A stretch of 64,000 nucleotides of DNA from the NCBI GenBank assembly GCA_947649125.1, contig CANSQL010000005.1, positions 8,401 to 72,400 on the forward strand, written 5' to 3'. Under the pieces are notes generated by a model. It saw only the letters and a program-made list of their open reading frames with translations. It did not search any database and was not told the origin of the DNA. Positions 1 to 64,000 of this stretch are shown piece after piece (position 1 is the stretch's first letter; each line of letters begins with the position of its first letter). The position numbers and the translations under genes were made by a program. This DNA is from an uncultured Erysipelotrichaceae bacterium (GTDB lineage Bacteria; Bacillota_I; Bacilli_A; Erysipelotrichales; Erysipelotrichaceae).

Positions 1-738
1 AACAACTCCGATGCCTTGAACCCTGCGAGCGGCACAAGCTTTGACACCGGAAACGGCAAGGTCAAGAACCCGGTTCTTGTGCGTGATATCTATGAGGTGG
101 ATTTCATTCGCGATAAGGAAACAAGAGGTGTCGGCTTGGCACTTGTCTTAAACAGCTATGTCGGAGAAAGTGAAATCAAGGTCTCCGATGCGAAGCTGCA
201 GGCATTTGGTGAGGAAGCAGCCCGCAAGCTTGTGACCTATATGCGTAAAATGCCCGAAATCGGTGATTCGATGCCGATCTATATCGCACTGTATAAAAAC
301 ACATCGACGGAGAGCACATTGCCGGGAAGCTTCTTTTCGGAAGCGTTCTTTGAAGGGCGAAGCGCAAGCTTTTCATCGATTCAGGAAAAATGGGTGATGT
401 TTCCCGGTGAGGAAGCAAGTAAATTAGATAATTCGACGGTCGCCCAATTCACTCAGATAAAAAATGCCTTTTCCGGCTTTCTGCCCGATGATGTCAGCAT
501 GATCGGCAGAGGAAAATTCGTTGACGATAAGCTGAGTGAGCTGCATATCACCGTTGAAATGTATGCGAAAACAGCGACTGAGGCACTGTCGCTGACACAG
601 TATTTAAAAACCCTGCTTTCTACCTTTTCCTCATTAGATTATAAGCTTGTGGTAGAGGTACGCTGTCAGGATGTAACGATTGCGACGATGGTGCGCGCAG
701 TCGGCGATAAAGATGTCGAAGTAAATACTTTATTATAA
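1..738 (+). CDS. CamS/YerH-family lipoprotein, C-terminal part (5' end lies outside the window)
   Basis: The frame is open from base 1; the ORF-track start at 16 is an internal TTG. It sits directly upstream of gatCAB, as yerH/camS does in Bacillota. Family resemblance is from memory only. Confidence 0.55.
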   Translation, partial: NNSDALNPASGTSFDTGNGKVKNPVLVRDIYEVDFIRDKETRGVGLALVLNSYVGESEIKVSDAKLQAFGEEAARKLVTYMRKMPEIGDSMPIYIALYKNTSTESTLPGSFFSEAFFEGRSASFSSIQEKWVMFPGEEASKLDNSTVAQFTQIKNAFSGFLPDDVSMIGRGKFVDDKLSELHITVEMYAKTATEALSLTQYLKTLLSTFSSLDYKLVVEVRCQDVTIATMVRAVGDKDVEVNTLL

Positions 739-747
739 GGAGGAGCT

Positions 748-1041
748 ATGGAACAAATGAATAAGGCTTATTTTCAAAAGCTGGCTCGTCAGCTGATGTT
801 TGATGTAAGCGACGAGGAGGCTGAGCAGCTTCAAGAGGAATTTGAAATCCTGAATAAACAAATTGCGCTGCTTGAAAAAATCGATACCGAACATACAGAA
901 CCGATGATCTATCCGTTTGAAGCGGAAACGACCTTTTTGCGTGAGGATCAAATCACGCAGACGATTTCACGCGAGGATGCGCTGAAAAACGCAAAGGCTG
1001 TAATGGCAGGGCACGTTCATGTGCCGAAGGTGGTGAAATAA
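748..1041 (+). CDS. gatC: Asp/Glu-tRNA(Asn/Gln) amidotransferase subunit C
   Basis: 97 aa with an AAGGAGG RBS. It abuts gatA (its stop is followed directly by the gatA ATG). The GatC-like C-terminus reads ...HVHVPKVVK. Confidence 0.9.
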   Translation: MEQMNKAYFQKLARQLMFDVSDEEAEQLQEEFEILNKQIALLEKIDTEHTEPMIYPFEAETTFLREDQITQTISREDALKNAKAVMAGHVHVPKVVK

Positions 1042-2463
1042 ATGGATATCACAAATATGATGAAGCAGGATATCACACAGCGTGTATATGATGCAATCGA
1101 AAAGGCCAAGCAGCTTCAGCCGCAGCTGAATGCCGTCGTTACCTTTGTCGATGTTGAGGAACAGCTCAAACAACTGGAAGGTATACCGAGTGATGCGCCG
1201 CTTTACGGCATTCCGGTCGTATTAAAGGACAATGTGAATACGAAGGGAGTTTTGACAACCGCTTCCTCACGTATTTTAAGCAATTATATTCCGGTTTATG
1301 ATGCCGCAATCTGTGAAAAGCTGAAGGCGGCGGGCGCAATTATTATTGCGAAGGCAAGCATGGATGAGCTCGGCATGGGCGGTACAAATTTATCCGCTTA
1401 TACAGGCTGGGTCCATAATCCTTATGATACCGAAAGAATTTCCGGCGGCTCCAGCGGCGGAAGTGCCGTTTTATGTGCGGCCGATGTGAGTCCGCTGACG
1501 ATCGGAACCGATACCGGTGACAGTATCAGAAAGCCGGCGGCCTATAACGGTGTGATCGGTGTCAAGCCGACCTACGGCAGAATTTCCCGCTACGGTATTA
1601 TTCCGTATGCCTCTTCTTTGGATCATGTCGGATATTTCACGACGACGATTCAGGATGCGGCAAAGGCCCTGCATGTGCTTGCGGGACGTGATGACCGCGA
1701 TATGACAAGCTCCTATGAGCCGGTACCAGATTATGAGGCTTTACTGGATCAGGATATCAAGGGCAAGCGCATCGCGATCATTGATAATGTACAGGAAGCA
1801 ATTCAAGACAAGGCGATCGTAGAAAGCTTTAACGATCTGACACAAAAGCTTGAACAGCGCGGTGCACAGATCGAACATGTGCGCTTGAACGACGACTTAT
1901 TGTCAGTGCTGCTTCCGACCTATTTCATTATTGCGAATGCAGAGACAACCGCAAATCACTCCAATCTGGACGGCATCCGCTACGGTGTTCGTGAGGACGG
2001 AGACAGCGTGGAAGAGGTTATGATCAACTCCCGTACCAAGGGCTTTTCCGCAAACATCAGAAAGCGCTTTGTGATCGGAAGCTACTCCTTATTCGTGGAA
2101 AATCAGGATAAGCTGTTCCGTAAGGCACAGAAGGTCCGCCGTTTGATCGTCAATGAGGTAAAGGCAGTCTTGGATCAATATGATATCATTCTTACGACGG
2201 CAGCACCGACGATTGCGCCGCATCCGCAGGACAGCGTAGATGAAGCGTTAAGCGATACGTATTTGATTGCCGAAAATCATATGATTATGGGCAATTTTAC
2301 CGGCTATCCGTGTATGACGATGCCGTGCGGCTTTGTCGAGGGCATGCCGATAGGTATTCATATGATGGCAAAGCCGTTTGCGGAACAAACGCTGTTCAAT
2401 ATCGGAGCGACGATTGAAGCAGAAACCGGCTTAAAGGGAATAACTGCGGAGGTGAAGGCATGA
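1042..2463 (+). CDS. gatA: Asp/Glu-tRNA amidotransferase subunit A
   Basis: Amidase signature region (GGSSGGSAV, KDNVNTKG) and the gatC-gatA-gatB order. Confidence 0.95.
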   Translation: MDITNMMKQDITQRVYDAIEKAKQLQPQLNAVVTFVDVEEQLKQLEGIPSDAPLYGIPVVLKDNVNTKGVLTTASSRILSNYIPVYDAAICEKLKAAGAIIIAKASMDELGMGGTNLSAYTGWVHNPYDTERISGGSSGGSAVLCAADVSPLTIGTDTGDSIRKPAAYNGVIGVKPTYGRISRYGIIPYASSLDHVGYFTTTIQDAAKALHVLAGRDDRDMTSSYEPVPDYEALLDQDIKGKRIAIIDNVQEAIQDKAIVESFNDLTQKLEQRGAQIEHVRLNDDLLSVLLPTYFIIANAETTANHSNLDGIRYGVREDGDSVEEVMINSRTKGFSANIRKRFVIGSYSLFVENQDKLFRKAQKVRRLIVNEVKAVLDQYDIILTTAAPTIAPHPQDSVDEALSDTYLIAENHMIMGNFTGYPCMTMPCGFVEGMPIGIHMMAKPFAEQTLFNIGATIEAETGLKGITAEVKA

Positions 2464-3884
2464 ATTACGAAACAGTCATCGGCATTGAAATCCATTGCGA
2501 GCTGAAAACAAAGACAAAGATGTTTTCCGGTGCACCCGTATCCTTCGGTGCTGTCGCAAACAGCTGTGTAAATGAAATTGACTTAGGTCATCCGGGAACG
2601 ATGCCCTGTGTAAATAAGGAAGCGGTCCGCTTAGCGATCATGGCTGCGACTGCGCTTCACTGCGAAATCGATCCGTTGGTGAAATTCGATCGAAAGAATT
2701 ATTATTACTCCGATCTGCCTAAGGGCTTTCAAATTACCCAGCAATTTCACCCGATCGGCAGCGGCGGCTATGTCGAAATCGAAACAGACGAAGGCAAAAA
2801 ACAAATTCGCTTGAACCGTATTCATATGGAAGAGGATACGGCGAAGCAGTTTCATAATGAGGAAGGCACCTTGATTGATTTTAATCGTGCCGGTACACCG
2901 CTTGTTGAAATCGTATCAGAGGCAGATATGCGTTCCGGTAAGGAAGCAGCCGCTTATGTCGAAAAGCTTCGCTCCATTTTAAATTATCTCGGTGTCAGCG
3001 ATGTAAAAATGGAAGAGGGAAGCATGCGCTGTGACGTGAATATCTCGCTTCGTGAAGCAGGCAGCACTGTCTTCGGCGTTAAGACGGAAATCAAGAATCT
3101 GAATTCCATTGCGAACGTATCAAAGGCGGTGGATTATGAGGTAGAGCGTCAAAAGGAAATCCTTGAACAGGGCGGTACGATCATTCAGGAAACACGTCGC
3201 TTTGATGAAGCACAAAAAGCGACCGTATCGATGCGTAAAAAAGAAGGCAATGTCGATTATAAATATTTTCCGGAACCCAATATCCCGCCGATTCGTTTAG
3301 CATCCGATTGGATTGCGGATATTCAGGCTCATTTACCTGAACTGCCCGATCAGCGCAAGGAGCGTTATCAAAGCGAATACGGCTTAAATGATTATGATGC
3401 CGGTGTGCTGGTGAATAATCGAGAATTGGCTGAGTTTTATGATGAGGTGTGCGCCCATACAAGCGAATATAAGCTGGCCGCAAACTGGACCATCGTAGAG
3501 CTTACCGCAGCCTTGAATAAGCTGAATGTGAAGCCGGAAAACAATCCGTGTAACCCGCTTCATTTAGCGGAAATGCTGCAGATGATCAAGGAAGGCACGA
3601 TTTCCTCTAAACAGGCCAAAATCGTCTTTGAGGAAATCATGCAGGGCAAGGACCCGAAACAGGTCGTAGCGGAAAAGGGCATGAAGCAGATGTCTGACGG
3701 CAATGAATTATTGAAGCTTGTCAATGAAGTGCTCGATAATAATCCGAAATCGATCGAGGACTTCAAAAACGGCAAGGACCGCGCTGTCGGCTTCCTTGTC
3801 GGTCAGGTGATGAAGGCTTCCAAGGGAACCGCCAACCCGGCCATGACAAATCAGCTCATCAAACAGGAATTAGCGAAACGATAA
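2460..3884 (+). CDS. gatB: Asp/Glu-tRNA amidotransferase subunit B
   Basis: N-terminus MNYETVIGIEIHCEL is typical of GatB. It overlaps the gatA stop by 4 nt. Confidence 0.95.
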   Translation: MNYETVIGIEIHCELKTKTKMFSGAPVSFGAVANSCVNEIDLGHPGTMPCVNKEAVRLAIMAATALHCEIDPLVKFDRKNYYYSDLPKGFQITQQFHPIGSGGYVEIETDEGKKQIRLNRIHMEEDTAKQFHNEEGTLIDFNRAGTPLVEIVSEADMRSGKEAAAYVEKLRSILNYLGVSDVKMEEGSMRCDVNISLREAGSTVFGVKTEIKNLNSIANVSKAVDYEVERQKEILEQGGTIIQETRRFDEAQKATVSMRKKEGNVDYKYFPEPNIPPIRLASDWIADIQAHLPELPDQRKERYQSEYGLNDYDAGVLVNNRELAEFYDEVCAHTSEYKLAANWTIVELTAALNKLNVKPENNPCNPLHLAEMLQMIKEGTISSKQAKIVFEEIMQGKDPKQVVAEKGMKQMSDGNELLKLVNEVLDNNPKSIEDFKNGKDRAVGFLVGQVMKASKGTANPAMTNQLIKQELAKR

Positions 3885-3907
3885 GCCTCAAACGAGGCTT
3901 TTTTTGT
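3883..3907 (+). terminator. Rho-independent terminator of gatCAB
   Basis: AAGCCTC-aaac-GAGGCTT followed by a T run, right after the gatB stop. Confidence 0.8.
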
Positions 3908-3973
3908 AGGATTATTGCCCGGGAAATGACACTGCGGTTAAGAATACTAATTATTGATAGTAAAAAAGAGTTG

Positions 3974-5014
3974 TTAAAAACATTCTGTATCTAAGAAAAT
4001 ATGCTTACGATGATAGCTTAAAAACAGCCTGCGCTCCTCATTCAATAAATAAGCGGGTAAACGCTGTTTTGTGTGAAGCTGATAGGCAGAAGCATTGTCC
4101 TTTACATGCTTTTCCAATTGTTTACTGATCAACAGTGTACCGTCATTATGAAAGCTGATATAGCCTTGATCGAATAAGAAGTCATGATTGCGGCACAGCA
4201 GCAGTCCGTTATGATAATCAATCGCTTCATAAATATGCGCACACTCACGAAACGGCTTGATATGGGACGCAATTAACAGCTGTGCCAGATCAAGCTGACA
4301 TAAAACGCAGGCGTGATTGCATTCATGAAACAGCGTATCCTTGAAAAATATCTGCAGACTCTTCACTGCCTCACGCTCTGTCGGTACACCGCTTGTTTCA
4401 ATGATTCGATGAATGATATCCCACTTCGGATAGGCAATCGGCGAAAGCTGCGTATTCTTGTAGGACAGTACTCCCTTATGGTCTTTTAAGACACTCTTTG
4501 TATAAAAAGCACATAGGCAGTTAGAAATCAAAAAGTCACTTCCCGTGCTATATTCACCAATTATTGTAAAAATATTATTGCGATATTCATTTTCTATGAT
4601 ATAATAATCGTGGTCTGATAACAGGAGTGAGGTCTGTGTCAGCAGGGAAAGGCTGACCGCATCCAAGCGCTCCTCAAGCCAAGTCTTTGCGCATTTTTGC
4701 GCAGCACATTGACGAAGCGTACTGCGATATGCTTCCACACGATACAGGCATTCAAAGAACGCTAATGCCTCTGTCTGACTGTCATCCTCTGCCTTCGCAA
4801 ACACTGTGGCACAGGCGGACAGGTCGATACCTCTCCTGGTATCCTTTAAAAATTCGCAGCTGCGCAAATAGGAGCACACCTGTGCCGTCAAGCGCTGTTC
4901 ATGATCATCCTGCAGTTCATGAAGCAAGACCGCTTCCAATGCCGCATAGGAAATCGCATGTGCTTCCACGATATCTAAAATCGAAAGGCAATTTTTAAAA
5001 AAAGCTTTATTCAA
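3974..5014 (-). CDS. HNH_2-type nuclease with an uncharacterised ~230-aa N-terminal domain
   Basis: C-terminal motif ...CVLC...ASHIKPF...NGLLLCRNHDFLFDQGYISF matches the HNH (PF13391-like) pattern. TTG start is preceded by GAGGGA. Confidence 0.7.
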   Translation of the reverse strand: MNKAFFKNCLSILDIVEAHAISYAALEAVLLHELQDDHEQRLTAQVCSYLRSCEFLKDTRRGIDLSACATVFAKAEDDSQTEALAFFECLYRVEAYRSTLRQCAAQKCAKTWLEERLDAVSLSLLTQTSLLLSDHDYYIIENEYRNNIFTIIGEYSTGSDFLISNCLCAFYTKSVLKDHKGVLSYKNTQLSPIAYPKWDIIHRIIETSGVPTEREAVKSLQIFFKDTLFHECNHACVLCQLDLAQLLIASHIKPFRECAHIYEAIDYHNGLLLCRNHDFLFDQGYISFHNDGTLLISKQLEKHVKDNASAYQLHTKQRLPAYLLNEERRLFLSYHRKHIFLDTECF

Positions 5015-5180
5015 GTGTATCCCTCATTTCATGCCTATATTATGTGCATAAAACAAGGAAAAAACAAAAGATATCTATAAAAATTATTATCAGACAAAAA
5101 AATTTTTGTATAATGACAGCGTTTGCGTGTATTCGACAAAACAAAACATTTACAATGTAGACGCATAAGGAGGAAAAACT

Positions 5181-5867
5181 ATGAAAGGACCCGGCATTAA
5201 AGATTACTTAAAGGTAATAGAAGACAAAAAAGCAGATGCCCTGAAACAGGGACAAAGCGAAATCGAAATCAATTCAAAGGAGCTGCACGCAGAGGTGTCG
5301 CCGAATCATGCGACAATGCCGACCTGCTGTCAGGCAATCTATAAGCTGATGCTTGAGGGGGACGAAATTCTGCAGAGACCGAAGGGATCGACAGGCTTCG
5401 GCAGTCATTTGACCGTTCGTTTCCAATTACAGAACATGGAGAACAGAGCACAGCTTTACCCGGGCAAGAAAAGAGGCCGCCCGGCAAAGAGCGATGAGGA
5501 AAAGCTGGCTGCCCGCAAGGCAAAAATGAAGCGCAATACCGAGGATTTAACTAATCTGATCAAGGCATGGCTGAATGAGCACGGCTGGAGCTATGAGGAA
5601 AACAAGGGTATTTTAGAGGCCTTCAACGGTGAGAAAAAATGGGTGATCAACGTACAGGGCATCAAGCGCGGCAGAAAGCAGACATTACCGGTAAAGCTAG
5701 GTGAAGTGATAAAGCATATCGATGATTTAAATACGCATTACAGTATGGCTTTTAATGATTCACTTACTTATCGTCGTCAATGGAATGAAATTCCGACAAT
5801 GGTAAAGGAACGCTTAAATATGAGCGTAATCTTGGCTGATAAAAAAGGTAATATTACCGAACTGTAA
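5181..5867 (+). CDS. Hypothetical protein with a basic AT-hook-like segment (GKKRGRPAKS)
   Basis: Strong RBS (AAGGAGG) and its own terminator. It is divergent from the HNH gene. No family recognised. Confidence 0.6.
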   Translation: MKGPGIKDYLKVIEDKKADALKQGQSEIEINSKELHAEVSPNHATMPTCCQAIYKLMLEGDEILQRPKGSTGFGSHLTVRFQLQNMENRAQLYPGKKRGRPAKSDEEKLAARKAKMKRNTEDLTNLIKAWLNEHGWSYEENKGILEAFNGEKKWVINVQGIKRGRKQTLPVKLGEVIKHIDDLNTHYSMAFNDSLTYRRQWNEIPTMVKERLNMSVILADKKGNITEL

Positions 5868-5873
5868 TCAAAG

Positions 5874-5908
5874 AGCTTCATGGGAGGAGACCTTATGAAG
5901 CTTTTTTT
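5874..5908 (+). terminator. Rho-independent terminator
   Basis: AGCTTCAT-N13-ATGAAGCT followed by T7. Confidence 0.75.
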
Positions 5909-6433
5909 ATGTCTTCCCGACCGATAATTTTTAATCATATTTATTTCGTTTTCTTCCCTTGATTCATTCGCTGCGGAAAGAGTCAAACTGAAAGAGGTAG
6001 TAATAAATAAAATGATTATATCCGATACTGTACACTTCTTTTTTACGACATGGAAAAGAGAAGCTTTTTTTAGCGGTACTTGTGCGCGAAAAATGATTTT
6101 ACGGTATTTTTCAATCGAAGCATACAAGTGATTTTATTTATGAAATCATCTGTTGAATAGCTTGAAATGTAAAAATAATTAATGAAAATATACTTAAAAT
6201 AAAAACACGCTGTTCGATGCAGCATTCTTGTTTATTTGTATTACCGTAAGTTACGTGAAGGGAATAAAATGATGAAAGTTTATAGTATCATTTCAATAAT
6301 TGAAAATATTGTAAAAAAATAAAGATTTATTTTATATGTGCGTTTTCATATGTGCACATTGTTAAAAATATTTCAATTTTATTATTGACATAAAAATACA
6401 ATTATACTATGCTAAATAAAAGGAAGTGATTTT

Positions 6434-7495
6434 ATGAGCGATATGATATTAGAGGAATTAGTTGAATTGGTAAAGCAGGGCGATGAAAATGCCTTTCAAG
6501 AGCTTTATCAGCGCTTTTATAAAAAAATCTATTATGCAGCTCTGAAAATCACTAAAAATCAAGCAGATGCGAAGGATATCTCACAGGAGACCTTTCTGCA
6601 GGTTCATAAATCCATCAATTCATTGAATGACAACGGCTTGTTTATTCAATGGCTCAATCGTATCGTTGCCAGTAAGGCAAGCGATCTGTTCAGAAAAAAT
6701 AAAACAACGACACTTCCTGAGGATCATATGCTGTTTCAAACGCAGCAGGAGGAGCGTAAGTCTTTTATTCCCGAAGCGAATCTGCATTTTAAATCCGATC
6801 ATGAGCTGTTGGATTATTTTATGGAAAAAATCGATGAGCGTTATCGCACTGTTTTAGTCATGCGTTATTTTTCGGAATTAAGCATTGCGGAAATTGCGGA
6901 GGCTCTGCATATTCCGGAGGGTACGGTAAAGACACGTTTAAAGCGAGGTCGTGAGGTTTTGAGGGATTTGATTCATGATTATGAAAAACAGGAGGGTGTT
7001 GAACTGAACTTCAGAAGCAATGAGCTCGGTGCTGCTTTCAGTGCGTATTTCTTATACGATTATGCCCAAACGCATATATCGACACCCTTATTTACAGGCT
7101 TTGCCTTACCTAAGCCGCATGCTCATTCATGGAGCTTTTCGGGTATTTCCGTATGTGCAGCCTTAACTGTGACTATTGTCTTTTGTGCCGGCAGAATCCT
7201 GCAGCTCAGCGGTATTGCGAATGATGCGACAACCGCCTATGAAACAGAGGAAACACGGTATTTCGGGCCTGTTTCCTATGCGGGAAGTGATTTTACCAAT
7301 CCTGAGGATGCGTATTATGAACTTACTTTATTTGCGCATTGTAAAAAGGAAATGAGTGAAAAAGACAAGGATGAATTATTAAGCATCAAACCGTTATATG
7401 AGGAATTGAAGCGTTATCAAGGTGTTTATTGGCGCATGCTTGTGTATCGTGAATGGAATCGTGAATTTGAAGCAATGATTGAGGAAAAGTATTGA
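6434..7495 (+). CDS. Sigma-70/ECF-type RNA polymerase sigma factor with a C-terminal extension containing one predicted transmembrane helix
   Basis: Region 2 (DAKDISQETFLQVHK) and region 4 HTH (LSIAEIAEALHIPEGTVKTRLKRGREVL) lie in the first ~185 aa. A hydrophobic stretch FSGISVCAALTVTIVFCAG follows, then a ~95-aa tail. Confidence 0.85.
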   Translation: MSDMILEELVELVKQGDENAFQELYQRFYKKIYYAALKITKNQADAKDISQETFLQVHKSINSLNDNGLFIQWLNRIVASKASDLFRKNKTTTLPEDHMLFQTQQEERKSFIPEANLHFKSDHELLDYFMEKIDERYRTVLVMRYFSELSIAEIAEALHIPEGTVKTRLKRGREVLRDLIHDYEKQEGVELNFRSNELGAAFSAYFLYDYAQTHISTPLFTGFALPKPHAHSWSFSGISVCAALTVTIVFCAGRILQLSGIANDATTAYETEETRYFGPVSYAGSDFTNPEDAYYELTLFAHCKKEMSEKDKDELLSIKPLYEELKRYQGVYWRMLVYREWNREFEAMIEEKY

Positions 7496-7673
7496 AGCAT
7501 TCAGTGCTTTTTATTTGATATCTGAGGAGTAGTTTAGAATATCACATGTATATAAAATGTTATAAAAGTATTTGATTTATCAGTGAAATTGTCTTTGTTA
7601 TAGGTAAATATAAGCTTATTTTAAGCCCTTTTTTATTCACTTAAAAAAATATTTCAATAAATTTGAATTTTTT

Positions 7674-7701
7674 TGAAACCGATTTGATACTTAATCCGTC
7701 T
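7674..7701 (+). promoter_or_regulatory. Candidate ECF-type promoter (TGAAAC-N17-CGTCT)
   Basis: The motif was read directly. It lies 133 nt upstream of the ATG at 7834 and resembles the ECF -35 GAAC / -10 CGTC architecture. Confidence 0.35.
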
Positions 7702-7833
7702 GATTGATACAAAGGGGATAGTATGCTTTTTCAAAGCTGTTTATAAACAGAAATTCATTCAAAATGATTTCAGCGTAATAACGCTTGATTTAACTGTTTG
7801 CTTTACGGACAAGAGCAGGAAGGAGAAAAGAGT

Positions 7834-10800
7834 ATGAAAAGATTGATTGTGGTACTTACAATGTTGATGATTACTATAACTGTTGGATATGCGTACTGCA
7901 ACAGCTATTTAAGGGCGGCAAGCTCTACGTATACTGCCGGCGGGAATATCACCGGACGAATCGGTCCTGCAGGTAACGGCGGAGCATTCTCAAAAGGTGA
8001 TCGCTTAATTACTGATATATCGCATAACGGTACGAATATTGATTGGTTACTGTTAAATAATTCACTGCTGTGGCGAAATAATGAGAGCGGTCACTACAGT
8101 GTTCCCGCTGAAGTGGCTAATACCTCAAACGGCATGTATGCAATTTCATTTGACAGTATTATGAATATCAAGTTTCGTGATAGTTTTAAATCTAATATAT
8201 ATGAAAATGCAATATTAAGTACGAGTAATTTACCGCCGATTTATAAAGCTATCAATACTGCTATTGATGCTGACAGTGTCCAAAAAAGATATTTGGTAGT
8301 TCATACTTTAGATATGTCTATGGATAGATATGATAAAGATTATGTAAATAAAGATTTAGCAACAATGTCATTAACAGATCCTTTAGTTATAAAATATGTT
8401 TTTCCTCAGTCATATATTGAATTCGACGATGAAATATATAATTTTGTAGGCAGGTATGGTCATTTGGAAAACCAAGATCGTGTTTATAAAAATCAAACAC
8501 CGTATATTTCGGGAAACGGGAATGTAGTCGGCAGCGACGGAAGCAACGGAAGATATGTGGACGGAAACGGTGCTTTTTCTCCTTTGGCTAACTCGGGAAC
8601 AGTCAATTCATGGATTTCGGAATTTCCGCTGCGTATCGCAATTTTGTTTAATCTCAGTGATGTTGTCTTCGCTGTTTCAGATCCGAGCGGTTCATCGACA
8701 AGTCAGCTTATGCAAGTGTCTAATATTGATAATGAAAAATTATCTTGTACAGGCGGTTGTAATTATACCTCGCTTTATGATAAAGCAGCTTTATATCAGC
8801 CGATGAAAATAAGGCTGTTGGATAATGTGAATCTTAACGTGGATTTTGATGCATTAACAGATCTTAACGGAACAGCGGCGTCTTCTGATATTAATTCAAT
8901 TACGAAAGGAAAGAAGCTAAAATTATTTTGGAGTAATAAATTAAGCTATACCGGTGATGATTATGTGTCGGTATTAATTGAAAAACAAAATACATCAGGC
9001 TCATATGACTTTGTTTATTATAAGAATATAAGTAAGGACCCTAACGGTTCATTTGAAATTGACACTTCTAATTTTGAGATCGGAAGTTATCGTATCTCTT
9101 TGGTAGATGAAACAGTGAGTGCCGGTAATGCAGCTACTTATTCATCACAATTAAAGTCAAAGAATATCAATGTTGTTGAATATCAGCCGCATACAGTAAG
9201 TTTTACGAAGAAAACAGGGCTAGAGCACGGAAAAAATGTAAATGCGGGAGACAGTATCGGTGATTTGAAATTAAGTGATACTGTTACTACCGTTTTTCCG
9301 ATTACTTATACTTTAGAAGCAAACGGTGATAATTCTTATCAAAATTTTGAAATAGACGGACTTGATTCCAATCAAGCATCAAACGCAAAAAGTTTATCTG
9401 TGAAAATAAAAGCGAATGCACCCGATTTAACAGCTGAAGGCTTAAAGGCGGGAGTTTATAAATTTTGTGTAGTAACTCACGATGCAGACGGAATGCCGGC
9501 AAACCCGGTAACTAATAAAACTAAGATTTGTACAAGTGTTTCAATAGATAAAACAAACCTGACTGCTGCCTTTGATGATCCGAATCAAACAAAGAAATCA
9601 ATAGCGGATGCTTCAACTGCTTGGAATGAAACAGCGACAGCGAACCCTAATACAGGAGCTAAAGTAACTTACAGTGTGAGTGGTGGGGACACGTATTTGA
9701 TTGATATCGATGCGGATACAGGAGCGATTACTTATAAGGGAAACGGAGCTTTCGGTAAAGTTAAGATTAAGGCAACCGCTGATGATGATCCTGACAGTGG
9801 AAATGATAATTATAATTCAGCTTTCACAGAAAAGGAAATTATCATTTATAAACAGGTGGACGGAAGTGTAACACCGCATGCGAATTCATCAGACAGTATT
9901 ATTCCTGCCTTTACCGCAACAGATACCAATGTAAAGACAAACGGAATCATCGGAACTATTCAAGGTACGACAGGAACACCCGATAATATCGGTGGTTCCT
10001 CAACGATTACTTATAAGTACGGAATAGAGACAGGCGGAGATTCGAGCTTATTCACTGTCGATCCAAATACAGGAGTCATTAAGACTACTGGAAACTTAGG
10101 AGTACAAAGCTATCATATCACGGTAACAGTATCTGATAAATGGAGTACCAAACAAATCCCATTGACAATTAATGTCGGAGTGGCGAATGCAGAGGATTTA
10201 AGATTCTATGAAACAAGTGCTGCCGTCAACATGATAAGTCAAAAGAGTGTGAAGGTAACAGATACGAATGTAAGTGTCTATGCGACGGTCAAGGGAAGTA
10301 CAAACAACAATCCTGTCACTTATAAAATCAAGGATGGTTCAACAAATATCATCACGATCAATCCAAACAGCGGAGTAGTCACAATCAACGGAGTAGGAAC
10401 AGTAACGATCATAGCGGAAAAGGATGGCGGAGTCGGACAGGCAAAGGCAGTAGCTGAGTTGACCTTTACAGTTACAGCGGGAGCACAAAACTTCATTTAT
10501 ACAGATAATGCGGGAAATGAGCTTCCGAAAAGCGGCAGTAATTATTCAGCGAAAACAGACACGTATGCGCCCAATAAAACCATCCAATTATATACGGCAG
10601 GAAATCCAAACGGTTCCACAGTAACGTATCAGTTAAAGGTAGGCAGCCCTAGCGATGTGATATCGGTAGATGCGAATGGATTAGTAACGATATTAAATGC
10701 TTCCTTGAATAATCAAATGGGCAGGGTCATCGTACAGGCAACCAGCCATGATCCTACAGGAAACTATGCAGATAAGACGATTGAACTGCCGATCAATATA

Positions 10801-13275
10801 GAAAAAGGTACAAGAACAATCAGCTTCAAAGAGAATCCGATTTACGCAGTAAGCGGAAACGGCAGTGTTACTCCTGTCATAGAGGTAGACGGTGTCATTG
10901 ATACCGATGGTGATGTATTGATCGAGGTAGATCACAACGAGGACAGCTCTATCGCATGGACCGGTGATAATAAAACAATCGAATATGACTACAGTGAACC
11001 AAATCCAAAGGATATCAAGATACATGCGACCAAGCCGATGAATCGAAACTATAAAGCGGCAGAGGCAGATGGAGTCCTTCATATCATGGGACCTAATGAG
11101 AATGTACTGGCAATCACAAGTCCGGGAAAGATCACTTACGGCGATCACTTCACAATTCGAAGCAGTCAATATGACGCGGACAGTACAAACGTACAGTATA
11201 AATTTGAGATAGATGATACCACGTATATCTCAAGCCCAACCGTAAACGGAAACAGTGCCGCGTTTGATGCGAAACAATTCAGCGGAAGCATTAAAACAAC
11301 GATCACAGTAACGAGAACGGCAGACGGAGAATCACCGTTAAGTAAAAAGGTACAGGTATCGGTACTGCCGAAGCCGATCGAAATCGTCATTGATGATAAA
11401 GAAAAGTTAAAGGGAGAACAGAATCCAAGCTTGACCTATCGTGATTTCAAAAACAAGTTAGTTTCATGGAACGGCGTACAGGATGTGATACAGGAAAATG
11501 ATATCAAGCTGAGCACAACGGCAAAGACAGACAGTAATGCGGGAAGCTATCCGATTAAGGGAGATACGAACACATTAAATAAGACCTATCCAAACTACAG
11601 CTTTACATTCAAAGAGGGAACCTTAAAAATAACTGAGGAAAATATTGAGGATGATTGGTATCATTTAGAGCTTGATGATGGGAACAACACTGCCTATACA
11701 GGTGATTGGACAAATCAAAACGTCAATATCATCAGCGACCATAACGAGTATATCAATTTATCGTTAGATGGTAGTGCATGGAATCCAAGTCAGGTGACAA
11801 TCACAAGCGAAGGCGAGACCAACCAAAGCTTTTGGATGAAAAAGGACAGCGGGGCTATCACCAAAGAGAAACAGGAAACAATCAGAATCGATAAGACAGC
11901 ACCAAGTGTAAAAAACATCAAAGCCAAGGATACAAACAACAAGCTGCAGGATATTATCAATAAAATCAGCGGCGGAATCTTCTTTAAGCCGGGAACGTCA
12001 TTTGAGGTAACGACAAGTGATGCGAAGGATGACCTAAAGGTCAGCGGTACCAAGGAAATTGCGTATAAGGTCTACAAGCTGGAATCCCAAGCGAGAGCTG
12101 TAGAGGAATTAATCAAAGAAGGCAATTTAACTGTCACAAAAGAAAAGGCAAGCATCACAATCAGTGAGCTCACCGGAAGCTACAAGGTATGCGTAACACC
12201 TACGGATAACGCAGGAAATACAAATACGGAAAGCTGTCATGAGGTAGAGCTAAAGAAAATCGATGTTGATGTAGACGGAGACGGTAAGCCTGATTTCAAT
12301 GATCCTGACGGAGACGGATGTCCTGACTTAAACATCAAGTGGAAGGACCCAAATGATGAAACCAAATGGATCGTAATCAACGGAGATCGAAACAATGATA
12401 AGATACCTGATTTGAATATCGACAGTGACGGGGACGGCACCCCTGACTTGAATATCGATACAGACGGAGACGGCAAGCCCGATCTTAACCTTGTGATTCT
12501 AAAGAAAGGTGATTGGAAGCCAACGAAGTGCGTCAAGGCAGACCCAGATAACGGAATCTTAGAGAAGTATTGTACAGGAACAAGTGTCAAAGCAGTAATT
12601 AATATTGATACTGACGGCGATGGAATTCCGAATATTAATATTGATAATAAAGGAGATTTCAAGCCACATATTAATATCTCAAAGGACGGGATCAATCCAA
12701 TCATCAATATTGCGATAATTCATGAATGGAAGCCTGAGTTGAACAAAGCACTTAACAGTTTCCAATTTGATACAATGGCGATCGATGAGAAAAAGAATGT
12801 CTTATTAAATATCGATACCGACGGAGACGGCAGACCGGATGTCAATATTGATTTAGACAATGACGGTAAGCCCGATATTAACATAGATACCGATTTTGAT
12901 TGGATACCCGATATCAATATCGACAGTACAGGTGACGGACAGCCTGATACAAATGTAGATACCGATAATGACGGAATCGCAGATGAAAATATTGTTGAAA
13001 TCAAGGAATGGAAGCCGAATAAAAATGTTGACGGCGATTTACCTTATGATACGATGGATTTTAATGAACAAGATCCATCAGATGATACAACAACCGATCC
13101 GATTCCGCCGAAAAACGATACAAGTGTCAAGGGAGTTTATAATCCGGCAACAAGTATGGGCGGTGCAATGACCGGAGATTCAACGAATGTGATGTTATAT
13201 ATCACTTCTATAGCATTCGCTGTCGGACTGATTGCTTATCTAATATACAAAAAACAGAAAGATACATTTCAATAA
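7834..13275 (+). CDS. Giant cell-surface protein 1 (signal peptide, cadherin/Ig-like repeats, MBG-like domain, TSP3-like Asp-rich Ca-binding repeats, C-terminal TM anchor)
   Basis: The start is taken at ATG 7834 (RBS AGGAAGGAG, signal-like MKRLIVVLTMLMITITVGYA). Cadherin-like motifs (IDADTGAITY, VDPNTGVIKT) are present, with about 11 DxDxDGxPD units. The tail is GAMTGDSTN, a hydrophobic stretch, then KKQK. Confidence 0.9.
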   Translation: MKRLIVVLTMLMITITVGYAYCNSYLRAASSTYTAGGNITGRIGPAGNGGAFSKGDRLITDISHNGTNIDWLLLNNSLLWRNNESGHYSVPAEVANTSNGMYAISFDSIMNIKFRDSFKSNIYENAILSTSNLPPIYKAINTAIDADSVQKRYLVVHTLDMSMDRYDKDYVNKDLATMSLTDPLVIKYVFPQSYIEFDDEIYNFVGRYGHLENQDRVYKNQTPYISGNGNVVGSDGSNGRYVDGNGAFSPLANSGTVNSWISEFPLRIAILFNLSDVVFAVSDPSGSSTSQLMQVSNIDNEKLSCTGGCNYTSLYDKAALYQPMKIRLLDNVNLNVDFDALTDLNGTAASSDINSITKGKKLKLFWSNKLSYTGDDYVSVLIEKQNTSGSYDFVYYKNISKDPNGSFEIDTSNFEIGSYRISLVDETVSAGNAATYSSQLKSKNINVVEYQPHTVSFTKKTGLEHGKNVNAGDSIGDLKLSDTVTTVFPITYTLEANGDNSYQNFEIDGLDSNQASNAKSLSVKIKANAPDLTAEGLKAGVYKFCVVTHDADGMPANPVTNKTKICTSVSIDKTNLTAAFDDPNQTKKSIADASTAWNETATANPNTGAKVTYSVSGGDTYLIDIDADTGAITYKGNGAFGKVKIKATADDDPDSGNDNYNSAFTEKEIIIYKQVDGSVTPHANSSDSIIPAFTATDTNVKTNGIIGTIQGTTGTPDNIGGSSTITYKYGIETGGDSSLFTVDPNTGVIKTTGNLGVQSYHITVTVSDKWSTKQIPLTINVGVANAEDLRFYETSAAVNMISQKSVKVTDTNVSVYATVKGSTNNNPVTYKIKDGSTNIITINPNSGVVTINGVGTVTIIAEKDGGVGQAKAVAELTFTVTAGAQNFIYTDNAGNELPKSGSNYSAKTDTYAPNKTIQLYTAGNPNGSTVTYQLKVGSPSDVISVDANGLVTILNASLNNQMGRVIVQATSHDPTGNYADKTIELPINIEKGTRTISFKENPIYAVSGNGSVTPVIEVDGVIDTDGDVLIEVDHNEDSSIAWTGDNKTIEYDYSEPNPKDIKIHATKPMNRNYKAAEADGVLHIMGPNENVLAITSPGKITYGDHFTIRSSQYDADSTNVQYKFEIDDTTYISSPTVNGNSAAFDAKQFSGSIKTTITVTRTADGESPLSKKVQVSVLPKPIEIVIDDKEKLKGEQNPSLTYRDFKNKLVSWNGVQDVIQENDIKLSTTAKTDSNAGSYPIKGDTNTLNKTYPNYSFTFKEGTLKITEENIEDDWYHLELDDGNNTAYTGDWTNQNVNIISDHNEYINLSLDGSAWNPSQVTITSEGETNQSFWMKKDSGAITKEKQETIRIDKTAPSVKNIKAKDTNNKLQDIINKISGGIFFKPGTSFEVTTSDAKDDLKVSGTKEIAYKVYKLESQARAVEELIKEGNLTVTKEKASITISELTGSYKVCVTPTDNAGNTNTESCHEVELKKIDVDVDGDGKPDFNDPDGDGCPDLNIKWKDPNDETKWIVINGDRNNDKIPDLNIDSDGDGTPDLNIDTDGDGKPDLNLVILKKGDWKPTKCVKADPDNGILEKYCTGTSVKAVINIDTDGDGIPNINIDNKGDFKPHINISKDGINPIINIAIIHEWKPELNKALNSFQFDTMAIDEKKNVLLNIDTDGDGRPDVNIDLDNDGKPDINIDTDFDWIPDINIDSTGDGQPDTNVDTDNDGIADENIVEIKEWKPNKNVDGDLPYDTMDFNEQDPSDDTTTDPIPPKNDTSVKGVYNPATSMGGAMTGDSTNVMLYITSIAFAVGLIAYLIYKKQKDTFQ

Positions 13276-13300
13276 ATAAAGGTCTGAATAGGTAGACTTA
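9550..13300 (+). repeat. Copy A of a ~3.75-kb direct repeat (3' part of a 5.57-kb tandem duplication)
   Basis: It aligns with 15121..18871 at a constant offset of 5571 with no indels. Identity is moderate at first. Blocks such as ~10654-11070 and the last ~480 nt appear identical by eye. Confidence 0.9.
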
Positions 13301-13303
13301 TAT

Positions 13304-13340
13304 AAACAGGTGTTTTTAAGGTAAAAATGCCTGTTTTTCT
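13304..13340 (+). terminator. Strong rho-independent terminator between the two giant genes
   Basis: AAACAGGTGTTTTTA-agg-TAAAAATGCCTGTTT (about 15 bp of stem including G-U pairs), then TTCT. It contains the ATG at 13327 that the ORF track uses as a start. Confidence 0.8.
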
Positions 13341-13422
13341 ATTCAGAAACATATATTTCAATAACATTTTTCTATCTCTATTAAAGTCTACATTTGTATA
13401 CATTAGAGAAAGGAGAAGTGCT

Positions 13423-16400
13423 ATGAAAAAGTTAATTGTAGTATTGATGATGGTGGTAATAGCAGTTTCTGTAGGTCATGCTTACTACAACTATAGCTTA
13501 AGTGCGGCTGATTCCACCTATAATGCCGGCGGAAATATCACCGGACGTATCAATAAAATGCCTTCCGGCTTAACTTCAACAACGAGCAGCCTGCAAAAGG
13601 GCGATAAAATTTTGATGAATGTCGATAATGCGTATGCTTCAGATAAGCTTGGTTGGCAGCTGTTGAGCTATCAGACCTATACGGATTATGGCTGTACAAC
13701 GAAAACAACGTGTACCGGAAAACCGCAGATATCCGCATGGCTCGCAATGAGTGATAAACCGATTGCTAAAACAAATGCTGTTGATTCTATTAATGTATTT
13801 GAAAAAGGAAGCAGAGGACCTTGGTACACGTTAGATTTCACAAAAACAAAAATGTATCCTTCCTTAACCAATCTTAACAATAAATTGAGTGCATCAGCAG
13901 TTGACAATCAGCTGATTGTATATCGAAATTTATATTATATTCATGAATTTTATAAAAAAGCAACAGAAAAAAACACCCCTCATTATTTGGATCAAGTGGA
14001 CAAGGCAACATTTTCTACCCCGGATTTATTGGGAAAAGCTGCTTTCCTTACATCATATTATGAAAACTACGGTCGAGGAGAACTGGGGCTTACCACCTAT
14101 CCTGTTCAACCGATTGACTTGACCTTTTCCGATGATTATTTTTATAGTAACGCATATGCCGATACGCCTATTTCCAGCTCTAACAGCTGTGATTATTATA
14201 TGTATATTGCGACTAAAAACACGGGAACGACCGGTAATGCGCGTAACTTAAGCAAAAACTCTGTTAATGTTCAATATGTGATTCGTCCTTCTATTTATCT
14301 GAATGTTGAAAACACGGTATTTGCGGTATCAAGAGGAACATCGGGAAGTGTCGGAAAGGTTCATTTGACAAAGCTTACAAACGGATATACATCGTTATAT
14401 GCGGAAACTACAGAGGATAAAACAAACGGAAAGCATGTGGCGATGAAGCTTCGTATGTACAACAGTGCTTTAACTGCACAGCTGAATGATATTAAGCATT
14501 CTAACGGTACTTCAATCAGTAAAATAACGAAAGATCAAACTGTGAAGCTGACTGCTGCTGCGAATGCAGGAAATGACGGTGCGGGCGGTGTTTATACGCT
14601 GTCTGTGATTCTGTTGGATGAAAATAATAATTTTGCCTATTATAAGCCGTTGGAAAGCGCAAAGGGAAGCGGAACATATGAATTTGATCTGAGCGGTATT
14701 GCGGCAGGAAAATATAAGGTTGCGGTAGTAAATGAAGCTTATAATGAAGCGTTGACATCTCCTGCGGATTCCAGCTTGATCAGTAATACGATGCCCTTAG
14801 AAATTGTGGAAACGGTAAGCGTTAATGTTACTCCTAAAACAGGCTTAGAGGTAGGAAAGAATGTCAATCAAAATGATGTTGCGGCAACCTATACGACAAG
14901 TGGCGGTGTTTCACCGATTACGGCGACTTTAGTCAGTGATACAAGTGTCAGCGGACATGAAAATGATTATCAGTTGTTCTCACTGTCTAACGGAAATGTA
15001 ATCGTAAAGGGACCTGGCGGTTTAGCGGCCGGTGATTATTATTTCAAAATCAATGCGATAGACAACTACGGCGATCCGATAAACGGGGTGAATTCAGCCA
15101 CTGTCCATGTCGTAGTAGGGAAAACGAATTTAACGGTTGCCTTCGATGATGCGAATATAACGAAAAAGTCAATCGATGAAGCGAAAACATCGTGGAATGA
15201 AACTGCGACAGCGAATCCAAGTGCGGGTACTAAGGTGACGTACAGTGTGAGCGGCGGAGATATTTCCTTGATAACGATCGATCCCGATACCGGAGCGATT
15301 ACCTATGCAGGGAATAATGCGTACGGTAAGGTGAAAATAAAGGCAACGGCTGATGACGATCCAAGCAGCGGCAAGGATAACTACAATCCGGCCTTCAGCG
15401 AAAAGGAAATCATTATCTATCGAGGAGTAGACGGCAGTGTGACACCGGACAGTAATTCATCTAGTACTCAAACACCGACCTTTACTACCTCTGATTCAAA
15501 TATCAAGGTAAACGGAATTATCGGTACAATCAAAGGAAGTGCAGGAACACCGGATACGATCGGCGGTAATACAACGACGTATACGTACGGTCTAAAGACA
15601 GGAGCGGGTGATGCCGGCTTCTTCAGCGTAGATGTAAATACGGGGGTTATTAAGACAACAGCGAATCTTGGAGTAAAAACCTATTCCATAACAGTAACGG
15701 TATCGGATAAATGGAGTACAAAGGAAATCCCTGTAACAATCAATGTCGGGATGTCAGCGGCAGAAAATTTGAGGTTTTATGAAAACAGTACTTCAAGTAC
15801 GATCATCAACTCGAAAAGCGCAAAGGTGACAGATACGAATGTTGTGGTATATGCGACAGTTAAGGGAAGTACGAATATGAATCCTGTCACATATAAGATC
15901 AAGGATGGTTCAACCAATGTCATCGAGGTCAATTCAAGCAGCGGAGCGGTTACGATTCACGGAGTCGGAACGGTAACGATTGTCGCGGAGAAACAAGGAG
16001 CGAGTGGACAGGCAGATGCGCGTACTGAGCTGACCTTTACGGTAACGGCAGGGGCACAGAATTTCATCTATACGGATAACGCAGGAAATGAGCTTCCGAA
16101 AAGCGGTAATAACTATTCAGCGAAAACAGATACGTATGCGCCCAATAAAACAATACAGTTATATACGGCAGGAAATCCTAACGGTTCAACGGTAACGTAT
16201 CAGTTAAAGGCAGGAAGTCCTACCGATGTGATATCGGTAGATGCGAATGGATTAGTAACGATATTAAATGCTTCCTTGAATAATCAAATGGGCAGGGTCA
16301 TCGTACAGGCAACCAGCCATGATCCTACAGGAAACTATGCAGATAAGACGATTGAACTGCCGATCAATATAGAAAAAGGTACAAGAACAATCAGCTTCAA

Positions 16401-18846
16401 AGAGAATCCGATTTACGCAGTAAGCGGAAACGGCAGTGTTACTCCTGTCATAGAGGTAGACGGTGTCATTGATACCGATGGTGATGTATTGATCGAGGTA
16501 GATCACAACGAGGACAGCTCTATCGCATGGACCGGTGATAATAAAACAATCGAATATGACTACAGTGAACCAAATCCAAAGGATATCAAGATACATGCGA
16601 CCAAGCCGATGAATCGAAACTATAAAGCGGCAGAGGCAGACGGTGTGCTTCATATCATGGGACCTGATGAAAATGTACTGGCAATCACAAGTCCGGGTAA
16701 AATCACATACGGCGATCACTTCACGATCAGAAGCAGTCAATATGATGCGGACAGTACGAACGTACAGTATAAATTTGAGGTGGATGATACAACGTACATT
16801 TCAAATCCAACCGTAAACGGAAACAGTGCCGCGTTTGATGCAAAACAATTCAGCGGAAGCAATAAAACAACAATCACAGTAACGAGAACGGCAGACGGAG
16901 AATCACCGTTAAGTAAAAAGGTACAGGTATCGGTACTGCCGAAGCCGATCGAAATCGTCATTGATGATAAAGAAAAGTTAAAGGGAGAACAGAATCCAAG
17001 CTTGACCTATCGTGATTTCAAAAACAAGTTAGTTTCATGGAACGGCGTACAGGATGTGATACAGGAAAATGATATCAAGCTGAGTACAACCGCAAAAACA
17101 AACAGTAATGCAGGAAGCTATCCGATCAAGGGAGATGCCAACACATTAAACAAGACCTATCCAAACTACAGCTTTAGCTTTAAGCAAGGAACACTGGTAA
17201 TCAAAGAGGAAGCCATTGAGGATGATTGGTATCACTTAGAGCTTGATGACGGAAACAATACTGCCTATACAGGAGAGTGGACAAATCAAAACGTCAATAT
17301 CATCAGCGACCATAACGAGTATATCAATTTATCGTTAGATGGTAGTGCATGGAATCCAAGTCAGGTGACAATCACAAGCGAAGGCGAGACCAACCAAAGC
17401 TTTTGGATGAAAAAGGACAGCGGGGCTATCACCAAAGAGAAACAGGAAACAATCAGAATCGATAAGACAGCACCAAGTGTAAAAAACATCAAAGCCAAGG
17501 ATACAAACAACAAGCTGCAGGATATTATCAATAAAATCAGCGGCGGAATCTTCTTTAAGCCGGGAACGTCATTTGAGGTAACGACAAGTGATGCGAAGGA
17601 TGACCTAAAGGTCAGCGGTACAAAGGAAATCGCTTATAAGGTATATAAAACAGAGAAGCAATCAAGAGCCGGAGATGAGCTGATTAAGGATGGAACCTTA
17701 ACTGTCACAAAAGAAAAGGCAAGCATCACAATCAGTGAGTTGACCGGAAGCTACAAGGTATGCGTAACACCGACTGACAATGCGGGAAATACAAATACGG
17801 AGAGCTGTCATGAGGTAGAGCTAAAGAAAATCGATGTTGATGTAGACGGCGACGGTAAGCCTGATTTCAATGATCCGGATGGAGATGGCTGTCCTGACTT
17901 AAACATTAAGTGGAAAGACCCTGAAAATCCTGATAAATGGATCGTGGTAAACGGAGATCGAAATTATGACGGACTTCCTGATTTAAACATTGACAGTGAC
18001 GGCGACGGTAAGCCTGACTTGAATGTTGATACAGACCGAGATGGCAAGCCCGATCTTAACCTAGTAATTCTAAAGAAAGATGAATGGATGCCAACGAAGT
18101 GTGTCAAGGCAGACCCTGACAACGGAATCTTAGAGGAATATTGTACAGGTACAAACGTAAAGCCTGTAATCAATGTAGATACCGACAATGACGGAATTCC
18201 GAATATCAACATTGACAATAAGGGAGATTTCAAGCCACATATCAATATCTCAAAGGACGGTAAAACGCCGATTATCAATATTGCGATAATTCATGAATGG
18301 AAGCCAGAATTAAACAAAACAACAAACGGCTTCAGCTTTGATACAATGGCAATTGATGAGAAAAAGGATGTCTTATTAAATATAGATACCGACGGAGACG
18401 GCAGACCGGATGTCAATATTGATTTAGACAATGACGGTAAGCCCGATATTAACATAGATACCGATTTTGATTGGATACCCGATATCAATATCGACAGTAC
18501 AGGTGACGGACAGCCTGATACAAATGTAGATACCGATAATGACGGAATCGCAGATGAAAATATTGTTGAAATCAAGGAATGGAAGCCGAATAAAAATGTT
18601 GACGGCGATTTACCTTATGATACGATGGATTTTAATGAACAAGATCCATCAGATGATACAACAACCGATCCGATTCCGCCGAAAAACGATACAAGTGTCA
18701 AGGGAGTTTATAATCCGGCAACAAGTATGGGCGGTGCAATGACCGGAGATTCAACGAATGTGATGTTATATATCACTTCTATAGCATTCGCTGTCGGACT
18801 GATTGCTTATCTAATATACAAAAAACAGAAAGATACATTTCAATAA
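13423..18846 (+). CDS. Giant cell-surface protein 2 (tandem paralog of 7834..13275)
   Basis: ATG 13423 has RBS AAAGGAGAAG and signal-like MKKLIVVLMMVVIAVSVGHA. The C-terminal ~1230 aa are collinear with protein 1 at a constant +5571 nt offset. Confidence 0.9.
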   Translation: MKKLIVVLMMVVIAVSVGHAYYNYSLSAADSTYNAGGNITGRINKMPSGLTSTTSSLQKGDKILMNVDNAYASDKLGWQLLSYQTYTDYGCTTKTTCTGKPQISAWLAMSDKPIAKTNAVDSINVFEKGSRGPWYTLDFTKTKMYPSLTNLNNKLSASAVDNQLIVYRNLYYIHEFYKKATEKNTPHYLDQVDKATFSTPDLLGKAAFLTSYYENYGRGELGLTTYPVQPIDLTFSDDYFYSNAYADTPISSSNSCDYYMYIATKNTGTTGNARNLSKNSVNVQYVIRPSIYLNVENTVFAVSRGTSGSVGKVHLTKLTNGYTSLYAETTEDKTNGKHVAMKLRMYNSALTAQLNDIKHSNGTSISKITKDQTVKLTAAANAGNDGAGGVYTLSVILLDENNNFAYYKPLESAKGSGTYEFDLSGIAAGKYKVAVVNEAYNEALTSPADSSLISNTMPLEIVETVSVNVTPKTGLEVGKNVNQNDVAATYTTSGGVSPITATLVSDTSVSGHENDYQLFSLSNGNVIVKGPGGLAAGDYYFKINAIDNYGDPINGVNSATVHVVVGKTNLTVAFDDANITKKSIDEAKTSWNETATANPSAGTKVTYSVSGGDISLITIDPDTGAITYAGNNAYGKVKIKATADDDPSSGKDNYNPAFSEKEIIIYRGVDGSVTPDSNSSSTQTPTFTTSDSNIKVNGIIGTIKGSAGTPDTIGGNTTTYTYGLKTGAGDAGFFSVDVNTGVIKTTANLGVKTYSITVTVSDKWSTKEIPVTINVGMSAAENLRFYENSTSSTIINSKSAKVTDTNVVVYATVKGSTNMNPVTYKIKDGSTNVIEVNSSSGAVTIHGVGTVTIVAEKQGASGQADARTELTFTVTAGAQNFIYTDNAGNELPKSGNNYSAKTDTYAPNKTIQLYTAGNPNGSTVTYQLKAGSPTDVISVDANGLVTILNASLNNQMGRVIVQATSHDPTGNYADKTIELPINIEKGTRTISFKENPIYAVSGNGSVTPVIEVDGVIDTDGDVLIEVDHNEDSSIAWTGDNKTIEYDYSEPNPKDIKIHATKPMNRNYKAAEADGVLHIMGPDENVLAITSPGKITYGDHFTIRSSQYDADSTNVQYKFEVDDTTYISNPTVNGNSAAFDAKQFSGSNKTTITVTRTADGESPLSKKVQVSVLPKPIEIVIDDKEKLKGEQNPSLTYRDFKNKLVSWNGVQDVIQENDIKLSTTAKTNSNAGSYPIKGDANTLNKTYPNYSFSFKQGTLVIKEEAIEDDWYHLELDDGNNTAYTGEWTNQNVNIISDHNEYINLSLDGSAWNPSQVTITSEGETNQSFWMKKDSGAITKEKQETIRIDKTAPSVKNIKAKDTNNKLQDIINKISGGIFFKPGTSFEVTTSDAKDDLKVSGTKEIAYKVYKTEKQSRAGDELIKDGTLTVTKEKASITISELTGSYKVCVTPTDNAGNTNTESCHEVELKKIDVDVDGDGKPDFNDPDGDGCPDLNIKWKDPENPDKWIVVNGDRNYDGLPDLNIDSDGDGKPDLNVDTDRDGKPDLNLVILKKDEWMPTKCVKADPDNGILEEYCTGTNVKPVINVDTDNDGIPNINIDNKGDFKPHINISKDGKTPIINIAIIHEWKPELNKTTNGFSFDTMAIDEKKDVLLNIDTDGDGRPDVNIDLDNDGKPDINIDTDFDWIPDINIDSTGDGQPDTNVDTDNDGIADENIVEIKEWKPNKNVDGDLPYDTMDFNEQDPSDDTTTDPIPPKNDTSVKGVYNPATSMGGAMTGDSTNVMLYITSIAFAVGLIAYLIYKKQKDTFQ

Positions 18847-18871
18847 ATAAAGTCTAATAAGGCGTACATTT
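15121..18871 (+). repeat. Copy B of the direct repeat
   Basis: See copy A. The same antisense ORFs appear in the track at +5571 (10693/16264, 12720/18291, 12968/18539). Confidence 0.9.
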
Positions 18872-19023
18872 CTCTGACAGATATAGCAAAATATAATAAT
18901 CCAGACAATGCCTTTATTGTGGTGGCAAACTGGATGCGAAATCATTCTACGATCTCATTTTTGGGTTTGTGGGAACAAATTCATAATTCCAATTTAAAAC
19001 CTATCGAATTCGATAGGTTTTAA
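18865..19023 (+). pseudogene. Truncated N-terminal fragment of a KilA-N-type gene (no start codon, premature stop)
   Basis: Translation reads YISLTDIAKYNNPDNAFIVVANWMRNHSTISFLGLWEQIHNSNLKPIEFDRF*. This resembles the conserved N-terminal part (ISLTD...NW(L/M)RNR.T(I/V)EFLG(I/L)WE..HNP.F...EF) of KilA-N domain proteins as I remember them. No ATG or RBS is present. Confidence 0.5.
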
Positions 19024-19230
19024 GCAGAGTCTTCTCTGGATGTGTTGAAAAAAATCTGATTGGAGATTCATAGTCGATGAAGCTAAAAGCTTCACGACAT
19101 AGATTGAAAAATCGAGATGTAGCTCTTCGTAAAATCGAGAGAAATCCCGCATGGGGGACGTTAAAACAAAGCCATGATGTTGTATCCGACTATATACAAT
19201 TATTTAGTTCGTGTTTCAATTCTTTAAATT

Positions 19231-19251
19231 GCCTCTGTTGAGGCTTTTTTT
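19231..19251 (+). terminator. Orphan rho-independent terminator in the degraded region
   Basis: GCCTC-tgtt-GAGGC followed by T7, with no intact gene upstream. Confidence 0.65.
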
Positions 19252-19620
19252 ACGGAAATGAATGTTAAGGCCGGAAGCGGCATAATAGTAAGGTTATACT
19301 TATTTAATATTCAGACAAATCAGTTTTTTTTATTTTTTGGTACTCCCTGTGTTATTAATATTGTTTTCATCATGCAGCCTTGCTGTTTTGGAGATTGAAA
19401 TATTTTAAATAATATCATATCAAAAAGACAATGTTTATGGTAAAATGGCACAGGAAGGAATTTCCAGTAAAAAGCATGCTGCATTGTATCAGCAAATGAT
19501 CTTTTCATCGATCTGCAAACTTAAACTATCTTAAATTATATTATAAGACTACAGTGATATTTAGATAGTCTATGCAAATCGGGTGAATAGGTTATACAAT
19601 TATATACATGAGGTGTTTAT

Positions 19621-19947
19621 ATGGATAATACGGAGATCAGGACAATAATTAAAAATGGGTTAAAACAAAATCATATGACACAGGCAGAGCTGGCCTCAAT
19701 GCTTGGGATAGAACGAGCAACCGTAAATCGTTGGTGTGTAGGTCGTGCGATTCCCGAAGCAGATACCTTTCTGCAGGTTTGTATCCTTCTGCATATTCGC
19801 ATCGATTCCTATTTATATGACGGTGATGATCCGCTTCAGACACAGATAATGAGAATGGTAACTCATTTAGATGAAAGAAAAAGGGCATCCTTACTTCGTA
19901 TGCTGAATCAGCTGATGGAAATGGTAAATGAAACAATATCCGTTTAA
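19621..19947 (+). CDS. XRE-family helix-turn-helix transcriptional regulator
   Basis: HTH motif MTQAELASMLGIERATVNRWCVGRAIP. RBS GAGGTG. Confidence 0.8.
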   Translation: MDNTEIRTIIKNGLKQNHMTQAELASMLGIERATVNRWCVGRAIPEADTFLQVCILLHIRIDSYLYDGDDPLQTQIMRMVTHLDERKRASLLRMLNQLMEMVNETISV

Positions 19948-19994
19948 ATAATCGTATTTGAAAGCGAATGCGATTATTTTTTTATGCTATTTCA

Positions 19995-20381
19995 TTAAAG
20001 CATATCAAGCAGCTCCCACAGAAAGCTTAAAATGATTTGCTTATGCTCACTGTCTAACGCATTTAGTTTTTTCAGCAGCAATATCTCTTCCTCACTTACT
20101 TGATGATTGATAAAATAACGAAGCTGTGAATATGGATCGGGACGATGTAAAAGCTTTAAAAAGAAATTATCAATGCTTCTGTTCGCAAGCTCCATGATTT
20201 TATAGAAATCAATTAACGATGGTCTTGTTTTGGCTCCGCTCGTATATTTATATAAAACCGAATACGGAATATCAGCCAATTCCGCCATCCTTTTAAAGCT
20301 GATTCCCATCTCCTCTTTCAGTTGATATAAAAATGTAGAAAAATTGAAATTTTCCAGTATGCGGATATCATCGTTATTCAT
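19995..20381 (-). CDS. HTH (XRE-like) DNA-binding protein
   Basis: ISFKRMAELADIPYSVLYKYTSG resembles an HTH_3 motif. RBS AGGAGA. Confidence 0.6.
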   Translation of the reverse strand: MNNDDIRILENFNFSTFLYQLKEEMGISFKRMAELADIPYSVLYKYTSGAKTRPSLIDFYKIMELANRSIDNFFLKLLHRPDPYSQLRYFINHQVSEEEILLLKKLNALDSEHKQIILSFLWELLDML

Positions 20382-20562
20382 TCGTATCTCCTCTTTTCAT
20401 GTTTTTTATTTTAACATAATCTGTGAATCTGAGCTATTCTTAATCCCAAATCTTTACATGAAACTATTTGACTCATAAAGTAATATATATGTTACATTTT
20501 ATGTAAATAATAAAATATGACATTTATTGTGAGAGAGAAACAATCGCTTATTATGTAAAAAG

Positions 20563-20609
20563 AAAAGCATGCCTGTTTGCACAAGAAAGTGCTTTCGGCA
20601 TGCGTTTTC
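20563..20609 (-). terminator. Terminator of the collagen-like gene
   Basis: GCATGCC-N23-GGCATGC hairpin flanked by A and T runs, immediately after the stop codon. Confidence 0.7.
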
Positions 20610-21644
20610 TTACATATTTACTTGTTTAACGATCAAGGATGCACTGACGCCGCTGTTCAGATTTACATCTGATTCCTGCAGCGAGCTGATGCTTAAATGA
20701 AGCTGATCCTGTGCGTTTAAGGTGACAAGTGCCTGAGCGGTAAATACATTGTTTTCATTTCCGCTTACATTTTTAGAAGCGATCAATGACGGAATATTAG
20801 CGTTCTGATTACGAACCGATACGGATAACGGTTCTGCGCCGTTGGTGTTGATATCCACAACGAAGCTTACCTCATAGGTTCCGCTTTGCGTAACGGTCAA
20901 GATATTGTTGCTGAGCAGGACATTTAACAGATCCATAGAATTCTCTAAAGGAATTGTTACACTGCCGCCTTCAGGTATCTCTAAGGCTAAGGCACCGTCA
21001 TGATAAGCACCGCCGTAGGACTGTAAGCCCTGTGCGGGACCTGCCGGCCCTTGAGGGCCTGTCGCACCTTGCGGCCCCTGCGGGCCTGTTGCGCCTGCAG
21101 CACCTGTGGCACCGGGAACACCTTGCGGACCCTGAGCACCCTGAGGGCCAACCGGACCTGCCGGACCGGTTGCTCCCGCAGCACCGTCAGCACCTGTCGC
21201 TCCTGTTGCGCCTTGCGGACCCTGAGGACCTTGCGGACCTGTCGCACCTGCCGGCCCCTGCGGACCTGTTGCGCCTGCAGCACCGTCAGCACCTGTCGCA
21301 CCTGTTGCGCCTGTCGGACCTTGTGCACCTGTCGCGCCTTGCGGACCCATAACGCCCTGCGGACCTGTTACACCCTGCGGACCGCGTGCACCCGTAATTC
21401 CTTGCGGCCCTTGAATGCCTTGGATACCGCGCGGACCCTGCGGACCTGTGGCACCCTTAGGACCCCGCGGACCGGTAGGGCCTACCTTACATTCACAAGG
21501 ACTCGGACAAGGGCACGGTCTCTGACAGTCGCAGGGACAAGCGCTATCCTCATCACACATATCCATACAGGAATTTAAATCACAACCGCAGTCATCAAAA
21601 TCATTAAAGCACTCGTCGTTGTAATAGCAGTTATTTCGATACAT
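20610..21644 (-). CDS. Collagen-like triple-helix repeat protein with a Cys-rich N-terminus and a BclA/C1q-like C-terminal domain
   Basis: ATG 21644 has RBS AAAGGAGAAG. There are 17 Cys in the first ~50 aa, a long uninterrupted run of G-X-Y triplets ([10 protein letters not shown]...GPQGPAGPA), then a ~140-aa globular tail. Confidence 0.9.
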
Positions 21645-21692
21645 GATAACTTCTCCTTTCACTGAGTGAAACACATTGCTTTGTTTCAACAC

Positions 21693-21719
21693 TACTATAT
21701 GATTTATCGCAATCAGCGT
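21693..21719 (-). promoter_or_regulatory. Candidate SigK-type promoter (AC-N16-CATATAGTA)
   Basis: The reverse strand reads AC gctgattgcgataaat CATATAGTA about 45 nt upstream of the collagen-like ATG. The B. subtilis SigK consensus is AC-N16/17-CATA---TA. This is a low-information motif. Confidence 0.3.
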
Positions 21720-21835
21720 CTGGGCGAATACCTATGTGAGTGCATAAAAGGAAAAAAACGTAAAAAATACGTGCTAATAATTAGGATATTTGGAAATACT
21801 AATGTATAATATAGAGGTAATTTGAGGTGATAAGG

Positions 21836-24658
21836 ATGAATAACGACTTTATAGATATCAAGGGAGCCAGAGAAAACAATCTGAAGGATGTTTCGATCAA
21901 GGTTCCGCGCAATCAATTTGTGATTATGACCGGTGTATCGGGCTCGGGGAAAACCTCGCTGGCCTTTGATACGATCTATGCGGAGGGACAGCGCCGCTAT
22001 GTGGAAAGCTTGTCCGCCTATGCACGACAGTTTTTAGGCAACAGTGAAAAGCCCGATGTGGATTCCATTGAGGGACTTTCTCCGGCTATTTCCATCGATC
22101 AGAAAACCACCAGCAACAACCCGCGTTCCACGGTCGGTACGGTGACGGAGATTTACGATTATTTGCGATTGTTGTATGCACGTGTCGGTACGCCGTATTG
22201 TCCCAATCACAATGAACCGATCACAAGCCAAACGCTGAAGCAGATGGTCGATCGCATAATGGAGCTGCCTGACAAAACAAGGCTGATCATTATGGCACCG
22301 GCTGTTCACGGGGCAAAGGGTACGCATAAGGATTTGTTTGAACAACTGCGTAAGGAAGGCTATATCCGTGCTCGCATTGACGGTGAGATGAAGCTGTTAG
22401 AGGATGTGGAAGGACTTGAAAAAAATAAAAAGCATTCCATCGATGTGATTGTCGATCGATTGGTGAAAAGCAGCGATCGCTCACGTCTGCATGATTCATT
22501 GGAAAGCGCATGTAAGCTCGGTGACGGTCTTGTGATTGTTGAACATGACGGTAAGGAAGAACTGTTTTCTACGAACTATTCATGTAAATACTGCGGCTTT
22601 ACAATACCTCGCTTAGAGCCGCGCCTGTTTTCCTTTAATGCGCCTTTCGGTGCATGTGAGCACTGTAAGGGCTTAGGCATTACGCAAAAGGTCGATATTG
22701 ATTATTTGATTCCCGACCGCAGTAAAAGCATTCGTCAGGGCGGTATTATTTATTATAAAAATATCATTGCGAAGGAAAATTTAGAATGGCAGCGCTTTAA
22801 AGCATTATGCGATTATTATAAAATTGATATTGATAAGCCGATCAAGCAGCTTTCCAAAAAAGAATTGGATATTCTGTTATACGGGTCAAAGGATATCATT
22901 TCCTATCATATTTATTCTAAATCCGGCAGTGTCATCAAGAAATCGGAATTCATTGAAGGCGTTTGTACCTTAATTGAACGTCGTTATATGGAAACAAGCT
23001 CACAGATGTCACGGGAATGGTATGCGACCTTTTTGGCTGAAGCACCATGTCCTACCTGCGGCGGCAAGCGTTTGAATGAACAGGCGCTGGCAGTGCGCGT
23101 CGGCGGCAAAAGCATCTATGAATGGACACAGATGTCAGTCAAGCAGGCAATCGCTTTTATGGATGAACTACAGCTGACACAACAACAGGCAGAAATCGCC
23201 AAGCTGATTTTAAAGGAAATCAAGGACCGCTTACAATTTTTAAACAATGTCGGACTTGCCTATTTGACCTTAGATCGTTTGGCGGGAACACTGTCGGGCG
23301 GAGAGGCACAGCGAATTCGCTTGGCAACACAGATCGGCTCGCATTTAAGCGGTGTGCTGTATGTGCTTGATGAACCGAGCATCGGACTGCATCAGCGCGA
23401 TAACGATCGCTTGATCGCAACCTTGAAAAATATGCGTGATTTAGGCAATTCCTTGATTGTCGTTGAACATGATGAGGATACGATGCGCGCAAGTGATTAT
23501 ATTATCGATATCGGACCGGGGGCAGGGGTTCACGGCGGAAGCGTGGTTGCGGCAGGAACTCCGCAGGAAGTCATGAACAATGAACAGTCGATTACCGGCA
23601 ATTATCTGTCCGGCAGAATGCGTATCGATATCCCGAGCGAGCGTCGCAAAGGCAATCGCAAATGTCTTGAGGTCGTCGATGCCTATGAAAATAATTTGAA
23701 GCATATTACCGTGAGGTTTCCGTTAGGCAAGCTGATCGTCGTTACCGGTGTATCGGGCAGCGGGAAGTCAACACTGGTGAACGAGGTTTTATCAAAGGGC
23801 ATCATGCATGAGCTGGGACGAACCAAAATGAAGCCGGGCAAGCATAAGAAAATCAAGGGACTGGCGTATATCGATAAGATCATCGATATTTCACAGGATC
23901 CGATCGGACGTACGCCGCGGTCCAATCCTGCAACCTATACGGGTGTTTTTGATGATATCCGTGATCTGTTCGCGCAGACCCCTGAGGCAAAAATGCGCGG
24001 CTATGAAAAGGGTCGCTTCTCCTTTAACGTCAAGGGCGGACGCTGTGAGGCATGTCAGGGAGACGGAATCCTGCGTATTTCCATGCATTTTTTACCGGAT
24101 GTCTATGTGCCGTGTGAGGAATGCGGCGGCAAGCGCTATAATGAGGAAACGCTGCAGGTAACCTATAAGGGCAAAAATATTTACGATGTCTTGGATATGA
24201 GTGTTGAGGAGGCAATCGATTTCTTTGCGAATGTCGCGAAGATTCGTCATAAGCTGCAGACACTGAAGGATGTCGGCCTCGGCTATATCAAGCTGGGACA
24301 AAGCGCGACCACCCTGTCAGGCGGTGAAGCACAGCGTGTGAAACTAGCCAGTGAGCTGCAGCGCAAGGCTACCGGCAAAACGCTGTTTGTCTTAGATGAG
24401 CCGACAACCGGATTACATACGCATGATGTGAAGAAGCTGCTTGAGGTATTACAGCGCATTGTCGACAACGGCGATACGGTGTTAGTAATCGAGCACAATC
24501 TTGATATCATCAAATGCGCCGACCATATCATCGATTTAGGACCTGAGGGCGGCGATGAAGGCGGTACGCTGATGGCAGAGGGGACTCCCGAGGATATTTG
24601 TGCCGTGAAGGACAGCTATACCGGTCAGTATTTAAAAAAACTGATGGAAGGAAGGTAA
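21836..24658 (+). CDS. uvrA: Excinuclease ABC subunit A
   Basis: MNNDFIDIKGARENNLK, two ABC ATPase modules (GVSGSGKTS / GVSGSGKST) and zinc-finger cysteines. The start is set at ATG 21836, 8 nt after GAGG. Confidence 0.97.
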   Translation: MNNDFIDIKGARENNLKDVSIKVPRNQFVIMTGVSGSGKTSLAFDTIYAEGQRRYVESLSAYARQFLGNSEKPDVDSIEGLSPAISIDQKTTSNNPRSTVGTVTEIYDYLRLLYARVGTPYCPNHNEPITSQTLKQMVDRIMELPDKTRLIIMAPAVHGAKGTHKDLFEQLRKEGYIRARIDGEMKLLEDVEGLEKNKKHSIDVIVDRLVKSSDRSRLHDSLESACKLGDGLVIVEHDGKEELFSTNYSCKYCGFTIPRLEPRLFSFNAPFGACEHCKGLGITQKVDIDYLIPDRSKSIRQGGIIYYKNIIAKENLEWQRFKALCDYYKIDIDKPIKQLSKKELDILLYGSKDIISYHIYSKSGSVIKKSEFIEGVCTLIERRYMETSSQMSREWYATFLAEAPCPTCGGKRLNEQALAVRVGGKSIYEWTQMSVKQAIAFMDELQLTQQQAEIAKLILKEIKDRLQFLNNVGLAYLTLDRLAGTLSGGEAQRIRLATQIGSHLSGVLYVLDEPSIGLHQRDNDRLIATLKNMRDLGNSLIVVEHDEDTMRASDYIIDIGPGAGVHGGSVVAAGTPQEVMNNEQSITGNYLSGRMRIDIPSERRKGNRKCLEVVDAYENNLKHITVRFPLGKLIVVTGVSGSGKSTLVNEVLSKGIMHELGRTKMKPGKHKKIKGLAYIDKIIDISQDPIGRTPRSNPATYTGVFDDIRDLFAQTPEAKMRGYEKGRFSFNVKGGRCEACQGDGILRISMHFLPDVYVPCEECGGKRYNEETLQVTYKGKNIYDVLDMSVEEAIDFFANVAKIRHKLQTLKDVGLGYIKLGQSATTLSGGEAQRVKLASELQRKATGKTLFVLDEPTTGLHTHDVKKLLEVLQRIVDNGDTVLVIEHNLDIIKCADHIIDLGPEGGDEGGTLMAEGTPEDICAVKDSYTGQYLKKLMEGR

Positions 24659-24662
24659 GCGT

Positions 24663-25604
24663 ATGGAGGAACAAAAGGCAATCACGGTTCGCCGTTTAAA
24701 AAATTACTTCGGCTTTGAACAAATCTGCGGTAATGAGGAAAGCTTAAACCGCATGATTCAAATTGCCGATACCAATCGTCCCGGTCTTGAACTTGCGGGC
24801 TATTTCGATCATTCTCAGGCTCGTCGTTTAGTGATTCTCGGCGATAAGGAAATGGCATATATCCAAACGATGAGTGAGAAAAAACAGCGCAAATCGTTTG
24901 ATTTTATCACCGATGAAAAAACACCGGCAATCATTATCTCTAAGCATCATGAGTGTCCGCTGTTGTTGAAGCGCATCGCCAAGCGCAAAAAATTTCCGAT
25001 TTTTGTCGCAAATTCACCGACATCACGCTTGATCGTTGATATCGTTGCGTTTTTGGATGAGGAGCTGGCAACGGGTGACTGTCTGCACGGCGGTTTGATT
25101 TCCATCTACGGCAAGGGTGTACTGATTCGCGGCGACAGCGGCATGGGGAAATCCGAAATTGCCTTGGAGCTGATCAAGCGCGGACATTTACTGGTGGCAG
25201 ATGATCGAGTGGACTGCTTCCGTATTCATAATAAAATCGTCGGCAAAGCGCCGGATCTATTACGCGGGATGTTGGAACTGAGAGGTATCGGTGTGATCAA
25301 TGTTCAGCGAATGTTCGGTATCACATCGGTCATTCCTAAGGCAGAGGTTTCACTTGAAATCTGTTTGGAGAAGTTTCAGGCACATGCCGATTATGATCGT
25401 GTCGGCATTGAGGAGAAAAAATACGACAGCATTCTGGGTGTCGATATTCCTAAAATAGTAATACCGGTAAGAGAGGGACGTTCCATGGCTGTAATCATCG
25501 AGTCTGCGGTAACCAATTATATTCTCGGTGAAATGGGTATGGACAGTGCCAAGGAATTTGAACAGAGGGTTTTGGATTATATCGAACAAAACAAGGAACA
25601 GTAA
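24663..25604 (+). CDS. hprK: HPr(Ser) kinase/phosphorylase
   Basis: Walker-type motif GDSGMGKSE followed by IALELIKRGHLLVADD. Confidence 0.95.
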   Translation: MEEQKAITVRRLKNYFGFEQICGNEESLNRMIQIADTNRPGLELAGYFDHSQARRLVILGDKEMAYIQTMSEKKQRKSFDFITDEKTPAIIISKHHECPLLLKRIAKRKKFPIFVANSPTSRLIVDIVAFLDEELATGDCLHGGLISIYGKGVLIRGDSGMGKSEIALELIKRGHLLVADDRVDCFRIHNKIVGKAPDLLRGMLELRGIGVINVQRMFGITSVIPKAEVSLEICLEKFQAHADYDRVGIEEKKYDSILGVDIPKIVIPVREGRSMAVIIESAVTNYILGEMGMDSAKEFEQRVLDYIEQNKEQ

Positions 25605-25617
25605 GGGAGGCTAAATT

Positions 25618-27087
25618 ATGGAATTTTTTCCGGATATGAAAACAGTGCTGTCACTGGGTTCGATTACGATTACATGGTATGCGCTGTTTATTTTGGCCGG
25701 TGCCATGCTTGCGTATTATCTCAGTATTCGCACCTTGAAAAAATGGGGCTATGAGACAGCGATGTTTGAGGACTTCTTTATATGGATGCTGCCGATCGGC
25801 ATTATCGGAGCGCGTATTTATTATGTGCTGTTTGAATGGGAAATGTATGTTTCCGATCCGATCCGCATTCTGTATATATGGGAGGGCGGATTAGCGATTC
25901 ACGGCGGTTTGATAGCGGCCATCGGCTTCGGCTTATGGTATTTCCGCAATAAGGCGATTGACGGACTCAGAGTCATGGATGCGATTTTTCCTAATATCTT
26001 GATTGCGCAGGCAATCGGTCGTTGGGGCAATTTCATCAATCAGGAGGCCTACGGGCGCATTGTATCGGAAGCTTATTTCGATGCCTTTCCAAGCTTTATC
26101 AAAGATCAAATGCTGATATCGAATGCGTATCGGGAACCGACCTTCTTATATGAAAGTATGTTGAATTTATTGGGGTGGGTACTGATTCGCTTTGTATACA
26201 AGCGCTTCGGCAGAAGAAAACGCGGTGATTTGGCATTTGCGTATTTGGCATGGTACGGCGTTGTGCGTTTATGGATCGAATCGATGCGAACAGATGCGCT
26301 GATGGTCGGTTCCTTAAAGATGGCACAGCTTGTATCACTGACCGGAATTGTTGTCGGAGTATTGGGCATACTCGGTGTGTTCGATCGTCTGTTTAAAAAT
26401 ATATGGCCCTTCAGACGCCAAAAACCGGCGGTGCTGTTTGATTTGGACGGAACGCTGGTGGATACAAAGGATTTGATTTATGCCAGCTTTATTCATACGT
26501 TTCATAAATTTCTGCCTGAGCATAAGCTGAGTGAGGAAGAGCTTTCCTCATTTTTGGGACCGACACTGAAGGACAGCTTTCTGAGGTATTTCAGTGAGGA
26601 ACAGGTCGATGAAATCATTGCCTATTATCGGGCCTATAATCATGAGTATCATGATCGCTATATTAAAGAGTTCCCGCATGCAAAGGAAACGCTGATGTAT
26701 TTAAAGGAGCACGGCTACAGCGTGGGAGTCGTTTCCAATAAGGTGGGCGCAACGATTCGTATGGGGCTTGCGGCCTTTGATCTGGAGCAGTATGTCGATG
26801 TCATTGTCGGTGCTGAGGATATTGAGTCGCCGAAGCCCGATCCGCAGGGACTGCTTCTGGCTTGTCAAAAGCTGTATCATAATCATGATGATGTGATTTA
26901 TGTCGGTGACAGTCCGAGTGATATCAAGGCATGTAAGAATATGGCGGCGTTTTCAGTCGGCGCAGCTTTCGATGAAAAGCGTGAGGCCAAGCTGAAGGCG
27001 GCAAAGCCGTGTGTAATTATCCATGATTTATTTGAAATTATTGATTTGGTAAAGGAGGATCGTGAATGGAGCGACAATACGATTTAA
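25618..27087 (+). CDS. lgt: Prolipoprotein diacylglyceryl transferase fused to a HAD-family (PpaX-like) phosphatase domain
   Basis: The N-terminal ~265 aa are Lgt-like (GGLAIHGG, GRWGNFINQEAYG). The C-terminal ~215 aa carry HAD motif I (VLFDLDGTLVDT) and later HAD motifs (VVSNK, YVGDSPSD). Confidence 0.9.
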   Translation: MEFFPDMKTVLSLGSITITWYALFILAGAMLAYYLSIRTLKKWGYETAMFEDFFIWMLPIGIIGARIYYVLFEWEMYVSDPIRILYIWEGGLAIHGGLIAAIGFGLWYFRNKAIDGLRVMDAIFPNILIAQAIGRWGNFINQEAYGRIVSEAYFDAFPSFIKDQMLISNAYREPTFLYESMLNLLGWVLIRFVYKRFGRRKRGDLAFAYLAWYGVVRLWIESMRTDALMVGSLKMAQLVSLTGIVVGVLGILGVFDRLFKNIWPFRRQKPAVLFDLDGTLVDTKDLIYASFIHTFHKFLPEHKLSEEELSSFLGPTLKDSFLRYFSEEQVDEIIAYYRAYNHEYHDRYIKEFPHAKETLMYLKEHGYSVGVVSNKVGATIRMGLAAFDLEQYVDVIVGAEDIESPKPDPQGLLLACQKLYHNHDDVIYVGDSPSDIKACKNMAAFSVGAAFDEKREAKLKAAKPCVIIHDLFEIIDLVKEDREWSDNTI

Positions 27088-27989
27088 TTATTATCGGTGC
27101 CGGACCGGCAGGAATGAGTGCGTCGATCTACGGCAGTCGTGCAGGATTAAAAACGGCGATGCTGGAAATGGGCGCACCGGGCGGCAAGCTGATCAAGACG
27201 GCGGAAATTTCAAACTGGCCGGGCATCAAGGGAACAGACGGTGCACAGCTTGCTTCGGATATGTTTGAGCATTCGACCGCATTCGGCAGTGAGTATTTAT
27301 ACGGAAATGTAGTATCTGTTGCGGACGGCGGTGAATGGAAAACCGTGCTTTGCGATGACGGAACGAGCTATCAGGCAAAAGCGGTCATTGTCGCAACCGG
27401 AACGCAGGAGCGCATGCTGAATATTGACGGCGAGGAAGCCAATATCGGCCGAGGCGTATCCTATTGTGCGGTATGTGACGGTGCGTTTTTCAAGGACAGA
27501 GAGGTAGTAGTAATCGGCGGCGGTAATTCCGCTTTAGAGGAAGCTAAGTATCTTACGCAGTTTGCATCAAGGGTGCATATCGTGATTCGTCGCGATGTTT
27601 TCCGTGCCGATCAAATCATTCAGGACAGTATTCAAGATAATGAAAAGATCCATGTCATTAAAAAGCATAAGCCGCTGCGTATTTTAGATGACGGGCAGCG
27701 TGTAACAGGCATCGTGCTTCAGGATATAGAAAGTAAAGCGGAAATGACGATCGAATGCAACGGTATCTTTCCGTATATCGGTCAGGATCCGGCAACCGAT
27801 TTCCTGAAAAATCTCAACGTGCTGGACGACAACGGCTATATGATCGTTGATGAAAACTGTGAAACGGCTTGTAAGGGCATCTACGGTGCCGGCGATGTGA
27901 TTCACAAGCGCTTGCGTCAGGTAGTCACGGCTACCAGTGACGGTGCGATTGCGGCTCAGCATGCCTTTCATCAAATCAAGGGCCTGTAA
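27066..27989 (+). CDS. trxB: Thioredoxin-disulfide reductase
   Basis: GAGPAG FAD motif, redox CAVC and the NADPH motif GGGNSALEEA. It overlaps the upstream gene by 22 nt. Confidence 0.95.
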   Translation: MERQYDLIIIGAGPAGMSASIYGSRAGLKTAMLEMGAPGGKLIKTAEISNWPGIKGTDGAQLASDMFEHSTAFGSEYLYGNVVSVADGGEWKTVLCDDGTSYQAKAVIVATGTQERMLNIDGEEANIGRGVSYCAVCDGAFFKDREVVVIGGGNSALEEAKYLTQFASRVHIVIRRDVFRADQIIQDSIQDNEKIHVIKKHKPLRILDDGQRVTGIVLQDIESKAEMTIECNGIFPYIGQDPATDFLKNLNVLDDNGYMIVDENCETACKGIYGAGDVIHKRLRQVVTATSDGAIAAQHAFHQIKGL

Positions 27990-28001
27990 GGGTTCAAGCA
28001 T

Positions 28002-28457
28002 ATGAGAATAATAAAATATCTTTGCGCTGTAATGGCTGTAATGACACTGTTGGCGGGCTGCGGCTCCTCAACCTATGAAAGAGATTCATCGGCCGGTGAA
28101 ATCAAGGAAATCACACTTTCTCAAATGGATACGATGTTTACTCAGGGAAAAAGCTTTACGGTCATGCTGACTACGACCTATTGCGGTTACTGTCAGGAGC
28201 TTCATCAGCTGTTGAATGAATATTTAAAGGATCATCATCTTGTGATCTATGAGGTGGTATTGGATAAGGAAAATGCGACCGAGCAGGAAAACTTGGCTGT
28301 AATCAATCGCCATATCAGCGGCTTCAGCACCACTCCGGGCGTATTCTATATCGAAAACGGTGACCAAAAGTCTCAGCTTCTGCCTGATGCGAACGGAATC
28401 CATGAGGAGTTGTTGGATCGCTGGGTCGTTGACAATCAACTGGATCAAAAGGAATGA
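28002..28457 (+). CDS. Thioredoxin-fold lipoprotein (CxxC)
   Basis: Lipobox LLAGC after a signal peptide, and a CGYC redox motif. Confidence 0.75.
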   Translation: MRIIKYLCAVMAVMTLLAGCGSSTYERDSSAGEIKEITLSQMDTMFTQGKSFTVMLTTTYCGYCQELHQLLNEYLKDHHLVIYEVVLDKENATEQENLAVINRHISGFSTTPGVFYIENGDQKSQLLPDANGIHEELLDRWVVDNQLDQKE

Positions 28458-28471
28458 AAGAATGAAACACG

Positions 28472-28503
28472 GCTGTTCGTTGTGATACGAGCGGCTTTTT
28501 TTT
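28472..28503 (+). terminator. Rho-independent terminator
   Basis: GCTGTTCG-N8-CGAGCGGC stem (two G-U pairs) followed by T8. Confidence 0.7.
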
Positions 28504-28870
28504 ATCTGTCAGGGAGAATAGCGGGAGCTTGCGATGCGAATGATATACGGCCTTGTTTCAGCTGTTGTGAGAAATGAAAAACCGTTGTTGCGAGTTTGTG
28601 TATGCTTGGAGTTTAAAACCTCTGTATCACGCTGTAAAGTGTTCTGAGAGGGGCTTAATATAGGGATCGGCATGTGATGGAAAAGACTGTAAAAATCTTG
28701 TTCTTTTGTTTTGGTTATTAAAAAAATATTGTCATAAAATCGGTCATGGATTAGTAGGATAAAACTACCTTTTAATGTATTATATTTACTTGCATATGTA
28801 TATAATTTTCGCAGACAAATGAGATTGTTAATAACTGCAAACCATTTACTAAAAAATGCAAAAAAAACTT

Positions 28871-28899
28871 TTTACGAATTGTCCGTAAGGTTGTATAAT
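28871..28899 (+). promoter_or_regulatory. SigA-type promoter of the GH31 gene (TTTACG-N17-TATAAT)
   Basis: Hexamers and the 17-nt spacer were read directly. Confidence 0.55.
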
Positions 28900-28908
28900 T
28901 AAGGTGCG

Positions 28909-28922
28909 TGAAAGCGTTATCA
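28909..28922 (+). promoter_or_regulatory. cre site (CcpA operator) TGAAAGCGTTATCA
   Basis: It matches TGWAANCGNTNWCA at every constrained position. It begins 10 nt after the -10 hexamer, i.e. around the expected transcription start. Confidence 0.6.
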
Positions 28923-29152
28923 GTGTCTTGTGTGCTTAATGTGGATACAGTATATCTTAATATATCTTAATGTACACAATTATAAACATGAGGGATTATT
29001 GATAAAATCGATGAAAAACGCAAGAAAAAACAGACAATTATTGCCTGTTTCGATATGTCTATAAAGGTGTACTTTTGTAGACAGTGAAAAGGGGTGTTAA
29101 ATGCAGAGAAAGGTTAGAGCTTAAGTTTTATAAGATAGGAAAGGAGAAAAAA

Positions 29153-32100
29153 ATGATAAAACTAGGTAAGATTTCAAGAGCATTGCTTGCCTTTGCAATG
29201 GCAATGACAACAGTATCATCTTATGCTACTGCAACAGTGCATGCTGCTGATTTCAGCGGTTCTCTCGATTCTGTTGATTCAGCTAAAGCAAACGGCAATG
29301 TAGTTGAGGTTAGCTTCAACGGGGGCGCAGTAAAAGGAAAGATTACGTTCTTAGAAAACGGCATTTTCCGTTATAACGTAGATCCTTCCGGAGAATTTGA
29401 TGAATATGCTAAAGTGCGTCCGGGGTATCCGAATAACGCTAAGATTCAGGCACAGCCGGATGATTCTGACAAATATTCTCACCCTAACGCAACTGTAAGT
29501 GAAGCTAATGGGGTTATAACGATTTCTAATGGAGCAACTTCCATTTTGTTTGATAAAGATACCGCATTAATGACTGTGAAGGCAGGCGGTAAGGTAGTAA
29601 TGGAGGAAAGTGCTGCACTGAACTTCAAGGGTTCATCAACTGTACAGACTTTGGTACAGCATGATGCAACAAGCTATAACAGCAAACTTGCAGAGCAGTA
29701 TTTCGGAGGCGGAACTCAGAACGGACGTTTCGTGCATACCGGACAGTCCATCAATATTGCGAACGAGAGCAAATGGAATGACGGAAATGTTTCTTCACCG
29801 AGTCCGTTCTACTATACATCAAACGGATACGGTGTATTGAGAAATACTTGGCAAAACGGTGTTTATGATTTTGGAAATTCAACACCGGGAACAGTTACTG
29901 CTACTCACAATGAAAACGAATTTGATGCTTATTATTTTGTATCAGATCAAGTAAATTCTGCACAGGCAAACGGTAGCACGGTAGCTCAAGAATTGTTAAA
30001 GGGTTATTTCAAGGTTACCGGTGATCCGGTATTATTGCCGGCATACGGCTTCTACTTGGGTCATTTGAATGCCTATAACCGTGATGCATGGTCTGACACC
30101 AATCCGGGTAGCGGCAGCGCATGGAACGTAAAAGGAAGTGATGCATATAACAGTGCAGGTACTACTCAATACGAGCAGGGTGCTACCGGATTTGAAATCA
30201 GTGCAGGTCAATTGGGTGAAACATTAAACGGTACCGGACCGACGAAATATACCGATCAGGTTCCTGCAGGTGTTACATACGACAGAAAATTCTCTGCACA
30301 GGCATTCTTAGATCGTTATTTAGACAACGATATGCCGTTCGGCTTCTTCTTGCCGAATGACGGATACGGTGCAGGTTACGGACAGAACGGTTACAATGTG
30401 ACCGGCGGTGTGAATGCTGACGGTTCCAGCACAGCTGAGCGTTTGGAAGCAGTAGCGCTGAACGTCGCAAACTTAAAGGTGTTTGCCGATTACGCTGCAA
30501 GCAGAGGTATTGCTACAGGTCTTTGGACACAGAGTAATTTAACTCCTGATTCTGATCCGAAAACGAAATGGCACTTATTGCGTGATTTTGAAAGCGAAGT
30601 AAAAGCCGGTGTTACAACTTTAAAAACAGACGTTGCTTGGGTCGGTCCGGGATATTCTTTCCAATTAGGCGGTGTAAAACAAGCATATGACATCATCACA
30701 ACAATGGATTATGATGATAACAGAAGTAACACTCGTCCTAATATCATCTCATTAGACGGTTGGGCAGGTTCTCAGCGTTACAACTCTGTATGGAGCGGTG
30801 ACCAGACCGGCGGAAGTTGGGAATACATTCGCTTCCATATTCCTACATTCATCGGACAGTCATTAAGCGGTAATCCGAATATCGGTTCCGATATGGACGG
30901 TATTTGGGGTGGTTCTCCGGTAATCGCAACACGTGATTATCAGTGGAAGAGCTTTGCTCCGCAGTTGTTAGATATGGATGGTTGGGGTTCTTATGTAAAA
31001 GGACCGTTCACTCATGGTGATCCTTATACAGGTGTAAGCCGTATGTATTTGAAAATGAAAGCCATGATGATGCCGTACGTTTATACAAATGCCTATGCTG
31101 CTGCAAATATTGATACAGGAAACGGTGATGCCGGACTTCCGATGATTCGTGCAATGTTCTTAGAGTATCCGGAAGAATCAATGGCTTATTCTAAAACAGC
31201 ATCACAATATCAGTACATGTGGGGTGAAAACCTGTTAGTTGCTCCTTTGTATAAGGATAACAATGCAGATGCGATGGGTAATGATGTTCGCAATAACATT
31301 TACTTACCGGGCGGTGAGGATACCATTTGGATTGATTACTTTACAGGTGATCAATATCGCGGCGGACAAGTATTGAATAATTTCGATGCTCCGATTTGGA
31401 AACTGCCGTTGTTTGTAAAGAACGGCGCAATCATTCCGATGTTTGCTGAGCATAATGTTGTAGACAGCTCAGCTGATAACGGCTTAGACAGATCAGTTCG
31501 TTTAGTAGAATTCTGGCCTGAAGGAACAACCGATTTCAACGCTATTGAAGATGATGGTTCTTATATCGAAAATGATTTGGATACATCAGATTCAGAATAC
31601 GGCTCAATTGATAATATCAAATACGGAAATCATGTTAAGACGAAATATACTTCTGTAGTTGAAGGTACAAAAGCAACCTTGACTGCTGAAAAATCTACAG
31701 GAACATATGCCGGTTATGAAAAAGATAAAGATACAACATTTATCGTTCATGCAAGCAAAGCTCCTGACTCTCTACAAGCTTATAACGGTTCAACTGAGTT
31801 GACAGAAGTTGTAGCTGCAAACAAAGAAGACTTTGATAATGCTACAGTAGCAGCAGGAACCTTTGTATCATTCTATGATGCAAATCCGACTGTTGAGACA
31901 TTCGCTCCTGACAGTGAAACAATTCTTGCCGATATGGTTAAGGATGTAAAAGTCAGCGGTAAATTGTATGTGAAATTTGCTAACACTGATACACAGAGCA
32001 ATATTCAGAAATTAGTCATTAACGGATTTGAAAATGACGGCAAATTAAATTCAACAGCTGAGAATTCCTCTTTAAGTGCTCCTACATTAACTGAAGATGA

Positions 32101-35100
32101 GGATCTTAAATCTCCTACAAGCATTACATTGAACTGGAATGCAGTTGCTGATGCTACTTCATATGAATTGTTAGTTGATGATGAAGTTATTTACTCTGTT
32201 ATCGGCGGAGCTACAACATTCACTCATGAAGATTTACAGCACAAGTCTGCACACAGTTATCAGGTACGTGCAGTAAATGCAGATGGACATTCTGCTTGGA
32301 GTGATAAGCTTGAAACTGAATCTGCAGAGGATCCGTTCTTAAATACTCCTACACCGAAGAATGTTACTTGGTCAGGCGGTCTTTTCAACAATCAGGGTCC
32401 TAACCTTGCATTTGACCAAGAATTCCAAATTGGAGGCAGTGGTTTCCACACAGATTCCAATGCTATCGGCCAGTCTTTGATCGTTGATTACGGTAACGCA
32501 TATATCTTTGATAAGATTGAGTATTATCCACGCACAGATGCAGGTAACGGTACTGTTACTAAGATGCATGTAGAAACAAGCTTAGACGGTGTTAATTGGG
32601 TAGATCACGGTGATTTTGATTTTGTCAGGGATGCAACTACAAAAACAATGGATTTAAGTTATCCGGGTACATCGCTGACAGCTATCGGTGCTCGTTATAT
32701 CAAATTCGTACCGAAAGCTTCTCTTGGAAATTTCTTCTCAGCAAGTGAAATCAAGCCATATACTATTGAGGGTGAAAGAACAGCCGGTAGTGCGCAGAAT
32801 CCATTCACAGTAGGTAATATCAGTTCTATCGGTACTGCTGCTCCTACAGTTACTACCTTCCAGCAAATGTATCAGAAGGAATCATCAGCTCACGGTTCTG
32901 CGAAAGATGAAACTTGGGTTGGTGAAATTCAGGAAGTATTCGGGGATATTAACTTCAACGGTATTTCCGATGTGTACGATTATGCATTCACTGCATTTAA
33001 TGTAGACGGCGGAACTAAAAAGACAGGTAAAGTATCCGGTGTAATTCTTCTTGAACCAGATAAGAAGGAAATTAAAGCCGGAGATACATTTACTATTAAT
33101 GTTACTGCAGTTGATGTTAAGAACTTGAATGCTTACGGTTCTATTATCAATTACAATCCGGCAAAGGTTGAATTTATCGGTGCTGAATACCTCGGAACCG
33201 GTGGTATGTATACACAAGGTATGACAGGTAACTGGGTGAACAGTGATGGTACAGCTTATGTAAACCATAATGCTATCAATATGGGTGATAAGCCGTTAGT
33301 AAGCGGTTCAAAGGTATTATCTACCATCACTATGAAAGCAAAAAAGGATATTACCTTAAATGATGTTACCGATACTGCTGATGCTGACTTTATTATTGAC
33401 TTGGATAAGTCAACTTTAATGGGGCCTGACTTCAGTGTTATCAATCTTGATACTTCCAGAGAGCCGGAAATCCCTGATATTCCGACTTCAACTACAACGA
33501 AGTATGGACAAAATGATTTCAATATTACATTTACAAATGATGTGTTAACAACAGACGATGGTACTAATGCCGGTAAATTACTGCAAAATGCCCAATATGC
33601 AGGTTGGGGTGTTAATGCACTGTTTGATGGTAAGTTAGATGCTCAATTTGAATACTTGTGGGATGTAGAGTCTAATTGGGTCAATCTTGATACTGGAGCA
33701 CCGGACAAACAAGGTCAACTTCCTGCTCATGTTAAGCTTCCTACAACGATGCACTTTGAATATAAAGTGCCTAGCTTATTAAGCAAGGTAGATGTATATA
33801 ACCGTGTAAGCAGTAACGGTAGAGTAACTTCGTTAGAAGCAGTAATCTATTTTGAGGATGGAACTACTCAGGAGTTTAAAGGCGGCGATTATGATACTGC
33901 TCAAGATATATACACATTTGCAGTAAGCGAAGCAAATGCCGGCAAGAAGGTTACTAAGGTTGAAATTACTCCGTTGACTTCACTAGGAAAAGCAACAGGC
34001 TATAAACCTGATCCGGATGCTGCAGATGGAGTTTGCACAAACACAGATAACAGAATGTTGACATTGCGTGAAATTGAATTTACTCATACAACTTCTGTTC
34101 CTGTTACAAAGATTGAGCCTTCTGAAGATACACCTAAAGAAATCTATGTAGGTTACTTAGAGGATGTAAAGGCTGTAATTTCTCCGGAAAACTGCCCGAA
34201 TAAATTCTTTACTGTTACAAGCAGTGATTCAAGCATTGCATCTATTATGACATTGGCTGATGAAGATGGTTATCCAATTTATAAGGTTCGCGGTGTTTCT
34301 GCAGGAAAAGCAACGATCACATTAGCATCTGCAGCTGACCCTTCTATAACAGCTACTTATGAAATTACTGTAAAAGAGGGTGTGAACAAGGCAGATTTAG
34401 CTGCTGCAATTGAAAAATGCGAAGCTATTACTTCCGAGATTTATACTAAGGAATCTTATGCTGCATTCAAGGAAGCATTGGACAATGCTATCGCAGTTAT
34501 GAATGATCCAGAAGCAACTCGTCCTGAAGTTGATAACGCAACCGATGCATTGTTAGCTGCACGTGACAGCCTGGTAATTACTTTATCTGAAAATCAATTA
34601 CCGAACAGCATAGTTTCGGGAGCTAATGGATTATACAGCGAAGATAATGTAGCAGACAAAATGTTTGATGAGGATCTCAGCACTTATTGGGAGTCCCCAT
34701 ATTATGGGGCAGATGCTAAATTACCACAGGATGTTATTGTAGAGTTGGATAATTCTTATGTGTTAGAACAGATTTCTTTCATCTCTCATACTATTAAAAA
34801 CGGTGGTGTTACTGATTATGAAGTAGCAGTAAGTATTGACGGTAAAACTTGGCTTAAGGTAACAGAAGGTCATGTTGATGCTTCTGAATACATGCAAGAG
34901 AAAAATGTTGTAGTAAATGCAAGATTTAATTCTGTTGCAGCCAGATTCATCAAGGTAACAGTAACCGGTTCTGTAGGTAGCGTACCTGCTCAAGACAACA
35001 TGTATGCTCGTATCGCCGAAATGCAGTTATTCGGACGTGCCACTGCTAAGAAAGCTGACTTGGAAAAAGCAGTAGAAAAAGCAGAGGCAATTGATACAAG

Positions 35101-35821
35101 CAAATATACAAAAGATAGTGTATCTGCACTTAAGACAGCAATCGCAAATGCTAAGAAAGTTCTGAAAAAAGAAACAGCTACTCAGGATGAAGTGAATGAA
35201 GCACTTGCAGCATTGAATAAAGCTATAAAAGGACTTGTAAAAGTCGACGGAAATCCAAGCAATCCTGATGAAAAGCCGTCTAAGCCAAGCAAGCCGAATA
35301 CCGGAAATTCTGACTATGTAGATCAACTTGTAAATAATAAAAACAATGTTACAATAGTTGGTAAATTCCCTGCAGATGTTCAGTTGATCGTTGAGGATTT
35401 AGCGGCAGATGTTAAGGCGAAAATCATCGATTCAATCAAGAATAAAGATGATGTAGCTAAATACAACTTCGAGAAAATCTTTGATATCTATATGCTTCGC
35501 AAGGGCGTAAGCTATACACCGAAAGGAAGCTTTACGATAAAAATCAAATTAGATGATGAATTATTAGCTAAGCGTTATCTGGGAATTGTCTATATTTCCG
35601 ATGATGGCGAAGCAACAACAATCCCATCTAAGATTGAAAACGGATATATCACTTTCAAGACAAACCATAATTCCTATTATGCAATCGTTTCAAGTGATTC
35701 TCCGATCGTAAATACGGCAACGTCAACGACAATGCCGGTAAGCAGTGCTCCTGCATTTATCCTGCTTGGTGCAGTATTGATCTTTGTCACTAAGAAAATG
35801 GAGAAAGTGTTAGAGGATTAA
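29153..35821 (+). CDS. Multidomain cell-surface glycoside hydrolase family 31 enzyme (GH31 core, FN3, F5/8 type C/CBM32-like modules, cohesin-like module, Big_2, FIVAR repeats, C-terminal TM anchor)
   Basis: ATG 29153 has RBS AAGGAGA and a signal peptide ending ATATVHA. GH31-type motifs include WSGDQ and GSDMDG. FN3 (SYELLVDDEVIY...YQVRAVN), discoidin-like segments and two FIVAR-like helices (KADLAAAIEK..., KADLEKAVEK...) are present. The tail is hydrophobic then KKMEK. Confidence 0.85.
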   Translation: MIKLGKISRALLAFAMAMTTVSSYATATVHAADFSGSLDSVDSAKANGNVVEVSFNGGAVKGKITFLENGIFRYNVDPSGEFDEYAKVRPGYPNNAKIQAQPDDSDKYSHPNATVSEANGVITISNGATSILFDKDTALMTVKAGGKVVMEESAALNFKGSSTVQTLVQHDATSYNSKLAEQYFGGGTQNGRFVHTGQSINIANESKWNDGNVSSPSPFYYTSNGYGVLRNTWQNGVYDFGNSTPGTVTATHNENEFDAYYFVSDQVNSAQANGSTVAQELLKGYFKVTGDPVLLPAYGFYLGHLNAYNRDAWSDTNPGSGSAWNVKGSDAYNSAGTTQYEQGATGFEISAGQLGETLNGTGPTKYTDQVPAGVTYDRKFSAQAFLDRYLDNDMPFGFFLPNDGYGAGYGQNGYNVTGGVNADGSSTAERLEAVALNVANLKVFADYAASRGIATGLWTQSNLTPDSDPKTKWHLLRDFESEVKAGVTTLKTDVAWVGPGYSFQLGGVKQAYDIITTMDYDDNRSNTRPNIISLDGWAGSQRYNSVWSGDQTGGSWEYIRFHIPTFIGQSLSGNPNIGSDMDGIWGGSPVIATRDYQWKSFAPQLLDMDGWGSYVKGPFTHGDPYTGVSRMYLKMKAMMMPYVYTNAYAAANIDTGNGDAGLPMIRAMFLEYPEESMAYSKTASQYQYMWGENLLVAPLYKDNNADAMGNDVRNNIYLPGGEDTIWIDYFTGDQYRGGQVLNNFDAPIWKLPLFVKNGAIIPMFAEHNVVDSSADNGLDRSVRLVEFWPEGTTDFNAIEDDGSYIENDLDTSDSEYGSIDNIKYGNHVKTKYTSVVEGTKATLTAEKSTGTYAGYEKDKDTTFIVHASKAPDSLQAYNGSTELTEVVAANKEDFDNATVAAGTFVSFYDANPTVETFAPDSETILADMVKDVKVSGKLYVKFANTDTQSNIQKLVINGFENDGKLNSTAENSSLSAPTLTEDEDLKSPTSITLNWNAVADATSYELLVDDEVIYSVIGGATTFTHEDLQHKSAHSYQVRAVNADGHSAWSDKLETESAEDPFLNTPTPKNVTWSGGLFNNQGPNLAFDQEFQIGGSGFHTDSNAIGQSLIVDYGNAYIFDKIEYYPRTDAGNGTVTKMHVETSLDGVNWVDHGDFDFVRDATTKTMDLSYPGTSLTAIGARYIKFVPKASLGNFFSASEIKPYTIEGERTAGSAQNPFTVGNISSIGTAAPTVTTFQQMYQKESSAHGSAKDETWVGEIQEVFGDINFNGISDVYDYAFTAFNVDGGTKKTGKVSGVILLEPDKKEIKAGDTFTINVTAVDVKNLNAYGSIINYNPAKVEFIGAEYLGTGGMYTQGMTGNWVNSDGTAYVNHNAINMGDKPLVSGSKVLSTITMKAKKDITLNDVTDTADADFIIDLDKSTLMGPDFSVINLDTSREPEIPDIPTSTTTKYGQNDFNITFTNDVLTTDDGTNAGKLLQNAQYAGWGVNALFDGKLDAQFEYLWDVESNWVNLDTGAPDKQGQLPAHVKLPTTMHFEYKVPSLLSKVDVYNRVSSNGRVTSLEAVIYFEDGTTQEFKGGDYDTAQDIYTFAVSEANAGKKVTKVEITPLTSLGKATGYKPDPDAADGVCTNTDNRMLTLREIEFTHTTSVPVTKIEPSEDTPKEIYVGYLEDVKAVISPENCPNKFFTVTSSDSSIASIMTLADEDGYPIYKVRGVSAGKATITLASAADPSITATYEITVKEGVNKADLAAAIEKCEAITSEIYTKESYAAFKEALDNAIAVMNDPEATRPEVDNATDALLAARDSLVITLSENQLPNSIVSGANGLYSEDNVADKMFDEDLSTYWESPYYGADAKLPQDVIVELDNSYVLEQISFISHTIKNGGVTDYEVAVSIDGKTWLKVTEGHVDASEYMQEKNVVVNARFNSVAARFIKVTVTGSVGSVPAQDNMYARIAEMQLFGRATAKKADLEKAVEKAEAIDTSKYTKDSVSALKTAIANAKKVLKKETATQDEVNEALAALNKAIKGLVKVDGNPSNPDEKPSKPSKPNTGNSDYVDQLVNNKNNVTIVGKFPADVQLIVEDLAADVKAKIIDSIKNKDDVAKYNFEKIFDIYMLRKGVSYTPKGSFTIKIKLDDELLAKRYLGIVYISDDGEATTIPSKIENGYITFKTNHNSYYAIVSSDSPIVNTATSTTMPVSSAPAFILLGAVLIFVTKKMEKVLED

Positions 35822-35860
35822 TCTTTCTTGATTAATTACACTGTAATGTATTAACAAATC

Positions 35861-35898
35861 GGTAACAGATGTATGAAAGTATATCTGTTACCTTTTTC
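35861..35898 (+). terminator. Rho-independent terminator
   Basis: GGTAACAGAT-N12-ATCTGTTACC followed by T5. Confidence 0.85.
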
Positions 35899-35953
35899 TA
35901 TTATATGGTAGCTTTCATACGCAGAATGGTGTAAAATAAAAAGGGTGATAATT

Positions 35954-36418
35954 ATGAATTACGGCTATTTAACAACACCGATCGGTCTGTTGAAAATCGG
36001 TGCGGATTCTATCGGAATATGCGAGGTAATTTTTTGTGAAAATAAAACAGAAGCGGAGAGCACTAATCCCTTGCTTGAACAAGCAAAGCAGCAGCTTCGG
36101 GAATATTTTGACGGAAAACGAAAGGAATTCGATTTACCGCTTCATATTTTAAAGGGTACTGCATTTCAGCGCTTATGCTGGGATGCATTGCTTAAAATTC
36201 CTTACGGAGAAACACGCAGCTACTATGAACAGGCTGTAAGCATTGAACATGCGAAGGCAGTACGAGCGGTAGGGGGAGCGAACCATCATAATCCGATTTC
36301 AATTATAATTCCCTGTCATCGCGTGATTGCGAAAAACGGAACACTGTGCGGTTACGGCGGGGGATTAGAGCGAAAGGAATTTCTGCTGCGATTAGAGGCA
36401 GGTACAGATCATGAGTAA
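35954..36418 (+). CDS. ogt: Methylated-DNA--protein-cysteine methyltransferase
   Basis: Active-site motif IPCHRV. The start is set at ATG 35954. Confidence 0.9.
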   Translation: MNYGYLTTPIGLLKIGADSIGICEVIFCENKTEAESTNPLLEQAKQQLREYFDGKRKEFDLPLHILKGTAFQRLCWDALLKIPYGETRSYYEQAVSIEHAKAVRAVGGANHHNPISIIIPCHRVIAKNGTLCGYGGGLERKEFLLRLEAGTDHE

Positions 36419-37391
36419 GGTTATTTTCTATGTCGGCACAAATCATAATCAATCAGCCGGAGTCTATCGATATCAGCTTGATACCTTGAAGGGAGCTATC
36501 GAAGGCGGTTCACTTTATTACGACTGTTCTTCCTTTCAAACATTTCATTATTCTCGTTTTGAATTATTGGTATCGGCACAAAAGGAAAACGATCCTGCAG
36601 TCATTTACTTAGATTGTCATCAGGAAAAGCCCTATCAAATGGATAAACGGATGATGACTGATTCCCTTGACTGTGATATTATCCAAGCGGATCAATTTGT
36701 TTATACGGCAAATGATATATCGAATATTATTACTGTTTATAAAAAAGAAGGCGGTAAATTAAGACTCGTGAAGCGCATCAAGCTAAAGGAAAATGCCCGG
36801 TGTAAGCAGATACTGATTTATGAAAATACCATCTATATCGTATGTAAAGGCAGTGATATGATTTTACGCTATGATAAAGAAACACTGGAGCCATCTGATA
36901 GACATATCGAGCTGGCAAGGGGAAGTGCTCCCGAAGCTCTGTTGATTCATCAAAGCGGAGAATATCTCTATATCCTCAGCAAGGAAGCCAATGAAATCTA
37001 TGTTTATAAGATCGGTAAGCACGGAACCTATCGCTGTCAACAAATCTGTTCTTTATTGCCGAAAGGGTGGCGTAAGTCCTGTATCAGCCGCAAAATGCTG
37101 CTTTCTCCAAACGGAAAATACTTATATGTTTTAATAGACGGTGTATCCGCAGTTGCTTGTTTTGAAATCGTTCACGGAAATCTGAAGGAGTGCGGTATGA
37201 TGGAAAGCGGCGGTTTGAATCCTTATGATGCACTCATTGATGAAACGGGCAGGTGGATGCTTGTACTCCATAAGGACAGCGATAATCTGATTGTCTTTGA
37301 AATGAATCCTGAAAGCGGTGAGGCAATCAAAATTACTGATGAAAAGATTCTGTCCTGCGGTATGCAGCTGACATGGGCCTATCGTATTTAA
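36411..37391 (+). CDS. Beta-propeller lactonase-family protein (6-phosphogluconolactonase-like)
   Basis: Its length and repeated YV/YI blade-like segments fit the family. It overlaps the ogt stop by 8 nt. The family call is tentative. Confidence 0.6.
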   Translation: MSKVIFYVGTNHNQSAGVYRYQLDTLKGAIEGGSLYYDCSSFQTFHYSRFELLVSAQKENDPAVIYLDCHQEKPYQMDKRMMTDSLDCDIIQADQFVYTANDISNIITVYKKEGGKLRLVKRIKLKENARCKQILIYENTIYIVCKGSDMILRYDKETLEPSDRHIELARGSAPEALLIHQSGEYLYILSKEANEIYVYKIGKHGTYRCQQICSLLPKGWRKSCISRKMLLSPNGKYLYVLIDGVSAVACFEIVHGNLKECGMMESGGLNPYDALIDETGRWMLVLHKDSDNLIVFEMNPESGEAIKITDEKILSCGMQLTWAYRI

Positions 37392-37401
37392 ATGAATAAA
37401 T

Positions 37402-37425
37402 AAAAGACTGCAGCCGCAGTCTTTT
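37402..37425. terminator. Bidirectional terminator between convergent genes
   Basis: AAAAGACTGC-agcc-GCAGTCTTTT. Confidence 0.8.
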
Positions 37426-37452
37426 ATGATGCTTATCAAATAAACTGATATT

Positions 37453-38895
37453 TTATGCCGTTAATTTCTCATAGACATCTAACGGTTCTAATACTTCAAT
37501 ATTTTCAATCGGATTATCTACTAAGCGAAGCTCAATCAGATTTTTCAGCTTCAATAACGGCGTTACATCCGTAATATAATTTGCCTTCAATGTCAGTGAT
37601 GTCAAATAACGCAAGCCCTCCAACGGCTGTAAATCATAAATACCGTTATGATCCAAGCGCAATGAAACAAGATTGATAAGCTTCTTTAACGGCTTAAGAT
37701 CGGTAATTACATTTGCGTATAAATCCAGTGTTCCCAGATTACTTAATTCGGCCAACGGTGTTAAATCCTTGATATTGTTGTTGGCTAAGCCCAAGCCCTC
37801 CAGGTTCTTCATCTCAGAAAGACAAGTGATATCCTTGATATTATTGTTTCCCACATCAAGATTCGTCATTTCCACACAGTCCTTCAACACCTCAATCGTT
37901 TCAATATTATTGTTGAACAGATTCAATTCCTTGATATGCTTCGCATTCTTTAAGAAATCAATGCTTTTGATTCCGCAGCTGCTCGCCTTAAAATAACGCA
38001 GGTTCTTCATATGCTTTAACGCCTCACAGTGCTGAATGCGATTATCCGAAATATCCAATTTCTCCATATCGTCAAGCTTTGATAAAATACGCAGATCACT
38101 GAAGCCGCATTGCAGTACCCTTAAATCCTTTAGGTGCTTCAGCTTGCTTAGAAACGAGAAATCCTCAAGTTCATTATAAGAAATATTCAGCTCCTCTAAA
38201 TCAGGCAAATCCGCTAAAACAGAATAATCCTTCAAGTAACAATTATTCGCCAAATTCAAGCTTTTTAAATGCTTCATTGAGGAAATCGGTGACAGATCGG
38301 AAAACAGATTCGTCGATAAATCAAGCTTTTCCAACTGTGCCAAATAAGTCAAATCAGAGATTTCATACATCCACATTTTACTTAAATGAAGCTCCTTCAA
38401 TTCTTTCAGCGTACCTAAGATACCGAAAGGAAAGCGCCCGCCTTCAATACCCAGCCATAAGCGTTTCAAGCGATGACAGCCCTCTAAATAGGTTATGGAA
38501 TCTACCTTACAGCGATTCAAGTTCAATTCCTCAAGATTGCTCATTGTATTGATTGCCGAAATATCCATGACATACAAATTATTTCTTGAAAGATTCAAGC
38601 GTTTTAAATTACGAGCATTGTGAAGAGCCGTAATATCACGCAAAAGGTTTTTACTGAGGTCAATTACCTCAAGACTGCGTAAATTACGCAGCGGATTTAA
38701 TACCTCAATGTTATTGCCCGATAAATCGAGATAGGTCAAATTTTCACAGTACTCTAAGCCGTCCAAGGATTGAATTTCCATTCCTCGCGCATGAATTTCT
38801 GTGATTGTGTGTAAATCATCGGTTGTGATGTTGGCTTTCTCTTTATGAAGTGAACGCGCAATCGCTTCTGCCAGCATATGATCTTTTATCAGCAT
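37453..38895 (-). CDS. Leucine-rich repeat (internalin-like, ~22-residue LRR) protein without a signal peptide
   Basis: About 20 repeats of LxxLxLxxNxIxDIxxL. The start is at ATG 38895 with RBS GGAGGA. The upstream extension in the ORF track has no RBS. Confidence 0.85.
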   Translation of the reverse strand: MLIKDHMLAEAIARSLHKEKANITTDDLHTITEIHARGMEIQSLDGLEYCENLTYLDLSGNNIEVLNPLRNLRSLEVIDLSKNLLRDITALHNARNLKRLNLSRNNLYVMDISAINTMSNLEELNLNRCKVDSITYLEGCHRLKRLWLGIEGGRFPFGILGTLKELKELHLSKMWMYEISDLTYLAQLEKLDLSTNLFSDLSPISSMKHLKSLNLANNCYLKDYSVLADLPDLEELNISYNELEDFSFLSKLKHLKDLRVLQCGFSDLRILSKLDDMEKLDISDNRIQHCEALKHMKNLRYFKASSCGIKSIDFLKNAKHIKELNLFNNNIETIEVLKDCVEMTNLDVGNNNIKDITCLSEMKNLEGLGLANNNIKDLTPLAELSNLGTLDLYANVITDLKPLKKLINLVSLRLDHNGIYDLQPLEGLRYLTSLTLKANYITDVTPLLKLKNLIELRLVDNPIENIEVLEPLDVYEKLTA

Positions 38896-39051
38896 ACTAT
38901 TCCTCCGCATTTCATATATTCTTATTATACCGCAAATGCAAGAATTTAGAAATGGATAATTGCATACTTTTTCAATAAAAGAAAACGGTATCATATTTAT
39001 AGTGCACATACTTATAAAAAAATGCTATAATAAAGAAAAGGGAGTGATGAT

Positions 39052-39543
39052 ATGGATCGCTTAGAGATGATACGAATGAAGGTAGATCGCATGATTCAGG
39101 ATTTAGCGAGTAAAAGTGAGCGTAAGTTTGCCTATATTCATCTTTACGGCACCTCACAGTTTGCGACAATGCTTGCTGTCAGACATCATGTAGATGCAGT
39201 AGTAGCAGCTGTTGCGGCAATGCTTCATGATATAGCTTCCTATGCTTATAATGTGGGTGAGGCGGAGCATGCGAAAAAAAGTGCTGAGATTGCACAAAAG
39301 CTGTTGAGTGAAAGCGATATGTTTTCTAAAGAGGAAATCAAACTGATTACGCATGCGATATTGGTTCATTCCGATAAGCAGACAAAGGATGATAATATTT
39401 ATGCGGAAATATTAAAGGATGCAGATGTTATGTCTCATTATTTTTATAATCCTAAAATTGAAATTACCGATAAAGAGCGTGTGCGCTTATATTATATATT
39501 GGAAATGCTTGAGCTTAAGGAATCTGAGGTTTCAACTAATTAG
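39052..39543 (+). CDS. HD-domain protein (metal-dependent phosphohydrolase superfamily)
   Basis: H...HD (MLHDIASY) and later H/D residues (HSD, DAD) at HD-domain spacing. Confidence 0.7.
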   Translation: MDRLEMIRMKVDRMIQDLASKSERKFAYIHLYGTSQFATMLAVRHHVDAVVAAVAAMLHDIASYAYNVGEAEHAKKSAEIAQKLLSESDMFSKEEIKLITHAILVHSDKQTKDDNIYAEILKDADVMSHYFYNPKIEITDKERVRLYYILEMLELKESEVSTN

Positions 39544-39581
39544 GTATGGATCAAGACAAGGTTTTAAAATAGGAATAAGAA

Positions 39582-39611
39582 AACAGCTCTGTATCAATCA
39601 ATAGAGCTGTT
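39582..39611. terminator. Bidirectional terminator
   Basis: AACAGCTCT-N12-AGAGCTGTT between convergent genes. Confidence 0.75.
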
Positions 39612-39653
39612 ATATCGTTAAAGCAATGCAACAGGATGAATACAGGTATACAA

Positions 39654-41543
39654 TTATTTATTTGACAGCTTTTGATAATCGTACGGTTTATTCATCGCTG
39701 TTTTTTTATTCTTACTGTCTTTGTTTTTGCTGTCCTTTTGAAACAGCCTCGATTTATTCTTATTGCCTGCTTCATAATACAGTGCGTTTTTGATCGTATT
39801 CAAAGAGCTGTCTAAGGCGCGCATCCAGTAGATCGTTGATTGTGCATCGGCATTGGCATGGAAGTACCATATCGGTGCATCTAAGGGGATTGATGTGAAT
39901 TTCTTTCCCCAGATATCCGTAATATCGAATATCCACGCATACGGAAGCATATCCTCAAAATAATACGGATTATCATATAAGTAGGTCGTCAGCTGTTCAC
40001 TGTTGGCCGTTCTGATATATTGACGTAAGGATAATAAACGCAGATACAGATTACGTCCGTAAAAGGTTCTGCGGTCCATAAAGATAATGATGCAGGCAAA
40101 CAGCAGCGTTAAAACAAAGTTGATTGCGGCATAAACGACCGGTGTTTGATTCATTAATAGATAGCGGTAAAGCAGTGCACCGGTTATAAAGTTTATCAGC
40201 ATTGTCAACACCCGATACACATCCTGTGTGCTTTTTGATTGCTTACTGCGCTTTTTAAATAACCATACCCAAGGCAGACAGTTTACATAAATAATACCGG
40301 CACAGCTGAATGCATAACTGAGACTCTTTGAAAACTGATATTGCTGCTCATAGATACAGGCAAACATCGTCAATGCGAGCGGTATACAGACTGCCGGTAT
40401 GGAAAGAATTTGCCAAAGGTAAGAGGTATTCGCATAAATCGGCTTTTTCCTTTGCTGCTCCTGTGCGGCAAGTATTTCCTTTTCGATCGCAAGCATTTGC
40501 TTCTTTAGATTTCTTTCCTTTAATTGATCGATCGTAACCATTGTATATTGGGTAAATATCAAGTCAAATAAATGTTGCTCATACGGTTTTGCATTTTGCG
40601 GCAGCTCATTGATGATGACAAGTGCTATCGTTTGATTTTCATCACGTATCTGAATATAGTTTTGATTTGCCCATTCAATTAAAATTGAAATGATATCGGC
40701 TTCATCAACAATGCCGTCAAGAATATAGCCTAAGGAACCGATTTCTATTTCCTTGATCGGGTAACTTTCCTTCAGCATGTCTTTTTTATGAAACCGATTG
40801 CTGTGGATAATGCCGAAATAACAGCCCATCACAAGAATAATAGAAAATATCGAAAAGAATAAATGCAGCGTCAGCGGATGAGAATAGTTGAAAAAGAAGT
40901 TTTTTAATGTCGCAAAGACCATGATTCCCTGTCCTGCCTTTAAAGCCTGCAAGGAAGTGATTTGAATCGTTTTATCCATGATGCTTGCATTTAAAGAGTT
41001 GCTGCGGTTCAGTCCTTGATCGACCTGATAAACATCAAAGCCGGTATCGGGGCGGTTGGGAAGTGTGATCGAGGCATTGAAGTTTTCAATGGTTCCGCTG
41101 TGGTTGGGAGAAATTAATTGATAAAGGAAAATATTGGCGTCTTCTGCATCATAGCGGCGAAAGCGCACCTGATAGTGGATAATGATATTTGCATCGGGCT
41201 TTTCTAGGGTAAGCCGCAAACGATGGGCACCGTTTTCATAGCTTGTGGTATAATCGGCACCCTCTACGCGAATACTGCTGATTTCATAAGCATAAATCTC
41301 GGGTGTGCCGTCCCGATCGGCATCATAGCTGTAATCCTGCAGGATATCCTTTTCAAAGGTCATGGAAGGATTGTCCTTAAAGGTGATGTTTTCCTCGACC
41401 TTCATGACGGCACTCTTATCAATATCGGCATGAATCTGATAGCTTGATATCGTATAGGTTTGTGCCGCAGAAGCAGGAAAAAAGCAGGTACAAAGACATA
41501 GGGCAAATATCCATAGGAAGATGATTTTAGCTTTTTTTCTCAT
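39654..41543 (-). CDS. DUF2207-like membrane protein (signal peptide, extracytoplasmic domain, multiple TM helices)
   Basis: ATG 41543 has RBS AAAGGAG and signal MRKKAKIIFLWIFALCLC. The architecture resembles DUF2207. The ORF-track 5' extension runs into a tRNA gene. Confidence 0.65.
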   Translation of the reverse strand: MRKKAKIIFLWIFALCLCTCFFPASAAQTYTISSYQIHADIDKSAVMKVEENITFKDNPSMTFEKDILQDYSYDADRDGTPEIYAYEISSIRVEGADYTTSYENGAHRLRLTLEKPDANIIIHYQVRFRRYDAEDANIFLYQLISPNHSGTIENFNASITLPNRPDTGFDVYQVDQGLNRSNSLNASIMDKTIQITSLQALKAGQGIMVFATLKNFFFNYSHPLTLHLFFSIFSIILVMGCYFGIIHSNRFHKKDMLKESYPIKEIEIGSLGYILDGIVDEADIISILIEWANQNYIQIRDENQTIALVIINELPQNAKPYEQHLFDLIFTQYTMVTIDQLKERNLKKQMLAIEKEILAAQEQQRKKPIYANTSYLWQILSIPAVCIPLALTMFACIYEQQYQFSKSLSYAFSCAGIIYVNCLPWVWLFKKRSKQSKSTQDVYRVLTMLINFITGALLYRYLLMNQTPVVYAAINFVLTLLFACIIIFMDRRTFYGRNLYLRLLSLRQYIRTANSEQLTTYLYDNPYYFEDMLPYAWIFDITDIWGKKFTSIPLDAPIWYFHANADAQSTIYWMRALDSSLNTIKNALYYEAGNKNKSRLFQKDSKNKDSKNKKTAMNKPYDYQKLSNK

Positions 41544-41576
41544 TGTCCTGCTCCTTTCTGTTTTTTCACTGCACGC

Positions 41577-41605
41577 TTTTCTATTTCGTATATTTGTGTT
41601 AAAAT
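41577..41605 (+). promoter_or_regulatory. Candidate extended -10 promoter for the tRNA-Arg pair (TGtTAAAAT)
   Basis: TG-n-TAAAAT lies at 41597-41605, about 10 nt before the tRNA. The -35 is weak. Confidence 0.4.
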
Positions 41606-41615
41606 ATAAGCACCC

Positions 41616-41692
41616 GTGCCCGTGGCGCAATTGGATAGCGCATTTGATTCCGATTCAAAAGGTTGCAGGTTCGATTCCTGTCGGGTGCGCCA
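41616..41692 (+). tRNA. tRNA-Arg (anticodon CCG)
   Basis: Cloverleaf folded by hand. Acceptor GTGCCCG/CGGGTGC; D arm GCGC-AATTGGATA-GCGC. Anticodon arm TTTGA-TTCCGAT-TCAAA; T arm GCAGG-TTCGATT-CCTGT. CCA is encoded. Confidence 0.85.
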
Positions 41693-41699
41693 TTTTTAT

Positions 41700-41774
41700 G
41701 CCCTCTTGGTGAAATGGATATCACAGGATCCTCCTAAGATCTAATTGTAGGTTCGATTCCTACAGAGGGTGCCA
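41700..41774 (+). tRNA. tRNA-Arg (anticodon CCT)
   Basis: Acceptor GCCCTCT/AGAGGGT; anticodon arm GGATC-CTCCTAA-GATCT. T arm GTAGG-TTCGATT-CCTAC. CCA is encoded. Confidence 0.85.
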
Positions 41775-41955
41775 TTATAGATAAGCAGCGCGAGCTGTTT
41801 TTTTATTGTCGAATAATCACAACAATTATATCATAATTCATAGGCTTATGGGTAAGAATATGTATCAGATGTGAAAACGGGAGAGAATTTTGCGCTTTCC
41901 TTCATTAGGATATGAAACGGATAAGGTACTAGTCAGGAAAATTTATGTAATCTGC

Positions 41956-41984
41956 TTGACAAACGGCGTATTTCCAAGTAAAAT
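41956..41984 (+). promoter_or_regulatory. Consensus SigA promoter (TTGACA-N17-TAAAAT) for tRNA-Gln
   Basis: Read directly. The -10 ends 16 nt before the tRNA 5' end. Confidence 0.7.
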
Positions 41985-42000
41985 AGTACCGTTCTGATAT

Positions 42001-42076
42001 TGGGGTATAGCCAAGCGGTAAGGCACCAGACTCTGAATCTGGCATTTCCTTGGTTCGAATCCAAGTACCCCAGCCA
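42001..42076 (+). tRNA. tRNA-Gln (anticodon CTG)
   Basis: TGGGGTATAGCCAAGCGGTAAGGC... is typical of bacterial tRNA-Gln. Anticodon arm CCAGA-CTCTGAA-TCTGG; T arm CTTGG-TTCGAAT-CCAAG. CCA is encoded. Confidence 0.9.
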
Positions 42077-42086
42077 TATGATAATA

Positions 42087-42112
42087 AAAGTCTTTGAATA
42101 AAGGCTTTTTTT
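42087..42112 (+). terminator. Rho-independent terminator after tRNA-Gln
   Basis: AAAGTCTTT-gaat-AAAGGCTTT followed by a T run. Confidence 0.75.
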
Positions 42113-42308
42113 GTGCTTTGATATAGAAAACCCGAAAAAAAACCAGAAAATACGCAGGATTTATTTCGTGGTAATCAAATGCTTATAAAATGAGATAGTG
42201 TTAAGATGCTGTAAATGATACAGGATTAAAAAGTAACTGTCTTTTTTATAAATGAAGAATATCACAAAAATGAACTGTTTTCGATAATTTCAAATACTTT
42301 CGATACGA

Positions 42309-43583
42309 TCAATCTTTCAGGCATCCGATGGGTACGATATATACACCGTCTTGTCTACGATAAGCATAATCACCGATACCAATTAAAATCATTAAAAAGG
42401 AAGGGGATTTCATTTTTGTTGTATCTATTTTATTACTCAGCTTTTTCAGATTTTCGGCAGCTTCCTCGATCAGCTTGTCACCACCGAGTTTGATTTCAAT
42501 TAAACCATAAGAACCGTTCCTTAAATGAACGACTGCATCACATTCGAGATCAGTCTTATCTCGATAATGATACACTTGCCCGTTTAATTTATCACTGAAT
42601 ACTCTCAAATCACGAATACACATTGTTTTAAAGAATAATCCGAAGGTTTTTAAGTCACCGATCAGGTCTTCGGGTCCCAGTCCCAATGCAGCTGTGGCAA
42701 TGGAAGAATCGATAAAATAACGAGTATCTGAGGTACGTAAAGCCGTTTTAGAGCGTAAATTCGGATTCCAAGCTGCCATTTCCTCTATTACGAATATTCT
42801 TTTCAAAGCATTGATATAGGAATATACAGTGTCAGGATTAAGAGTATCAGCTTCATTTGCGGCTATATCTGCACAGATAAGTGAGTTTGTTGCTTGAGTT
42901 CCTTGATTACGTGCATAAGAGCGCATCAAACGCTTTACTCGTTCAGGATTTCTTGACACGCCGTCAGCACGTGATATATCTGATTTTACAACTGCATCAA
43001 AGTAATCAAACGCTTGTTCCAACGCGATTTCATCTTCTAAATCGGCAGCTCTCGGCCAGCCTCCGCGACAAACAAGAAAAGCCAGCCTGCTAAAATCAAT
43101 AGGATTCATTCCTTCAATTTGTTTCGGTGCATCGAAAAGCTCTTTAAGACTTACATCACCGGTAGAATCTAAGGATTCATATAGGCTCATAGGCCGCATC
43201 ATGATCCATGAAAAACGACCGGTGCCTGTATGATGAATTTGCTCATTGCTTGCAGGGGTTGCAGAGCCGGTTAAAATAAATTGACCGAATTCATCTCGAT
43301 GATCTACCTCAAAGCGAATCGCATCCCATAGCTTCGGAGCAATTTGCCATTCATCAATTAATCGCGGTGTTGCGCCCTTTAACAGCACTTTAGGACTTAA
43401 GTCGGCCATCGATAAATTCTGCTTTTCCTTTTCGGGATCGGCCATGTAAAGAATGCTCCCTGCCATCTGTTCGGCTGTTGTTGTCTTACCGCACCATTTC
43501 GGTCCTTCGATTAATACCGCACCTTTGCCTGATAAGCGTTTTTTCAGTATTTCGTCAGCAATTCGTTTTTTATATTTTTTCAT
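42309..43583 (-). CDS. AAA+ ATPase of the COG1373 type (AAA_14 + DUF4143-like)
   Basis: P-loop GPKWCGKTT, an IDEWQ Walker B-like segment and a length of ~420 aa. RBS GAGGAG. Confidence 0.8.
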   Translation of the reverse strand: MKKYKKRIADEILKKRLSGKGAVLIEGPKWCGKTTTAEQMAGSILYMADPEKEKQNLSMADLSPKVLLKGATPRLIDEWQIAPKLWDAIRFEVDHRDEFGQFILTGSATPASNEQIHHTGTGRFSWIMMRPMSLYESLDSTGDVSLKELFDAPKQIEGMNPIDFSRLAFLVCRGGWPRAADLEDEIALEQAFDYFDAVVKSDISRADGVSRNPERVKRLMRSYARNQGTQATNSLICADIAANEADTLNPDTVYSYINALKRIFVIEEMAAWNPNLRSKTALRTSDTRYFIDSSIATAALGLGPEDLIGDLKTFGLFFKTMCIRDLRVFSDKLNGQVYHYRDKTDLECDAVVHLRNGSYGLIEIKLGGDKLIEEAAENLKKLSNKIDTTKMKSPSFLMILIGIGDYAYRRQDGVYIVPIGCLKD

Positions 43584-43652
43584 ATTGATGAAGTCTCCTC
43601 TGCATGCGTATATCTATAGTATAAGCCCTTTTAATGAATTATTCAATAATTA

Positions 43653-43744
43653 TCGGCAGTTTGGCTCAAAATTTTTCGGCAGTTTGGCTGGATATTTTTC
43701 GGCAGTTTGGACATATTTTGTTCGGCAGTTTGGCATTTATTTTT
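43653..43744. repeat. Four direct repeats of TCGGCAGTTTGG at an exact 23-bp period (iteron-like array)
   Basis: Copies start at 43653, 43676, 43699 and 43722. Each is preceded or followed by a T-rich segment. The array lies 70-160 nt upstream of the ATPase ATG at 43583. Confidence 0.9.
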
Positions 43745-43927
43745 GTTTTCATCACTTCTGATACAGCTGTTGATATCCTATGAGATAAAACTGATTCAGG
43801 AAACAATGTGTCTGTTTGAAATGCCGTACTACTGCCAAGGCGGTGAATGTTCATAAAAACAACGGTTTCTCATGGCTTTTTTTATGGTTTTGCGATACAA
43901 TTAGAGAAGCTATAAGGAGGATTGAAT

Positions 43928-45721
43928 GTGATACAAGTTAAGGAAAGACTACAGGCGCTTAGAAATGAGATGAAACAGCGCAATATCGATGTATATATTA
44001 TCCCGACAAGTGATTTTCATGAAACGGAATATGTCGGAGAGCATTTTAAGGCGAGAGCGTGGATGAGCAATTTCAGCGGTTCGGCAGGAACGCTAGTCGT
44101 ATGTAAGGACTGTGCAGGCTTATGGACCGATGGGCGTTATTTTATTCAAGCGGCAAAGCAGCTGGAAGGTACCGGTATCGAATTGATGAAAATGGGTGAG
44201 GAAGCGACACCGCCGATGGCTCAGTATATTTACGATCATATGAGTGAAGGGCATGCGCTTGGCTTTGACGGTCGTGTGATTAATACAAAGTTGGCGGAAG
44301 CGCTGAAGCAAAAGCTGAATGATAAGCATGCGATATTGAAATGTGATGAGGATTTGGTCGGTATCATTTGGACAGATCGTCCGCCGCTGCCTCAGGAACC
44401 GGCATTTTTGCTTGATATAAAATATTGCGGTAAAAGCAGTGCCGATAAGCTGAATCAAGCACGTACATGGATGAAGGAGCATAAGCTTGATGCGCATATC
44501 GTAACTACATTAGATGATATCGCATGGTATTTGAATATTCGCGGCAATGACATCGCATGTTATCCGGTCGTGCTTGCTTATTTGATTATTGAGGCTGATC
44601 AAGCACATTTATTTATTGAGGAAGCAAAGCTGAACGATGCCTTCAAGCAGCAGTTTGCACAGGATAATGTCGTGCTTCATCCGTATGATGCGGTATATGA
44701 ATATGTGAAAGCGATTCCTGCGAAGCATATTTCATTAGACAAGGGCTGTGTGAACTATCGTATTACCGCATCCTTGCCTAAGGAGTGTGAGGTGCATAAT
44801 CAAAAAAATCCGAGTCAGCTTTGGAAGGCAATCAAAAACGAAACAGAACTCGCAAATAATCGCATTGCCCATATCAAGGATGGTGTTGCGGTTACGAATT
44901 TCATGTATTGGTTAAAAAACAATATCGGTAAAATTTCAATCGATGAGGTAAGCGCATCGGATTATTTAGAGGAATGCCGTAAGCAGCAGGATAACTTTAT
45001 TGAAATCAGCTTTGATACGATTGCGGCGTATAATGAAAATGCGGCCATGATGCACTATCATGCGACAAAAGAAAATTGTGCCGAATGCAAAGCGAGCGGC
45101 TTTTTACTTGTAGACAGCGGCGGTCAGTATTTTGAGGGAACAACGGATATTACGCGTACCTTTGTATTAGGTGATATCAGTGATGATATGCGCAGACATT
45201 TTACAAATGTCGCAAGAGGAATGATGAATCTTTCAAGAGCAAAATTCCTGTACGGCTGTAACGGAATCAATCTTGATATTCTGGCAAGACAGCCGTTATG
45301 GAGTGAGGACATTGATTATAAATGCGGAACAGGACATGGTGTCGGCTTTGTGCTGAATGTTCATGAGGGTCCTAACGGATTCCGTTGGAAGCGTGTGCCT
45401 GAGCGTGATGATTTCGAGATTCTTCAAGAGGGCATGGTCACAACGATTGAGCCGGGTGTGTATTTAGAAGGTAAATACGGTATCAGAACCGAAAACGAAT
45501 TGATCTGTCGTAAAGGAGTTAAAAACGAATACGGTCAGTTTATGGAGTTTGAGACAATTACCTTTGCGCCGATCGATTTGGACGGTATCGATGTCACACT
45601 GTTGAGCGGTGAGGAAAAGGCATGGCTGAATGCTTACCACAAGGAAGTGTATGAAAAGCTTTCTCCGTATTTGAGTGATGAAGTAAAGGAATGGTTGAAA
45701 ATATATACACGCGCAATTTAA
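43928..45721 (+). CDS. Xaa-Pro aminopeptidase (M24B, aminopeptidase P family)
   Basis: M24 motifs are present (HGVGFVLNVHEGP, TIEPGVY). The start is probably GTG 43928, 7 nt after GGAGG. The ORF-track TTG at 43922 is too close to the RBS. Confidence 0.9.
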   Translation: MIQVKERLQALRNEMKQRNIDVYIIPTSDFHETEYVGEHFKARAWMSNFSGSAGTLVVCKDCAGLWTDGRYFIQAAKQLEGTGIELMKMGEEATPPMAQYIYDHMSEGHALGFDGRVINTKLAEALKQKLNDKHAILKCDEDLVGIIWTDRPPLPQEPAFLLDIKYCGKSSADKLNQARTWMKEHKLDAHIVTTLDDIAWYLNIRGNDIACYPVVLAYLIIEADQAHLFIEEAKLNDAFKQQFAQDNVVLHPYDAVYEYVKAIPAKHISLDKGCVNYRITASLPKECEVHNQKNPSQLWKAIKNETELANNRIAHIKDGVAVTNFMYWLKNNIGKISIDEVSASDYLEECRKQQDNFIEISFDTIAAYNENAAMMHYHATKENCAECKASGFLLVDSGGQYFEGTTDITRTFVLGDISDDMRRHFTNVARGMMNLSRAKFLYGCNGINLDILARQPLWSEDIDYKCGTGHGVGFVLNVHEGPNGFRWKRVPERDDFEILQEGMVTTIEPGVYLEGKYGIRTENELICRKGVKNEYGQFMEFETITFAPIDLDGIDVTLLSGEEKAWLNAYHKEVYEKLSPYLSDEVKEWLKIYTRAI

Positions 45722-45748
45722 TCTTTTAAGAGATATTCAGTAATGAAG

Positions 45749-45778
45749 GACAGCTGTACATGGGCAGTTGTCTTTTTT
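45749..45778 (+). terminator. Rho-independent terminator
   Basis: GACAGCTG-N8-CAGTTGTC followed by T6. Confidence 0.75.
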
Positions 45779-46000
45779 ATAGGGACCAGCGAGGTATTAA
45801 TAAAATTTGATATATCTGATAATATATCAATATAAAACTGGAACGGATGATTACAATTGTGATAACCGATTGGTTGTCACATATACTAATGTAGGAAATA
45901 AGATAAGCTTGAACGATTGACAAGATAATTCATAACGCTTTGAAGTGACGGTATCAAAACCAATACACAAGGAATGTATGTTGTTTTAATACGTATATCA

Positions 46001-46029
46001 TTGACACGTATCATATTGTGCGGTATTAT
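46001..46029 (+). promoter_or_regulatory. SigA promoter of hicAB (TTGACA-N17-TATTAT)
   Basis: Read directly, 24 nt upstream of the hicA ATG. Confidence 0.6.
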
Positions 46030-46052
46030 TATTGTGCAAGGAGGTAAGTCAT

Positions 46053-46241
46053 ATGCCGATGACTTCAAAGGATATGGAAAAACTTATCCTTGCTCACGGC
46101 TGGGTGTTAAAAAATCAAGTGGGCTCTCACAGACACTACATACATCCTGCCAAAACCGGAAAGGTCACCATCCCTTTTCATTCTAAGGACTTGAATCGGA
46201 AAACTGAGCTTTCCATTTTGAAGCAAGCCGGGCTGAGATGA
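46053..46241 (+). CDS. hicA: Type II toxin HicA (mRNA interferase)
   Basis: GSHRHYIHP...TIPFHSKDL...ILKQAGL is the HicA/YcfA pattern. ATG 46053 follows AGGAGG. Confidence 0.85.
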   Translation: MPMTSKDMEKLILAHGWVLKNQVGSHRHYIHPAKTGKVTIPFHSKDLNRKTELSILKQAGLR

Positions 46242-46276
46242 ACTCCGGTTGCTTCTCTTAAAAAGGAGGTATGGTT

Positions 46277-46699
46277 ATGTTGTCTGCTTATCCGGCTATA
46301 TTTTACAAAGAGGAAAACGGTTATTCCGTTATTTTTCCTGACCTCAATTATTTGGCTACAGACGGAGATACTTTAGAACAGGCACTTGCGATGGCTGTTG
46401 ATTGTTTGGCCGGCTATCTGTATTCAGCCAAGCGAGACAATGAAGCGATTCCTAAGCCCTCTGAGCTTAAAACAGTTGATCCTGTGAAGGTAGCAAAAGA
46501 GCTTGATACTGAGACAGGAGAATATTTTGTAAATCTTGTAACGGTAGATGTTGATGATTATGCGAAATTACACTTCAACAAATCTATCAAAAAAACCTTA
46601 AGCATTCCTGAGTGGCTTAATCGTGAGGCTTTAGAAAAAGGAATTAATTTCTCACAGGTATTACAGGAAGCATTGGTTGCGAAGCTTCGCTCTCTATGA
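46277..46699 (+). CDS. hicB: Type II antitoxin HicB with a C-terminal RHH-like DNA-binding tail
   Basis: YPAIFYKEENGYSVIFPDL...GDTLEQALAMA is the HicB N-domain pattern. The C-terminal KKTLSIPEWLNREALEKGINFSQVLQEAL looks ribbon-helix-helix-like. Confidence 0.85.
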   Translation: MLSAYPAIFYKEENGYSVIFPDLNYLATDGDTLEQALAMAVDCLAGYLYSAKRDNEAIPKPSELKTVDPVKVAKELDTETGEYFVNLVTVDVDDYAKLHFNKSIKKTLSIPEWLNREALEKGINFSQVLQEALVAKLRSL

Positions 46700-46709
46700 T
46701 TTTTATTTC

Positions 46710-46734
46710 GACACTCACATGGGTGTCTTTTTTT
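46710..46734 (+). terminator. Rho-independent terminator
   Basis: GACAC-N8-GTGTC followed by T7. Confidence 0.8.
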
Positions 46735-46860
46735 GATTGTTGTATATGAATTTCCGGATTTAAGGATCAGGCATTAATTAAAGAATTAAATGAAAATGAA
46801 TGATGTGATATACTCCAAACAATCTCCTTCAAACACTTTATAACATTGAATAAAACAAAA

Positions 46861-46887
46861 TTAGCACTTAGGTGTTGACTCTGCTAA
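46861..46887. promoter_or_regulatory. CIRCE-like element 1 (TTAGCACTT-N9-CTCTGCTAA)
   Basis: Compared with the CIRCE consensus TTAGCACTC-N9-GAGTGCTAA, the left half matches 8/9 and the right half 6/9. It overlaps the -35. Confidence 0.4.
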
Positions 46888-46903
46888 TAAATTGGTCTAT
46901 ACT
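46875..46903 (+). promoter_or_regulatory. SigA promoter of htpG (TTGACT-N17-TATACT)
   Basis: Read directly. It is flanked by the two CIRCE-like elements. Confidence 0.55.
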
Positions 46904-46904
46904 A

Positions 46905-46931
46905 TTAGCAGACTTAATAAAAGAGTGCTAA
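46905..46931. promoter_or_regulatory. CIRCE-like element 2 (TTAGCAGAC-N9-GAGTGCTAA)
   Basis: The left half matches 7/9 and the right half 9/9. It begins 2 nt after the -10 and ends at the RBS. Confidence 0.45.
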
Positions 46932-46944
46932 CGGAGGTATGAAG

Positions 46945-48888
46945 ATGAGCAGAAAAAAACAATTTAAAGCGGAATCGAAACGCTTATTGGATTTGATGAT
47001 TAATTCTATTTATACACATAAGGAAATATTTTTACGTGAATTGGTATCCAATGCCAGTGATGCGATTGATAAGCTGTACTATCAGGCATTGAGTGAAAAC
47101 TTACAGGATATTAACCGTGATGATCTGAAGATTGAAATTGCATTGGATAAAGAAAACCGCACAATTACCATTCAGGATAACGGTGTCGGTATGGATAAAG
47201 CGGAAATGGAAGAGAATTTAGGAACGATTGCGAAAAGCGGTTCCTTGGCCTTTAAACAAAAGCTGGCACAAGAGGAAGGAAAGCAGGATGAAGATGTCGA
47301 TATTATCGGACAGTTCGGTGTCGGTTTCTATTCTGCCTTTATGGTTGCAAGTCGTGTCGATGTGACAAGTAAGAAATACGGTGCAGAGCTTGCATATCGT
47401 TGGAGCTCCGATGCGAGTGACGGATATACGATTGACGAGGTCGCCAAGGACAGTCACGGTACCGAGATCGTGCTGTATTTAAAGGATAACAGTGAGGATG
47501 AGGATTATGATAAATATTTAAGCCAATATGAAATTGAAGGCTTGATTAAGAAGTATTCCGATTATATCCGCTATCCGATTGAGATGGAAGTAGAGGTTCA
47601 AAAGGAAGTGGAAAGCGAAGCATCCGAAGATGAGGAGAATAAAGAACCTGTATATGAAACGGTACAGGAAACAAAAACCTTAAACTCCATGATTCCGTTG
47701 TGGAAGCGTCCGAAAAAAGAAATTACCAAAGAGGAATACGATTCTTTCTATAAGGATAAATTTGATGATTTTAACGATCCGCAAAAGGTGATTCATACAA
47801 GTGTTGAGGGCAATGTTTCCTTTGATGCCTTAATGTATATTCCGAGCAAAGCGCCTTATAACTATTATTCACAGGATTATCAAAAGGGATTACAGCTATA
47901 CAGCCGCGGTGTCTTTATTATGGATAAGGCTGAGGAGTTGATTCCCGAATATTTCCGCTTTGTGAAAGGTTTGGTTGATTCTCAGGATTTAAGCTTGAAT
48001 ATCTCTCGTGAAATGCTTCAGCATGATCGCCAGTTGAAAGTCATCGCATCACGCATCGAAAAGAAAATCAAGAGTGAGCTTGTATTGATGTTGAATAACG
48101 ATCGTGAAGAATATGAAAAATTCTGGAGTAATTTCGGTCTTCAGATTAAATTCGGCGTTTATAATAACTACGGCATGGATAAGGAAAAGCTGCAGGATTT
48201 ACTGTTATTCTATTCCTCAAAGGAACAAAAGCTTGTGACGCTTGATGAATATATCAATCGTATGGAAGAAGGACAGGAGAACATTTACTTTATGTCCGGT
48301 GACAGTGTTGATAAAATTGATAAGCTGCCGCAGTGTGCATTGGTAAAGGAAAAAGGCTATGAAATTCTGTATTTGACCGATAATGTGGATGAGTTTGTGA
48401 TGCAGACATTAAATACCTATAAAGAAAAGAAATTCAAAAATATTTCTCAAGGTGATTTGGATTTAGCCACTGAGGACGAAAAGAAGGAACTTGAAGCAAA
48501 AGCAGAGGAAAACAAGGATCTGTTAACTCATATTAAAGAAGCGTTAAAGGATCAAGTCAAAGAGGTAAAAATCTCTGCGCGTTTAATTGATGATCCGGTT
48601 TGTCTGTCTACCGAGGAAGGATTGTCCTTTGAGATGGAGAAAGTATTATCGGCAATGCCGGAAGGAAATCCATACGGTATGAAAGCACCGCGTATTTTGG
48701 AAATTAATCCGAAGCATGAAATCTTTAAGGCTTTACAGTCTGTTTACCAAAAAGATCCTGACGCAGTGAGTGATTATGCGGATTTGTTGTATCAACAGGC
48801 ACTTTTGATTGAAGGCTTCCCGATTGATGATCCGATGGAATTCTCACGTAAGATTTGTGCATTTATGGTAAAGGCTACCGCTGAGTAA
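46945..48888 (+). CDS. htpG: Molecular chaperone HtpG (Hsp90)
   Basis: FKAESKRLLDLMINSIYTHKEIFLRELVSNASDAIDKL is the Hsp90 N-terminal signature. ATG 46945 lies 7 nt after GGAGG. Confidence 0.95.
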   Translation: MSRKKQFKAESKRLLDLMINSIYTHKEIFLRELVSNASDAIDKLYYQALSENLQDINRDDLKIEIALDKENRTITIQDNGVGMDKAEMEENLGTIAKSGSLAFKQKLAQEEGKQDEDVDIIGQFGVGFYSAFMVASRVDVTSKKYGAELAYRWSSDASDGYTIDEVAKDSHGTEIVLYLKDNSEDEDYDKYLSQYEIEGLIKKYSDYIRYPIEMEVEVQKEVESEASEDEENKEPVYETVQETKTLNSMIPLWKRPKKEITKEEYDSFYKDKFDDFNDPQKVIHTSVEGNVSFDALMYIPSKAPYNYYSQDYQKGLQLYSRGVFIMDKAEELIPEYFRFVKGLVDSQDLSLNISREMLQHDRQLKVIASRIEKKIKSELVLMLNNDREEYEKFWSNFGLQIKFGVYNNYGMDKEKLQDLLLFYSSKEQKLVTLDEYINRMEEGQENIYFMSGDSVDKIDKLPQCALVKEKGYEILYLTDNVDEFVMQTLNTYKEKKFKNISQGDLDLATEDEKKELEAKAEENKDLLTHIKEALKDQVKEVKISARLIDDPVCLSTEEGLSFEMEKVLSAMPEGNPYGMKAPRILEINPKHEIFKALQSVYQKDPDAVSDYADLLYQQALLIEGFPIDDPMEFSRKICAFMVKATAE

Positions 48889-48917
48889 GCTGAAAATCAT
48901 AGCAATTTAAGCAACGA

Positions 48918-48966
48918 AAAGACACAGTAACGACTATGTAAAAGGTCGCTGACTGTGTCTTTGTTG
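48918..48966. terminator. Bidirectional terminator between htpG and the second ATPase gene
   Basis: AAAGACACAGT...ACTGTGTCTTT with an inner CGAC/GTCG pairing. Confidence 0.75.
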
Positions 48967-49058
48967 CTTTCAGACAGATGCAATGACGTAATGAGAAATA
49001 ATTACGCAAATAATTCTATTGAATAGTTTGTATCCGCAACTGTAGCTGTTAACTGATT

Positions 49059-50258
49059 TTAATAAGTGTCCTTCAACAGAAAGTCGGACAGATGGATTAT
49101 TTTAACTCCGTTGATATTACCGCTCGCAAGCTCATCAAGTGTTACCACATATTTTGGATAATGATCTTTAATTTCAAGCAGATTAGTGATCTCACGGTCG
49201 GAGTCCTCAGGTAACTGACGACATACTTGTACATAAATGCGCTCATCGCGCTTTATCGCCACAAAATCAATTTCTTTTGTCGCATTTTTGCCGATATAAA
49301 CCTTATAGCCTTTTCTCAACAATTCAAAACACACAATATTTTCAAGCATTGCGGCAATCGCTTGTGTGTGAAAGCCCATCATACAATATTTGAGCGAAGC
49401 ATCGGCAAGATAGAATTTTTCCTGTGTTTTCAGCACTGACTTTCCCTGTAAGTCATAGCGTTGACAGCGATAGATAACAAAAGCCTTTTCCAGCCATTTC
49501 AAATAATTATATATTGATTCCACCGAGAGCGAGCGCCCCTGACTTTTCATAAATTTCACAATCGTGTTTGCTGAAAAAGTCTTGCCGATATTTTCAACAA
49601 TAAACTTTACTACACGATTGAATAAATCAACATTGACTATTTTTTGACGCCTTGTGATATCGTTTGAAATCACGGAATGATAAATACCCTCCACAATTTG
49701 ATAAGAAGAATTCTCATCTAAATTACTTACGGCTACAATTGGAAAGCCCCCCATGCGAATATATTCATTCAGAAGCTCCTTCTCTCTTTTTTTGCTTGTT
49801 TTTTTGAAATTCATATATTCTTGAAAGGATAGAGTATAGATGGGAATAGATACATACCTTCCCGTTAAGTAAGTAGAGATTTCACTTGACATTAGCTTAG
49901 AATTAGAACCGGTAACATAAATATCCGTATTGTCATTTTCAAGCAGACTGTTTACTGCTTTTTCCCAGCCTGTAATTTCCTGTACCTCATCAAGCAATAA
50001 ATAATATCGTCCTTCCTCATTCATTTTCGCTTTGATGCCTTGATACATCTCTTTATCCGTTATATGATTATCGATATCCTCTGAGGTATAACTGATATGA
50101 ATGATGTGATCTGCAGATACACCGTTTATCATTAAGTCATTATGAAGCATTGTCAAAATTGTTGATTTGCCGCAGCGGCGAATACCGGCAAGTACCTTTA
50201 CCAACGGAACATCACGATAGGTTTTTAATAGTTCTAAATAATAGGATCTTTCTACCAT
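49059..50258 (-). CDS. AAA+ ATPase of the COG1373 type (AAA_14 + DUF4143-like), second paralog
   Basis: P-loop GIRRCGKST and Walker B region YYLLLDEVQEI. Length ~400 aa. RBS AAGGTG. Confidence 0.8.
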   Translation of the reverse strand: MVERSYYLELLKTYRDVPLVKVLAGIRRCGKSTILTMLHNDLMINGVSADHIIHISYTSEDIDNHITDKEMYQGIKAKMNEEGRYYLLLDEVQEITGWEKAVNSLLENDNTDIYVTGSNSKLMSSEISTYLTGRYVSIPIYTLSFQEYMNFKKTSKKREKELLNEYIRMGGFPIVAVSNLDENSSYQIVEGIYHSVISNDITRRQKIVNVDLFNRVVKFIVENIGKTFSANTIVKFMKSQGRSLSVESIYNYLKWLEKAFVIYRCQRYDLQGKSVLKTQEKFYLADASLKYCMMGFHTQAIAAMLENIVCFELLRKGYKVYIGKNATKEIDFVAIKRDERIYVQVCRQLPEDSDREITNLLEIKDHYPKYVVTLDELASGNINGVKIIHLSDFLLKDTY

Positions 50259-50307
50259 ATAAACACCTTCTTTTTATATAGTATACCAAAAAAGTTATAG
50301 CGAATCA

Positions 50308-50338
50308 AAAGTTTTTACTCAAAATCAGTAAAAACTTT
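50308..50338. repeat. Perfect 12-bp inverted repeat AAAGTTTTTACT-N7-AGTAAAAACTTT in a divergent promoter region
   Basis: Read directly, 50 nt upstream of the ATPase ATG at 50258. Confidence 0.85.
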
Positions 50339-50494
50339 ATAAATCATATAAGTTTTTCGGTAAAGCTTGTTTCAACCATTTTCCATTAAGAACTATGATA
50401 AATGCGCCGACAAAGAAATAAGCTTGTAAAAAAGCATTTGATTTGTTAGACTTACACTGATTCAATCACAATGAAGCAGTAAGGAGTGAAGTAT

Positions 50495-51121
50495 ATGACA
50501 AACAACCCTTGGAAAGAAATCAGCTTGGATATCTATGAAGCACATATGAAGCAGGAGGATGTCAAACAATTACAGGCATTGAATGCGATGATGAAGCAGC
50601 AGTTAAACAGCTATCCTGTCAAAGAATTAATGATTCTCGGAGTTGCCGGAGGAAACGGCTTGGAACATATTGATCCCGATCATTTTCGAACAGTTTACGG
50701 CATTGATATTAATGAAGATTATTTACAAGCTGCCTCTCAAAGATATGCCCATTTGTCGAATATTCTAAAGCTACAATGTATTGATCTGTGTACGCAATAT
50801 CAACTGTTACCTCATGCTGATTTCATCGTCGCAGATTTATTGATCGAATATATCGGTATTGAATGCTTCAAAGACATCATTCGTCATGTGAAACCGAAAT
50901 ATATATCATGTATTATTCAAATAGATCATGATGATGAATGGGTTTCAAATACAGCCTATCATGATGCTTTTCAAGGTCTGCAGCAGTTGCATCAGCGAAT
51001 TGACGGGGAGCGGTTGAGTGAGGCAATGCAGGAATTGAGCTATACGCTACTGCTTACACACAGTCAAAGTCTGCCCAATCATAAGGAGCTGCTGAGACTG
51101 GATTTTCAATATAACGATTAA
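50495..51121 (+). CDS. Class I SAM-dependent methyltransferase (tentative)
   Basis: Motif I-like ILGVAGGNG. ATG 50495 follows AAGGAG. Confidence 0.55.
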   Translation: MTNNPWKEISLDIYEAHMKQEDVKQLQALNAMMKQQLNSYPVKELMILGVAGGNGLEHIDPDHFRTVYGIDINEDYLQAASQRYAHLSNILKLQCIDLCTQYQLLPHADFIVADLLIEYIGIECFKDIIRHVKPKYISCIIQIDHDDEWVSNTAYHDAFQGLQQLHQRIDGERLSEAMQELSYTLLLTHSQSLPNHKELLRLDFQYND

Positions 51122-51258
51122 TACAAAGGACAGAACTCTTTTGTCTGTATTCCGTTAAAAAAATCGGATACAAGCATCCGATTACGTATATTATTATGCG
51201 AGAACTATTCTAATCACCGAGAACTCGGTTTTCGCTTTTGATCTTTCATAGAAATTAT

Positions 51259-51777
51259 TTAACTGTTTTTTATATAATTTAATATTTTGGTTGTTAACGG
51301 CTTGAATATTAAATATATCAGATACCCGATAAATCCACCTATCACATTTGTTATTAAGTCCGTTATATCTGATGATCGAAAACCATTTATTAAAGGTTGC
51401 AGCAATTCTATGGATAAACTTAATAAAAAAGTATATAAAACAACTTTTAGCATGTTAACATTTGCTTTTTTTACTAAAGGCAATAAAAATCCAAAAGGAA
51501 TTGTCATCACAACATTTAATACGACTTGTCTGATAAAATCTCCTCTGCTACTTAAAACATCAATAAAAGGAACTACATTCATTGAAGTATACGGGTGATT
51601 AAATATATATGGCAAAGCTGTCAGTATCGGCATTAAAGTAAAATATAATACGAATGATAAATATATATACATTGCAGTATTTACAAGTAATACATCTTTT
51701 CCTTTTGCTTTCCATTTTTTATACAGTATGAAAACATATAAAATTATCAAAACAATAAAATCTGCTATTTCCTTCAT
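51259..51777 (-). CDS. VanZ-family membrane protein
   Basis: Four or five TM segments and the VanZ-like C-terminal motif FRSSDITDLITNVIGGFIGY. ATG 51777 follows GGAGG. Confidence 0.7.
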   Translation of the reverse strand: MKEIADFIVLIILYVFILYKKWKAKGKDVLLVNTAMYIYLSFVLYFTLMPILTALPYIFNHPYTSMNVVPFIDVLSSRGDFIRQVVLNVVMTIPFGFLLPLVKKANVNMLKVVLYTFLLSLSIELLQPLINGFRSSDITDLITNVIGGFIGYLIYLIFKPLTTKILNYIKNS

Positions 51778-52057
51778 AGTTACCTCCGGAGTACCCTCAC
51801 TCACAAATTACTGTCTCTGCATCACTTTTGTTATTTAATTATAACACTTCTTAAGAGGTTTTAACAGCGAATAAAAATAGAAACTGTAAAATTAAAGTCC
51901 CTTTATAAATAATCGGGATTATTTTATATAAAGGAAGCCATGTAATGTAGATATAACAGTAAATACAAGAAAAGGTGCTATGTAAAATATGCACCTAAAT
52001 GATCGGCATAAAATAAAAAATGCACTTATGAAAGAGAGCTCATAAAAACATTCGTAA

Positions 52058-52134
52058 TGGTCGGGATGACAGGATTTGAACCTGCGACCCCTGGCACCCC
52101 ATGCCAGTGCACTACCAAGCTGTGCTACATCCCG
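52058..52134 (-). tRNA. tRNA-Pro (anticodon GGG)
   Basis: The reverse strand reads CGGGATGTAGCACAGCTTGGTAGTGC-A-CTGGC-ATGGGGT-GCCAG-GGGTC-GCAGG-TTCAAAT-CCTGT-CATCCCG-A-CCA. Confidence 0.9.
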
Positions 52135-52309
52135 ATGTCATATATTTTACTATACAGACTATGGGAAAGTAAAGAGAAAACTGTCGTGTGTCGCACTTTT
52201 TTACGTCAAAGACAGAATCCTATATATAAAAGATAAGCCCTTATAATGGAAAAACCGCTTGCATTTCACTACGGTATCAGCGATAATAAGGAAAGAAATG
52301 AGGCTTATC

Positions 52310-53746
52310 ATGAATTTTAAAGATTTGATACACGATGAAGCGCTGTTAAAGGCAATCACTAAATTAAATTGGCAGCAGCCGACATTGATTCAACAGAAGG
52401 TAATTCCTTTATTACGCAGTCATCAAAATATGATTATGCAGGCAGATACGGGAAGCGGAAAAACGGGCGCCTACGGACTCAGTGTGATCTCTGATATCCA
52501 ATGGGAGGATAAATATGCCCAGTGCTTGATTATTGCGCCGACAAGAGAGCTTGCCTTGCAAATCAAAACAGATACGGAGCATATCGGGAAATATAAGCGA
52601 ATCAAATGTGTTGCCTTGATCGGAAAGGAGCCGATGGAGCAGCAGCTTCATGATTTGAAGCAGAAGCATCATATCATCAGCGCTACACCGGGAAGGCTGT
52701 TAGACCATATCAAACAAGGAAATCTGTCATTGAGCTCAATTACACATGTCGTGATTGATGAAGTCGATGAGCTTTGTTCAATGGGCTTTTATGATGCTGT
52801 ATGTGAGATATTAGACTCTATAGAGCACCCTTGTCAATACTGTCTTTGTTCAGCGACGATCGATGCGCATGTAAAAGCACTTGCCGATCGCTATGCGAAA
52901 AGCTATGAAACAGTTTCCGTTCAGGAGGATAAGCTGAAAAACAGCTTTATCAATGAGCTGTATATCACAGAGAATGAAGAGCGTCTAAGCTTTCTGTGGA
53001 AGCTTTTACTTCATGAGGCAAGCAACAGTACCATCATATTTTGTAATACGAGAGAGGTAAGTGAAACACTGTATCATACCATCAAAAAAAGATTGAAGCA
53101 GGTGGTATTGTATCACGGAGCCCTCAACCAACAACAGCGAGAGAATGAACTGGCGAAGTTTTATCGCGGTGAGGCACAGATCATGGTTGCCACCGATATC
53201 GCTGCCCGCGGCTTGGATATTGAAAAGGTCGAAACGATCATCAATTATGAACTGCCGGAAAATGCTGTGCGCTTTTTACATCGTGCCGGTCGAAGCGGCA
53301 GAGGCAAGGAAAGCGGTCATGTGATAACCTTAGCCGCAGAGCGAGACAAGGAACAGCTGAAGCAGTTAGAAGCAATCGCAGAATGTCCCTTTACCTTATG
53401 TGATGCGAGCGTTATTCATGTCCAAGCTGACGATGAAGCGTCCCTTCAAAAGCTCTTGGCCCGACGACAACAAAAGCAGACAAAGGGCGCAGCATTTCAA
53501 AACGATATTTTACGGCTGTATATTCATGCCGGAAAAAATAAAAAGCTGCGAGCTAAGGATATCGTAGGAGCAATTTGTCAGCTTCCGAGCATTGAATTTG
53601 ATGATATCGGAGTGATTGAGATTCAAGAAAACGGCAGCTATGTGGAAATCTTAAATCGCAAGGGACATTATGTTTGTGAACAGCTTCAAAAGCGTCCGAT
53701 AAAAAATCGTATGCTTAAGGTAGAACTCAGCAATAAGCAATTCTAA
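52310..53746 (+). CDS. DEAD-box RNA helicase with a DbpA/YxiN-type C-terminal RNA-binding domain (motif II is DEVD)
   Basis: Motif I ADTGSGKTGAY, Ia PTRELA, II DEVD, III SAT and VI HRAGRSGRG. The C-terminal ~75 aa look DbpA-like (LYIHAGKNKKLRAKDIVGAI). Confidence 0.9.
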   Translation: MNFKDLIHDEALLKAITKLNWQQPTLIQQKVIPLLRSHQNMIMQADTGSGKTGAYGLSVISDIQWEDKYAQCLIIAPTRELALQIKTDTEHIGKYKRIKCVALIGKEPMEQQLHDLKQKHHIISATPGRLLDHIKQGNLSLSSITHVVIDEVDELCSMGFYDAVCEILDSIEHPCQYCLCSATIDAHVKALADRYAKSYETVSVQEDKLKNSFINELYITENEERLSFLWKLLLHEASNSTIIFCNTREVSETLYHTIKKRLKQVVLYHGALNQQQRENELAKFYRGEAQIMVATDIAARGLDIEKVETIINYELPENAVRFLHRAGRSGRGKESGHVITLAAERDKEQLKQLEAIAECPFTLCDASVIHVQADDEASLQKLLARRQQKQTKGAAFQNDILRLYIHAGKNKKLRAKDIVGAICQLPSIEFDDIGVIEIQENGSYVEILNRKGHYVCEQLQKRPIKNRMLKVELSNKQF

Positions 53747-53795
53747 AAGCATCTGTTTCAGTATACCTGTTACAGACAAATAAATCAGCCATAAC

Positions 53796-53836
53796 ACGTA
53801 AACGCTTTCAATTTATCTGAAAAGTTTACGTTTTTA
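53796..53836 (+). terminator. Rho-independent terminator
   Basis: ACGTAAAC-N20-GTTTACGT followed by T5. Confidence 0.7.
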
Positions 53837-54016
53837 TATTGCTTCTTTTTGGATAAAGCTGTAAAATGAAGCTATAAAGAAACGGCAACGCATAACTGTA
53901 TTATTCCAATCATATAATTTAGCGATACAATAACGATAAACGATCAAAGTATAAATAAACTGTTATTTATGATGCCTGAGATAAAGAGGACAAGAAAACA
54001 GAAGGAAGGGATTTCT

Positions 54017-54847
54017 ATGGCAATTTATGAGCTGCTGCATGAGATAAAGGATCAAAGAGAGCCTGACGGTATCTGTAGCTTTAACGGTTATTTAGAGGAT
54101 TATGTTACAACCATTGAGGAAACGATGCCGAAAGAAACAGCGTTTTTTCAAGCACTGTTGAAAAAGGATGAAGACTTGCGTATTTGTGCAGGACTTAAAT
54201 TAAATATCAATAAAAATGCGATTGCGAATCAAATTATTCGCTATAAGGATGCGTTTAAGCTGCCGAAGGGCACAATACTTTGTCCGTATATCATTTACGG
54301 AAGCTTTCAGCAGATGCAAAAAGCAATCATTCTTACATGGGGTGATAAGGAAGCCTATATTACAGCGAAGGCACTGTATTATGTAATCAGTGAACCGGAT
54401 AATGAATATGAAGGAACACGCAATGAGATCATCGCATGTAATGTTGCGGATAACTGCTTAGACATCACTAATCAGGCAATCGAGCGCTTCTTTTGGCAGA
54501 ATGAAAAGGCAGGAATCGTACAGCGAAGCCTTGACGCAAAGCTTTTTACGGACTATCAGGAAATGTATGAAACAGCGCTTGCATTAGGAGTAAAGCGTCA
54601 AAATGAGGTGAAGCAGCTGTTAGCGGAAAGTGAAAATTGTGAACAGACGGTAAATCAGTTGATTGCCACATGGTTTTTATTAAAGAAATTCGTATATGTT
54701 CAGTATATGATGGATAAAAAGCATTTTCATGAGCATGATGACAATGTGAAAAAACAAAGACAAAGCGCAAAGGAAAAATGTGATTCGATCGGCTTTCTGT
54801 CCTACAGTGAATTATGGCGGACAGTGAAAGAAATCAAACAAAAATAG
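54017..54847 (+). CDS. Hypothetical cytoplasmic protein
   Basis: ATG 54017 follows GAAGGAAGGG. No family recognised. Confidence 0.6.
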   Translation: MAIYELLHEIKDQREPDGICSFNGYLEDYVTTIEETMPKETAFFQALLKKDEDLRICAGLKLNINKNAIANQIIRYKDAFKLPKGTILCPYIIYGSFQQMQKAIILTWGDKEAYITAKALYYVISEPDNEYEGTRNEIIACNVADNCLDITNQAIERFFWQNEKAGIVQRSLDAKLFTDYQEMYETALALGVKRQNEVKQLLAESENCEQTVNQLIATWFLLKKFVYVQYMMDKKHFHEHDDNVKKQRQSAKEKCDSIGFLSYSELWRTVKEIKQK

Positions 54848-54933
54848 AAAAAATCAGGGATATCAAAAAAATATCCTTTTCTTTTACATAAAAAAAGATT
54901 ATAATGGTAAGAGAAATAAAGGAGGGATTGCAT

Positions 54934-55065
54934 ATGCGTACCGGAGCTTTTACGGGCGATTCAACAAATATCACGTTGTATTTTGCGATTGCGGCGCTGG
55001 CATTGATTTTCCTGTTGTTTATATTACTGCTGAAACGTCGTAAAGATAAGGACGAGGACCAATAA
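54934..55065 (+). CDS. 43-aa membrane mini-protein consisting only of a sorting-signal-like module (GAFTGDSTN + TM + KRRKDK)
   Basis: It is below the ORF-track size cutoff. ATG 54934 lies 8 nt after AAGGAGGG, and a TATAAT is at 54900-54905. Translation: MRTGAFTGDSTNITLYFAIAALALIFLLFILLLKRRKDKDEDQ. Confidence 0.45.
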   Translation: MRTGAFTGDSTNITLYFAIAALALIFLLFILLLKRRKDKDEDQ

Positions 55066-55080
55066 CGGTCTTTTTCTTTT

Positions 55081-55599
55081 ATGAGTGAGTTTGAAATGAA
55101 ATACTGCATGAAATGCGGCAATGAATTACGAATGCGCAGCTTGAAGCATGAGGGATCGATACCTTATTGTGCGGCATGCGGTGAATATCGTTTTCCCTAT
55201 GCGAATACAGCAGTGTCATTGATTTTATTATCGCCCAAGCAAGATCAGGTGCTGTTGATTCAGCAATATCAAAAAAAGGATTATATTCTTGTGGCCGGCT
55301 ATGTGAATCAAAAGGAATCACTTGAGGAAGCGCTTCAAAGAGAATGCCGTGAGGAAATCGGCAGAGAGTTGACTTCGATTCGTTTTTTGAAAAGTGCTTA
55401 TTATGAACCGAGCAATACCTTGATGTGCTGTTTTACGGCAGTTGCGGATTCTGTATCATTAGCGAATATCAGCGCTTGGGAAATCGATGCGGCGAAATGG
55501 TTTCCCTTTGCGCAGGCAATACAGATGATAAAGCCGAATTCTTTAGCGAAGCATTTTTTAATGAGCTATATAGAGAAATATAAAAAATTATCTTTTTAG
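55081..55599 (+). CDS. NUDIX hydrolase with an N-terminal zinc ribbon (NudC-like)
   Basis: CxxC...CxxC (CMKCG...CAACG) and Nudix box GYVNQKESLEEALQRECREEIG. The start may instead be ATG 55096. Confidence 0.75.
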   Translation: MSEFEMKYCMKCGNELRMRSLKHEGSIPYCAACGEYRFPYANTAVSLILLSPKQDQVLLIQQYQKKDYILVAGYVNQKESLEEALQRECREEIGRELTSIRFLKSAYYEPSNTLMCCFTAVADSVSLANISAWEIDAAKWFPFAQAIQMIKPNSLAKHFLMSYIEKYKKLSF

Positions 55600-55661
55600 A
55601 AGATTATCATTGCAGTATGTACAGTAGTAATCATATAGGAGTAAAACAGCAGCGAATTGTG

Positions 55662-56288
55662 TTATTCGCTGCTTTTCTCGCTTATTGGGACATCAACGAT
55701 GATTTCCTCAATCAGCTCTGTATGCAGCGTACCGCTGCTTAATTCATTGATTGCGTCATCGGGAATCGTTTGACAAAGAAACGTATAAATGACCTGTTCC
55801 TCATATTGTTTATCAAGTACCTGCATGCCTTCATTGCGAAAGAAATAATCAAGCTTTCCCAGCATATCATAAGGAAAGGCGATCCGACATTTATTCAGCC
55901 GCTGTTTTTCGGTCAGCACCGCATGATTGATCGCTTCCGCCACACTGAGCGAATAAGCGCGAATCAAACCGCCCGCACCAAGCTTGATGCCGCCGAAATA
56001 GCGAACGGTAACAGCGAGAATATCCTGAAGCTTACGCTGCCGTAAGCATTCCAGCATCGGAACACCCGCAGTACCGCTCGGCTCCTTATCATCATTACTG
56101 CGCTGTATTTCATCGTATTCACCGATCACAAAGGCATAACAATGATGATTGGCATTCGGATGAAGCTTTTTGATCGCTTGGATATAGGCCTTAGCTTCTT
56201 CTTCATCGCTTACCTGATGAAGATAAGTGATAAAACGGCTTTTTTTAATGATTATTTCTGTTTCTGTGTCAGCTTGTATATGATACAT
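55662..56288 (-). CDS. YigZ/IMPACT-family protein
   Basis: KKSRFI...HHCYAF...DDKEPSGTAG is the UPF0029 signature. Confidence 0.85.
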   Translation of the reverse strand: MYHIQADTETEIIIKKSRFITYLHQVSDEEEAKAYIQAIKKLHPNANHHCYAFVIGEYDEIQRSNDDKEPSGTAGVPMLECLRQRKLQDILAVTVRYFGGIKLGAGGLIRAYSLSVAEAINHAVLTEKQRLNKCRIAFPYDMLGKLDYFFRNEGMQVLDKQYEEQVIYTFLCQTIPDDAINELSSGTLHTELIEEIIVDVPISEKSSE

Positions 56289-56461
56289 GATATCACCTGA
56301 TACTATTATAACCGAAAACCTTTTTTTGTCTATCCTTCAATAAAATAATTCATTCGGTTCATAATAAGCTTAGCTGAATTGATATAGCTGTAAAAGCTTC
56401 ATAAACAGATGACTTTTTCTTATAACAGTGATATGATAAACAAGAAGGACTGTTAAATAGT

Positions 56462-56489
56462 TTGACTTTCAAATTATATCTGATATAAT
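56462..56489 (+). promoter_or_regulatory. SigA promoter (TTGACT-N16-TATAAT)
   Basis: Read directly, upstream of the degV pair. Confidence 0.6.
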
Positions 56490-56516
56490 GATACTGTTAA
56501 GTAACGGAGGTAGATT

Positions 56517-57377
56517 ATGGAAAAAACAGCAGTTTTAACAGATAGTGGTACCGGCTTAACCCAAAAGGAAGCACAAGAAGCAGGTTTATTCTTTTTACCG
56601 CTTCAGGTTTTACATGAGGATCGTCAGTATTTGGACGGTGTAAGCATACAGCTTCATGAGGTCTATGATTTATTGAAGCAACAGGCAAAGCTTACCACCT
56701 CAATGCCGCCGATCGGACTTGTCGAGGAAACCTTGACAAAGATCAAGGAAGCGGGATATGACAGTATTATATGTATACCGATTACATCCGGATTATCCTC
56801 AAGTATGGCTTTGATTCAAGCTACTGCGGAGGAAATCGGCATTAAGGTACATTTGATTGATTGTTACAGCACATGTTATTTACAGCGTTATTTAGCAATG
56901 TGTGCGAAACAGCTTGCGGATCAGGGAATCGCAGCTGAGGAAATCGTAAAGCGTTTGAATGATTCGATAGCTTCAAGCAATACATTGATTATTCCCGATG
57001 ATTTACAGCACTTAAAGCGCGGCGGTCGTTTGACACCGGTTGCGGCAGCCTTAGGCGGCTTATTAAAAATCAAGCCGTTGTTACAGCTGAATCAATCATG
57101 TGAGGGTAAAATCGATGTCTATGACAAGGTAAGAACGATGTCAAAGGCACAGGAAAAAGCAATCAATACCTTTGTGAATGAGCATGTAGACGGTGATTAT
57201 ATTTGTTCCTGTCTGCATACCGATGCGCTTGAGGCAGGAAATGCTTTAAAGGATAAGCTGCAGGCAGCATTACCGAATACAGAAATTTACTTCGGTTATA
57301 TCGGTGCAGTTATTTCCGTTCATACGGGAATCGGTTGCTTAGGAATTCAATATATGAAAAAGGTAGCAGGTTGTTAA
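56517..57377 (+). CDS. DegV-family fatty-acid-binding protein
   Basis: VLTDSGTGL start and the DLQHLKRGGRLTPVAAALGGLLKIKP motif. Confidence 0.9.
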   Translation: MEKTAVLTDSGTGLTQKEAQEAGLFFLPLQVLHEDRQYLDGVSIQLHEVYDLLKQQAKLTTSMPPIGLVEETLTKIKEAGYDSIICIPITSGLSSSMALIQATAEEIGIKVHLIDCYSTCYLQRYLAMCAKQLADQGIAAEEIVKRLNDSIASSNTLIIPDDLQHLKRGGRLTPVAAALGGLLKIKPLLQLNQSCEGKIDVYDKVRTMSKAQEKAINTFVNEHVDGDYICSCLHTDALEAGNALKDKLQAALPNTEIYFGYIGAVISVHTGIGCLGIQYMKKVAGC

Positions 57378-57395
57378 CACAATTAGGAGAACGAG

Positions 57396-58247
57396 ATGAA
57401 AATTGCATTTATTACAGACAGCGGAACAGGAATGAGCAGTGCACTGTGGAAACAGGAGGGCATTTATTCACTGCCGCTGCAAATCAATGACGGCGATGAA
57501 AATTTCTACGACTTAGAGGACATTACGATTGAACAGGTGTATGAGCGTTTACGAGCGGGACATATTCTGTCTACCTCACTTCCTTCCTTAGGCAAAATTG
57601 AGGCCTTGTTTCAAGAATTGAAGGAGGAAGGCTATGATACGATTTTTGCGGTCGCTATCAGTGAAGGGCTGTCAGGTACCTTAGGTGCATTGCGAATGTG
57701 TGCGACCTCACTCGACTTAAGCTTTGAATATGTCGATTGTTATGTAACGGCAGTCGTACAGGCTTATATGGTGCGCAAGGCAAAGGCGATGTATGAACAG
57801 GGCAAGCGTGTAAACGAAATTAAAGCAGTGCTGGAAAAAATCGTGCATTCTACAAATACATTGATTCTGCCTGATGATCTACAGCATTTAAAGCGTAGCG
57901 GTCGTTTGACACCGTTGGCGGCAGCGTTAGGCGGATTATTAAAAATCAAGCCGATGCTGCAGATCAATGAGCATACCGAAGGCAAGGTCGATGTATTGGA
58001 TAAGGTACGTACCATGTCTAAGGCAATGGATAAGGTGATCGATCATATGAAGGCAGACGGAGTTGACGACTCCTATGATATTACGGTCGCTCATGTCGAT
58101 GATTTGGAAAACGCATTGCTTCTGCAGGGCAAGCTGAAGGAAGCGTTTCCCGATGCCGATCATCATATGATATCGCTTGTAAGTGTTGTTGCGCTGCATA
58201 CAGGACAGGGAACACAGGCGGTACAGTATTTTAAATGCATTGATTAA
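57396..58247 (+). CDS. DegV-family fatty-acid-binding protein (tandem paralog)
   Basis: FITDSGTGM start and DLQHLKRSGRLTPLAAALGGLLKIKP. Confidence 0.9.
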   Translation: MKIAFITDSGTGMSSALWKQEGIYSLPLQINDGDENFYDLEDITIEQVYERLRAGHILSTSLPSLGKIEALFQELKEEGYDTIFAVAISEGLSGTLGALRMCATSLDLSFEYVDCYVTAVVQAYMVRKAKAMYEQGKRVNEIKAVLEKIVHSTNTLILPDDLQHLKRSGRLTPLAAALGGLLKIKPMLQINEHTEGKVDVLDKVRTMSKAMDKVIDHMKADGVDDSYDITVAHVDDLENALLLQGKLKEAFPDADHHMISLVSVVALHTGQGTQAVQYFKCID

Positions 58248-58249
58248 TT

Positions 58250-58271
58250 GCATCCGCAAGGGTGCTTTTTT
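58250..58271 (+). terminator. Rho-independent terminator
   Basis: GCATCC-gcaa-GGGTGC followed by T6. Confidence 0.75.
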
Positions 58272-58320
58272 ATTGCATCATGAAATCGAAAGTGTTAAGA
58301 TTAGCAAAAAGGAGCGTAAT

Positions 58321-59238
58321 ATGATTTATACAATTACATTAAATCCGGCAATTGATGTATACTTCACCGTAAGCAAGCCGCTTCAAAATATTGAAGTAAA
58401 TCGAGCCGATTCACAGAGCATCAAGGCAGCAGGAAAGGGCATTAACTGTTCTTTTATGTTAGATACATTAAAGGTTCCGTCAACTGCGATTGCATTGTTG
58501 GGCGGCTTCAGCGGTGCATATATAAAATCTGAGCTTGAAAAGGCTGAGCATATCAATGTCACAGAAATTACGATAAAAACAGAAAATCGAATCAATATGA
58601 AGCTTCTACAAAGGGATACCTCTCTTTGCGTCAATGCGGCAGGGAAACCCATCGATCAAGATGTGAAGAAGCAGCTGTTTGATTGTATCGAACAGCTTAC
58701 GGCAGATGATTATGTCATACTCAGCGGCAGCTTGATACCGGGCTTTTTGACAGCGGATTTTGTAGAGCTGTGTTTGCGAATCAAAGCCAAACAAGCGTAT
58801 CTTGCGGTGGATACAGAGATGCTGACACTTGCGCTGTTGAAAAAAATTCAGCCTGATATCATCAAACCGAATTTATATGAGTTATCCTTATTATTAAAGC
58901 GTGAGGTAAACGAAGAAACGCTGTTACAGGATATCAAGGAGCTTTCAAAGGCTTCACGTTCGCTGCTTGTATCCTTAGGTGCAGACGGAGCAATCTACAG
59001 TGATTCAAAGTGCATGCTTCGCTTATCTCAAAAGCCGATTCAAGCAGCCAATACCGTAGGCTGCGGAGATGCAATGCTTGCGGGCTTTATCGGTGAATAT
59101 CAAAAATCCCATTCTGCAGCGGCAGCATTATTCAACGGCGGTGTTTGTGCCTGTGCTCATGCCGCAAATCATGATGATACGCTTTTCCATATCTCAAGCT
59201 ATCGTGATTTCGTAACGGTTTCTGAAATCAAGCGTTAA
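58321..59238 (+). CDS. PfkB-family hexose-phosphate kinase (1-phosphofructokinase/tagatose-6-P kinase-like)
   Basis: MIYTITLNPAIDV N-terminus and a GCGDAMLAGF C-terminal motif. ATG 58321 follows AAAGGAG. The ORF-track start at 58183 overlaps degV and the terminator. Confidence 0.85.
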   Translation: MIYTITLNPAIDVYFTVSKPLQNIEVNRADSQSIKAAGKGINCSFMLDTLKVPSTAIALLGGFSGAYIKSELEKAEHINVTEITIKTENRINMKLLQRDTSLCVNAAGKPIDQDVKKQLFDCIEQLTADDYVILSGSLIPGFLTADFVELCLRIKAKQAYLAVDTEMLTLALLKKIQPDIIKPNLYELSLLLKREVNEETLLQDIKELSKASRSLLVSLGADGAIYSDSKCMLRLSQKPIQAANTVGCGDAMLAGFIGEYQKSHSAAAALFNGGVCACAHAANHDDTLFHISSYRDFVTVSEIKR

Positions 59239-59729
59239 TCAAGGGCAAGCTCTAAAATATAATCATCCATAATAAAGCCTTCTCCGATTTCCGCTTCCTG
59301 TGTATCAATAATTTGAAAACCCTTATGATGATACATCGCTAAGGAATTTTCGTTGTATTTATTACAGGTCAAATAAATCGCATGGCAGCGATGCTTCTTC
59401 GCATACTCGATGCAGCTTTTTAACAGCCAAGAGGAAATACCTTGTTTGCGATAAGCCTTTTTCACATACAGCTTGCTTAAAAACAATCGATCCTTCTGTA
59501 CTTGAATACCGCAATAAGCAATCGGCTTATCATTGTCACACACCATGTAATACGTATAGCTGTTCTCAAAGATGGCTTTTTTTAATGCCGGCGCACTTTG
59601 AAACTTTTCCACCATATAATCAATCTGCGTCTGAGAAATCAAAGAAGTAAAATATTCATTCCATATTTCCTTGGCACACGCAGCGAGTGCTTCAATTTGT
59701 TGTTCGTTGTAACATACTTGTAATTCCAT
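59235..59729 (-). CDS. GNAT-family N-acetyltransferase
   Basis: The acetyl-CoA motif region reads YVKKAYRKQGISSWLL. The start is probably ATG 59729. Its stop codon overlaps the pfkB-family stop (convergent genes). Confidence 0.8.
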   Translation of the reverse strand: MELQVCYNEQQIEALAACAKEIWNEYFTSLISQTQIDYMVEKFQSAPALKKAIFENSYTYYMVCDNDKPIAYCGIQVQKDRLFLSKLYVKKAYRKQGISSWLLKSCIEYAKKHRCHAIYLTCNKYNENSLAMYHHKGFQIIDTQEAEIGEGFIMDDYILELALD

Positions 59730-59831
59730 AAGATACCTCATTTCTGATGCTTATTATACAGGTTGCAGATGAAACATGCAAATAAGGAAGGATAAGAAAA
59801 TGCGAAGCTGATAAATAAGATACTGAAAAAC

Positions 59832-59857
59832 AAAAGATACCGTCCGAGGACAGTATC
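59832..59857 (-). terminator. Terminator of the ABC transporter operon
   Basis: The reverse strand reads GATACTGTCC-tc-GGACGGTATC followed by T4. Confidence 0.7.
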
Positions 59858-59863
59858 GCTTGC

Positions 59864-61891
59864 TTATCGTTTAGATAAAATGCTTTTATAACCAATATAA
59901 GTAATAAAGAAATAAGCACCGTAGATCAACAGAATAATACCGCCGGTAAATAAGGAAGCAATGAATAAGTCACTGCGTCCGAATGCGACAACGATAGAAT
60001 TTACTACCTGAATACCGACAATACTGTGAACGACAGCCAATAAAAGCGGCATAAAGAAATAGATGCTGAGCTGAAACAAAATCGATTGATTCACCATTCT
60101 TTTTTCGGCCCCCAGCTTATTCAATATCAAATAGCGCTGTTTATTATCGGATGCCTGTGATAACTGCTGAAGTGCCAATATAACGGCGCTGGCCATTAAG
60201 AAGATCAATCCCAAGTATATACCGATATATGTCATAATAACGGCGAGTCCCTTGCTGTTTTCTTTGACGTGTTCACTTGTTACAGAGCTGTAGGAAACAG
60301 GTTGATTATTTACCTCTTGTGCTTGATGATATTGATATGCATTGATTTTTGTACTCATATAATCATCAAAGCCCTGTATATCTACGGAATCTGCTAAGGT
60401 AACATTCCAATAAACACTGTATAAAGGGGTCCCCTTCGGTATTGCGTCATCATTTACAACAACAGCCAAAGCGGCAGTACCGGTATTGGAAGAGGTGCCT
60501 AAATTTATCAGTTCATAGTCGGTGTTGCTGATGCGAAGCGGTTTACCGTAGAGCGTCAGCTCTTTTTCCTTAGCTATGATTTCATCAATCAATTCCTTCA
60601 GCATTTCTATGCTTGTGAAAAAATAACATTCATCATTTTTTAAACGGATCGGTTCTAAATCATATTGCTTGCGCAGCTTATTAAATTCTGAAAGAGGAAT
60701 TACTTCAATGCTTTGTTCGTAAAAGGAGCTATCCGGTTCTCCTAAAAGTGCTTCTATTTGTTTTTGATAAGTCTTTGTGGTAATATCCGAACAATATTCA
60801 TGGACAAATGCTTCCTCCTTGATATCCTTCGGATTCAACTTGAGCTGTTCGCTCATATGCGTAAAATCCTCTGCATACATCGGATGTTCGGGATCAATAT
60901 AGGCTGAATACGTATAGTCGTATGGGGTCGCATATAACAGGGTATTGTTGATGGTTCGGTTTAAATTCGATCCGGTTGCCAAAGCACCGATAGAAAACAA
61001 CAGCATAATACAGACAATACTCATGGAAAGAAAATTACTGTTGATGGAAGCATTTACCTGACGAAGCACAAACATATTCAGTTTGCGATAATACAGTGAT
61101 TTACTGCTTTGGACAAAGCGTAAGAGAAAGCCTGCCAGTGACATAAAGAATAATACCGTACCGAGTATGCCGAGCGGCGCAATGATGTTAAGATGAACTA
61201 ATGCATTGATTCCCAGTGATAAGGCATAATGATACGTATATCCAAGTATCAATAAAGATACGATAAATAATAGGATCGATATATAAATATTCTTGATTTT
61301 CAAGGTTTCATTTTTTTGTCCGGCATGTATCAGATCAATCAGCTTATAGCGATTTAAAATCAATGTGTTGAAAATCATGATCACAAGGAAGATCAGTGCA
61401 AAGGCAATTATCGTCAAAAGCATTGCATCCAAGGAAAAGATAAAGGAATAATTCAGATTAGCTTCAAACAAATTGGCGGTAATTACGGTTAAAAGCTGTG
61501 ATAAAAAGAAGCCTGACAACAGACCGACAATCAGTGAAACAAGACCGACGATAAAGGTTTCATACACAAGAATTCGTGAAATATGATTCTTTGGCATACC
61601 GAGCAGTGTATATAAACCAAGCTCTTTTTTTCTGCGTTTGATTAAAAAGTTGTTGGCATAAATGACCAGAAAGCCTAATACGATCGCAACAAACACTGAA
61701 AGTATTTTCATGATCAGCATTACAGAGTCAATAATATCCGCTTGTCCCTGAGAGAGCTCCATGACTGCTTGTTGTGCCTGAAAGGAATTAAAGGAATAAA
61801 ACAGACAGATAGAGAAGGCAAGCGTTAAGAAATAGATCATATAGTCCTTAAAGCTTTTCTTCACATTCTGTATTGCGAGCTTAAAGTACAT
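59864..61891 (-). CDS. BceB-type ABC transporter permease (FtsX domains, ~10 TM, large extracellular loop)
   Basis: 675 aa, with the TM pattern and a ~220-aa hydrophilic insert. It overlaps the ATPase gene by 11 nt. Confidence 0.8.
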   Translation of the reverse strand: MYFKLAIQNVKKSFKDYMIYFLTLAFSICLFYSFNSFQAQQAVMELSQGQADIIDSVMLIMKILSVFVAIVLGFLVIYANNFLIKRRKKELGLYTLLGMPKNHISRILVYETFIVGLVSLIVGLLSGFFLSQLLTVITANLFEANLNYSFIFSLDAMLLTIIAFALIFLVIMIFNTLILNRYKLIDLIHAGQKNETLKIKNIYISILLFIVSLLILGYTYHYALSLGINALVHLNIIAPLGILGTVLFFMSLAGFLLRFVQSSKSLYYRKLNMFVLRQVNASINSNFLSMSIVCIMLLFSIGALATGSNLNRTINNTLLYATPYDYTYSAYIDPEHPMYAEDFTHMSEQLKLNPKDIKEEAFVHEYCSDITTKTYQKQIEALLGEPDSSFYEQSIEVIPLSEFNKLRKQYDLEPIRLKNDECYFFTSIEMLKELIDEIIAKEKELTLYGKPLRISNTDYELINLGTSSNTGTAALAVVVNDDAIPKGTPLYSVYWNVTLADSVDIQGFDDYMSTKINAYQYHQAQEVNNQPVSYSSVTSEHVKENSKGLAVIMTYIGIYLGLIFLMASAVILALQQLSQASDNKQRYLILNKLGAEKRMVNQSILFQLSIYFFMPLLLAVVHSIVGIQVVNSIVVAFGRSDLFIASLFTGGIILLIYGAYFFITYIGYKSILSKR

Positions 61892-62648
61892 TGGATGAGT
61901 CGCCTCCTAACAGTGTTTCAACCTCAATGATGCGATTGAAAAAGGCTTTTCTGGAATCATTGCCGCGAATTAATTCATTGAAGATCCGACCGTCCTTGAT
62001 AAACAGAATACGCTTTGCATAAGAGGCGGTGAAGGCATCGTGTGTTACCATCAATATCGTTGCTTCATATTCTGCGTTTAAGCGCTCAAAGCTGTCAAGC
62101 AAAGCACGGCTTGATTTTGAGTCCAAGGCTCCGGTCGGTTCATCGGCCAGTATCAAGGATGGCTCACTTACCAATGCGCGGGCACTCGCAACTCTTTGTT
62201 TTTGTCCGCCTGACATCTGATAAGGATACTTTTGCAGGACATCAACGATATCAAGCTTTTGTGCAACGCTCATGACTTGTTTTTTTATTTCACTCGGCTT
62301 TCTTTTTTGAATCGTTAATGCCAAGGCAATATTTTCATAAGCAGTCAGTGTATCTAACAGATTGAAGTCTTGAAAGATAAAGCCCAGCTCCTCGCGACGA
62401 AATTTGCTTAAGGCGTTTTTTCTTAAAGCGGTGATGTCCTTATTGTTAATTGAGATATGGCCGCTTGTAACGCTGTCGATTGTGGAAATGCAGTTCAACA
62501 GGGTCGTTTTGCCGGAACCGCTCGGTCCCATAATGCCGATGAATTCTCCTTTTTCTACTTGAAAGGATACGTGATTGACGGCTTTTGTGAGATTTCCCTT
62601 GTTGCCGTAATATTTTTCTATATCCACTACGTCTAAAATCGGTGTCAT
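61881..62648 (-). CDS. BceA-type ABC transporter ATP-binding protein
   Basis: Walker A GPSGSGKTT, signature MSGGQKQR and Walker B LILADEPT. Confidence 0.9.
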   Translation of the reverse strand: MTPILDVVDIEKYYGNKGNLTKAVNHVSFQVEKGEFIGIMGPSGSGKTTLLNCISTIDSVTSGHISINNKDITALRKNALSKFRREELGFIFQDFNLLDTLTAYENIALALTIQKRKPSEIKKQVMSVAQKLDIVDVLQKYPYQMSGGQKQRVASARALVSEPSLILADEPTGALDSKSSRALLDSFERLNAEYEATILMVTHDAFTASYAKRILFIKDGRIFNELIRGNDSRKAFFNRIIEVETLLGGDSSNVL

Positions 62649-62692
62649 TGTTTTTTCCTCCTTGTCTGATTTAGTTGATTGGGTTTCGGTTT

Positions 62693-62772
62693 GTCACTGA
62701 GGAGTGCTCTTGCCTGTATTTATGTGTAGGTGCATATGTGTTGATATGCAGGCAGTGCGCTGTCTCAGTGAC
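62693..62772 (-). other. Long imperfect hairpin in the predicted 5' leader of the ABC operon
   Basis: GTCACTGAG (62693-62701) pairs with CTCAGTGAC (62764-62772), and TGCCTG pairs with CAGGCA further in. Confidence 0.5.
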
Positions 62773-62872
62773 GGCTTAGAATGCGTTGTCATTTTTTGTG
62801 CACTGTTTCTGATGACAATGATATTATAACCAAAAGGTCGATTGTTTTACCATATCCTTTCGTAACAAATTG

Positions 62873-62888
62873 CTTACAAAGTTGTAAG
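62873..62888. promoter_or_regulatory. Palindrome CTTACAA-ag-TTGTAAG upstream of a weak-35 promoter (candidate BceR-type response-regulator box)
   Basis: A perfect 7-bp inverted repeat. A TATAAT on the minus strand at 62823-62828 has a poor -35, as expected for activator-dependent promoters. Confidence 0.35.
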
Positions 62889-63120
62889 AAAGTATGGCGG
62901 GAAAGGAATGTAGGAATCATTTAGGAGCTGATCGGAGGAAGGGGCTGTGACAGTGTAGGGGGAGTCAAGTGATGACAAAGGGATAAACGAGGGCGAGGAT
63001 ACAGGTGATGAATCACGAAGTGTCAGCATTAGCTGAGCGGATGATTTATTTCTATGTTATAATTAAAAAAATCAATGGTAAGCGATGCGATGTACGTAAA
63101 GCATCAAGAGGTGAGCTGCG

Positions 63121-63771
63121 ATGAAATATTTAGACTTGACTCAATATACATATACAGAGGAAAACTTAACGGCGTACGGCTTTCAAAAACAGTCCCTTGG
63201 ATATTCGTGTCAATACTCGCTGCATCAGGGAGAATATCTTTGTGAAATTCAAGTCGTTAATGACGAACTGTCGGTCTTTGTTTATGAGACGGCGGAACAT
63301 GAGGAATTCCTGCCGTTTTATATTAAGCAGAATCAAGGGGCATTCGTTTCCGAGATAAGAGCGGAAGTCGATGAGCTTATTGCCCGACTGTTAAAGCAAT
63401 GCTTTACGGAAAGCGAAGTTAAACAGGAATTATTATCCTATGCCAAAGAATACTTTCAAACGATGCCGGAGTATCCTTGGGAAGGGATCTCTCATTGTGT
63501 CTTAAAAAGTGCCGTGAAAAAGAAGTGGTATGCCATTTTTATGCGTATTCCTTATCAAACCCTGGGAATAGAGCGCAAGGGCAGTATTGATATCGTTAAT
63601 GTCAAGGCAGATCCATCGCTGATTACACAGTTGATTGATAAACAACGATATTTTCCGGCTTATCATATGAACAAAAAATATTGGGTTTCGATTCTGTTGG
63701 ATCGCAATACGGATATTGAAAAAGCGAAGGAGCTGCTTCGAGGCAGCTACTCATTGGTTGAGGGGAAGTAA
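63121..63771 (+). CDS. MmcQ/YjbR-family protein with an extra ~100-aa N-terminal domain
   Basis: The C-terminal segment MPEYPWEG...WYAIFMRIP...VNVKADP...FPAYHMNKKYWVSILLD fits the YjbR pattern. Confidence 0.75.
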   Translation: MKYLDLTQYTYTEENLTAYGFQKQSLGYSCQYSLHQGEYLCEIQVVNDELSVFVYETAEHEEFLPFYIKQNQGAFVSEIRAEVDELIARLLKQCFTESEVKQELLSYAKEYFQTMPEYPWEGISHCVLKSAVKKKWYAIFMRIPYQTLGIERKGSIDIVNVKADPSLITQLIDKQRYFPAYHMNKKYWVSILLDRNTDIEKAKELLRGSYSLVEGK

Positions 63772-64000
63772 ACAAGGAGTTGTTTGCGTATGCTTGGGAC
63801 AGTTGATATGAGGCTATGGTGTTTAAGCGCGGTGCGTTTGAAAAAGGCTTAAGTATATCGTTGATATTTGTACATCGGTATGAATTAATATTTGTATGAA
63901 GTAGCTATTTTAGGCTTCCTCATGTATAATGTTGGTAAGAAACAGGAATGAAAAAGCATTACTGCTTTTCGCTCAGATCAAGGAGGGCGTAGGATGATAA

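Follow-up and report, generated by a model that had tools for sequence, protein, structure and literature searches.

The gene at positions 6434-7495 of the 64-kb window, by which we mean the whole stretch of DNA analysed, encodes a 353-aa protein (open reading frame and translation, ATG start; this and all other features lie on the + strand) in which an ECF sigma factor, a single predicted membrane helix and a small C-terminal domain are joined in one frame. On balance, we consider it probable from the sequence and its relatives that this fusion protein is a constitutively made, membrane-tethered, one-component ECF sigma factor, which is dedicated to the neighboring giant surface-protein gene(s) and would be activated by proteolytic release. 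From its N-terminus the protein consists of the sigma factor (aa 1-185), a linker of ~50 aa, one hydrophobic helix, a disordered spacer and a folded tail of ~77 aa.

The sigma core (aa 1-185, positions 6434-6988) was assigned by matches in Pfam, NCBIfam and the PDB. The Pfam searches placed region 2 (Sigma70_r2, aa 24-90, E 3e-11), region 4 (Sigma70_r4_2, aa 124-174, E 2e-16) and Sigma70_ECF (aa 8-177) where the first-pass annotation had seen regions 2 and 4, and gave no match to region 3 in the fusion protein. With sigma-2 and sigma-4 present and neither region 3 nor region 1.1, the protein is a member of the ECF (group 4) sigma-70 family, and it scored 97 bits against the cut-off of 42.9 for the sigma70-ECF superfamily (NCBIfam TIGR02937). 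The best equivalog for the core was SigW, and SigW of B. subtilis was also the closest solved structure (5wuq, E 5e-37, positions 3-181 of the fusion protein). An identification as SigW itself was rejected, based on the fact that the scores against the two SigW equivalogs (NF007223 / TIGR02948) were 122 and 108 bits, below the respective cut-offs of 209 and 243 bits. In its main text, the ECF classification 2.0 (Casas-Pastor et al., 2021; PMC7826278) lists no group from the Firmicutes whose C-terminal extension has one helix.

Approximately 65 full-length homologs with the same architecture were found, at 27-95% identity to the fusion protein. The continuous frame of sigma factor, helix and tail is borne out by these proteins, down to 27% identity, and at the level of sequence the fusion is confirmed as a genuine, conserved architecture. 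A frameshift that split the sigma gene from an ordinary anti-sigma gene is ruled out by the same homologs, along with the sigma domain being present in 134 of 144 cluster representatives that bear the tail; the other ten are fragments of 44-154 aa. Taxon names were seen for some of the loci and clusters and nearly all of those were Erysipelotrichales or Erysipelotrichaceae. A gut origin is explicit only for the mouse-gut records behind two loci (L001 and L083).

The conserved tail domain (aa 277-353, positions 7262-7492; AlphaFold2 and profile search), which is predicted to be extracytoplasmic, has the motif DAYYxLxxWAHCxxEM...PLYxELK...GxY...W...FE and is modeled as a beta-hairpin and five helices. 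Modeled alone it reached a pLDDT of 88 and a pTM of 0.75, indicating that it folds independently. The sequence C-terminal of the helix totals ~100 aa, close to the ~95 aa originally described, and it likewise resembles no described sensor domain: the tail had no match in Pfam or, by sequence, in the PDB, and Foldseek found no PDB relative of its model (best E 2.3; TM-score <=0.38). A profile of the tail searched against 1.84 billion proteins found 153, nearly all of them 315-390 aa long and ending in the tail. The tail thereby appears to be a previously undescribed small domain, restricted among the 144 representatives tested to the C-terminus of such sigma factors. Between it and the helix lies a juxtamembrane spacer (aa 254-276, positions 7193-7261; AlphaFold2 and family alignment) which is predicted to be disordered (pLDDT <50 at aa 262-271) and differs in sequence and length among family members.

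As the first-pass annotation had noted, no separate anti-sigma gene follows; the next gene, with its ATG at 7834, encodes the 1813-aa giant surface protein 1 (positions 7834-13275; Pfam, translation and homology to the giant proteins of other loci). This protein has a signal peptide, MBG_2 and cadherin-like domains, DxDGDGxPD repeats and a C-terminal hydrophobic anchor followed by KKQK. Giant surface protein 2, of about 1807 aa, follows at positions 13423-18846 (Pfam MBG_2; the start is an ATG with a ribosome-binding site). The two are 68% identical overall by BLASTP and nearly identical over their C-terminal two-thirds, so that the reported 11-kb adhesin pair does consist of tandem paralogs, although "adhesin" is a functional guess for these large surface proteins with MBG_2 and cadherin-like domains. 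The C-terminus (...GGAMTGDSTNVMLYITSIAFAVGLIAYLIYKKQKDTFQ) has the hydrophobic segment and basic tail of the LPXTG sortase-anchored class, but LPXTG is absent ahead of the hydrophobic segment and NCBIfam gave no match; that class was rejected.

The order of a sigma gene and then a same-strand giant gene is fixed, being found at all 15-16 independent loci, and this answers the question of co-occurrence raised earlier. The neighbors upstream of the sigma gene differ at every locus examined, and one locus (L083) has two such modules in tandem. The giant proteins downstream are homologous to each other, with 22-59% identity to giant protein 1 of the window, and have in common a conserved motif just past the signal peptide. 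A sister sigma factor with a different ectodomain (LRR_5) has no adjoining giant gene; therefore, the pairing with giant genes is specific to the tail family.

If the fusion protein is held inactive, its linker (aa 186-234, positions 6989-7135; family alignment, AlphaFold2 and Pfam), which we predict to be cytoplasmic, offers little that resembles a known anti-sigma factor. It has a conserved LNF(R/K)(S/T) motif (aa 191-195, with F193 nearly invariant in the family alignment) and a short amphipathic helix (aa 199-212) that AlphaFold2 modeled with low confidence. A class I anti-sigma domain comprises four helices in about 80-90 aa, whereas only ~50 aa and this one low-confidence helix lie between sigma-4 and the membrane helix, with no profile match. 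Pfam found no anti-sigma domain in the linker and no FecR or other domain past aa 186 at E <= 0.01, and neither the zinc-binding anti-sigma (ZAS) motif HxxxCxxC (by reading aa 186-234) nor zf-HC2 (Pfam) was present. By contrast, the separate anti-sigma factor of a sister ECF sigma factor at another locus (L004) has HLSECEKC. Of the initial proposal of a membrane-anchored sigma/anti-sigma fusion, the anchoring is supported, by the helix and its charge bias, and the anti-sigma label is not.

The predicted transmembrane helix (FSGISVCAALTVTIVFCAG; aa 235-253, positions 7136-7192) coincides with the strongly hydrophobic segment first placed at ~7135-7195. It is the top 19-residue Kyte-Doolittle window of the protein (2.09, vs. 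a maximum of 1.1 in the sigma domain), AlphaFold2 extends a helix over residues 230-264, and among 181 family members the mean hydrophobicity is 1.83, with 144 at 1.6 or above. Ala, Gly, Ser and Thr make up 46% of the helix, and at least one Gly is present in 167 of the 181 members.

Under the release model that we favor, the sigma gene would be transcribed constitutively from a housekeeping-type promoter, without autoregulation, and its product is predicted to insert into the membrane so that the sigma domain is cytoplasmic and the small tail domain lies outside. The tether, possibly helped by the conserved LNFRS/amphipathic linker, would hold the sigma factor away from RNA polymerase until an event outside the cytoplasm, at either the tail or the disordered spacer, triggers cleavage. 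A site-2 type intramembrane protease may then cut the Gly/Ala/Ser-rich helix and free the sigma domain, turning on transcription of the adhesin from its putative target, the GAAC-N17-CGTC promoter directly downstream. We propose release because of the precedents of IutY, which is cut by Prc and RseP, and of ECF48/52/53 (PMC8999054), because the helix is rich in small, helix-destabilizing residues, and because the tail is set apart from the helix by a disordered spacer. Counting against this model are the lack of any site-1 or site-2 protease gene in the 64-kb window, the degenerate -10 element among loci, the compatibility of the window's own motif with chance, the lack of a recognizable anti-sigma domain in the linker, and the lack of confident linker packing.

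Some of these features would suit a sigma factor that is active while tethered, bringing RNA polymerase and the adhesin promoter together at the membrane in the manner of ToxR or CadC, with the tail modulating it without proteolysis. The 1800-aa proteins would then be transcribed, translated and secreted in a coupled manner, and the tail would act by conformation or through a partner such as the nascent adhesin, for which the conserved motif after the giants' signal peptide is a possible ligand. The protein has no anti-sigma domain whose destruction would be required, the distance from the GTVK motif to the membrane helix is constant in the family at 59-79 residues, and the sigma factor is strictly dedicated to one adjoining secreted giant protein. 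Nevertheless, we think this unlikely, as no sigma factor is known to us to work in holoenzyme while anchored to the membrane, and the composition of the helix is like that of intramembrane-protease substrates. In addition, the fused sigma factor IutY requires proteolytic release, and release has likewise been proposed for SCO4117, where truncation gives partial evidence (PMC8999054).

A broader and rather improbable reading is that these proteins form a family, so far unclassified, of transmembrane sigma switches encoded by single genes in gut Erysipelotrichaceae, with one giant adhesin per copy and a new-fold ectodomain that senses either a host cue or its own adhesin at the surface (whether it is present, secreted or under mechanical load), the sigma factor perhaps acting tethered. 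If so, a tethered sigma factor would couple transcription of an 1800-aa secreted protein to the site of its export, and several orthogonal sigma-adhesin modules per genome would allow choose-one control of surface antigens.

In the release model the tail lies outside the cell. One membrane helix with an N-in/C-out orientation is supported by its conserved hydrophobicity and by a positive-inside bias, Lys and Arg averaging 2.2 before and 1.0 after the helix in the 181 members. There is some doubt about the topology because the amphipathic linker helix is about as hydrophobic as the transmembrane helix in seven of 65 members (Kyte-Doolittle 1.4-1.6). These members could point to a membrane hairpin of the two helices, or to neither spanning, with a cytoplasmic tail that would be an intramolecular regulator, touching regions 2 and 4 of the sigma factor like the C-terminal extensions of the ECF41/ECF42 type; such core-contacting extensions are the best-known class (PMC7826278; PMC8999054). 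However, the linker helix has only ~14 residues, with conserved acidic residues and poor hydrophobicity in the window protein, the charge bias suits a single span, and the full-length AlphaFold2 model (pTM 0.29) shows no confident packing of linker or tail on the sigma domains, while the tail folds by itself. We regard a cytoplasmic tail as very unlikely.

The sigma gene has a candidate housekeeping (sigma-A/sigma-70 type) promoter, TTGACA-N17-TATGCT (positions 6385-6413), 20 nt ahead of its start codon, which matches at 10 of 12 positions and is the top sigma-70-type match in 6100-7900. Similar elements (TTGAC[AT]-N16-18-TAnnnT) lie 18-34 nt upstream of the sigma gene at eight of 15 related loci, and the ECF motif is essentially absent there (1/15 for the looser pattern, 0/15 for AAC-N17-CG); therefore, the sigma factor is probably not autoregulated.

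The giant genes have promoter candidates of a different type. A candidate ECF-type promoter, TGAAAC-N17-CGTCT (positions 7674-7701; motif and conservation), lies 179 nt past the sigma stop and 133 nt ahead of the ATG at 7834, and no sigma-70-type promoter was present in 7496-7833. Judged by its letters, 7674-7700 has the AAC-type -35, CGT-type -10 and spacing of ~16-17 of ECF promoters, conserved in related loci, and we assign it as the probable target on the basis of comparative genomics. SigW, the closest characterized sigma factor, has the consensus TGAAAC-N16-CGTA. The position and shape first reported for this motif were upheld, but within the window alone it is not significant and is compatible with chance (one TGAAAC-N17-CGTC match vs. 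0.29 expected, with at least one in 26% of shuffles), so that it gains significance only by being conserved among the related loci. GAAC-N17-nnnC was found in 13 of 16 sigma-to-giant spacers (simulation mean 0.60, reached by 0/300 simulations; ~20-fold enrichment) and AAC-N17-CG in seven of 16 (mean 0.67, maximum 3), vs. 0-1 of 16 on the opposite strand, and TTGAC[AT]-N16-18-TAnnnT was in none of the 16. The -10 element is degenerate among loci (CGTC, CGAC, TGTC, CTTC, TCTC), with C at its fourth position (C25) in 14 of 15 aligned sites. L094 lacks GAAC, and L081 and L092 have poor -10 elements. The AT-rich spacers hold other conserved words and palindromes as well, such as ATTTCAATAA and a palindrome at 7652-7678.

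Together, the fixed gene order, the homologous giants and the motif in 13 of 16 spacers support the original suggestion that the sigma factor would control the tandem adhesins. That the sigma and giant genes merely co-travel in a mobile or recombination-prone cassette, with another factor controlling the adhesins, is the least probable reading, for while the motif's chance level in the window and the additional words and palindromes, which could bind another regulator, would allow it, the motif looks as a promoter of a SigW-like ECF sigma factor should, is strand- and position-specific and kept at 27-60% protein identity in a spacer without a sigma-70-type promoter, and the gene order is invariant despite differing flanking genes. 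Between the giant genes are a terminator-like hairpin (positions 13304-13336; a 15-pair stem then a T-run) and, tentatively, a weak second ECF-like promoter for giant gene 2, GAAAC-N18-TTTCTA (positions 13346-13373; motif match), with spacing one base longer and a -10 similar to those at loci L089 (CTTCTA) and L083a (ACTCTA); a search for a sigma-70-type promoter ahead of that gene gave none.

In the gut, the Erysipelotrichaceae are prominent among the commensals, and attachment and immune recognition are likely to depend on their giant surface proteins. A compact module of two parts, the fused sigma gene and the promoter, appears to control each adhesin and offers a directly testable handle on its timing; it could also be put to use in synthetic biology as a self-contained, orthogonal switch. 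For the ECF field, the proteins represent a Gram-positive family of membrane-tethered sigma factors without a recognizable anti-sigma domain, with a new small ectodomain that has no structural relative in the PDB and an apparently narrow, non-autoregulated regulon, which is unusual.

Several known systems share features with the fusion protein. Pro-sigma-K of B. subtilis is a membrane-associated sigma factor that a site-2-type intramembrane protease, SpoIVFB, cuts directly. There, too, the sigma factor itself is at the membrane, but it is a group 3 sporulation sigma factor tethered by a short N-terminal pro-sequence and has no ectodomain. Cellulolytic Clostridia have several paralogous SigI-RsgI modules per genome, each a sigma factor with a membrane sensor, tied to genes for large extracellular proteins. 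The paralogous modules with an extracellular sensing domain recall the two modules of L083 (for an overview of sigma-I, see PMC10575876). However, SigI is not an ECF sigma factor, RsgI is a separate protein and its sensing domains are carbohydrate-binding modules. SigW-RsiW of B. subtilis has the closest characterized sigma core (NCBIfam; PDB 5wuq). SigW, with the promoter type given above, is freed by successive PrsW, RasP and Clp proteolysis. It is autoregulated, controls a large stress regulon and has its anti-sigma factor encoded by a gene of its own, rsiW, whereas in the fusion protein the membrane part is fused, autoregulation appears to be lacking and the apparent regulon is the one adjoining locus; a co-transcribed rsiW and autoregulatory promoter of the SigW kind were rejected here, the next gene being a giant one and AAC-N17-CG lying upstream of none of 15 sigma genes.

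Two further systems are kinds of fused sigma factors. In Actinobacteria, SCO4117 (ECF52), as well as ECF48 and ECF53, have an ECF sigma factor joined to C-terminal transmembrane helix(es) and an extracytoplasmic sensor, and proteolytic release has been proposed (PMC5826349; PMC8999054). These proteins combine a ZAS zinc-finger anti-sigma module with a carbohydrate-binding domain, and their extensions can reach 400 aa, whereas the fusion protein has no HxxxCxxC, a linker of only 50 aa and a small tail unmatched in Pfam or the PDB; we rejected membership of ECF48/52/53, based on the missing ZAS module (HxxxCxxC, zf-HC2). IutY of Pseudomonas putida (ECF243) is a sigma/anti-sigma hybrid of cell-surface signaling that undergoes proteolysis by Prc and then RseP, and its truncation leads to constitutive activity (PMC8999054; PMC5411451). 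Like IutY, the fusion protein has an N-terminal ECF sigma factor, one membrane span (by hydrophobicity, charge bias and AlphaFold2) and a predicted extracytoplasmic C-terminal part in a single polypeptide. IutY differs in having a FecR-like anti-sigma part and, as a protein of Gram-negative bacteria, in needing a TonB-dependent receptor in the outer membrane, whereas the fusion protein belongs to a Gram-positive lineage and has an unrelated 77-aa tail and a giant surface-protein gene as its apparent target; an IutY-type (ECF243) hybrid was rejected, there being no FecR-like or other Pfam domain past aa 186. The fused sigma factor thus belongs to a known kind, that of IutY and ECF52, as a new variant.

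The sigma gene (6434..7495, forward strand) is a single ORF of 353 aa whose first part (aa 1-185) is an ECF sigma core with Pfam matches to Sigma70_r2 (aa 24-90), Sigma70_r4_2 (aa 124-174) and Sigma70_ECF (aa 8-177). By NCBIfam the core falls in the sigma70-ECF superfamily with SigW as its best equivalog, although at 122 bits it scores far under the cut-off of 209, and its nearest solved structure is that of B. subtilis SigW (5wuq, E 5e-37, positions 3-181). Region 4 is followed by a 50-aa linker that holds a short amphipathic helix as well as a conserved LNF(R/K)(S/T) motif (aa 191-195). Next come a hydrophobic stretch at aa 235-253 (nt 7136-7192), of sequence FSGISVCAALTVTIVFCAG, a polar spacer and a conserved C-terminal part of ~77 residues (aa 277-353), the tail. 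No recognisable anti-sigma domain was found in the fusion protein by Pfam and no anti-sigma-like ORF lies 3' of the gene, the next gene being that of a 1813-aa protein starting at 7834. The ORF, Pfam and NCBIfam analyses agree with all that the first-pass annotation had stated as fact about the sigma regions, the in-frame hydrophobic helix, the tail and the absence of an anti-sigma gene.

Among 5.8 billion clustered proteins, a search found ~65 full-length relatives of 323-389 aa, with identities down to 27% and coverages of at least 86% (nearly all at least 94%). Their alignment shows the sigma core and the linker motif to be conserved, along with the tail motif DAYYxLxxWAHCxxEM...PLYxELK...GxY...W...FE and a hydrophobic segment that keeps its position. 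A profile of the tail only matched 153 proteins among 1.84 billion representatives, nearly all of them 315-390 aa long with the tail at the extreme C-terminus. Since 134 of the 144 new tail-bearing representatives have a sigma domain and the remaining 10 are fragments of 44-154 aa, the tail is confined to the sigma-TM-tail architecture. The proposal of a single-protein fusion is upheld by this conservation, and a sequencing frameshift joining a separate sigma and anti-sigma gene is excluded because the fused frame is kept in the ~65 homologues as well as in the 134 representatives.

The only public name for these proteins is [quoted passage not shown]. Taxon names came from the titles of three genome contigs and, for four protein clusters, from NCBI; all are Erysipelotrichales or Erysipelotrichaceae, save for one 139-aa fragment labelled Lachnospiraceae. 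Three members (loci L001-L003) occur in species-representative genomes, all of them Erysipelotrichales or Erysipelotrichaceae metagenome-assembled genomes; these were the sole family members in a genome-contig scan with the full-length alignment, whose patterns came from the sigma core, so that mostly generic ECF sigmas were returned.

The expectation of a membrane helix was borne out. The best Kyte-Doolittle window of 19 residues scores 2.09 in this protein, versus a maximum of 1.1 within the sigma core, and AlphaFold2 on the full-length alignment places a helix at 230-264. The family mean for the hydrophobic helix is 1.83, and 144 of 181 members reach the classical Kyte-Doolittle threshold of 1.6. 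The same model has a low-confidence helix at 199-212, disorder at 262-271 and a confident tail; its pTM of 0.29 makes the relative placement of the domains unreliable. The 15 residues preceding the helix contain on average 2.2 Lys or Arg versus 1.0 for those following it, and the net charge drops from +1.5 to -0.9 across the helix, a bias consistent with the sigma lying in the cytoplasm and the tail outside. In 7 of 65 members the hydrophobicity of the amphipathic linker helix roughly equals that of the membrane helix, which leaves a small chance of a two-helix topology.

When the tail is modelled by itself, with 30 homologues, it is confidently predicted to form a beta-hairpin followed by five helices (pLDDT 88, pTM 0.75). 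It has no match in Pfam and no relative among PDB sequences by profile search (best E 0.71), and a Foldseek comparison of the model with the PDB gave no match (best E 2.3, TM-score <=0.38). The single conserved Cys of the tail, in the AHC motif, is present in just 85 of 181 members, which makes a universal thiol or metal mechanism unlikely.

That the sigma gene would co-occur with the adhesins proved correct. In every locus recovered (L001-L003, L081, L083 with two tandem modules, L085, L086 and L088-L094) a very large gene lies 3' of the sigma gene on the same strand, often truncated by the contig end. The downstream proteins are homologous to window protein 1, with identities of 59% (L001), 57% (L083a), 46% (L090), 43% (L083b), 42% (L091), 37% (L085), 36% (L088), 30% (L086), 27% (L081), 26% (L094), 24% (L093) and 22% (L089). 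The neighbours upstream of the sigma gene differ and are unrelated among loci. L081, from a related species, is syntenic with the window and likewise has CamS-GatCAB upstream.

Several features of these loci are recorded here as observations in their own right. Between gatB and the sigma gene the window carries an HNH_2 endonuclease-domain protein (3974-5014, reverse strand) and a 228-aa ORF with no Pfam match (5181-5867, forward strand); L081 has an AAA_14/DUF4143 gene at this position instead, and two further AAA_14/DUF4143 genes are found in the window at 42309-43583 and 49059-50258. In L081 an IS1595-family transposase with inverted repeats (11060-12476) is inserted between the sigma and giant genes, immediately upstream of the GAAC. 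The two tandem sigma-to-giant modules of L083 (1-16316, GCA_910576345.1) have the -10 elements ACTCTA and CGTCAG, and the first giant gene there is broken up into three ORFs (1476, 827 and 333 aa), which may reflect a pseudogene or assembly breaks.

A sister sigma, P0073, served as a control: it has a membrane helix with an LRR_5 ectodomain of the BspA type, and the gene after it encodes an MFS transporter, no giant protein. Among other near relatives, L005 encodes a differently fused sigma-TM protein and L004 is a canonical pair of sigma and ZAS anti-sigma. The P0073 and L005 fusions, which lack a giant gene, indicate that membrane-anchor fusion is recurrent in this ECF branch and that the pairing with an adhesin gene is specific to the tail family. 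More broadly, the sister ECF sigmas fused to a hydrophobic helix (P0065-P0079, ~530-565 aa, locus L097; L005 9910-11262) have ectodomains of BspA-type LRR_5 or of a Ser/Thr-rich region plus an unknown domain, with no adjoining giant genes. Sigma-TM fusions that lack an anti-sigma domain thus seem to recur in Clostridia and in Erysipelotrichia.

The motif TGAAAC-N17-CGTCT, reported earlier 3' of the sigma stop, was found at 7674-7701. Within the window alone it is unremarkable (one match versus 0.29 expected; at least one in 26% of shuffles) and its weight rests on comparative evidence, for which we used 16 sigma-to-giant spacers taken from independent contigs, with sigmas that share 27-59% identity with the window protein. 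The shape that had been set a priori, AAC-N17-CG, occurs on the coding strand of 7/16 spacers, on the opposite strand of 0/16 and in 0/15 regions upstream of sigma genes; across 300 first-order Markov simulations the mean was 0.67 and the highest count 3. GAAC-N17-nnnC is present in 13/16 spacers versus a simulated mean of 0.60, which supports the earlier call of an ECF-type promoter before the giant gene. When 15 sites were aligned on GAAC, the independent position 25 was C in 14/15, position 23 was G in 9/15 and position 22 was C in 8/15, giving the consensus GAAC(t)-N17-CGTC. Just 3' of the motif the loci also share sequence (CGTCtGATTGATAC in the window, CGTCaGATTGATAC in L083b), and CGACTGGTTTGTGCAA stands there in both L001 and L093, which are distant loci. 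The looser GAAAC-N16-18-nnTC is not enriched in the window (28 versus 25.5 expected) and is therefore unusable for defining a wider regulon.

A sigma-70 scan found no housekeeping-type promoter in 7496-7833, and TTGAC[AT]-N16-18-TAnnnT is absent from the sigma-to-giant spacers (0/16). That pattern stands 18-34 nt before the start codon in 8/15 sigma genes, including that of the window, where the scan places a sigma-A-type promoter, TTGACA-N17-TATGCT, at 6385-6413. With the housekeeping motif before sigma genes and the ECF motif before giant genes, the two promoter types are reciprocally distributed. Judged from these motifs, the sigma gene looks constitutive and the giant gene ECF-dependent; autoregulation was rejected, as even the looser ECF pattern lies upstream of only 1/15 sigma genes and a sigma-A-type promoter is found instead.

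Other elements surround the promoter. The 10-mer ATTTCAATAA has six copies in the window versus 0.91 expected (6290, 7651, 13266, 13355 and 18837 on the forward strand, 44997 on the reverse), five of them clustered at the sigma-adhesin locus. Of these five, two form the ...TFQ-stop codons of the giant paralogues and three fall between genes: one 5' of the sigma gene, one just before the -35 and one before giant gene 2. In L001 the corresponding position before the -35 holds AAATTTCAATAAATTT. The 10-mer may be an UP-element-like tract or the site of another regulator. At 7652-7678 an imperfect palindrome, TTTCAATAAATTT / AATTTTTTTGAAA, whose arms are 85% complementary and 1 nt apart, overlaps the -35 TGAAAC; it could serve as the operator at which a dimeric repressor or activator of the ECF-type promoter binds. 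The predicted 5' leader of giant gene 1 contains a perfect 14-nt palindrome, CTGTTTATAAACAG (7737-7750), and a second small hairpin, AGCGT-aata-ACGCT, was seen by eye near 7783-7797. These leader palindromes match no Rfam family, and no riboswitch or known RNA was found by Rfam over 5800-8000 at E <= 1.

Both giant proteins have a signal peptide, MBG_2 and weak cadherin-like matches in Pfam, and it is from this domain content that we infer the label "adhesin". Their C-termini (12400-13275 and the equivalent end of gene 2) carry many calcium-binding-like repeats of the type DxDGDGxPDxNID, followed by GGAMTGD, a hydrophobic segment and KKQK, an arrangement that resembles a cell-wall sorting signal, though no LPXTG is present there. 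The two are tandem paralogues (7834-18846) with 68% identity overall; the C-terminal two-thirds are nearly identical and the N-terminal ~600 residues have diverged, a pattern suggestive of gene conversion or recombination as the exposed tip diversified. A terminator-like hairpin (13304-13336) lies between the giant genes and is followed, before giant gene 2, by a weak GAAAC-N18-TTTCTA (13346), so giant gene 2 may, tentatively, have an ECF-type promoter of its own. Just past the signal peptide (residues ~30-50, window 7920-7990), distant giant proteins (window, L001, L083b, L085, L091) have in common the motif (A/V)GG.(I/V)TGR(I/V)N.AP.(G/N)(L/I), which could be a processing or recognition site and conceivably a ligand of the sigma tail. 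Elsewhere in the window are a collagen-triple-helix protein with a BclA-like C-terminal domain, of the exosporium or hair-like surface protein type (20610-21692, reverse strand), adjoined by two small HTH_3 regulators (19621-19947, forward; 19995-20381, reverse), and a secreted 2245-aa protein of glycoside hydrolase family 31 that also carries F5/8 type C, fn3, cohesin and FIVAR domains (29084-35821, forward strand), another giant surface or extracellular protein, without a sigma gene in front.

Sequence and comparison show the fused architecture and its conservation, the dedicated gene pairing, the conserved ECF-type promoter and the housekeeping promoter on the sigma gene; the mode of action that follows is a proposal. 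The sigma would be held inactive by its membrane tether until an event outside the cytoplasm, at the tail or spacer, led to site-1 cleavage; an intramembrane cut would then free the sigma core. The helix in which this cut is envisaged is rich in small residues (Ala, Gly, Ser and Thr make up 46%, with at least one Gly in 167 of 181 members). The main rival is that the sigma is active while tethered, or is governed by binding of a partner to the tail without proteolysis. Release by proteolysis has precedents in SigW/RsiW and pro-sigma-K/SpoIVFB. Further precedents are IutY, which is cut by Prc and then RseP, and the actinobacterial ECF48/52/53 fusions, where such release is proposed (PMC8999054, PMC5411451). 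The comparative evidence is unusually clean, and the mechanism would be conventional unless the tethered-active or an adhesin-sensing reading is true.

Among the papers searched, none links Erysipelotrichaceae, an ECF sigma and an adhesin, and the main text of the 2021 ECF reclassification has no Firmicutes group with a single-helix C-terminal extension. Fused transmembrane extensions on ECF sigmas are of a kind already known, as in the actinobacterial ECF48/52/53 fusions (PMC8999054). Unlike the known fused ECF sigmas, the tail family belongs, by all but one of the taxon names available, to the Erysipelotrichales/Erysipelotrichaceae lineage, lacks a ZAS or FecR-type anti-sigma module, bears a tail without a match in Pfam or the PDB, shows no sign of autoregulation and has an apparent regulon of one locus, that of a giant surface protein.
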